Shown in pieces: positions 1-32,000 of a stretch of 32,000 nucleotides of DNA. Positions within the stretch are counted from its first letter, which is position 1; each line of letters opens with the position of its first letter. The notes under the pieces are model-generated. The model saw only the letters and a list, made by a program, of their open reading frames with translations. It had not been told where the DNA came from and did not search any database. This DNA comes from Aquifex aeolicus VF5 (GTDB lineage: Bacteria; Aquificota; Aquificia; Aquificales; Aquificaceae), in contig NC_001880.1 of assembly GCF_000008625.1 (NCBI RefSeq), positions 7,457 through 39,456 of the forward strand. Direction: 5' to 3'. The translations under genes and the position numbers were made by a program.

Positions 1-1
1 A

Positions 2-523
2 AATCCCTTTGACGTGGACCTTGACCATTTAATAGCGCTTTTTCGGAAGAAAGCAAAAGAACTTAAGGGCTCCGAATACATGCTCGAAGCGGGAAAATTT
101 CTGGAGGCTTCTTCAAAACTCCTTTTGCTAAAGCTTGAATACTTCTTTCCCAAGTCCCAAAAAGAAAGGAAGAAGGTAAGTCTGAAGGAAGTTCAAGAAG
201 TATTGATAGAAGAGGGTGAGGAAGACCTTTCCCGTTTTGACACTTCTTTCTTGTGGGAGTATTCTCCTGAAGTCGGGAGACCTAAAAGCTCTAAAGGGGA
301 AAAGCCGAAAATCCTGGAGTGGAGAGAGTTCTGGAAACTCTCAAAAGAGCGCGTTCCACTTCACAGGGAACCGAACTGGCAGGAAGAGGCAAAAAGAGTT
401 TATGAGGAGATAAAGAGGGGAGTGTTCAGGATAAGGAACTTGAGGGACTTCATAGCTTTTCTGTTTGCCTACATGGAGTATGAGGAAGTCCAGAAGGAAG
501 AGCTATTAAGGAGATTACTTTAG
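2..523 (+). CDS. ScpA/kleisin-like protein (short); reading frame is open to the left window edge, GTG at 14 is the first possible start
   Basis: ORF 14..523 with no stop back to position 2. N-terminal FDVDLDHLIALF...LEAGKFLEASSKLLLLKLEYFFP resembles the ScpA N-terminal helices. C-terminal FIAFLFAYMEYEEV resembles the ScpA winged-helix end. By-eye similarity only. Confidence 0.4.
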   Translation, partial: NPFDVDLDHLIALFRKKAKELKGSEYMLEAGKFLEASSKLLLLKLEYFFPKSQKERKKVSLKEVQEVLIEEGEEDLSRFDTSFLWEYSPEVGRPKSSKGEKPKILEWREFWKLSKERVPLHREPNWQEEAKRVYEEIKRGVFRIRNLRDFIAFLFAYMEYEEVQKEELLRRLL

Positions 524-612
524 AGTAAAACTTGAGCGGCTACCGAAGGAAGGCTTTTCCGTTTTCGAGAAGGATTGTAATTATTTTCCCAAAAGTCTTT
601 CAACATAGTTTC

Positions 613-834
613 TTATTCGGAAAGTTTCTCCAAAAGATAATCCACAACTTCGGGTTTGAAGTAGTAGAGCCTTTTTCTTCCGCCCAATCTTTTGATGTGC
701 ATGTATTCTTGAGGTATAAAGCCTCTCAAAATCCAGTAGTATATGCCAGACCGTGTTATAGGAATTCCTTTCTTATTTAGTTCCTCTAAAAGTTCGCTCA
801 GGCTTATTAGCTTTTCTTCCGTCATCTGAACCAT
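613..834 (-). CDS. Small excisionase/MerR-like HTH DNA-binding protein, paralog A
   Basis: 73 aa. Shares motifs (RGFIP.E, YYFKPEVVD.L...LS) with the 72 aa ORF 21874..22092. Divergent from a palindrome array and a 318 aa gene, the same layout as the second module. Confidence 0.7.
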   Translation of the reverse strand: MVQMTEEKLISLSELLEELNKKGIPITRSGIYYWILRGFIPQEYMHIKRLGGRKRLYYFKPEVVDYLLEKLSE

Positions 835-887
835 ACTATTAATTTTTCTTCAGTTTTTTAGATTGTCAAAATTTTTGCGATTCAGTG

Positions 888-1265
888 GTTCCGCTAAATT
901 TTGGCGGAACTTACAAATTCCCTTGAAAAATAAAAACTTGACGAAAGCCTTTTCCTGTTCAGTTCTGCTAAAACTTAGCGGAACTATTATCAAGTTCCCC
1001 AAAATCAACGCCTTCATAAGTGGAAGATTTCGGTTCCGCTAAATATATATTGTTGTTGAAATTCCCTTAAAGTTTTGAATTTTTCTACAACAGATTTTCT
1101 TTTAGCGGAACTCACACGTACGCTTATAAGCTCTTTGAAAATCAAAGTCTTGAAATGGGTTATGCGTAGTTCCGCTAACTTTTAGCGGAACTTTAGTCTT
1201 TTACACTTTTCGGAGAAAATTGGAAATCAAGAGTTTGACGTTGTTCCGCTAATATTTGGCGGAAC
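888..1265. repeat. Palindrome (iteron/operator) array, family 1: GTTCCGCTAA-N3-TTAGCGGAAC
   Basis: 23-bp palindromes at 888-910, 962-984, 1169-1191 and 1243-1265. One split palindrome has half-sites at 1033-1043 and 1102-1111, 58 bp apart. Confidence 0.9.
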
Positions 1266-1328
1266 TCTAAATTTTTGATTTACTGAAAATCTGTAATCGG
1301 CTAAATTATTAACGAGAAGGTAATTACC

Positions 1329-2285
1329 GTGAGGGAGGAAGTTGAAAGGAAAATAAAGGAAGTTCTCGGAGTAAAAGAGGAGACTTTAAAGTATGAGGGA
1401 GTTTTCAGACGAAGAAAGAGGAAGGGGGCAAAGGAATACGAATATCTGGAAGCAAAGTTCTATGACATTGAAGAGAAGAAAATTGTAAACGTCCACGTCC
1501 CTGTAAAGAAAGAAAATCTTGTTCTTGAGCTGGACAGGCATTGGAAAGAAAGCAAGAAAAGGGAAAAAGAACTTGAAAAAAGGTTGAAAGAAATAATATC
1601 CGAATACAAAAATCCGGACCTAATAAGAGAAATCCTTGAAAGACTCCTTGAGGAAGGCATTCGGCGAGAAGCAAAAGATTACGCTTATGAAAAATACAAA
1701 AAGGAAGCTCTTGAGCTTTTTGAGAGGTTCAAGCCCTATCTTATCAAGCTAAGAAGGGAAAGACTGAAAAGAATAAACCTTTTGCAAGCACTATACCTTC
1801 TTGCGAATGTAAAGGAAATGTTCCAGGAAAAGGAAGAAGAACTTGAAAAGGTCATGGAAAGAGCGGTAAAAACAATCCTCTTTAGAGACCAAAACCAGAA
1901 ACTTCAGAGTCCTTTGGGAGTCTTGAAAAATGACTTTTTCCTTCCAAAAGAAACTCCTTACGATTTTTTGCTTTCTCGTTTCCTTCAAGCGGAACTCGAA
2001 CCTGTGCTTGAAAAGCTTCTGAAAGCGGAAATAGAAAAAGAAGAGACACAAGAGGCTATGGGAGAAATTGCAGAGTTTCTGACAGAACTTTCTGAAGAAG
2101 CAAAAAGTAGGGTTCTCAAAGTATTTCCATCCTTTTCGCAGTTTTCTAAAGTTTTGTACCGTGAGTGGAAGAAATCCGGACAATCTCTCAAGGATTTTCT
2201 TGTAGATTGGAAAAGCTTTCTCGAGTTCAAAGGAAAAGAAGCTGAAAAGGAAGTTTTGAACGTATTGTCTAAATTGAATTTATAA
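1329..2285 (+). CDS. 318 aa charged, helical protein, paralog A; candidate replication or iteron-associated protein
   Basis: Same length as 22553..23509, with shared blocks LQALYLLANVKE / LQVLYLLANLKE and LKNDFFL...TPYDFLLS.FL. GTG start preceded by GAGAAGG. Function inferred from position next to the iterons only. Confidence 0.75.
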   Translation: MREEVERKIKEVLGVKEETLKYEGVFRRRKRKGAKEYEYLEAKFYDIEEKKIVNVHVPVKKENLVLELDRHWKESKKREKELEKRLKEIISEYKNPDLIREILERLLEEGIRREAKDYAYEKYKKEALELFERFKPYLIKLRRERLKRINLLQALYLLANVKEMFQEKEEELEKVMERAVKTILFRDQNQKLQSPLGVLKNDFFLPKETPYDFLLSRFLQAELEPVLEKLLKAEIEKEETQEAMGEIAEFLTELSEEAKSRVLKVFPSFSQFSKVLYREWKKSGQSLKDFLVDWKSFLEFKGKEAEKEVLNVLSKLNL

Positions 2286-2674
2286 GGTAAGTTATTTAAT
2301 TAACCTTACTTAGTTAACTAAGCTAATTTATTGCCGGTTAAGTAATTTTCGAAAATGTTCTGAAGCTTGTACTCAGAAATCAAATTCCCCTTCAAGTTTT
2401 CCCGGAAACTCCTTAGAGCCTACTATTTATCCAGAGACAGGTAAAGAACCTGACAGAGAAGGGAAAGAGGGTAGATTCTTGCTTTGAGCTTGAAAGCCCT
2501 GCTTTACTCCTTAATCACTAAACGGGAAATGGAAATACCTGATACCACGGTCAAATGATGTAAACTATTGTCAGCAAAGAAGAAAAGGTTGATTATTCAG
2601 AACTGGCTTCCGAGGCTTTCATTTTAAGGGAAAAGTTGAAAGTGATAAAGTAGTTGACAATAAAGGAGTTTGTC

Positions 2675-2980
2675 ATGATATAGCCGAGCAATATAAAAAC
2701 CGAGGAGGACGTAAAGGAAGCAATTAAGGAGATTTTCAAAGATAAGAAGGTTAAGGTTTACCTTTTTGGCTCGAGGGCAAGGGGTGAGAACACACCCAGA
2801 AGCGACCTTAATCTGGGCTTTCTGTCGGATGAGGATATAGGTTATGAGCTTTCTCTTTTGAGGGAAATACTTGAGGAGTCAAACCTTCCCTTCTCGGTTG
2901 ATGTTGTTGACTTATCAAAGGCGGGAAGGGAGTTCAGGGAAATGGTTTTAAAGGAGGGTAAACTTTGGATAAGTTTATAA
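2675..2980 (+). pseudogene. MNT-type minimal nucleotidyltransferase (toxin-antitoxin component) with in-frame TAG at codon 3
   Basis: AGGAG at 2664-2668, ATG 2675, ATA, TAG 2681-2683, then an open frame to TAA 2978-2980. Translation contains YLFGSRARGENTPRSDLNLG (GS...RG...SDxD-like motif with the second Asp replaced by Asn). Not in the ORF track because there is no Met after the TAG. Confidence 0.7.
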
Positions 2981-3018
2981 AGCAATTAGAAGACTTTGAG
3001 AAATCCGTAAGGGAGAAC
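2965..3018 (+). pseudogene. Remnant of the HEPN-type partner of the MNT gene, cut after about 17 codons
   Basis: TTG 2965 follows AGGAGGG and overlaps the MNT stop. (M)DKFIKQLEDFEKSVRE resembles the N-terminus of nucleotidyltransferase substrate-binding / HEPN proteins. Similarity stops where the IS-terminus sequence begins at about 3017. Confidence 0.3.
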
Positions 3019-3076
3019 GCCAAGTTAAGGATTAGAGGAGTGTAGTGATCTAACGAGAATAAAAGAAGCAAGATGA
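3017..3076 (+). mobile_element. IS terminus copy 1 (GCCAAGTTAAGGATTAGAGGAG...GAGAATAAAAG)
   Basis: About 60 nt alignable by eye with 12246-12320 and 12594-12672, which contain the 3' end of a DDE transposase gene. Confidence 0.65.
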
Positions 3077-3140
3077 GATTTGTTGCATTTTGGCCAAGTT
3101 GGCAATTTTGCAACGAATTTGCGAGGTTAAAATCATTTTT

Positions 3141-3437
3141 ATGTGGGAGCTTTTGAAGCTTCTTGAGAGCTACTTTTCTTATCTTGATTACTGGGTAGGA
3201 AAGCAGGAAAGTGAAATCGGGAAAGTACTTGTTTTGCTGGTATTTCTTTTTACGCCTGTTGCGGTATGGAGGGTGTTGGGGAAGAAGTACAGGTTTCTTG
3301 AGAGGTACTTGAGGCTTGTAGCTTTTGTAATGTTTATTGCGACGGGGGCTTACGTTTTTCATCGGTATTTTGAGGTAGGTTTGCTTTGGGGACTCGTGCT
3401 TTCGTCTAAAGTTTACGAGTTTTTATGGAGTGACTAG
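3141..3437 (+). CDS. Hypothetical small membrane protein
   Basis: ORF 3090..3437. The internal ATG at 3141 avoids the IS-derived sequence. Hydrophobic segments VLVLLVFLFTPVAVW and LVAFVMFIATGAYVF. Confidence 0.35.
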   Translation: MWELLKLLESYFSYLDYWVGKQESEIGKVLVLLVFLFTPVAVWRVLGKKYRFLERYLRLVAFVMFIATGAYVFHRYFEVGLLWGLVLSSKVYEFLWSD

Positions 3438-3499
3438 AAGTCTATTTTAAATCCCTTGATTTTCGAGGAAAATCTTAATGGAAGTTTACCCCTAAACTT

Positions 3500-3625
3500 G
3501 GAAAGCTTGAAATACAAGCATTTCCCGAAGAAAGAGGTCTCAAAACTTATTACTACCTGAAACCGCAAGTTGTGGACTACCTTGTAGAAAAGCTTTCCAA
3601 TACTATCAACCGCCTGTATATTTAG
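3500..3625 (+). pseudogene. 3' fragment of a third copy of the excisionase-like HTH gene
   Basis: Translation ...AFPEERGLKTYYYLKPQVVDYLVEKLSNTINRLYI* matches the C-terminus of 613..834 (YYFKPEVVDYLLEKLSE). No N-terminal part or start codon. Confidence 0.6.
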
Positions 3626-3954
3626 ATTTGGAGTATAGGGAAATTATATCCTTTCCATGTTTTTCTATATAGAGAAAGGTAGAGGTCTTTACCGGAAAGT
3701 TCAAGGAGTTCCTTTTCAAACTCCGAGATGTGATATATGCCGTGCTTGAGGTGGAGGAGTTCGTGGGCTATGAGATATCCGAGTTCTTCATCGCTCAGCT
3801 TTGGGATAAGTTCCCTGTTGATGTATATGACCCTCTTCGTCAGGGAAACAGGGGCGAGCTTTCTTTTAAATCTTTTGAGTTCTATCTTGACCTCCCTCTC
3901 TATTCCCAACCTTTCCTTGAGTTCTTTGAGTAAGTTCTCAACCCTCTCCTTCAT
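3622..3954 (-). CDS. Small HExxH zinc-metallopeptidase-like protein (SprT/DUF45/ImmA-type)
   Basis: 110 aa with the motif LIAHELLHLKHGIYH (HExxH followed by a further His). Confidence 0.55.
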   Translation of the reverse strand: MKERVENLLKELKERLGIEREVKIELKRFKRKLAPVSLTKRVIYINRELIPKLSDEELGYLIAHELLHLKHGIYHISEFEKELLELSGKDLYLSLYRKTWKGYNFPILQI

Positions 3955-4210
3955 TTCTCAGCTCTTTTACCATAAGAAGAATTACCTCCTCAACTGCGAA
4001 GTTCACAAGCTCAGCAAGTCGGGATGGCTCCATCTCAAGGGTCAGAATAAGCTCTTCTTTGAGTTTTGCCTTCATTTCCTCCGTTATGAGATTCCTCGAA
4101 AGAAGTTCACCGATAACCTTCTTAAGTCCTTCCGTCTCCCTCAAATTACCTCCTTTACTCTTTACGTACATATAAGTTCCTGAGTATAAGCCAACAGGTA
4201 AGAAATTCAT
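3938..4210 (-). CDS. Hypothetical protein, apparently co-transcribed with the HExxH protein
   Basis: 90 aa ORF overlapping the start of 3622..3954 by 17 nt on the same strand. Confidence 0.45.
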   Translation of the reverse strand: MNFLPVGLYSGTYMYVKSKGGNLRETEGLKKVIGELLSRNLITEEMKAKLKEELILTLEMEPSRLAELVNFAVEEVILLMVKELRNEGEG

Positions 4211-4357
4211 TCAAGGAGTTTGGGAAAAATTCGGACAACTGCCCGTGTAGTAACAGTCAGGACAAAATTTGTGAGGGGAAAGAGAGGTTTATATGTGAGA
4301 TCCTAATTGAATATGTGAAAAAATTAAAAAGTAAGAATCTTAGGGGAGGTTAAAGTC

Positions 4358-5404
4358 ATGAGAAGGGAAATACTTTCAAGAACTCTCCTTCTTTCAAGCC
4401 TATTTGTAGCCGGAGGGTTTCTGACTGCCTGCGGAGGCGGCGGTGGAGGAACAGGAGGAGGAGAGCAGGGTAAGATCACAAACGAGCTACAGGCTAAAGC
4501 CGCTTTAGGTAATTCATTAAGTGCAATACGAAGCAGTGCAGGGTTAACCGAAGATACTCAAACAGGAGTAGGAGCTGCATCTGTAGGGAATAAGGGAGGT
4601 TGGCTTAGGGACGCCTTGAAGCTCTACAAGTCCGCTGCTCCTCAAACGGGAACGCTTGCCTCTCAGCAACAGTATACGTGTGATAACGGAGGTACTGCAA
4701 CCATAGATTACTCTTACGATTCAAATACCAGAACCGCCAGTGCAACTATTACTTTTGATAATTGTGGAAACACTTGCAGTCTAAACAAGTATGTCATATT
4801 CAACGGAACTATGCGTTTCTCCGGGAAAGATATCAATCAAAACTATATCTTGGAAAGCGGCAGCATATCTGTAGATTCCGGATTCTCTTATACCGACCAG
4901 TGTGAGAATGAGGGTGTTTACTTCGAGGGCAACTTCTCAATATCTGTGAAGGGGTATATCCCAAATACTGGGGATATTGAAGACGGAAATAATAACTATA
5001 AAGCCGACCTGACACTCGATGGAGGACCCGTTAAGGTTACAGATGGTTCAAAGTGGGAAAGGGGCTCTTTCGATAACTTGACTTTCTATATTAACGAATA
5101 TTATCCCGCAAGCGCTGATTACGAGTGGAAAGTCAACGGGGGTTTCAGGTATCAAGACAGTTACTGCGTAACAGATCCAGTATACCTCAGCTTCAACACA
5201 ACAAACATCTTCAAGGGCTACAACACGGTTGAGTGTGAATACACAGGAAGACTCTCCGTTAATAACGACCTTATAGTTGCAGAATCCTACGATCCCGATA
5301 GTAAGCCTTCCGAAACGGAAAACTACCTTAAAATCCTCTTTAACGGAAATGTGGTATTCGACAACCTCTGTACCAACTTCAATCCTCCGGATACGTGCAG
5401 CTGA
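4358..5404 (+). CDS. Secreted lipoprotein, Gly-rich linker then Asn/Thr/Tyr/Cys-rich domain
   Basis: Signal peptide plus lipobox (LLLSSLFVAGGFLTAC) followed by GGGGGGTGGGE. GGAGG before the ATG. Confidence 0.8.
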   Translation: MRREILSRTLLLSSLFVAGGFLTACGGGGGGTGGGEQGKITNELQAKAALGNSLSAIRSSAGLTEDTQTGVGAASVGNKGGWLRDALKLYKSAAPQTGTLASQQQYTCDNGGTATIDYSYDSNTRTASATITFDNCGNTCSLNKYVIFNGTMRFSGKDINQNYILESGSISVDSGFSYTDQCENEGVYFEGNFSISVKGYIPNTGDIEDGNNNYKADLTLDGGPVKVTDGSKWERGSFDNLTFYINEYYPASADYEWKVNGGFRYQDSYCVTDPVYLSFNTTNIFKGYNTVECEYTGRLSVNNDLIVAESYDPDSKPSETENYLKILFNGNVVFDNLCTNFNPPDTCS

Positions 5405-5494
5405 TAATTGAGAGCCTCAGCCCCTTTTCTAATAAAGAACCTGAGGAACATAAGAACGGAAAGAACTAAAAGAAGCCAAGAAGGAGCGAAGGAG

Positions 5495-6540
5495 TTACAG
5501 CCCCATCTCCGCCAACCTGTATGAAAAAGTAACCCTTCTCAACTTCTGTTCTGAAGTCTTCCCTGAACCTTTAAATCTTGTTTCGAGCACGTAAACAGCC
5601 TTTTCAGAGCAGTAAACTACATTCGGATAAAGGAAGTTATCATCCTCTACTGCATTTGAGCTGAACCACTCTTTGACTTCTTCAGGTATTGCAAAAGAGT
5701 GATCCTGTAAATAAAGGGCTACGAGTCCCATAACAACGGCCGTAGCCATTGATGTTCCTGCAAAGGGAACATAGTAATGACCTTCGGCACAAATGTAGGG
5801 ATCGGAGTGAGATGAGAATTCTGAATTTGTGCTGCAGATAAAATACCCTCCTGCCACAATGTTTGGTTTTATCCTTCCGTTCCTTGTTGGTCCCCTTGAG
5901 GAAAAGTATGCTATCCTTCCTGCGTTGTAAAATGATTGCGTATCAAGTGGTCTGCTTGCAAAGGCTCCTACCGTTATAACCCTCTTGGAAGTTCCCGGAT
6001 TCGTTACTGTAAAGGTTATCCCTCCTGTAGGATCCCTTTCGTAATGGTCGCTGAAGGAACCGCTACCTGAGATTACCCACATTATCAACCCTGAGTTCAT
6101 TGCACCGCAATTTGTTTCCCAGACCCTCTCATATCCGTTCGTATCCTTTCCCGAATCCACTCCTACGCAGTAATCCGATCCAGGAGCACAGACATCAATT
6201 CTGTATTCGGATCCCTGAATGTACCAGCCCTCTACAAGAAGTAACTCCGTAGTTCACGGATATACGAACTCTATCTTCAACTTCAGTATTACTGGCATGG
6301 ATTCTTTTGCTTCTGTTGTTCCCTAGGGCAGCCACTACAACAAACCCAGACCAGAAACGTTATCTATCTCCTTCTCTAGAAGGGAAGTTCCATCGTGAGA
6401 TCCTGCAAGTGTTTCTACAGCGAGATTTGTAACTGAAGGCATTCCGAGAAGCTCTACATTTTCCTTTATCCATCTCAGCCCTATTATTACATCAGAATTC
6501 GTACATTCCGTAAGTTTATAAACTATCAGGGAAGATGTAA
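5495..6540 (-). pseudogene. Subtilisin-like (S8) serine protease, frameshifted and 5'-truncated
   Basis: ORF 5495..6160 carries the catalytic Ser motif GTSMATAVV. Upstream minus-strand frames give SDVIIGLRWIKEN...SHDGTSLLEKEIDNV and GFVVVAALGNN in two other frames with stops. The Asp/His region is absent. Homology ends at the cassette boundary near 6540. Confidence 0.75.
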
Positions 6541-6574
6541 TCTTTGATTTTCAATAAGTTATTAACCTATTTTA

Positions 6575-6775
6575 AAGCTATCATTAACTCTCGGCAGTGG
6601 AAGTATAGGGCTGTTGTTCAAGCTTGATAGCTTCCTAAAAGTCATTTTGCTTATAGTTGGAGTAGCTTTAACCACAGCTTTTGCAGGGCTTACGATAATC
6701 TTTTACCGAAAAGCTATTGACCTTCTTGAAGAGCTTGAGAAATTAGAAAAGAATAATGAGGCGAAAAATGTATGA
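6575..6775 (+). pseudogene. 5'-truncated paralog of the 89 aa membrane protein 12840..13109 (cassette A)
   Basis: Translation LTLGSGSIGLLFKLDSFLKVILLIVGVALTTAFAGLTIIFYRKAIDLLEELEKLEKNNEAKNV* aligns with the C-terminal two thirds of 12840..13109. No start codon. Confidence 0.55.
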
Positions 6776-6884
6776 TGTAATTGCTTACTTTGGAGCTATT
6801 GCTATTGGGATTATCTTACTGACTATGGCAATTGTGATGCTCAAACTCGCCTTAGAAGAAGGTAAAAAGCCAAAAGCTAAGTAA
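6768..6884 (+). CDS. 38 aa single-TM peptide (MYDVIAYFGAI family)
   Basis: ATG overlaps the upstream stop (ATGTATGA). Paralogs at 15856..15972, 12739..12843 and 7227..7343. Hydrophobic core followed by a Lys-rich tail. Confidence 0.55.
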   Translation: MYDVIAYFGAIAIGIILLTMAIVMLKLALEEGKKPKAK

Positions 6885-6903
6885 AAGAAGGAGAGGAAGT
6901 CTT

Positions 6904-7107
6904 TTGAGACTAAAAAGGGAGACTCTTAAAGAAACAGGAAAGCTTTTCTATGACCTCAGTAAAATTTCCGCAGGTTTGGGGTTGTTGCTTCCTTTCCTTA
7001 AAGGAGAGAACGTAAGCATATTTTCCGCTTTAATTGCACTTTTTTCTTCTCTTGTGTTTTTCGTAATAGGGCTAATTTTAATCAATAAAGGAGCTGAAAA
7101 TGACTGA
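6904..7107 (+). CDS. 67 aa two-TM membrane protein (MRLKRETLKE family)
   Basis: TTG start after GGAGAGGAAG. Paralog 15628..15831 has the same TTG start and the same N-terminus. Confidence 0.6.
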   Translation: MRLKRETLKETGKLFYDLSKISAGLGLLLPFLKGENVSIFSALIALFSSLVFFVIGLILINKGAEND

Positions 7108-7207
7108 CCTAATACTCTACTACCTTATACTTGTCGGAGGGCTGGCTTTAGCAGGATTGGTAGTTTACTTCCTTGCAAACAAGCAGGAAGCTAAAAAGCA
7201 GGGATAA
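7100..7207 (+). CDS. 35 aa single-TM peptide ending NKQEAKKQG
   Basis: ATG overlaps the previous stop by 8 nt, exactly as in the paralog 15528..15635 (ending NKQETEKQG). Confidence 0.5.
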   Translation: MTDLILYYLILVGGLALAGLVVYFLANKQEAKKQG

Positions 7208-7226
7208 GTACCGAAAGATATATGAT

Positions 7227-7343
7227 GTGATAGTCTACTTCGGGGCTATAACTTTAGCGGTCATATTTCTCGTTATGGGCATAGTAATGACAAAATTGAT
7301 GATAGAGGAAAGGAAGAAAAGACAAAAACCCGAAACCAAGTAA
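7227..7343 (+). CDS. Extra copy of the MYDVIAYFGAI-type peptide, with only a GTG start available
   Basis: Frame gives (K)IYDVIVYFGAITLAVIFLVMGIVMTKLMIEERKKRQKPETK*. No in-frame ATG, so it may be degraded. Confidence 0.3.
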   Translation: MIVYFGAITLAVIFLVMGIVMTKLMIEERKKRQKPETK

Positions 7344-7346
7344 GCC

Positions 7347-7692
7347 TTACCTTCTCCAGAACTCCCACCACCTCTTTTGAGGCTTGGCTTCCAGCTTCTT
7401 TATCCTCTCCTGGAGCTCCCTGATGAGTTCGTCTTTCTCCTTTAGCCGTCCTTCAAGTTCCCCTAGTTTGTAGATGGCTTTCTGGAGTTGTTCCTGGGTC
7501 TTTTGATACTCGGAAAATGGAACGATTGCCCCGCTTACAGTTTTTCTCTCTTCGCCTTTGAGTTGTAGATACAGCATTTGTATGGTTCGGCTTACCGCTT
7601 CGGTCTTCAGAAATCCCAAGTGTTCTTGCTATCTCCTGAAGTTCTTGGGTTATCTCTCCCGAAAGTCTAAAGGTCTTTTTAACTCGCTCCAT
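7347..7692 (-). pseudogene. Ribbon-helix-helix (CopG-like) protein with coiled-coil tail, split by a 1-nt frameshift
   Basis: 7453..7692 starts MERVKKTFRLSGEITQELQEIARTLG (RHH beta-strand plus helix). The sequence continues sensibly only in the frame of 7347..7619 (LKTEAVSRTIQMLYL... then a heptad-rich tail). The switch lies near 7612-7625. Confidence 0.6.
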
Positions 7693-7854
7693 AAATCCAT
7701 CTTTAAGGGCGTATGGCTTTTGTATGACTTTTGTCGGGCCTTAAAGCCATACAGGAGGAGCTTGAAATTTCATAGCCATACATAGACGCTTGACTATTAA
7801 GTCCAGGGTTGCATTACGGAAAAGTCAGGTTAAATTATAAATCCGCTACTGTAT

Positions 7855-8055
7855 GAGGGAAGGAACGGGATATCCCAACGAAGGGGAGGTTCCCCGATGA
7901 TGTGGGATGGAAAGTCCCGTTCCTGAAATGAGGTTGGAGTGTTAAGTAACCTGTCCCATCTCCTACATGGAGGTGGGAAAGCCCGCCCTGTGGTGCGGGT
8001 TGGGGTTTCGCTGAAAGGTCCCTCACGTGAGGGACACAATCTAAGCGGAGCCCCT
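7855..8055 (+). ncRNA. Candidate structured ncRNA of unknown class
   Basis: Locally GC-rich island in AT-rich DNA. Nested perfect stems at 7861-7870/7915-7924, 7872-7877/7903-7908 and 7883-7887/7891-7895. A 9-bp stem 7945-7953/7959-7967 has one T-G pair. An 11-bp stem 8002-8012/8044-8054 has two T-G pairs and encloses 8018-8024/8029-8035. The T-G pairs are wobble pairs only if the plus strand is transcribed. Confidence 0.5.
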
Positions 8056-8058
8056 AAA

Positions 8059-8109
8059 GCAACAGCTACTAATGTCTACTTAATGTCTATGTTTTAGAGT
8101 AGCTGTTGC
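8059..8109. other. Perfect 12-bp stem (GCAACAGCTACT / AGTAGCTGTTGC) with a 27-nt loop
   Basis: Read directly from the sequence. The loop contains AATGTCTA twice. The hairpin lies between the RNA candidate and the end of the minus-strand gene 8164..8502. The loop is too large for a classical intrinsic terminator. Confidence 0.5.
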
Positions 8110-8163
8110 AACCACGAGTGTATAGTAAATGCTTGACTATCAAGGTAGAAAGGAAGCTTGTGC

Positions 8164-8502
8164 TTAGATAGGCTCAGTTTTGATTAGTTCAACAAGGGCT
8201 TTCAAAACCTTTATTGCTACCTGGATGTGAGGGTTCTTGGTTTTCAAATCCTTGACTTGTTCATATAGGTCGAGATATCTCTTATCCGCTTGTCTTATCT
8301 CATCCAGTAGCTGTTGCGGTATGTTCTCCTTATTCTTAGCTAAGTCTTCTCTTATTAAAAGGACCTGTGTTAGTTCAAAATCAAGAGCTGTGGGATAATC
8401 AACCTTAAAGTCTTCTATATCCGTGTAAAGTGCTTCGCTAACGTAAATCTTCAAGGAGTCTTCTAAGCTCTTTTCTAAAGTTTTCATTCTTATTCTTTCC
8501 AA
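8164..8502 (-). CDS. Hypothetical protein (start may be the internal ATG at 8487)
   Basis: 112 aa ORF overlapping the upstream ORF by 65 nt in another frame. No recognisable motif. Confidence 0.45.
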
Positions 8503-8644
8503 GAATCATGCGAAATCCGCTTCCCGTAACCAGTTCAAAATCGTCCCAGTTTTTAGCTCCTCTCTCTAAAACGTCTACATACATCGTATATGCGTTTAGC
8601 ACTTTTCTTAAGTTCTTCGTTTGGGTTTCTGCTGTAAGGCTCAT
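8438..8644 (-). CDS. Hypothetical protein, possibly the 5' half of a frameshifted gene together with 8164..8502
   Basis: 68 aa ORF. The long out-of-frame overlap with the next ORF is unusual. Confidence 0.4.
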
Positions 8645-8853
8645 ACCGAGTTCCTCCCTGTAGAACTTTTATTTATCCTTAAACCGGTCCTTTAGGGCTA
8701 AAAAACAGGCTTTTTATATGGCTTTTGTAAGGCCTTTTAGCCGTATAAAATGACAAGCGCGGACGGACGGGATTAACAAGAAGACATTCAATTTTCAAAA
8801 ACTGAAACTGCTGAAATTGCTTGGTTTTGGCTCGCTTCTTTCAGTTCCCTCGC

Positions 8854-8943
8854 TTAGTATACTAACTAAGATTAGTAAGCTTTGTAATAAAAGCTATAAT
8901 TATTAGCTAAATAATATAAGTTAGATGAGTAAAGATAGAAATT
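8854..8943 (+). repeat. About 90-bp conserved non-coding element, inverted copy of 24470-24560 (centromere/operator-like)
   Basis: By-eye alignment to the reverse complement of 24470-24560 shows about 9 mismatches and 1 indel. Both contain ACTAACTAAG, TTTGTAATAAAAG, ATAAGTTAGAT and AAAGATAGAAA. Confidence 0.75.
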
Positions 8944-9018
8944 GGTTTAGAAAACATGCCTTTTACGGAAGTACTGAAAGCTCTTAAAAATATTTACGAG
9001 TAGTTTAAATACACTCTT

Positions 9019-9975
9019 TTACTCCCTCTTAAATTTGTTGTTTCTTTTCAGGATAAATTTAAACCTTTTGCTTATGGACACGCGTGAAACTTTGGAACCT
9101 TTATGATGCCACTCTATTATTCCCATTTCTTCCAGTTTATTTAAATGAGCGTAGAAAGTTCTCTTCTTAAGACCTGAGAGATTCAGCAACTCGTCCGTCT
9201 TCATTCCGTACTCTCTGTCCTTCAAATGTTTAAGGATTGGTTCAAACTTGTGTAAAATTTCTTCATACTTTGCTTTCTCATTAATATACCAAGTAATTGC
9301 TCCATTTTTGTTTATGTAATAGTATATTTTTTCAAAAGGATAAGCAAAATTATGCTTTTCTATTGTCAATACCCGAAAGCTTTTCCCTTCTGTGTAGGCC
9401 TGCATAAAGGGAGTTGTTAAAAACTTAATTGTAGATACGCCCTGATACCTGTCCGTTTTATTTTTTCCTGAACTTTTAATCGTGTGATGAATAAACATTA
9501 TGTGACTTTCAGAATTTCTTGCTAACTTTCTTGTTTTTTTAATAAATTCCTTAACTTCTACAGGATCATAAATAGACTTTCCTTCATAAAAGGCAACAAA
9601 ACTATCAACCACAACAAAATCGTAGCGTTTTTGTTCCAGTATCTTTTCAAAACTCCTGTAATCCGAAATGTCGTCCAGATCCATTATTTCCATTTCTGAA
9701 GTGCTTATTCTGTATCTTTTTCTTATTGGTTCTAACTTTTCTAAGATATCTTCCTTATAAAGTTCCAGAGATATATAGGCTACTTTCTTCGGTTCCTTAA
9801 CTTTGAGTAAATTGTGAAATAAGTTCTTACCTGCACCTGCCAGTAGACACAAGTAAAGGCTTATGGTAGTTTTCCCTACACCTGAATCACCGTAAAGTAT
9901 GGAAACGTATCCCTTCCTGAAAAACTCGTCAAAATTTTGCGCACTGTTGCTCCTTTTGTATTCACTTAACCTCAT
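9019..9975 (-). CDS. RecA-superfamily (RepA/KaiC/AAA_25-like) ATPase with C-terminal winged HTH; candidate plasmid replicative helicase or loader
   Basis: Walker [10 protein letters not shown] and Walker [10 protein letters not shown]-terminal [21 protein letters not shown] looks like a wHTH. Confidence 0.65.
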
Positions 9976-10155
9976 ACTATTTTCATTTTAATTTAAAAGT
10001 TATGCATTACTATGCAATTTATCTTTTATAAGCCTAGTTAATCAATGATTGCATAAGCTTTCTTAAATAAATAAAAAATAAAAGAAAGACAGGAAAAAAG
10101 AACTAATTAAGTGAAGGAGCTTACGCTCCTTAAAAAAATTAAAGGAGGTAAAGAA

Positions 10156-10752
10156 ATGAATGAATACTATGAAAGAATGGAAGAGCTATTTAAGCGTGAA
10201 TTTGCAAAAGAATACCTTGAATTAGCAGAGCAGTATTATGGTATTGAAGAATCCTATTATGAAGAAGAACAGAAATTAGATGAAGAAGAAAGAGAAATTA
10301 CAGATTGGACCGGGCAAATAGATGAAGTTTACAGCAATATAACAATAGACGAAGATTGGCTTTTTGAAAAACTCATTAAAAGAATAGAACTTGGAGGCAA
10401 AGTTTATACACTTTTTGTAGAACCGTATAACTCTTTACTACACAGAAAACCGATCGTAGTCGTACTTAAACCTTTAAAGGGAAGTAAAAAACTTGAAGAA
10501 ATAGTGGCAAAAGCTTATTACAGCAGGTTTTACTGGATGGAAGATCCTTTTTATAGAGATATACTCCTTTCAAGAGCGTATGAAGCGGAAAACACGATTA
10601 AAGAAGACCCGGAGAAATTTGAAGAATTCGTAAAAATGGCGGAAGTATTGAAAGAACATGAAGACAGGTTTCTGAATATAGAAAACATAGGAATAAAGTT
10701 TGTAGAAAAAAATTTAAGTGAGTTTACTCTTGGATTTGATTTAGAAGAATAA
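10156..10752 (+). CDS. Hypothetical acidic protein
   Basis: ORF 10111..10752. The ATG at 10156 follows AAAGGAGGT with good spacing, whereas GTG 10111 lies inside a leader hairpin. Confidence 0.6.
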   Translation: MNEYYERMEELFKREFAKEYLELAEQYYGIEESYYEEEQKLDEEEREITDWTGQIDEVYSNITIDEDWLFEKLIKRIELGGKVYTLFVEPYNSLLHRKPIVVVLKPLKGSKKLEEIVAKAYYSRFYWMEDPFYRDILLSRAYEAENTIKEDPEKFEEFVKMAEVLKEHEDRFLNIENIGIKFVEKNLSEFTLGFDLEE

Positions 10753-10825
10753 CAATCAAAACAAACCTTTTCTTTCAAGTGAAGGGGCTTTCGCCCCTCA
10801 AAAAACTTTAAAAGGAGGTAGAGAT

Positions 10826-11344
10826 ATGGATATCAAACTCGACAAAAACGTAGTAAAGATGGTGATGAGCTCAAAAGAAGAAGAGCTAATGCCTTCAATA
10901 GGATGGGAAGGTAAAAAAGAAATACCCGTCTTAATTACCAACGTAGAAACCAAAATTCCCAAGGGACATCCTGTCATATTCAAAATGGTCCCAATTGATG
11001 AAGGTAAAGTAACTGCAGTGTTCATCTTCCTGACAGTAGGAGAACAGCTCTGGACTGTGTTCAATCCTGCGAACACTTACTACAGATTGTTCCTAAAAGC
11101 AATGACCGAAGCAGACAAACTGGCAATTTGCTTTCCGAATAAAAAGGCCATATCAATTAAGACAACAGAAGAAATGAAGAAAGCGGCAAGAATACTTCTC
11201 GACACAATAGAGGAATTTCAGTGGGATTCGGAAGAATTCGCAGAGGCACTGGAAAAAATAGCCGAAAATTATACGCTGGAAGACATAGAAATGATCGCAG
11301 TCCAAGAATGGAAAAAAAGAACAGGACAGGAAAAAGAAAACTGA
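10826..11344 (+). CDS. Hypothetical protein
   Basis: 172 aa ORF. AAAGGAGGT before the ATG, and the same leader element as the previous gene. Confidence 0.6.
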   Translation: MDIKLDKNVVKMVMSSKEEELMPSIGWEGKKEIPVLITNVETKIPKGHPVIFKMVPIDEGKVTAVFIFLTVGEQLWTVFNPANTYYRLFLKAMTEADKLAICFPNKKAISIKTTEEMKKAARILLDTIEEFQWDSEEFAEALEKIAENYTLEDIEMIAVQEWKKRTGQEKEN

Positions 11345-11398
11345 GTCAGTTTCTTCTTCATTTTTCTGTTTATTCTCTTCTGAGGGAGGAAAAGAAAA

Positions 11399-12214
11399 AT
11401 GAATTCAAAGGAACTGACCAAAGAAGTATTAAACCTCTTTCAGACTTTGCCAGAATTTTATTTTGAACACTTCCACGAATACGGAATATGGTTTCCTATA
11501 GTAGTAGGAATAATAGCATCAGCGGTAGGAATGTTCGGAATGCTTCTCTTTTACGCAGCAGAGCCCGATACAGAATTTGAAAAACTTCCCTTTTTTGTCA
11601 GAAAGATCGCATCAAGAGAGGGAGACGAAGACACTTATTTTGCACTCGGAATTTACCCGATAATTATCCTTCCCGCAGAAGGAAAAATTATCAAAGCAGC
11701 AGCAATCCACGAGTTCTTCCACGTTCTCTTCAAGTTCCCATGGGTAATATTCCAGCCAGTTACAGGAATATTCATGACACAGCTCCCGTACAGATTCTTT
11801 AACATGCTTACCCAGTTCCTGTATACTGTCCTTCCTAAGCACATCGTCCTAATGCTCATTCTCCTTTCCATGCCAATTCTCAAAAAATTCGGAATGGAGA
11901 AATCTCAAGTATACGAGCTTCTTTCTTTAGCTTCGAAATACATTACGTTTGTTTACATCTGTGCACTTGCAGCAGTAATTGAAGAACTGCTCGTGAACAT
12001 CGCAACAGCAATCTACTTCCTTATTACCTTCAAGTTCAACGAAAACACCTTTCTCGTTACAGTAGGCTCTTCACTTACGTATCTTTCAAACATCCCGATG
12101 ATCTTCGCATGTATGTGGATGGATTTTCACTACGCAGATGGACAGGGAGTAGAAATGGCAAAGAAATTCATTGAGCTCGTTTTCAAAACAGAACTTTCTT
12201 CCCTTTTCTTTTAA
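11399..12214 (+). CDS. Polytopic membrane protein with HExxH motif (putative intramembrane or membrane-anchored metalloprotease)
   Basis: 271 aa with several hydrophobic segments and the motif AAIHEFFHVLF. GAGGGAGG before the ATG. Confidence 0.55.
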   Translation: MNSKELTKEVLNLFQTLPEFYFEHFHEYGIWFPIVVGIIASAVGMFGMLLFYAAEPDTEFEKLPFFVRKIASREGDEDTYFALGIYPIIILPAEGKIIKAAAIHEFFHVLFKFPWVIFQPVTGIFMTQLPYRFFNMLTQFLYTVLPKHIVLMLILLSMPILKKFGMEKSQVYELLSLASKYITFVYICALAAVIEELLVNIATAIYFLITFKFNENTFLVTVGSSLTYLSNIPMIFACMWMDFHYADGQGVEMAKKFIELVFKTELSSLFF

Positions 12215-12226
12215 CGGAGAGCCGCT

Positions 12227-12592
12227 CTATTTCCAGAATTTCGAGATTGCCAAGTTAAGGGTTAGAGGAGTGGAATGATCTAACGAGAATAAAAGAGGCA
12301 AATCAAGACCAACAGTTTCATATTTGGCATTGTGGGGAAATCGCTTGTGAAAACCCTTCATCCTTTGCTTTATGTGCTTGAACCACCTCTCCACTACATT
12401 CCTACCTCCGAAAGTTTCATGTATCCATCCGCAGTTTAGTTCCCTACATGCTTTCCTATACCATGGCCCCTTATCCGTTACAAACACGTATCCTTTTGAG
12501 TTGTAAAGCACAAGTTTTGCCACATGGGAGCTTTTTTTAGCACTTAACCACACAAAAGTAGGCACTCCCTTCAAGTTACAAGCTATCCACAA
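12227..12592 (-). pseudogene. 5'-truncated DDE transposase (IS6-like by eye)
   Basis: VTDKGPWYRKACRELNCGWIHETFGGRNVVERWFKHIKQRMKGF resembles the C-terminal catalytic region of IS6-type transposases. The N-terminal catalytic part is missing, replaced by another copy of the same IS terminus at 12594. Confidence 0.6.
12246..12320 (+). mobile_element. IS terminus copy 2 (contains the 3' end of the transposase fragment)
   Basis: GCCAAGTTAAGGGTTAGAGGAGTGGAATGATCTAACGAGAATAAAAGAGGCAAATCAAGACCAACAGTTTCAT aligns with copies 1 and 3. Confidence 0.7.
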
Positions 12593-12593
12593 G

Positions 12594-12672
12594 AGACCGC
12601 CAAGTTAAGGATTAGGGGAAAGGAGAGATTTAATGAGAATAAAAGGAAGCGAGCCAAGACCAGACAGTTTCA
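12594..12672 (+). mobile_element. IS terminus copy 3
   Basis: GCCAAGTTAAGGATTAGGGGAAAGGAGAGATTTAATGAGAATAAAAGGAAGCGAGCCAAGACCAGACAGTTTCAT. Direct repeat of copy 2, about 350 bp away. Confidence 0.7.
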
Positions 12673-12738
12673 TGGTTTTTAACGAAATAGATGATAGATA
12701 GAAAATAGAGCAAGAGCATAGTTTTATTGAAAATCTTC

Positions 12739-12843
12739 TTACTTTTCCCCAGTAGCTATTTTCACACTTTTATAAACAAAGTAAATAAATGCACTTGCGA
12801 TTATAATTGCCCCTAAAACTGCCAAAATGTCGTAAATGTTCAT
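12739..12843 (-). CDS. 34 aa single-TM peptide (MNIYDILAVLGAI), cassette C
   Basis: ATGA start/stop overlap with 12840..13109. Same family as 6768..6884 and 15856..15972. Below the ORF-track size cut-off. Confidence 0.5.
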   Translation of the reverse strand: MNIYDILAVLGAIIIASAFIYFVYKSVKIATGEK

Positions 12844-13109
12844 TTATCTGCCTCCTTATTATTTAATTTAGACAAAAGTTCAATGTAGTCTTCTATTTTG
12901 ATTAGCAATCGCAAGGTTAGACTAATAAGAATTATTTCCGTAAAAGCACCCACGAATAATAGAAAAACCTTTATTTTATTATCAAGGTTTAAAAGCAGGC
13001 TTATTGTCCCACCACCTATAGCTATAATAGTAATCCAGAATAGTTTAAGAAGCTCAGTTAAAAACTTTATCTTTTCCTTTACGTATTCTTCCTTGTTCAC
13101 ATTTATCAT
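12840..13109 (-). CDS. 89 aa two-TM membrane protein, the full-length member of the family truncated at 6575 and 16190
   Basis: IAIGGGTISLLLNLDNKIKVFLLFVGAF...LLIKIEDYIELLSKLNNKEADK aligns with both truncated copies. Confidence 0.6.
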   Translation of the reverse strand: MINVNKEEYVKEKIKFLTELLKLFWITIIAIGGGTISLLLNLDNKIKVFLLFVGAFTEIILISLTLRLLIKIEDYIELLSKLNNKEADK

Positions 13110-13233
13110 TTTATCATTCTCCTAAAGACTGAGAATTCCCAAACTTCATCACCAAAGAAGTTTGATATTTGAAAATCAATAGATTGGTAAATATACCTTT
13201 ATAAACATATTGAAAATCAAAGGCTTAAAGCAA

Positions 13234-13648
13234 TCATTCTATAGTTAAGGCATTTGTACACTTCTTTACTCCCTTATCAAAGGACACAACTTTGTATTTC
13301 TTAGAATACGCACAAAGAAGGCAATCTACAAAGTCTAAGTTCTTATTAGAGTATATCTTTAGAGCCTCTATAAGGAGCTCATTATCTTCAATTTTCACAT
13401 TCCTAAGTTCCAGTATGTCTATAAGTACCTGTGATATAGTAGGTCTATCAACTTTATATACTTTCTTGAAGAACATAAACAATTTCGGCTATCACTACCT
13501 GTGGGATAAAAACTTTTAGTTCTCCGGAGAGTATCTTATTAAATAACTCCTCAGCCTCTTTATACAGCTTCCTGTGGTCTTTAAGTAGATATCGCAGGAT
13601 TACATTAGCATTAACAATTATCTCTTTTTCCCCTTTCCGCGAGGCCAT
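13234..13648 (-). pseudogene. vapC: PIN-domain VapC toxin split by a frameshift (copy A)
   Basis: ORFs 13454..13648 and 13234..13482 together form one PIN domain (IIVNANVILRYLL / VIAEIVYVL / KVYKVDRPTISQVL / LDFVDCLL / VVSFDK). The frame changes in the AAGAAAG stretch. The first catalytic Asp position reads Asn. Confidence 0.75.
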
Positions 13649-13859
13649 CGCCTATTGCCTCTTTTTCAGTTTTCATTATCTCTTCTATGGACCTGTCACG
13701 GGTAGCGTATTTGTGTAGAATTCCTCCCAATTTCTTAACAGGTTTAATTATTACTTTTCCCTTCTCATAGGTTATCTCAACTATATCAGTTCCTAATAAT
13801 TTCCTGTACTCAGCAGGTATGGTAATTTGTCCTTTCTTAGTAAGCTTAGCTATTTTCAT
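13611..13859 (-). CDS. vapB: AbrB/SpoVT-type antitoxin (copy A)
   Basis: MKIAKLTKKGQITIPAEYRKLLG is a typical swapped-hairpin AbrB/MazE N-terminus. Lies upstream of, and overlaps, the PIN gene. Confidence 0.8.
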   Translation of the reverse strand: MKIAKLTKKGQITIPAEYRKLLGTDIVEITYEKGKVIIKPVKKLGGILHKYATRDRSIEEIMKTEKEAIGDGLAERGKRDNC

Positions 13860-13960
13860 TCTTACCTACCTCAATAGGTACTACTTATTGTATAAAGTAT
13901 TACTTACATTATATAGTGTTACTTTTCACAAAAATGATTACATAGTATAGGTAGTTGTGA

Positions 13961-14110
13961 TTAGCTATGCTGTTTGTTAGAGACTGCCAAGATAAGGGTG
14001 TAAGAAAATAGGTATATGGGTGTGCCTGCATACGCGTTTATCTTCATCCTTTCTTCATTCTTAAAGGCTTTTATGATTTCTTTCTGTTCTTCCGTTAGTT
14101 TTATACCCAT
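13961..14110 (-). pseudogene. N-terminal fragment of a UvrD/AAA_19-type helicase
   Basis: MGIKLTEEQKEIIKAFKNEERMKINAYAGT then unrelated sequence. The Walker A motif (AGTGKT) is broken after AGT. Confidence 0.5.
13980..14013 (+). mobile_element. IS terminus copy 5 (short)
   Basis: GAGACTGCCAAGATAAGGGTGTAAGAAAATAGGT, compared with copy 4 GAGACCGCCAAGTTAAGGGAAATAGGT. Confidence 0.5.
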
Positions 14111-14127
14111 TAGTTTTAATATAATTT

Positions 14128-14153
14128 GAGACCGCCAAGTTAAGGGAAATAGG
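14128..14153 (+). mobile_element. IS terminus copy 4 (short)
   Basis: GAGACCGCCAAGTTAAGGGAAATAGG, followed directly by TTGAAAATCAA. Confidence 0.55.
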
Positions 14154-14256
14154 TTGAAAATCAAGGGAACTGTTAATAACAGAACTTTACTGGAGTTTTA
14201 GAATCTCTTGAATATGCTTTGGCAATTATTTTATATGACATAAACTGTAAACTTCT

Positions 14257-14877
14257 CTAGTTTTCTAGGTACTCTTTTACTTTTCTTTTAAAGAATTCTT
14301 CAACTTCCTCCCAGTAAGGTTCTATATCTTCATAAACTTCTTCCCTTGCATCTTCGAAATATACGAGACTTTTTACAATAATTGAAAAGTCAATATTCCT
14401 GTACTTTTTTTTAACCAATTTTTCAAGCTCTTTTAAATCCCATCCGTGTTTTCTCATCAAAAACCACAGGTCGTAAAAATCCTTCTTTGACCCCCTTTGA
14501 GCTATTGCTACTGCCTTCATACAGGCAATATCCTTGTCCCCCGCTATGAAAATCCCAAGATCATTATTTTTTTCAGGGTTCTCTAACAGCGGGTATCGGT
14601 ATTCAAAAAAAGAGAATTTAATTCCATCAAGCAAGAATATTAGAGTATCTTTACTCTGATAAAGCCACCTTACTCTGCTTAGTTTATCAATTTGCCTTGA
14701 TATAGAGAAACTGTCAAAGGGTTTTTCAGGAAAAGTAAAAAAGTCAAAATCATCTGAAAATCTGTGCCCATATCTTATAAGCAAAGCGGTTCCTCCTGCA
14801 AGATAAAAATCGTTACAGATCCCTAAAGAAACTACTTTTTCTAAAGCCTCTCTCTGTTCTTTCTTTAACTTCCTCAT
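14257..14877 (-). CDS. AbiEii/AbiGii-like nucleotidyltransferase (DUF1814-type toxin)
   Basis: N-terminal FYLAGGTALLIRYGHRFSDDFDFF matches the family signature (GGTAL...R.S.D.DF). Confidence 0.6.
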   Translation of the reverse strand: MRKLKKEQREALEKVVSLGICNDFYLAGGTALLIRYGHRFSDDFDFFTFPEKPFDSFSISRQIDKLSRVRWLYQSKDTLIFLLDGIKFSFFEYRYPLLENPEKNNDLGIFIAGDKDIACMKAVAIAQRGSKKDFYDLWFLMRKHGWDLKELEKLVKKKYRNIDFSIIVKSLVYFEDAREEVYEDIEPYWEEVEEFFKRKVKEYLEN

Positions 14878-15061
14878 CGCTTATATTTAAAGCTAACTTC
14901 CAGAAAGCTCTATTTTTAGCGTCAAACCTATGCAGGTTTTTCAAAAATGCCTCTCTCAGTTTTTTCCTAGGATATTTTTTGAGAACTTCTTTTACGTTTC
15001 CGTAAAGCATTTCTCTTATCAAAAGTTCCCTTTCACTTTTTACCTTGTCCCAGTTAAACAT
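14813..15061 (-). CDS. Small upstream partner ORF of the AbiEii-like gene (candidate antitoxin)
   Basis: 82 aa on the same strand, overlapping the NTase start by 65 nt. No recognisable motif. Confidence 0.4.
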   Translation of the reverse strand: MFNWDKVKSERELLIREMLYGNVKEVLKKYPRKKLREAFLKNLHRFDAKNRAFWKLALNISDEEVKERTERGFRKSSFFRDL

Positions 15062-15223
15062 TTCTATCTAAAACAATTTTAAAATTTTCTAAAGCTTTCT
15101 TAGGTGTGGAGCCTACACTAAAAATCGGAGCTCCCACTACCTCAGCTCCCCAATTACTCTCTTTGTCCTTACGTAGAATTACAAGAAATTTATATTCGTA
15201 ACATATCATATATATTCAATATT

Positions 15224-15448
15224 ATGAAAAGAACGACCATTTTTATAAACGAAGAAACCAAACAAAAAATCAAACTAATAGCCAAGAAAAAGCAAAAAAG
15301 CATGGCAGAAATTATAAGAGAAGCTATAAATGAGTACATTGTAAAACACAAAAAGAATAAGAAGTATTCCTTTATAGGACTTGGTAAAAGCAAAAGATCT
15401 GATATCTCGGAAATTCATGAGGAAAAACTTTGGAAATACTCACAGTAG
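15224..15448 (+). CDS. Ribbon-helix-helix (CopG/VapB-type) antitoxin, with no toxin gene downstream
   Basis: MKRTTIFINEETKQKIKLIAKKKQKSMAEIIREAINEYI is a canonical RHH pattern. Only about 80 bp of non-coding DNA follows. Confidence 0.65.
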   Translation: MKRTTIFINEETKQKIKLIAKKKQKSMAEIIREAINEYIVKHKKNKKYSFIGLGKSKRSDISEIHEEKLWKYSQ

Positions 15449-15527
15449 ATAGGAGAGGTTTTTTGGGAATTAAAATTGGAAGAAGAAATCTGATGCTTTT
15501 ACCATAACAACTCAATTTCTTCGTTAT

Positions 15528-15635
15528 TTATCCTTGCTTTTCAGTTTCCTGCTTATTAACAAGCCAAACTATTACGAGACCAACTGTCAATATCCCAAGA
15601 CCTATAAGAATAAAACCTACGGTGTAGCTATCCAT
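15528..15635 (-). CDS. 35 aa single-TM peptide (cassette B), paralog of 7100..7207
   Basis: MDSYTVGFILIGLGILTVGLVIVWLVNKQETEKQG, with an 8-nt overlap with the upstream gene as in cassette A. Confidence 0.5.
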   Translation of the reverse strand: MDSYTVGFILIGLGILTVGLVIVWLVNKQETEKQG

Positions 15636-15831
15636 CTTCACTTCCCTTATTAACAAAGTAAACTCCCAGCAAAAAGAAGGCGAGCCAAAATCCAAAAACA
15701 AGCAATAAGTAAAATAAGTTCGCCTTATGCTTTTGAAATAATGGAGCAACCAAGCCAACTGAAAGGAAAACTGTGGCAACTGTGAGAAAGCGCTTTCCTA
15801 TTTCCTTAAGTGTTTCCCTTTTCAACCTCAA
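15628..15831 (-). CDS. 67 aa two-TM membrane protein (cassette B), paralog of 6904..7107
   Basis: Same length, same TTG start and the same MRLKRETLKE N-terminus. Confidence 0.6.
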   Translation of the reverse strand: MRLKRETLKEIGKRFLTVATVFLSVGLVAPLFQKHKANLFYLLLVFGFWLAFFLLGVYFVNKGSEDG

Positions 15832-15855
15832 AAGATTTCCTCTCCTTCTTTTACT

Positions 15856-15972
15856 TCACTTAGCTTTTGGCTTTTTACCCTCTTCCAAAGTCATCTTAAG
15901 CATCATAACCACTATAAAGAGAAGAATTCCCCATAGGGCGACAGCTCCCAAGAAGGCAATCACATCATACAT
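15856..15972 (-). CDS. 38 aa single-TM peptide (cassette B), paralog of 6768..6884
   Basis: MYDVIAFLGAVALWGILLFIVVMMLKMTLEEGKKPKAK, with AAGGAGG before the ATG. Confidence 0.55.
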   Translation of the reverse strand: MYDVIAFLGAVALWGILLFIVVMMLKMTLEEGKKPKAK

Positions 15973-16000
15973 TTTTCTCCTCCTTGCTCTTTTCTAATCT

Positions 16001-16190
16001 CTAAAGTTCCTCAAGAAGATCAAGTATTTTCCTGTAAGTAACAATCGTAAAAAGGACAAATCCGAGTGTTAGCGATGAGCCCGCAAAAAGCAAGAAAACC
16101 TTTAGCAAGCTATCAAGCTTTAACAACAGCCCTATATTTCCACCGCCGAAAGTTAATGATAGCTTTAAAATTGGTGAAGGAATTCCAAAC
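16001..16190 (-). pseudogene. 5'-truncated paralog of 12840..13109 (cassette B)
   Basis: The reverse complement aligns at DNA level with 6575-6740. It is truncated at the same point (ATTTTAAAGCTATCATTAAC). Confidence 0.55.
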
Positions 16191-16194
16191 TTAC

Positions 16195-16753
16195 GACATA
16201 CAAATTCAAGTTTATATTTCTTTTTGTATCTCCTTCTGAAAGGAATTGTAGTAAATCTATGTGGAAAGTTCTATCCTTTAAAAACTTCATTGGAATGTCT
16301 ATGTCGTGAAGTATAGATCTTATTTTCATTATGTATCCATCAAATTTATATCCGTTGTAGCTAACAATTCTATCAGCTTTTATTATTTCTTCCCAGAATT
16401 TTTGTATGAGGATTTTTCCTTTTCTTCAAGCTCTTCATAAATAAAGTCGGAACTTATCGGTTCAAAGAAAACTTCTACAGTCTTATTCTTACCACATGGG
16501 ATTAGTTTTTTTGTCGTTCTGGTTTGTTTGATCGGAAAGATATACTACTTTTCCTTCTTTTATTATCACTATCTTCTATAAGTACCGTTGAGAAAGATAC
16601 TAAAATAAGCGTGAAGGGATTAAAAGAAAATTCTCGTTCAATATCTTCCTGTGTTTTTTCCCTTTTGCCCCGCTTCTGAATGTATAAATAGTCATCGTAA
16701 GTAATATTCCTTTTATCAGGAACTGTTTCTATATCAAAAACTATAACTTTCAC
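16195..16753 (-). pseudogene. PolB-exonuclease-like 3'-5' exonuclease (COG3298-type), multiply frameshifted and 3'-truncated
   Basis: 16502..16753 starts MKVIVFDIETVP (ExoI DxE motif). Further pieces IVIIKEGKVVYL, ILIQKFWEEIIKADRIVSYNGYKFDGYIMKIRS and FHIDLLQFL lie in other frames. Confidence 0.65.
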
Positions 16754-16790
16754 CTTCTTCCTCCTTCTTTTATTATATTTTTAACCAGTT

Positions 16791-17339
16791 TCAGCGTTTA
16801 CTTATTCTTATAACGGAAAACAGAGAGGTGAAAATATTTCTCTTTTCACTTACCCCTATAGTTTTTAAAAACTCCTCTTTTAGAATGAGATAACTGTCCT
16901 GTAAAAATCCATTATCAAATTCTTCAAGCGGTGTGAGATAACCCGCATCTTTTATCTGGACTTTATAACAAGGGACAAGTTTCTTTTGATCCTGTTTGTG
17001 ATAATAACGGACCTCTTCAAATTTTTCGGGAGAGGTAAGGTAGAGTTTCTTCCATCCTTTGAGCATAGCCCTTTCAAAGTTCCCGTAATAATTTTCGGGA
17101 ACGGGAATTCCCTCGTTAAGTAGAAAGTCTCTTGAAAAGTAAAGAGGATCTTCTTCTTTTAACTCAATCTTTTCAGGATTAACACATTTTAAAAACTTCA
17201 GAAAGAGAGAATTGTTTGCTTTTCCTAAAAGTTTATTTACGCTCTTTTTTGAAGAAATCTGAACCTCAAAAGGCAAGAAACACGCTCTCCTGAAAATCTG
17301 CCTTTCTCCCGTAAGATCAAAAAGATTACTGGTTAACAT
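16791..17339 (-). CDS. Hypothetical protein, last intact gene of the nuclease/ATPase island
   Basis: ORF 16791..17372. The ATG at 17339 follows AGAGGAG and leaves a 14-nt overlap with the ATPase gene. Confidence 0.5.
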   Translation of the reverse strand: MLTSNLFDLTGERQIFRRACFLPFEVQISSKKSVNKLLGKANNSLFLKFLKCVNPEKIELKEEDPLYFSRDFLLNEGIPVPENYYGNFERAMLKGWKKLYLTSPEKFEEVRYYHKQDQKKLVPCYKVQIKDAGYLTPLEEFDNGFLQDSYLILKEEFLKTIGVSEKRNIFTSLFSVIRISKR

Positions 17340-18105
17340 AGCTCCTCTTTTTACTCCCGAGTCTCCACTCAATTCCTTTAGCTTTTAGCTTTGAACCAAG
17401 TGCTCTTTTATCCCTGAGATGTTCTGGTGGAACTTCGTCAATAAGAACAGGCATTCTGTTATCTATGTAAAGAATTGCCTCAAAAGTATTTGCCTTGCTG
17501 TTTCTGGTTTCCTTTAATTTTCCGTAGTAAATTTTTTCTGTCCCCAGAAGTTTTGCTATGAAATTAAGAAGCGTAGTTTTTCCGGCCTTAGGAGTACCTA
17601 TTAAAAGGGAAAATACGGGAAATTTATTTATATCCTTCATTAACTCAGTTGCTTTTTCCCTGACTTCCTTGAGAAATACAGAATAAAAAGAAAATATAAT
17701 AGCCTCTCCGGTTAAAAATCTGTGTTCCTCACTCGTTTCTGTGGAAAGTTCTATATAATCCTTTATCGCAATTACAGTTTTCTTTACAGATTCCTCGGGA
17801 ATAGAAATCTCAACAACGGATTTTCCATTATAAAAAATTTCTCCATCGCAAACCGCTACGTTTACTTTTTCATCTTTATCTTCCCTTTTATTCTTCAAGA
17901 TTTCCTGAATCTTTTGAGGAGATATTAGTATTTCCTTCTTCTTTTCCGCAAGCTTCTGAAACATTTCTGCGCTTTCTTCAACCGCTTTTTTTCTGACAAG
18001 AGACTTCTGAGCTTCGTTAAAAATGGGACTGTTAATCACTTTAGTATAGTAGTAATTGAGAACAACATTTTTTACTTTTTCGTTTTTCTCAAATTCCTTT
18101 ATCAC
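17326..18105 (-). CDS. P-loop NTPase (possibly SF3-helicase-like)
   Basis: Walker A LLIGTPKAGKTTLLNFI and Walker B-like MPVLIDEV. GTG start; the frame stays open upstream to 18333. Confidence 0.6.
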   Translation of the reverse strand: MIKEFEKNEKVKNVVLNYYYTKVINSPIFNEAQKSLVRKKAVEESAEMFQKLAEKKKEILISPQKIQEILKNKREDKDEKVNVAVCDGEIFYNGKSVVEISIPEESVKKTVIAIKDYIELSTETSEEHRFLTGEAIIFSFYSVFLKEVREKATELMKDINKFPVFSLLIGTPKAGKTTLLNFIAKLLGTEKIYYGKLKETRNSKANTFEAILYIDNRMPVLIDEVPPEHLRDKRALGSKLKAKGIEWRLGSKKRSYVNQ

Positions 18106-18284
18106 TTCCCTTACTACTTCCGGTTCCTGAGTTTCTATAAACAGATTTAAGTGTTTTTCAATTTTCTTACTATTTTCAGATGCCTTTTTTCTTAAATCGG
18201 TGGAGCTTATTATTTTCCTTGCCCTACTTTTTACATAATTGTAATACCTTTCACATTCTTCAATTACGTTATCCTTTTCAATTA

Positions 18285-18740
18285 TTACAAAAAAAACTCT
18301 TCCTGAGGTCCCCTCCAGGCTAAAGAGGATAAATTACCACTCCCTGCTACGACAATTTTCCTTTCTTCGGATTCAAGTATGTATAACTTTGTATGACAGT
18401 TTGGAATGTAGTAAACGGAGAAATCTTTAAACATGGCTTGTTTACTTATTTCTTCTCCTTCTTTGAGGAACTTTTCCACTATAACTTCCAGGTTATAAAG
18501 TTCCCTTCCTTGTTCTTCTAACCCTATCAGGATTTCCACTTCCCTGTAATCCTTTAAAAGATCAAGGATACTCTTCAGAGAGGAGAAAGTTATAGCTTTT
18601 ATCCTGTTGAATTGCCTAAGGTATTTCCCTGGAATATCGTACAGGAGTTTAATTTCCTCTTCGCCTATACTAAGAATAGGCTTTTTAGTATCTTTTTCAG
18701 GTTCCTCTGAAAAAAGTTGTTTGTTCATTATACCTCCCAA
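18285..18740 (-). CDS. PLD-superfamily (HKD motif) nuclease domain protein
   Basis: C-terminal CHTKLYILESEERKIVVAGSGNLS matches HxK(x)4[D/E](x)6GSxN, with Glu at the Asp position. Confidence 0.6.
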   Translation of the reverse strand: MGGIMNKQLFSEEPEKDTKKPILSIGEEEIKLLYDIPGKYLRQFNRIKAITFSSLKSILDLLKDYREVEILIGLEEQGRELYNLEVIVEKFLKEGEEISKQAMFKDFSVYYIPNCHTKLYILESEERKIVVAGSGNLSSLAWRGPQEEFFL

Positions 18741-18878
18741 ACTACTTAAAATTTCGCATCAGATAGTGCCTATTTCAAGCTAAGTCCTATCTTTTACTAA
18801 ACTTACTTTTCTAACTTATATAAGTTATATTACTTATAAAACTAAACTTTATTTAAAGAATAAAATTCATTAGCACCC

Positions 18879-19649
18879 TTATACGACTTCTACCAGTAAA
18901 GGAAAAGGTACGCCGGTTCCGCTCACAATACCTTTACCGGTAGGTAGTTTCGGAAGAATGTTCGCTATATCACTTCCAGCAAATTCTACAAAAGTGGAAA
19001 CTGTATCAATGTCAGATGCATTTATAGTTCTAAACATAACCTGAGTGTTTAATTGAGAAAGGATATATTTGCTAACCTGTGCTGGTCTTTGCGTTATTAC
19101 CATAAGTCCTAAATTGAATTTCCTTCCCTCGGATGCTATCTTTCTGGCAAAAGTGAGAGAAAGGTTTTCTTTTCCTGCGGAGACATCCCCGAATCCCTTT
19201 TCTGGAGCAAAATTGTGCGCCTCTTCCAGAACTAAAAATCTTTTGGAAGGTTGTTTCTTATTCCTTGTAAAAAGCTCTTCCATTATCAGTCCTGCTATGT
19301 TTATTCTCGTTTGTGGATGCGTAATATTCCGGAAGTTAAAAATAATTACTCTCTTTTCACTTTCTAGTCCAGAATTTATTGCATCAAATACAGTTGTTTG
19401 GTTAGATAAACTATTTTCACCGTAAGTTTCTTTAAGGTAAGTGGTTATTTCTTGTATTTCCTTAGAACCCGCATTTAAACTTTCTATCAAATTAACAAGT
19501 GTTTTCTTAGATAAAGAAGTAAGTCTAAGAGAGGGTTTTATGTTCTGTGAAAGTTTTGATCTATTTTCCCTGGCCTGGTGTGAATTACCGCTTACCAGTG
19601 AAGGGTATCCTGCTTCTTTTATAAGTTCTTCCACTTCCTCTGGAAACAC
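18879..19649 (-). CDS. herA: HerA/FtsK-superfamily ATPase, C-terminal half (Walker B, arginine finger region)
   Basis: FLVLEEAHNFAP...EGRKFNLGLMVITQRPAQVSKYILSQLNTQVMFR is a typical HerA/DUF87 C-terminal core. In frame with 19686..20498 across one TAG. Confidence 0.75.
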   Translation of the reverse strand: MFPEEVEELIKEAGYPSLVSGNSHQARENRSKLSQNIKPSLRLTSLSKKTLVNLIESLNAGSKEIQEITTYLKETYGENSLSNQTTVFDAINSGLESEKRVIIFNFRNITHPQTRINIAGLIMEELFTRNKKQPSKRFLVLEEAHNFAPEKGFGDVSAGKENLSLTFARKIASEGRKFNLGLMVITQRPAQVSKYILSQLNTQVMFRTINASDIDTVSTFVEFAGSDIANILPKLPTGKGIVSGTGVPFPLLVEVV

Positions 19650-19685
19650 AGGGAAAATTGTATCTTCAAGTTCGATATGTTCTAT

Positions 19686-20498
19686 CTAGTTTTCATCTAT
19701 ATAACTCTTTAAATCGTTGAAGTATTCTCCGTGAGGATCAAGTACATAAACTTCAACTTCTTTATCGGATTCAAGTAAACTGGAAATAAACCTTTTTGTA
19801 AAATAGCTTTTTCCTGAACCGGTAGTACCTAGTACGAGCATGTGTTTACTTATCACCTCGTTTGCATCTACAAACACATCTATGTCAGAATTCTCAATCA
19901 CGCCAACTTTTACAGGAACTTCCATATCTCTCCCGGAAAAATTCTTCTTGAGTATTTTCCCCAGTGTTTTTTCTGATATTTTATAAACAGGTTCTCCTAC
20001 ATGGAAGGGATTTCTTAATATATCTAATTTTCCATCCTTTAGTATACCTATTACGTCCGCGGTTGCTATTTTCAGTTTATTTCCATTATTGTTGAGGTAA
20101 GCGTAAATAGCCGCCTTTTTCCATTCGTCATCTTTTCCTTTAGAAAAAATGGTTTTAAAGTCCTCTACGGGAGCAAAAACACTGGATTCCTGTGAAGTGA
20201 AGGGATTCGCAAAAAATCCCATATCGTAAGCAAAAATACTTGTTATCTTTCCGAGCACAATACCTTCCTGTAATTTCACTTCAACGTAAGAATGTAAACC
20301 TATATCATCATTGCCTACCAGAATAAACTCAAAGGATTGAGGTTTTACAGGATTTACAGTAAATCCTAAAAGATCATCTCCAAAACTTTCGGAATACTCT
20401 TCCTTAATTTTTTCAAAGTATTCACGTAGTTTTTTAATATGTTCATCACTGCCGTCCGATTCGTAATAAACTCCCGCTTCTATATTGCCCGTTGACAT
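19686..20498 (-). CDS. herA: HerA/FtsK-superfamily ATPase, N-terminal half (HAS-barrel region plus Walker A)
   Basis: HMLVLGTTGSGKSYFTKRFI...VYVLDPHGEY. Ends at TAG 19686-19688, which is in frame with the downstream half. Confidence 0.75.
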   Translation of the reverse strand: MSTGNIEAGVYYESDGSDEHIKKLREYFEKIKEEYSESFGDDLLGFTVNPVKPQSFEFILVGNDDIGLHSYVEVKLQEGIVLGKITSIFAYDMGFFANPFTSQESSVFAPVEDFKTIFSKGKDDEWKKAAIYAYLNNNGNKLKIATADVIGILKDGKLDILRNPFHVGEPVYKISEKTLGKILKKNFSGRDMEVPVKVGVIENSDIDVFVDANEVISKHMLVLGTTGSGKSYFTKRFISSLLESDKEVEVYVLDPHGEYFNDLKSYIDEN

Positions 20499-20499
20499 A

Positions 20500-20835
20500 T
20501 CAGATAATCCTGCATCCGGTAAAGTTCGCCGAACCTACGACTGCCCTTTTATTATCAACGATTATGAATTTTGCATGTAGCCTGTTACACAGGTAAATTT
20601 TTCCATTTATATCTTTAATATTTCTAAATACTCTGTCATTAGTTATGAGAAAATCCCTAAGTTCTGATGCTCTCAATATTATTTCAGGAGAAATATTTTT
20701 ACTCTTTGCTATATTCAGGATTTCTTCAAATATACTCCCTTTTATCCATGCGGATGCGATTTTTATGCTTTCCTTAGCTTCTTTTGTTATTTCTAAGATT
20801 TTCTTATATATTTCCTAGCTCGTCAGGATTTCCAT
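20500..20835 (-). pseudogene. Small Nuc-like PLD-family nuclease with in-frame TAG at codon 7
   Basis: GGAGGG, then ATG at 20835, MEILTS, TAG 20815-20817, then EIYKKILEITKEAKESIKIASAWI...NRLHAKFIIVDNKRAVVGSANFTGCRII. This is a perfect HxK(x)4D(x)6GSxN motif. The stop lies 1 nt before the herA ATG. Absent from the ORF track. Confidence 0.7.
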
Positions 20836-20948
20836 ATATTCTCCCTCCACTTCGGCTAATATAATATTTAATCTTATTCAGCATTGTATCAACAGGCTAT
20901 CAATGAAGTAATAAAATCTAAAGGAAATTTTCAGAGAACAAGCAAAAT

Positions 20949-21539
20949 TTATATCTTAAAAAGATAATAGTAATAAGTGAGTTGAAAGTTCTGCACTCCA
21001 TGCCTACTTCTGTAAAGTAATCCATGACAAAGGATACTTAAACTGTTATTTTTGTCATTTTCCATAAATTTGCTGAGTCGTTTAATTGTCTGAGTGTATG
21101 CTGATCTTGAAATGTATAAATTAATTGATAATAAAAATTTGTTTTGGACTTCGTCAAGTTCTCTTAGTTTGCATACATCTTCCCTCAACCACGAAAAATT
21201 ATTATCAATAATAGTTTTCACTTCCATAACTTCAATCACAGTTCCATCGTCTTTTTTTACAAGTGAAAAATCCGGTTGCTTGTTTGATTCTAATTTTGTT
21301 TTTGTCAGAGTTTCAGCTATACCGAGTTCTAAATTATTTGGTAAATTTCTTATATTTCTTATAAATTTTTCTGCCAAATACGTTACCATCGCCTGTTCAA
21401 ATCCGTAATCGTTCTTACGAAAATGTTTCCGATTTTCTTTCATTTTGTACAGATTTATTTGTGCAACTTCATCCAATATATGCTTAAAATAGTCAGGCAG
21501 ATTTTCAAGCGCTTCACAAGTCCAACTATCAAAATACAT
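20949..21539 (-). CDS. Putative PD-(D/E)xK-fold nuclease
   Basis: 196 aa. QPDFSLVKKDDGTVIEVMEVKT fits a D...(E)xK arrangement. By-eye call only. Confidence 0.4.
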   Translation of the reverse strand: MYFDSWTCEALENLPDYFKHILDEVAQINLYKMKENRKHFRKNDYGFEQAMVTYLAEKFIRNIRNLPNNLELGIAETLTKTKLESNKQPDFSLVKKDDGTVIEVMEVKTIIDNNFSWLREDVCKLRELDEVQNKFLLSINLYISRSAYTQTIKRLSKFMENDKNNSLSILCHGLLYRSRHGVQNFQLTYYYYLFKI

Positions 21540-21622
21540 AATTCATATAAAGATTATACGTATGAGCATCAAAAAAATATCGCTTTCAAAAAGCTGAAGC
21601 TGCGAAGGATAGAAACTAAACG

Positions 21623-21862
21623 TTAGATAACATAGTTCTGTAAAGTATTTTTCAATATCGTAAGAACTTTTTTCTCTTCCTTTGAAAGCCCTTCTAAAAA
21701 TTTTTTGCCTTCGAGGAATTCCTTTATAGGAAGAAAGTAAGTTCCATCTCTTCTTTCAATTCTAATTGCTCTAACAGGTTGATCTACGATAGAAATAATT
21801 GAATTTTTTAGCTTAATCTCCTTAAAAAGAAAAGGAGTTATGCATTTTCTACTTGACCTCAT
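21623..21862 (-). CDS. Hypothetical protein downstream of HTH paralog B
   Basis: 79 aa ORF on the same strand, 11 nt after 21874..22092. Confidence 0.4.
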   Translation of the reverse strand: MRSSRKCITPFLFKEIKLKNSIISIVDQPVRAIRIERRDGTYFLPIKEFLEGKKFLEGLSKEEKKVLTILKNTLQNYVI

Positions 21863-21873
21863 AGCTATTAAGT

Positions 21874-22092
21874 TTAGACGGAGAGCTCCTGAACAAGAAA
21901 ATCTACCACTTCCGGTTTGAAGTAGTAGTAATTAACAAGTCCTCTTCTCTTTATCCTTACCAATTCACCGGGAATGAAGCCTCTCTTTACATAACGGATT
22001 AAAGTTCTATCGCTTATCTCTATACCTCTTTCTTTAAGTTCTCTTAGAACCTGCGTACTCGTAAGATATCCCTGAATTCTTATTGCCGGCAT
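21874..22092 (-). CDS. Small excisionase/MerR-like HTH DNA-binding protein, paralog B
   Basis: 72 aa. RGFIPGELVRIKRRGLVNYYYFKPEVVDFLVQELS parallels 613..834. Confidence 0.7.
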   Translation of the reverse strand: MPAIRIQGYLTSTQVLRELKERGIEISDRTLIRYVKRGFIPGELVRIKRRGLVNYYYFKPEVVDFLVQELSV

Positions 22093-22149
22093 TTACATTA
22101 AGATAATAAGCTCTAAAGCCTTCCTTTTCAAGGAAAAAATAGAATTAGA

Positions 22150-22493
22150 GTTCTCCTATATATAGGAGAACTACTTTGAGCTCGCTAAAAATCAAGTCTC
22201 AGACACACCACTTGAACTCCGGAAGTTCTCCTAGCTATAGGAGAACCGCTACTTAACTTATTGATTTTCAAGCACTTTCTGTTTAGTTCTCCTAGAAACA
22301 TTTATATCTTTTTCCATATACAAAAGCTTTTTGTTATTGGAGAAGTAATAAGTTATATAGGAGAACTCTCCTTTCAAGTTTTTGATTTTCAATATAGTTC
22401 TCCTATATATAGGAGAACTTTTGTGATTTTTTCTATTCTGTAATGCCCGATTTTTAGTTTGGTCATAAGTGGTTCTCCTAGAACTAGGAGAAC
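22150..22493. repeat. Palindrome (iteron/operator) array, family 2: GTTCTCCTA-N4-TAGGAGAAC
   Basis: 22-bp palindromes at 22150-22171, 22225-22246, 22397-22418 and 22472-22493. A split palindrome has half-sites at 22286-22295 and 22358-22366. Confidence 0.9.
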
Positions 22494-22552
22494 CGACAAA
22501 GCAAAAAAATAGATAAAATCGAGGAATGCGACACTAAAATAGTTTTTAGGAC

Positions 22553-23509
22553 ATGCTTGAAGTTGAAAAAAAGATAAAACAAAAGCTGGGGATAGATGAA
22601 ACAGAGGTCCTGAGCTCCCTAACGAGCTACCGGAAAAAAGGCAAAACCTACTATAAAATTGTAACATACGATTCAAAAACGAAACAATCTAGGAGATACC
22701 ATGTGCCCAGAATGTTCGAAGAGGAGATTTTAGCTCTCTGGAAGCAGCGGCAGAAGTACATTGAAGAAGAAAGGGAACTTGAAAGGGAAGTAAAAAGCCT
22801 CTTAAAAAAATACGGGGATGCAGAAAAGATAAAGGAAATTCTGGAAAAAGTAGCAGGAGAAAGTTTTGATAAAGCTGTTTCCTCTTACGCAATTAAGACT
22901 TACACGAATAAGGCAAAGGAACTCTTTAAGAGTTTTAAAGAAGACCTTATAAAGCTTTACAGGGAGGGAGTTTTAAAAAGGCTTTCAGTTTTGCAGGTCC
23001 TTTACCTTCTTGCAAATTTGAAGGAGATTTCCGAAGATACGGAAAGAGGAAGTTACTTTTTCAAGAAAGGACTGAACACGATAATAAAAGTAGCAAAAAA
23101 CGAACGTATCCCAAATCCTTTCGGAACACTTAAAAACGACTTTTTCCTTTCGGGAAAGCAGACCCCTTATGACTTTCTCCTTTCGAATTTTCTTGAAGAG
23201 CTTATAGGAGAAACTCTAGGAGAACTCCTTGAAAAGGAAATTGAGAAATTAGTAGCGGAAGAAAAAGCAAAAGAAATCGAGGGAAAAGTAAAGAAGTTAA
23301 AGGAAATTGTTTCATGGTTTGAAACCCTTCCCTACGAAATAAAACAGATTGCAAAAGAAGTAATTTCTGACAATGTTCTGGATATTGCAGAAAAGTTCTA
23401 CAAGGATATGAAAGAATGCAATTACTCTCTTGATGAAGCAAAAGCATTTTTAACAAGTTCTCCTAGAGATAACCTGGTGAATTACATGCAATACCTTAAG
23501 TCTATATGA
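22553..23509 (+). CDS. 318 aa charged, helical protein, paralog B; candidate replication or iteron-associated protein
   Basis: Same length and shared motifs with 1329..2285. Confidence 0.75.
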   Translation: MLEVEKKIKQKLGIDETEVLSSLTSYRKKGKTYYKIVTYDSKTKQSRRYHVPRMFEEEILALWKQRQKYIEEERELEREVKSLLKKYGDAEKIKEILEKVAGESFDKAVSSYAIKTYTNKAKELFKSFKEDLIKLYREGVLKRLSVLQVLYLLANLKEISEDTERGSYFFKKGLNTIIKVAKNERIPNPFGTLKNDFFLSGKQTPYDFLLSNFLEELIGETLGELLEKEIEKLVAEEKAKEIEGKVKKLKEIVSWFETLPYEIKQIAKEVISDNVLDIAEKFYKDMKECNYSLDEAKAFLTSSPRDNLVNYMQYLKSI

Positions 23510-23514
23510 AAGTC

Positions 23515-23718
23515 TTACGCATTCTCTGAGAGTATTTCCGTTATAAGATCCTTCAACGTTTTCCCTTCCTTTAATGCCCTCATTTTAAGAGAAAACCACA
23601 CATCATAAGGAAGCTCTATCAGAAGTTTCTTAACCTGTGGTTTTTCTTCCCCTTCTTTTATCTTTGCAGAAGCTATAAATTCCTCGGGTTTTTTTGAAGG
23701 TTTCTTCGGTATAGCCAT
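23515..23718 (-). CDS. Small RHH centromere-binding partition protein (ParG-like)
   Basis: 67 aa directly downstream of parA. KKLLIELPYDVWFSLKMRALKEGKTLKDLITEIL fits an RHH with a basic flexible N-terminus. Confidence 0.6.
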   Translation of the reverse strand: MAIPKKPSKKPEEFIASAKIKEGEEKPQVKKLLIELPYDVWFSLKMRALKEGKTLKDLITEILSENA

Positions 23719-23748
23719 TATGTAACCTCCTTTATTTAAATTACTAAG

Positions 23749-24390
23749 TTAAGCAATATTAATTATATTACTAATTTCATTTATTAAGCTTTCAAGCTCC
23801 TCTATTGCTTTTTTATCGTTCATTTCAAGCACTCCCTTTCCTTCTTTTACAGAGTTTCTGTAAACTACTCTTGAGTGCAATCTTGAATTTAATACTCCTA
23901 CGGAGTACTGCTGTGCTAATTCTCTCAGGGTTTCCTCAGCTTCTTTCACGATGTTAGACTTTATTACTTGATTAAACAGTATATAAGCCGGGATATCTGC
24001 AAAGGTCCTTGCTTCTTGCAGAACCTTCAGGGTATCTTCTGTTGCCCATACATCGTAAACACTTGGGAGAACAGGTATTATCAAAGCTCCGTTTGATGCT
24101 GCAAGAATCGCGCTTCTGAAAACTGCACTATCTCTTCCCCCTACGTCGATAACTACAACATCAAAATTTTCAAAACCCTTAATGTCTTTGTGAATTGTGG
24201 GCTTTGTAATACCTATTGCTTTAATGTCGTCTTTTTCCCTGAGTGCCCTGAAGTTCAAACTACTTTCCTGGATATCCGCATCAATAAGTAGAACACTTTT
24301 TCCTCTGAGAGAATATCCTACGGCTAAATTACACGCAACAGTACTTTTCCCTACTCCTCCCTTCTGATTACCTACCACGATTACTTTCAT
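23749..24390 (-). CDS. parA: ParA/Soj-family partition ATPase (type Ib size)
   Basis: Deviant Walker A MKVIVVGNQKGGVGKST, then VLLIDADIQ; 213 aa. Confidence 0.9.
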   Translation of the reverse strand: MKVIVVGNQKGGVGKSTVACNLAVGYSLRGKSVLLIDADIQESSLNFRALREKDDIKAIGITKPTIHKDIKGFENFDVVVIDVGGRDSAVFRSAILAASNGALIIPVLPSVYDVWATEDTLKVLQEARTFADIPAYILFNQVIKSNIVKEAEETLRELAQQYSVGVLNSRLHSRVVYRNSVKEGKGVLEMNDKKAIEELESLINEISNIINIA

Positions 24391-24399
24391 AATGTTATT

Positions 24400-24575
24400 T
24401 ATTTTAGCAATATTTATTAGATAAGTTAGCTAACTAAAACTGATTTCAATATTTGATTATATAGATATGCCGCTTTCTATCTTTGCTTATCTAACTTATG
24501 TTGTTTAACTAATAATGATAACTTTTATTACAAAGTTTACTAACCTTAGTTAGTTACTAAAAAGCTTGAAACATT
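24400..24575. promoter_or_regulatory. Putative par promoter/centromere region with TAACTAA / ATAAGTTAG repeats
   Basis: Immediately upstream of parA. Contains AGATAAGTTAGCTAACTAA, CTTATCTAACTTATG and CCTTAGTTAGTTACTAA. Its core (24470-24560) is repeated in inverted orientation at 8854-8943. Confidence 0.55.
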
Positions 24576-24907
24576 ATGGTAAATACTTTATCAATAAAAC
24601 ATATGTTTATGAGAATATTTAAAAAGAAGATAATCAAAACGCTTTTAGGCCATATTTTAGTAAGGAGAAAGAAGAGGAAAAACCTTACGGATTTGGTAGG
24701 GGCTATTAAAGGAGGAGATAGCTTTAACGCAGTTGAGGATAAGCATAAATTATATCAAGTTTGCTAGACAAATAGCTTTAGTGGTAACGGTTGTAGGCTT
24801 TGCGTGGTGGTACATGAGAACGATTCTAAAAAATTTTTGTTAAGTTTTTTTAGAAACTCAATAATATCTTTTTCTTCTCCCGCAGAAACTTCAAAACTTT
24901 TTAGAGG

Positions 24908-25096
24908 GTTCTCATACTTATTATGTTGTCATTGAATGTGTATAAAGATTTAGGGTTTACATTAGTACCTATATTAATGTATGAGAGCTTTATTAGAAAG
25001 CCTTGAAAACAGGTAAGGTTCTCATACCTATGGGAAAACTCTAAAAAATGTGAAATTCTTGAAAATCAAAATGGTTCTCATACTTATATGAGAATC
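24908..25096. repeat. Palindrome array, family 3: GTTCTCATA-N4-TATGAGAAC (partly degenerate)
   Basis: Best copy 25074-25096 (GTTCTCATACTTATATGAGAATC). Weaker copies at 24908-24930 and 25018-25039. A right half-site TATGAGAGC at 24979-24987. Confidence 0.7.
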
Positions 25097-25176
25097 TTCA
25101 AAAAACTCATTTTTTTGAGGAATTGTTAACCTCGGTTTACAACTTTTTATTTTTCTTCCGTGTAAACCTTTCTTAA

Positions 25177-25614
25177 TCAAGTTTCAGAAAAGGGATTAAG
25201 GAGTCTAACTTTTTTGTTAAAAAGTTCCACCTCTTTATAAGGAGTGTCTTCACTAAGAACAATGGGGATGTTGTTATTAAGAGCGGAAGCTATTATTACT
25301 GCATCCCAAAATTGAAGGTAATATCTCTCTCTGAGAAAAATAGCAACTCTTAAGTCTTCACAATCTTCGTAAAGGATGTTGAACATTTTACTGATTCCCT
25401 TGATAATGCTATCTACTTCTTCGAAAGGTAAGCTATACTTTTCATGAGATATTCTGGCAAGTTCCTTGCATACTTGCGAGCTTATGTAAATTTTCCATCC
25501 ATTATGCAATAGACCACTTATGTATTCCTGCAAAAATTTCTGTTTTATTTCATCTTTATCAATCCCGAAAAAATAGCCGAGCAAATTTGTATCTATTAAA
25601 ACTTCCTTCTTCAT
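25177..25614 (-). CDS. PIN-domain ribonuclease (VapC-like), with no adjacent antitoxin ORF
   Basis: MKKEVLIDTNLL..., CKEL, FWDAVIIASAL and VLSED give the acidic PIN quartet pattern. Confidence 0.75.
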   Translation of the reverse strand: MKKEVLIDTNLLGYFFGIDKDEIKQKFLQEYISGLLHNGWKIYISSQVCKELARISHEKYSLPFEEVDSIIKGISKMFNILYEDCEDLRVAIFLRERYYLQFWDAVIIASALNNNIPIVLSEDTPYKEVELFNKKVRLLNPFSET

Positions 25615-25753
25615 GATACTCTTAACCTAAACTTTCCCTAAATTTAAGTCAAGTGTGTATAAAATCCGTGATTTACCAGCCTAATCATTATATCAATTAT
25701 AAGTTGACAGGTAGGTAAACTGACATAGTATTTATTAGAGGAGGTTTAGAAAA

Positions 25754-26194
25754 ATGGCTTTTCATATCCTACCTACTTTTGAGAGAGGAAATGAGAAAGG
25801 AGCTGTTATAGGGCGTGTAAAACACAGAAGGGAAAATCCATTAGAATACGAAATAAAGGTAGTAAAAAAAGGAAGTGTAAAAGTTTTTGTAGGAAATAAG
25901 GGAGTATTTGTTATAGAGGACGATTTAGCAAAAGAGATTATAAAAGCGTTATGGGAAAAATACGTCAGGGAAACCTACGGAAGAAGGAAGCCAAAAACGA
26001 ATAAGGAAATAGTAGAACATCCGATAGAAGTGAGAGAAAGTTTTCTTATAAATTTCTTTAAAGAGAAAGGTTTTATCACTTCATTTAAGTCCTGTATGTA
26101 TCTTATAGAAGGAACCAGTTCAGATGAATCAACTATTAAAGACTTAATACTTTTAACGAAAAAGATTAAAGAAAAGGTAACGAAAACAACATGA
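25754..26194 (+). CDS. Hypothetical protein
   Basis: 146 aa ORF with GAGGAGG before the ATG. Divergent from the PIN gene. Confidence 0.5.
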   Translation: MAFHILPTFERGNEKGAVIGRVKHRRENPLEYEIKVVKKGSVKVFVGNKGVFVIEDDLAKEIIKALWEKYVRETYGRRKPKTNKEIVEHPIEVRESFLINFFKEKGFITSFKSCMYLIEGTSSDESTIKDLILLTKKIKEKVTKTT

Positions 26195-26435
26195 AGTCAA
26201 CAAGCTCATACTAAAGGTGCAAACTTGAATCTGGAAGATTTTACTAATGGGAGAAAGTGTCGCTTCCGTTGTAAATGAACCTTTACAACTTCGCTTCTTA
26301 GTTCTCCTGAATTCGGGATAATTTTTGTTGTCCTAGTTCTTTTGTTAACATTTTTCCCAAGGGAAGTTTAAATCACCGTATCAGCTTATTAGGTATCTTG
26401 AATTTCAATCAGTTACGATTAACTTAAAAGATACG

Positions 26436-27398
26436 ATGACGTATCAAAACGGTGTTGAAGTTTTACTTGAGGAATTTCTTGATTATCTAACAAAGGAAGA
26501 AACCATATGCTCGCTGGAAATAGAAAAGTTAAAAGTTTCTATAGACGAACTTGAGAAAGAAACTGATGAGCCGAGAGTACTTCAAGGGATAAACTATTTC
26601 AGAACCGCAAAAGAAGTTTACCAACTTTCACGGAAAGCATATGAAACAAAAGAGGAAGTGGTCTCTGAAGCTTTAATACTATGGATTTATGAAAACCTAT
26701 GGAAAGGATTTAATGTTCCCAAGGGATATAGAAAAAGTGATATGGTTATTTTCGGTGCAAAATTTAGTCCTCCACCACCATATGTTGTTCCGAACCTTAT
26801 AAGAACAATAGTAAACTGGCTAAGGAATGAGAAAACAATAGATGTAGTTAAGAAATCTATTATTTTCCACACGCTATTTGAAGTTATACATCCGTTTCCT
26901 GACGGCAACGGAAGAGTGGGAAGAATACTTTTGAATGCAATCCTCGTAGAAAACGGACTCTTAAATGTTGCTTTTAGAAATAGAGAGAAATATATCTCCG
27001 CCTTGAGAGAAGCTGAAGAGGGAGCTATAGTAGTTGTTGAAAAACTATCAAGAGGAAGAAAAATAGATTATTCATCTATTACAGAAACTGTAGAGTATTA
27101 CGGAAACTTAAATGTTTTTGATGAACTAATAAGAACCGAGATGATGCACAGCTTGAAGGTATACTCAAATATAAAGCAAGTTTTCTTAACTCCAGAGGAG
27201 GCAGCAAAACTTTTAGGTTTAAAGAATAAGGATTACGTAAGAGTTCTAATCCACAGAGGAAAACTAAAAGCAGTTAAGGAAGAAGGTAAGTGGAAGATAC
27301 CTCTTTCTGAAGTTGTAAAGAACTTTGAACACAAACTGAAAGGAGAAGAATTCAAACTTGCCAATAATTTGTTCAAAGGTAAACTTAGTCCTTCTTAA
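26436..27398 (+). CDS. Fic-domain protein with C-terminal excisionase-type HTH
   Basis: Fic motif HPFPDGNGRVGR. C-terminal LTPEEAAKLLGLKNKDYVRVLIHRGKLKAVKEEGKWKIPLSEVV resembles HTH_17/excisionase domains. Confidence 0.85.
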   Translation: MTYQNGVEVLLEEFLDYLTKEETICSLEIEKLKVSIDELEKETDEPRVLQGINYFRTAKEVYQLSRKAYETKEEVVSEALILWIYENLWKGFNVPKGYRKSDMVIFGAKFSPPPPYVVPNLIRTIVNWLRNEKTIDVVKKSIIFHTLFEVIHPFPDGNGRVGRILLNAILVENGLLNVAFRNREKYISALREAEEGAIVVVEKLSRGRKIDYSSITETVEYYGNLNVFDELIRTEMMHSLKVYSNIKQVFLTPEEAAKLLGLKNKDYVRVLIHRGKLKAVKEEGKWKIPLSEVVKNFEHKLKGEEFKLANNLFKGKLSPS

Positions 27399-27438
27399 TT
27401 CCCGACAAAGTTGCTCTATCAGAAAGTTTTACCAGAAA

Positions 27439-27490
27439 GTCCTATATATAGGACAACTTTTCTACAGAGTTCTCATATCGGTATGAGAAC
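27439..27490. repeat. Two palindromes: GTCCTATATATAGGAC and a perfect family-3 site GTTCTCATATCGGTATGAGAAC
   Basis: 27439-27454 and 27469-27490, read directly from the sequence. Confidence 0.85.
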
Positions 27491-27781
27491 TTTTGCGTTG
27501 TGAACCATGGTTTACAACCTCAGGCAAGTCTTAACTGAGCTAAATTTAACCAAACTAAATTAATATACTTATGGAATATATACACGAAAGTATAAGAGAA
27601 TTCTGTTGTAAAAAGGGAGTGGGGTGTTCTAATTCTATCATTAATTCTGTCTCTTCTTGCAACATATGTGTAAACATTTTTCAAGGTAAGAAAGAAGAAG
27701 GTTTAACTTGAATTCCAAAAGCTCTTCAACTTTTTATTTTGCATCAGACATAGGAAAAAATCCTCCAAAACTCGGACCAAG

Positions 27782-28477
27782 TTAAGTAGCTTTCTTTCTT
27801 TTGAATGTTGGAAACAGAGAAAGGAAAGCCTCTATTTGTAAGAAAAGATGAGGCGGAATTTCCTTTATTAACTCTTTCCTCAACTCTTCAATCTTTTTGT
27901 TTCTGAGAAATTTAGCCGTCCTGAACTTTTCAAGACATACGTATATTCCCGCATTTGACATGTAATCAGGTTTTATAAAGTTGAAAAAGTATACTATTAG
28001 CCTCTTTCTGTCGTCGGGAGTATATCCTTTTTCCTCCAAAACTCTATACATGTAGGCAACAACTCTCGTGTATTTCGGGGCACTATACTTTTTCACGATT
28101 GGTTTTTTACTTCTTTTGTGAAATTGTTTCCTTCTTTCCCTTAACTTCGCATAAGTCCTGACAAGTGTTATTCCCTTTATAAAGTCCTTTAAATTTGGTC
28201 TCTTTCTACTGCCTAAGAAATATACTACGTCCTCCTCTACAAACTCTAAGGGATAACCATCTTTCATGAACCTTACCAGTCCTTCTTTTTTCATTTTCTC
28301 CCTTAACCACTCCTGAAGCTCCTTAAATGCTTTCTTTACACTTTTTACATCTTTTACATCTTTTATGGTTTGTGTGGTTTTAGTGTCTTTTCCATAATTT
28401 GTGGTATTACTGGAATTCCCATCTTTTATGTTATTACCATTCTTCCCATTTTCAACTTCCCGCTTTTTTCCGTCCAT
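27782..28477 (-). CDS. Hypothetical basic protein with low-complexity N-terminus
   Basis: 231 aa ORF with an N/G/K/T-rich start containing KDVKDVKSVKK. Divergent from the 9-bp repeat block. Confidence 0.5.
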   Translation of the reverse strand: MDGKKREVENGKNGNNIKDGNSSNTTNYGKDTKTTQTIKDVKDVKSVKKAFKELQEWLREKMKKEGLVRFMKDGYPLEFVEEDVVYFLGSRKRPNLKDFIKGITLVRTYAKLRERRKQFHKRSKKPIVKKYSAPKYTRVVAYMYRVLEEKGYTPDDRKRLIVYFFNFIKPDYMSNAGIYVCLEKFRTAKFLRNKKIEELRKELIKEIPPHLFLQIEAFLSLFPTFKRKKAT

Positions 28478-28571
28478 GCTAAAAATTGTATGCAGTTTTG
28501 AGGCGAAAACATATGAATAAGGTGTCTGCAGTTTGGAGGCGAGCTATATTGAATACATAATCACCATAAAA

Positions 28572-28686
28572 CATGGTAATTATTGCAAATATGGTATTTA
28601 TGGTCATTATGGTAAATACAAATTATGGTAAATATGGTAATTATGGTAAGTATGGTTATTATGGCAATAAAGGTAAACATGGTAAA
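28572..28686. repeat. Tandem 9-bp repeats TATGGTAAN, 5 + 7 units in two blocks
   Basis: Blocks 28572-28616 and 28624-28686, separated by a 7-nt phase break. They end 10 nt before the ATG of the ParM-like remnant. Confidence 0.85.
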
Positions 28687-28695
28687 AGGTATAAG

Positions 28696-29040
28696 ATGGT
28701 GTTGGGCTGGACCTTGGATTTGAACACACAAATGTAGTTGCAAATGGGAGGAAGTTTAAGTTTCCAAGCTGGATAACTTATCTTTCGAAAAGTACAATTT
28801 CGGAAGCAGAAGAGGTAAGGGTAGGCTCGGAGAGTATGGTTGTGGGGGAAGACGCAAAGTATGAACCGAGAAAGATAGAAATCAAAGGTGTCAACGCTGA
28901 TAAAGTATTCTCCCTACTTCCTCGCTTATATGGTAAAACTACTCGGCGAAGAACCAAAAGTTGTGATAAGCGATCTTCCTCTAGTGCTTAAGGACAAAAA
29001 GGAACAATACAAAGAAGTCCTCAAAAGTGTCCTCAGATGA
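28696..29040 (+). pseudogene. Actin-like (ParM/Alp-type) segregation ATPase remnant, frameshifted and truncated
   Basis: One frame gives VGLDLGFEHTNVVANGRKFKFPS (phosphate-1 DxG motif plus FPS). It is out of frame with ATG 28696 by 1 nt. A further shift occurs near 28905. It ends at 29040 after about 115 codons. Confidence 0.5.
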
Positions 29041-29060
29041 CATGTTCGAGGGATTTTTCT

Positions 29061-29274
29061 GAAGTAAGGTTTTTTGAATTTACGAAAGTAAGGCTAAAGA
29101 GGGAAGTCAAGTTGGTGAATTTCAAGGAAGTAAGGTTGAAGACAGGGAAGTAAGGTTCGTGAATTTGCAGGAAGTAAGGTTAAAGAGGGAAGTAGGGAAG
29201 TTTCGTATTGTGTGAATTCGCAGGAAGTAAGGGACAAGCGGGAAGTCTTGTGAATTTTTACCTTTTTGTGAATT
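29061..29274 (+). repeat. Iteron array of interleaved GGAAGTAAGG and GTGAATT boxes
   Basis: GAAGTAAGG-type boxes at about 29061, 29084, 29126, 29145, 29170 and 29223, with variants at 29101, 29188 and 29240. GTGAATT-type boxes at 29115, 29159, 29212, 29250 and 29268 (TGAATT only at 29075). All are in one orientation. Confidence 0.8.
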
Positions 29275-29574
29275 ACCACTTTGAAGTAGGGTTTACAGGA
29301 AAACGTAGAGTTTGCTAAAATCAGGAATATTCTGTATGCGTAAGTCTTATCCCGAAGGCAAATTTAAAAATCACGAAGTATTTAATCAATTTTTCTTCCT
29401 TTTCAGGTATATCAAATATCCTGCAAGTCCTAGATTAAATAGGAATACTAGCGTAGTTGCAATAAAGAATTTGTCAAATTCAAACATTTACTCACCTTGA
29501 AACTAGAGGCCGAAATAGTAATAGATAGTAATTTTATCCCAAATAAAGTAAAAAGTATATACTAATGGACAAAT

Positions 29575-30613
29575 TTGTAAACCTTGGTTGAGCCTGTTGA
29601 AAAAATCGTCATGACTTAGAGAATAAAGCGAGAGGAAGCCCATGTAATCCTCAAAAGGTTAAGACACAATAAAAGGAGCTTCAGAAGAAGGATCAAGTTG
29701 TAAAGAACAAACCTCCCTAGAACATACAAACTCGCAATCTCAAAGTCATAAACATTGTCCCTGTCCCCAAACCTGTTCTTAACTATCCCTATCACCTGCT
29801 CAACCCTGTACCTGTTCTTTCTATAAACCTTCCTCCTTATCTCATAATTCCTCTTAGCCCATAGCCTATACATGTTCCTAACTCTTGTATGTGCAGTATC
29901 CCTCACCGGAACTATAGACTCCATCCGTAGCTTCTTTATTTCCTCTAAAACTCCTGCAGACTTCCCATAGTAGGCATCCCCAAGAAAATACCTCGCTCTA
30001 AAGCCAAGTTCTTTGAGCATGGATCTTAGCAGCATATTCTCATCTGCATAGGATTTGCCTGTGTTTATATCCACTACTATAGCTTTGTTTCTTACAACTC
30101 CTACAAGAACTTCTGTTTTCACATGAGATTTTACATTCCTAAGTTCCTTTCCCTTCTTCCACTTGAGTTCATATGCCTGTGCATATCCAAATCCGGTTCC
30201 GTCAGCAATAAGGCAGTAAAACTCTTTTGCCTGAAGCTTTTCCATTATCTCCTTTGCGGTCCTGTGTATTAGCTCTTTGAGATAGCCCCGGTTTAGTTTT
30301 CTGAACCTGTAGTGGAGAGTGGTAAAGTCAGGTACTTTGGGGAATAGGTCTTTTAGTCTTTCTTCTAAATCTCGGAGGGAGAGGTTTTCTAAGATCTTAA
30401 TCAGTAGTGCTGCTACTATGAGGTGATCTTCGTAAACTCTGGGTCTTCCTCTTTTGTTGTACTGACTTGGTCTAATGGTATTGCATATTTCCCTGCTTTT
30501 GGTTAATATCAGTTTTATCAATTGCTTGTTATTTCTTGTTCTCATTCCCTTCCTTCTACTTCTTCTCTTCCACTGTGTCAAGATTTTTTAAACGGGCTTA
30601 CCTTGGTTTACAA
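29575..30613 (-). mobile_element. IS element (IS4/IS5-superfamily type) with imperfect terminal inverted repeats
   Basis: Left end TTGTAAACCTTGGT at 29575. The right end reverse complement is TTGTAAACCAAGGT, ending at 30613. Encloses a single transposase ORF. No clear target duplication seen. Confidence 0.7.
29616..30581 (-). CDS. DDE transposase (DDE_Tnp_1 / IS4-IS5 type)
   Basis: 321 aa with LIADGTG, FLGDAYYG and YRKNRYRVEQVIGIVKNRFG, a D, D, E pattern with the Y-R-E signature. Confidence 0.8.
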   Translation of the reverse strand: MTQWKRRSRRKGMRTRNNKQLIKLILTKSREICNTIRPSQYNKRGRPRVYEDHLIVAALLIKILENLSLRDLEERLKDLFPKVPDFTTLHYRFRKLNRGYLKELIHRTAKEIMEKLQAKEFYCLIADGTGFGYAQAYELKWKKGKELRNVKSHVKTEVLVGVVRNKAIVVDINTGKSYADENMLLRSMLKELGFRARYFLGDAYYGKSAGVLEEIKKLRMESIVPVRDTAHTRVRNMYRLWAKRNYEIRRKVYRKNRYRVEQVIGIVKNRFGDRDNVYDFEIASLYVLGRFVLYNLILLLKLLLLCLNLLRITWASSRFIL

Positions 30614-30695
30614 TTCCTGGAAAACAAAAAGGAATGACTTTCTAAGAGTGACGAATCGGTTTACATTAGGAAATACATATTAAGGATAAGTAAGG

Positions 30696-30944
30696 ATGAA
30701 GATAGCTAAGCTTACTAAGAAGGGACAATTTACCATACCTACGGGATATAGGAAATTATTAGGAACTTATATAGTTGAAATAACCTATGAGAAAGGAAAA
30801 GTAATAATTAAACCTGCTAAGAAATTGGGAGGAATTCTACATAAATACGCTATCCGGGACAGGTCCATAGAAGAGATAATGAAAACTGAAAAAGAGGCAA
30901 TAGGCGATGGCCTCGCGGAAAGGGGAAAAAGAGATAATTGTTAA
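30696..30944 (+). CDS. vapB: AbrB/SpoVT-type antitoxin (copy B)
   Basis: 82 aa with 6 substitutions relative to copy A, all in the first 53 residues. Confidence 0.8.
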   Translation: MKIAKLTKKGQFTIPTGYRKLLGTYIVEITYEKGKVIIKPAKKLGGILHKYAIRDRSIEEIMKTEKEAIGDGLAERGKRDNC

Positions 30945-31321
30945 TGCTAATGTAATCCTGCGATATCTACTTAAAGACCACAGGAAGCTGTATAAAGAGG
31001 CTGAGGAGTTATTTAATAAGATACTCTCCGGAGAACTAAAAGTTTTTATCCCACAGGTAGTGATAGCCGAAATTGTTTATGTTCTTCAAGAAAGTATATA
31101 AAGTTGATAGACCTACTATATCACAGGTACTTATAGACATACTGGAACTTAGGAATGTGAAAATTGAAGATAATGAGCTCCTTATAGAGGCTCTAAAGAT
31201 ATACTCTAATAAGAACTTAGACTTTGTAGATTGCCTTCTTTGTGCGTATTCTAAGAAATACAAAGTTGTGTCCTTTGATAAGGGAGTAAAGAAGTGTACA
31301 AATGCCTTAACTATAGAATGA
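30907..31321 (+). pseudogene. vapC: PIN-domain VapC toxin split by the same frameshift (copy B)
   Basis: ORFs 30907..31101 and 31073..31321 are identical in protein sequence to the copy A ORFs. Confidence 0.75.
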
Positions 31322-31555
31322 TTGCTTTAAGCCTTTGATTTTCAATATGTTTATAAAGGTATATTTACCAATCTATTGATTTTCAAATATCAAACTTCTT
31401 TGTCCAAGAAGTTTGGAAAAATAAATCAAAAGGAGGAGGTAGAAAAATGCTAAGAAAACTCTTCTTTCTCCTCATTTTCCTGAGTGCAATCACACTTGCA
31501 GTTCCAGAAGAAGTTTGAGGTTTGATAATCAATATGTTTATAAACTTCTGGCAGG

Positions 31556-31716
31556 CTTTCTATCCCATATATGGGGACTAAAACGAATTCCCCAAGGGGT
31601 GGAAGACGCCGTGCCGAAGTTCTTTCTATCCCACATATGGTAACTAAAACTAAATACAAATCAACAAATAATGCAGATAAGGTATGACTTTCTATCCCAT
31701 ATATGGGAACTAAAAC
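31556..31716 (-). CRISPR. Mini-CRISPR array: three 29-nt repeats and two 37-nt spacers
   Basis: Repeats at 31556-31584, 31622-31650 and 31688-31716 (CTTTCTATCCCATATATGGGGACTAAAAC, with 3 and 1 mismatches). Internal palindrome TCCCATATATGGGA. The reverse complement reads GTTTTAGTCCCCATATATGGGATAGAAAG, so minus-strand transcription is likely. Confidence 0.75.
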
Positions 31717-31885
31717 GATTACTCGATAAAACTTACTCACCTCCTAACAAAGATGAACATACAGATGGGGAAAGCAGGGCTTGCGGTAGTGTTTGACAAA
31801 TTACAAGAAGGCGAGTTTTTTGAAAACGAAGGGGAGGGAGAAAAAGAGTACGTCTGGGTTGAGAAGTGGAAAGGGGCTATTGTGC

Positions 31886-32000
31886 TTAGAGAGGATACCG
31901 TTCTATAGCATCCACGTAAGCCTCAAGTATTTGTCTTAGTCTCGTGTCTTTAGTTTTTTGAAAGAGTGTCTTTACTCTTTCATCGAGTTTTCGGACTAGT
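31886..32000 (-). CDS. 3' end of an ORF entering from the right window edge
   Basis: Open minus-strand frame ...LVRKLDERVKTLFQKTKDTRLRQILEAYVDAIERYPL* with a stop at 31886-31888. Too short to assign. Confidence 0.3.
   Translation of the reverse strand, partial: LVRKLDERVKTLFQKTKDTRLRQILEAYVDAIERYPL

Follow-up and report, generated by a model that had tools for sequence, protein, structure and literature searches.

The plasmid ece1 of Aquifex aeolicus VF5 carries several copies of an uncharacterised cassette that combines palindromes arrayed over 350 bp with two proteins, a small probable DNA binder and one of 318 residues with no recognized fold, and the sequence of the palindromes is private to every copy. 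What is such a cassette for, and how did several copies with different sites come to share one plasmid? The window that we analyzed, a stretch of 32,000 nucleotides (positions 7,457 to 39,456 of contig NC_001880.1, forward strand), is part of ece1 and contains two of these modules; a third intact one (module 0, aq_aa07) lies 4.4 kb upstream of the window, and ece1 as a whole has at least three intact modules plus relics. A literature search returned nothing on this cassette system or on plasmid replication in the Aquificota, and the maintenance of ece1 appears never to have been studied before. Judging from sequence comparisons, each module would be a self-contained plasmid-maintenance cassette, most probably a replicon; to the fuller proposition, that the replicon is of a novel kind, has its own private specificity, and reached ece1 by fusion or recombination and not through duplication in place, we assign a probability of about 0.5.

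A preliminary description of this DNA had proposed that module 2 is a paralog of module 1, with the same gene order, gene sizes, site number, spacing, and split central site. Alignments establish the paralogy for both proteins (44% identity and E=9e-17 for the helix-turn-helix [HTH] proteins; 40% identity across 250 aa and E=1e-41 for the 318-aa proteins), and recomputed coordinates confirm the shared organization. Module 2 comprises the following features.

21874-23509: module 2 as a whole (HTH gene, array, 318-aa gene)
21874..22092, minus strand: ORF for the small winged-HTH protein, 72 aa
22103..22131, minus strand: promoter-like site for the HTH gene, TTGAAA-17-TATTAT (promoter scan)
22150..22171, no strand: palindrome P1, GTTCTCCTATATATAGGAGAAC, 0 mismatches
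22225..22246, no strand: palindrome P2, GTTCTCCTAGCTATAGGAGAAC, 0 mismatches
22261..22271, minus strand: invariant box TTGAAAATCAA (TTGA-N3-TCAA)
22286..22294, plus strand: left half-site GTTCTCCTA (motif match)
22295..22357, no strand: AT-richer spacer of 63 bp between the inverted half-sites, a candidate unwinding region
22358..22366, minus strand: right half-site TAGGAGAAC (motif match)
22382..22392, minus strand: invariant box TTGAAAATCAA
22397..22418, no strand: palindrome P3, 0 mismatches
22472..22493, no strand: palindrome P4, 0 mismatches
22535..22540, plus strand: TAAAAT, putative -10 of the 318-aa gene (flanks read by eye; the promoter scan made no call)
22553..23509, plus strand: ORF for the 318-aa protein, the candidate initiator

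The corresponding features of module 1 are these.

613-2285: module 1 as a whole (HTH gene, array, 318-aa gene)
613..834, minus strand: ORF for the small winged-HTH protein, 73 aa
869..842: promoter-like site for the HTH gene, TTGACA-16-AAAAAT (promoter scan)
888..1265, no strand: array of palindromes, half-sites, and boxes
888-910, 962-984, 1169-1191, 1243-1265: palindromes
1033-1041, 1103-1111: half-sites
1135-1145, 1220-1230: boxes
1329..2285, plus strand: ORF for the 318-aa protein

Both arrays follow one plan, in which two palindromes and a half-site are separated by ~60 bp of AT-richer DNA from a second half-site and two further palindromes; neighboring palindromes are 75 bp apart in both pairs of module 2 and 74 bp apart in both pairs of module 1. 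All four palindromes of module 2 fit GTTCTCCTA-N4-TAGGAGAAC without a mismatch (0 matches expected by chance, from dinucleotide shuffles), and the four sites of module 1 fit GTTCCGCTAA-N3-TTAGCGGAAC with 0 or 1 mismatch (0 expected by chance), which upholds the N4 and N3 formulas first given for them. The accompanying claim that the palindromes differ only in a core triplet is a simplification: positions 5 and 6 of the half-site do change, from CG in module 1 to TC in module 2, but position 7 is C in both, the inner bases vary slightly (GTTCTCCTA[T/G] against GTTCCGC[T/C]AA), and the whole site measures 22 bp in module 2 against 23 bp in module 1. The TTGAAAATCAA box between palindromes occurs in 8 exact copies in 13 arrays against 0.02 expected. 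The module 2 spacer is 78% AT compared with 67% for its whole intergenic region; across 11 loci the effect is modest (71-81% against 66-72%), and in only ~3 of the 11 does the least stable 30-mer of the intergenic region coincide with the spacer. Two perfect half-sites lie inside the 318-aa gene, in module 2 only; half-sites at codon ~220 were ruled out as a trait of the family, since they are confined to modules 1 and 2.

The pattern extends further than the preliminary description: ece1 and metagenomes together yielded 14 modules with a common array layout and ~10 half-site variants. Four of the half-site classes are found on ece1 (GTTCCGC, GTTCTCC, GTTCTCCC, and GTTCTCA). In 13 loci the layout is kept relative to the start codon of the 318-aa gene while the sequence itself is not conserved: palindromes P1, P2, P3, and P4 fall at -403 to -443, -328 to -369, about -153 to -166, and -73 to -93, respectively, and the two half-sites at -267 to -303 and -195 to -226; P4 precedes the start codon by 59-90 bp in all 13. 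The metagenomic locus L021 has the same order of elements when read by eye. Modules 1 and 2, L003, L004, L017, L019, L020, and L021 have a divergent HTH gene, and module 0, L005, and L012 have a co-directional one; the position of the array is thus fixed to the 318-aa gene and indifferent to the orientation of the HTH gene. Public sequencing runs, SRR29904085 and ERR15087784 among them, do assemble ece1. Scans elsewhere were barren. PLSDB gave no match by DNA or protein, and ece1-like plasmids are therefore absent from that collection; a protein-profile scan of JGI metagenomes found no relatives, IMG/VR viral contigs held no family members, a word-index search for HTH homologues returned only the query itself, and Rfam matched no RNA family anywhere in the window. 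Fifteen JGI metagenome contigs that match the module 2 palindrome were judged unrelated, each having one palindrome and no array. None of 20 loci is a circular mini-contig by terminal overlap.

The window also holds remnants of the system, as follows.

3527..3601, plus strand: truncated HTH pseudogene, last 24 residues, 62% identical to the module 2 HTH protein (tblastn E=8e-7)
24908..25095, no strand: orphan right half of a fourth array, specificity GTTCTCATA (motif matches), with half-sites 24908-16 and 24980-88 (63 bp apart), a degenerate palindrome 25018-39, a box 25059-69, and a palindrome 25074-95
27445-27460: GTCCTATATATAGGAC, preceding the solo palindrome
27469..27490, no strand: solo perfect palindrome GTTCTCATATCGGTATGAGAAC (motif match)

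No 318-aa gene follows the orphan array, and a PIN gene lies on the opposite strand; the 146-aa ORF at 25754-26194 was ruled out as a decayed N-terminal domain (hhalign probability 0.3%). Clusters of single palindromes of foreign specificity are found at 27445-27490 of the window and in L017 (297-434), L011 (1435-1535), and L003 (1160-1293). A further palindrome site of the solo or mixed kind lies at 17079-17102.

The switch in specificity that had been suggested for modules 1 and 2 holds across the family: among the ~10 half-site variants in 14 modules, those with one class of site always have their HTH recognition helix in common, and likewise the N-terminal domain of their 318-aa protein. 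Module 2 and L003, module 0 with L005 and L020, module 1 and L021 (which carries GTTCCGCTAA sites, as module 1 does), and L004 and L019 form groups that share half-site, recognition helix, and N-terminal sheet. DNA comparisons reveal sharp recombination breakpoints, and these fall inside the 318-aa gene, between codons ~49 and ~228, and not at the palindromes. L017 and L020 are ~40% identical through the array to nt +146 and 81-100% identical thereafter; identity switches at about nt +340-370 between L011 and either L017 or L020 and at about nt +390-450 between L009 and L012, and L015 and L019 are 100% identical from nt +685. Protein matrices agree, with N-terminal parts 21-35% identical where the C-terminal parts are 87-100% identical. 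These comparisons of sequence show that at least the first ~49 codons of the 318-aa gene are inherited together with the array and the HTH gene, and that the 3' part of the gene is interchangeable, with as much as 100% identity between modules that differ in specificity.

The same data bear on how the modules came together. The HTH protein of module 2 is 73% identical to that of L003 and 44-48% identical to its co-residents on ece1, and the large protein of module 1 is 59% identical to metagenomic P0019 (locus L021) and 36-40% identical to its co-residents; each ece1 module has a closer relative in another element than on ece1. Three origins had been offered for the paired modules: a duplicated replicon that escaped incompatibility, a fusion of related plasmids, and two regulatory circuits with private operators. 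Because the closer relatives are found off ece1, the modules are better explained by related plasmids that fused or recombined than by a duplication on ece1 itself.

What might the two proteins do? The HTH family matches PF12728 (HTH_17) in 10 of 13 members (best E=2.5e-6) and MerR in 6 of 13; the two copies in the window reach 14.5 (module 2) and 14.8 bits, below the gathering threshold of 27 (E=0.03-0.04). The structure prediction, based on the two window copies, gives for module 2 an AF2 model with a pLDDT of 85.9 and the fold b-a1-a2-b-b-a3 (H12-21, H28-36, E45-50, E53-58, H61-71), in which the a1-turn-a2, beta-hairpin wing, and C-terminal helix of the HTH_17/MerR type can be recognized. 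The top Foldseek matches are all winged-helix DNA binders but weak (E>=0.05), and the model superposes best on BldC (TM 0.49/0.59, rmsd 3.5 A). The PF12728 matches and predicted a1-a2-wing-a3 fold liken the protein to the small binders Xis, AlpA, and BldC; unlike them, the ece1-type protein is tied to an array and a 318-aa gene and exists in tandem-fused versions. A single weak PADLOC match, of the HTH protein to 'mad1', was the only match to any defence system. L009 and L011 encode, as the partner, two HTH domains fused in tandem (143 and 150 aa), and such natural fusions suggest that the functional unit is a pair, as palindromes would require; the argument is not clean, however, because the tandem HTH of L009 has diverged and yet its sites are symmetric.

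The 318-aa family has no relative in Pfam, NCBIfam, PHROG, PADLOC, PDB, or BFVD (Foldseek against PDB and BFVD gave only E>=0.02, and HMM searches of PDB sequences only E>=0.028), no likeness in homology or fold to a known initiator, helicase, primase, or nuclease, and no NTPase motif. The AF2 model of the module 2 protein (pLDDT 85.8) has a helix at 2-12, a three-stranded sheet at 18-50, long helices at 53-127, and a helical C-domain in which Q148, N155, K194, N195, and D196 are invariant polar residues and Y206/D207, in a TPYDF motif, are nearly so. The N-terminal sheet as an integrase arm-binding or AP2-like domain was unsupported, with no Pfam match for eight isolated N-terminal segments. 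The module 2 ORF is 100% identical to ece1 protein P0001, whose annotation is 53 aa shorter; the GenBank gene model thus appears to be 53 residues too short and to leave out the domain linked to specificity.

From these observations we can outline how a module might work. The ~350-bp array, which has an overall dyad symmetry (P1, box, P2, box, half-site, ~60 bp of AT-richer DNA, half-site, box, P3, box, P4), would be a cis-acting site, probably the origin. Its palindromes would be read by the module's own variable proteins, namely the dimeric winged-HTH protein, the 318-aa protein through its basic N-terminal beta-sheet domain (residues 1-50), or both, and the two inverted half-sites would delimit the stretch that is to be opened. 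The C-terminal ~200 residues of the 318-aa protein, which are conserved, may be an effector independent of specificity, one that recruits host or plasmid replication machinery or binds the invariant TTGAAAATCAA box. With half-site cores that differ, co-resident modules would be free of competition for each other's proteins, which would allow three of them to coexist on one plasmid and, presumably, related plasmids to coexist in one cell. We infer DNA binding by either protein, origin function, and escape from incompatibility on these grounds.

The setting of module 2 is plasmid-like, and the partition pair that was said to abut it is indeed present, with a clear ParA and a subthreshold ribbon-helix-helix (RHH) candidate.

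23515..23718, minus strand: RHH-like gene, 67 aa, partner of ParA; a weak assignment because its MatP_C score (E=6.6e-4) of 20.4 bits is under the curated cut-off of 24
23749..24390, minus strand: ParA-type partition ATPase, 213 aa (CbiA/AAA_31/MipZ/ParA, E 1e-10 to 1e-16)
24400-24560: ParA's own repeats, TTAGCTAACTAA type

The ParA gene and the 318-aa gene converge, L005-L007 repeat the order 318-aa gene, RHH(-), ParA(-), and ParA is also found in L009; a ParE toxin-antitoxin system and an integrase adjoin module 0 and L011. The cumulative AT skew has its minimum at 22479, and the cumulative GC skew has its minimum at 24545 and its maximum at 5149, about half a circle away, a signal confounded by a long block of minus-strand genes at 12-22 kb. 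DnaA boxes (TTATCCACA, <=1 mismatch, assuming that the A. aeolicus box equals the consensus) are not enriched (12 matches against 7.3 expected); none is in the module 1 or module 2 array, and one is in the spacer of the orphan array (24937-24945). Other possible replication genes on ece1 are an AAA_25/DnaB_C-like gene with a wHTH at 9019-9975 and a DUF927-like P-loop protein at 17326-18105.

Three kinds of known origin come closest to the cassette. The iteron theta replicons (pSC101, F/RepE, R6K/pi, P1/RepA) set the gene of a site-specific protein beside its own repeated sites, an AT-richer stretch, and a par locus; differences in specificity set their compatibility, and multireplicon cointegrates, such as IncF plasmids, are common. 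Our modules likewise have the gene of a putative site-specific protein next to what would be its own cluster of sites; their central spacer, modestly AT-richer, is a candidate for the AT-richer stretch, and module 2 and L005-L007 adjoin a par locus. They differ in having 22-23-bp palindromes in a dyad-symmetric layout (two plus a half, a half plus two) where iterons are directly repeated 17-22-bp sites in one orientation, in lacking DnaA boxes in the module 1 and 2 arrays, and in the second, small HTH protein that always accompanies the array; nor is the 318-aa protein a tandem winged-helix initiator of the Rep_3/RepA/RepE/pi kind, for its AF2 model contains no winged helix and it has no Pfam, NCBIfam, or PHROG match. 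Lambda O binds four dyad-symmetric sites through a type-specific N-terminal part and recruits the helicase loader through a C-terminal part that is interchangeable in hybrids of lambda, phi80, and P22, and the cassette shares with the lambdoid O proteins four dyad-symmetric sites and the split between a variable N terminus and a conserved C terminus, with natural recombinants. The lambda origin, however, lies inside the O gene with closely set sites, while the array of our modules precedes the gene, has its sites spaced at 66-75 bp, and is split at the central site; neither a Pfam match to Phage_rep_O nor a relation in fold is evident, and the family is absent from IMG/VR contigs. Inverted sites, with further palindromic sites on their flanks, face each other across an AT-rich stretch in archaeal ORB/Orc1, SV40 site II, and papillomavirus E1/E2 origins, and in papillomaviruses the small dimeric E2, on palindromes, helps to load the initiator E1, which may offer a parallel to the HTH protein and the 318-aa protein; but those initiators are AAA+/SF3 ATPases, and the 318-aa protein has no NTPase motif and a bacterial host.

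Several lines of evidence favor the replicon: the fixed layout, the match between class of site and class of protein, the sharp breakpoints, the paired HTH domains, the plasmid context, palindromes clear of promoters, the skew minima, and relatives outside ece1. Weighing against it are the lack of likeness to known initiators, palindromes that are not direct iterons, the absence of DnaA enrichment, the modest AT effect, the confounded skew, the other replication genes, and the failure to find a mini-contig. A more elaborate version, which we advance tentatively and regard as somewhat unlikely in its entirety, is that the modules represent a previously unrecognised family of replicons from hyperthermophilic bacteria, with an origin of dyad-symmetric palindromic 'iterons' around a split site; specificity would reside in an exchangeable unit that comprises the array, the winged-HTH gene, and the first ~50 codons of an initiator with a novel fold, and single foreign palindromes would titrate, sense, or hitch-hike on the proteins of co-resident competitors.

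Alternatively, the modules could be autoregulated transcription units, with the winged-HTH protein as repressor or activator, the palindromes as operators for promoters at both ends of the array, an unrelated function for the 318-aa protein, and private half-sites that insulate the circuits. We consider this unlikely, even though the HTH_17/MerR superfamily, in which the small protein probably falls, includes many regulators, and P1 starts 18 bp upstream of the -35 of the HTH gene in modules 1 and 2 alike, a typical position for an upstream activator. TAAAAT or TAAATT stands at the putative -10 position upstream of the 318-aa gene in most loci (flanks read by eye), and short class-specific direct repeats just upstream of it (CGACAA in module 2) overlap the putative promoter. 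The TTGAAAATCAA box, tried as a -35 element, was rejected: anything from 4 to 24 bp separates it from the next palindrome, so no consistent promoter is formed. Six sites over 350 bp, a split site, and an invariant box go far beyond the needs of an operator, the co-inheritance of the first ~49 codons with the array is not required by a pure HTH-operator model, and orphan arrays and solo sites persist without genes. The private-operator option is further weakened because the array is fixed to the 318-aa gene whatever the orientation of the HTH gene and because the palindromes of modules 1 and 2 lie upstream of the promoter-like hexamers without overlapping them.

A long shot is a device for segregation or pairing, in which the palindromes would form a centromere-like array bound by the winged-HTH protein (as with TubR, AspA, or SopB) and a coiled-coil 318-aa protein would be a ParA adaptor or a DNA bridge. 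Repeats phased at 66-75 bp, the 35-38-residue helices of the 318-aa model, and the parA genes that directly adjoin module 2 and L005-L007 are in keeping with this notion, and TubR and AspA, both centromere binders, are among the weak Foldseek matches to the HTH model, although all of these matches have E>0.05. ParA, however, already has its own RHH partner and a distinct set of repeats at 24400-24560, and its gene converges on the 318-aa gene, whereas type I partition loci encode the centromere binder in one operon with its NTPase; most modules have no adjacent NTPase (none neighbors module 0, module 1, L011, L012, L017, or L021), and one ParA would have to serve three modules. It is highly improbable that the 318-aa protein recombines DNA at the palindromes as a novel site-specific recombinase or resolvase-like enzyme, with mosaicism and solo sites as its footprints, for despite the sharp breakpoints, the solo or mixed palindromes at cassette edges, and the invariant polar residues and nearly invariant Y206/D207 of the C-domain, it has no likeness to tyrosine or serine recombinases, HUH, or DDE enzymes, the breakpoints avoid the palindromes, and a conventional integrase already adjoins module 0.

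If the cassette is a replicon, it would bring with it a new initiator fold and an unusual origin design, and it would supply the first candidate parts for genetic tools in the Aquificales. The family is also a compact natural experiment in protein-DNA recognition, in which ~10 half-site variants are set in a constant GTTC...GAAC frame, each paired with a matching recognition helix and beta-sheet domain, and in which clean natural domain swaps exist. The escape of related replicons from incompatibility thereby becomes testable in vitro, with short oligonucleotides and two small proteins.

The two modules in the window of plasmid ece1, each comprising a small winged-HTH gene, an array of palindromes and a gene for a 318-aa protein (the large protein), carry every feature listed for them in the preliminary description: the sites, the half-sites, the spacing, the gene sizes and, for module 2, the parA neighbor. 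The palindromes are spaced 74/74 bp apart in module 1 and 75/75 bp apart in module 2, and no module 2 palindromes are expected in shuffled sequence.

Sites of modules 1 and 2 (window coordinates)
888, 962, 1169 and 1243: module 1 palindromes, GTTCCGCTAA-N3-TTAGCGGAAC, four sites
1033 and 1103: module 1 half-sites
22150, 22225, 22397 and 22472: module 2 palindromes, GTTCTCCTA-N4-TAGGAGAAC, four perfect copies
22286-22294 and 22358-22366: module 2 inverted half-sites, 63 bp between them

Alignments bear out the proposed paralogy of the modules, with 44% identity between the HTH proteins (72 aa versus 73 aa; E=9e-17) and 40% between the large proteins (E=1e-41). The further proposal that the palindromes vary only in a core triplet has to be narrowed: the change does lie in the core, but only positions 5 and 6 differ between the half-site consensi (GTTCTCCTA[T/G] in module 2, GTTCCGC[T/C]AA in module 1), and the full sites are 22 bp and 23 bp long, respectively. 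Two perfect module 2 half-sites also fall within that module's large gene (23217-23225, minus strand, codon 222; 23457-23465, plus strand, codon 302), and the module 1 large gene has a module 1 half-site with one mismatch at the corresponding codon (220; 1987-1995); such intragenic half-sites are absent from the ten other family members checked. An RHH-like gene (a weak, sub-threshold match) and a ParA gene lie 3' of module 2. Repeats of the TTAGCTAACTAA / TTAGTTAGTTA type upstream of parA (24400-24560) are likely a centromere, and a similar TTAGTTAACTAAG occurs at 2310-2325, directly 3' of the module 1 large gene.

Hypothetical proteins of A. aeolicus ece1 match the module 2 proteins at 100% identity, and the deposited large protein (P0001) is 265 aa long, with 83% query coverage against the 318-aa ORF. 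Because that ORF, which is backed by the family alignment and a structure model, aligns with all homologues from residue 1, the public gene model seems to start 53 residues late, omitting the N-terminal domain (window 22553-22711).

Both co-resident modules are real, but the pattern on ece1 is larger than the pair originally described, with a third intact module and several relics.

Further modules and relics on ece1 (window coordinates unless stated)
about 4.4 kb upstream of the window (locus L001): intact module 0 (aq_aa07, P0005), 61% identical to module 2
3527-3601, plus strand: truncated HTH pseudogene, last 24 codons, 62% identical to the module 2 HTH (tblastn E=8e-7)
17079-17102: solo 24-bp palindrome GTTCCCGTAATAATTTTCGGGAAC with the GTTC...GAAC frame, of yet another class, inside ORF 16791-17372
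24908-25095: orphan right half of a fourth array, class GTTCTCATA, with a remnant arm near 24811
27469-27490: solo perfect palindrome, class GTTCTCATA

Module 0 has the layout of modules 1 and 2, with GTTCTCCCTA-N2-TAGGGAGAAC sites and an HTH gene co-directional with its large gene. The orphan array retains the 63-bp split of module 2 and the box TTGAAAATCAA described below; no large gene follows it, and the expected start is taken by a PIN-domain gene on the opposite strand. Sequence after its fourth palindrome (25120-25147) resembles that after the solo palindrome (27494-27515), both reading GTT..AACC-N4-GGTTTACAAC, and the 2.4-kb PIN / 146-aa / Fic segment between them may be an insertion with duplicated array ends on both sides. 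A box-like TTGATTTTCGA (3456-3466) lies near the HTH pseudogene. A metagenome-assembled Aquifex contig (L004, 601-1190) carries a decayed module 2-class module, comprising an array and a truncated large gene, directly 5' of an intact module of class GTTCTACCC, so such tandems are not peculiar to ece1. Each ece1 module has nearer relatives in other elements than among its co-residents; of the origins suggested earlier, assembly from elsewhere is thus favored over duplication in place.

Additional modules were recovered from metagenomic and MAG contigs, and at 13 loci the array keeps the same order at nearly equal distances from the large-gene start codon; the L021 array, read by eye, agrees.

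Array elements at 13 loci (distance from the large-gene start codon)
-403 to -443: first palindrome (P1)
-328 to -369: second palindrome (P2)
-267 to -303: left half-site
59-75 bp: spacer between half-sites
-195 to -226: right half-site
about -153 to -166: third palindrome (P3)
-73 to -93: fourth palindrome (P4)

The search for further site variants in related elements, advised at the outset, yielded several other half-site classes; TTC...GAA as outer frame and a length of 22 bp hold nearly throughout.

Half-site classes and the loci that carry them
GTTCCGCTAA: module 1, L021
TTTCCGCAAA: L015
GTTCTCCTA: module 2, L003, relic in L004
GTTCTCCCTA: module 0, L005, L020
GTTCTCCC, 9-bp center, unequal arms: L011
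GTTCCCTA: L009
GTTCTAC[G/T]C: L012
GTTCTACCC: L004, L019
TTCTCTAAG: L017
TTCTCACA: L014
GTTCTCATA: ece1 orphan array

Whatever the specificity, the gaps between palindromes of all arrays hold the same box, TTGAAAATCAA (TTGA-N3-TCAA). Across 5.97 kb of array sequence it occurs exactly 8 times (0.02 expected), or 19 times (0.5 expected) if a single mismatch is tolerated. The whole window has 10 exact copies (16 counting those with one mismatch; 3.2 expected); exact copies outside arrays lie at 6544, 13169, 13210, 14154, 31335 and 31376, two pairs of non-array boxes falling in duplicated VapBC-like segments (13.2-13.9 kb and 30.7-31.3 kb). The stretch from P4 to the start codon (window 22494-22540; L003, L017, L019, L020 and L001 flanks) contains short, class-specific direct repeats, followed by a conserved TAAAAT/TAAATT that is probably the -10 element of the large gene.

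Class-specific direct repeats, by locus
CGACAA: module 2, L003
GGACAA, four copies: L017, with three more left of P1
ATCTACTT, three copies: module 0, L020
TAAACA, four copies: L019

The small protein is a winged helix of HTH_17/MerR type. L009 and L011 have in its place a single chain with two such domains, which argues that the working unit is a pair of HTH domains. In the model of the large protein (pLDDT 85.8), an N-terminal helix is followed by a basic sheet of three strands (residues 18-50) and then by two long helices (53-127); the C-domain is helical and bears the motifs FGTLKNDFF and TPYDFLLS, which are almost invariant. The protein shows no NTPase, HUH or recombinase signature. No relatives were found in Pfam, NCBIfam, PHROGs, PADLOC, PDB sequences, PDB folds or BFVD folds, nor was the family found among the viral contigs searched. 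When 1.84 billion representative proteins were searched exhaustively by profile, only 27 clusters came up, many of which are fragments, and 185,579 species-representative genomes yielded only two small contigs.

Identity matrices with the large protein split at residue 118 revealed pairs with C-terminal parts 87-100% identical and N-terminal parts 21-35% identical (e.g., L019 versus P0003; L011 versus P0002, L017 and L020; L015 versus L019); L009 versus L012 splits slightly less sharply (84% and 31%). In DNA, the switches are abrupt: L017 and L020 share ~40% identity across the array and into the gene as far as nt +146, and 81-100% beyond, L011 switches against L017 or L020 near +340-370, L009 against L012 near +390-450, and L015 and L019 are 100% identical from +685. 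Co-inheritance thus covers the HTH gene, the array and no fewer than the first ~49 codons (helix and sheet), and the rest of the large gene is interchangeable between specificities. Loci of one site class share an HTH recognition helix (e.g., SDRTLIRYVK, SRVTLYFWIK, TRSG[IV]YYWIL, SKATLISWLK) and a sheet sequence in every case; both variable proteins therefore track the sites. We lean slightly toward the HTH dimer as the palindrome reader and regard the N-terminal sheet of the large protein more tentatively, the class-specific direct repeats 5' of the putative -10 being a candidate site for whichever protein does not read the palindromes. An invariant partner, be it a host factor or the conserved C-domain, is the better match for the invariant box.

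Several elements also carry tight clusters of single palindromes of differing classes, outside arrays and just past the 3' end of the HTH gene.

Mixed-class clusters
L017, 297-434: module 0-type, L017-type, L009-like and module 2-type sites in a row
L011, 1435-1535: homologous cluster lacking L011's own class
L003, 1160-1293: three classes, between convergent genes
ece1 window, 27445-27490: two adjacent sites

Those of L017 and L011 lie upstream of a homologous small coiled-coil membrane (TM) protein gene (PF27276, MJ0349-like), and those of L003 and ece1 lie between gene ends. They suggest cross-talk of co-resident modules (titration, sensing or hitch-hiking) or footprints of cassette exchange.

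We place at roughly 0.5 the probability that the module is a plasmid replicon, i.e., an origin with its initiator. Copies of a private site 5' of a protein gene, a stretch between inverted half-sites that is modestly AT-richer than the remaining intergenic region, and a partition locus alongside together make the signature of an origin and initiator. The surroundings are plasmid backbone (ParA/RHH, ParE-type toxin-antitoxin pairs and an integrase), to which a Fic + HTH_17 gene after the module 1-type large gene (L021, 2142-3095; homologous type at window 26436-27398) and an ORF at window 14-523 (homologue in L004, 3256-3627) may also belong as a common component. The array itself is non-coding, symmetric and large; it keeps its place relative to the large gene whichever way the HTH gene points, and its palindromes lie upstream of promoter-like hexamers without overlapping them. 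Lambdoid O proteins have a variable N-terminal / conserved C-terminal design, which the large protein would parallel, and co-resident copies of differing specificity with decayed copies have the look of multi-replicon cointegrates. Cumulative skew minima (AT at 22479, GC at 24545) and a GC-skew maximum roughly halfway round the circle fit an origin at module 2, though they are confounded by gene orientation. Against a replicon stand the lack of a recognizable initiator fold in the large protein, sites that are palindromes rather than direct iterons, the absence of DnaA boxes from the module arrays, the weak AT bias of the spacer, the failure to find a circular mini-contig, and other candidate replication genes on ece1. 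A separate locus at 18285-20818, a HerA-like ATPase (HAS-barrel, DUF87, AAA_10) split across two ORFs with PLD-like nuclease fragments on both sides, looks like a frame-disrupted HerA/PLD-nuclease locus.

Alternative or additional replication candidates
9019-9975, minus strand: AAA_25/DnaB_C-like ATPase with a C-terminal winged HTH
17326-18105, minus strand: DUF927-like P-loop protein

That the modules are private transcriptional circuits is unlikely, a reading weakened by where the array and its palindromes lie. A centromere or pairing device is more doubtful still, and a recombination cassette is very improbable.

We found no literature on ece1 maintenance or on the 318-aa protein family. 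In outline the logic is already known, with a site-specific plasmid protein, private sites in repeated copies and compatibility via divergence; the same cannot be said of the fold of the 318-aa protein, the split-site array of palindromes, its obligatory HTH partner, the specificity cassette that can be exchanged, or the clusters of mixed sites. The replicon function is inferred from sequence; as a real and conserved system with diversified specificity, the modules are well supported.
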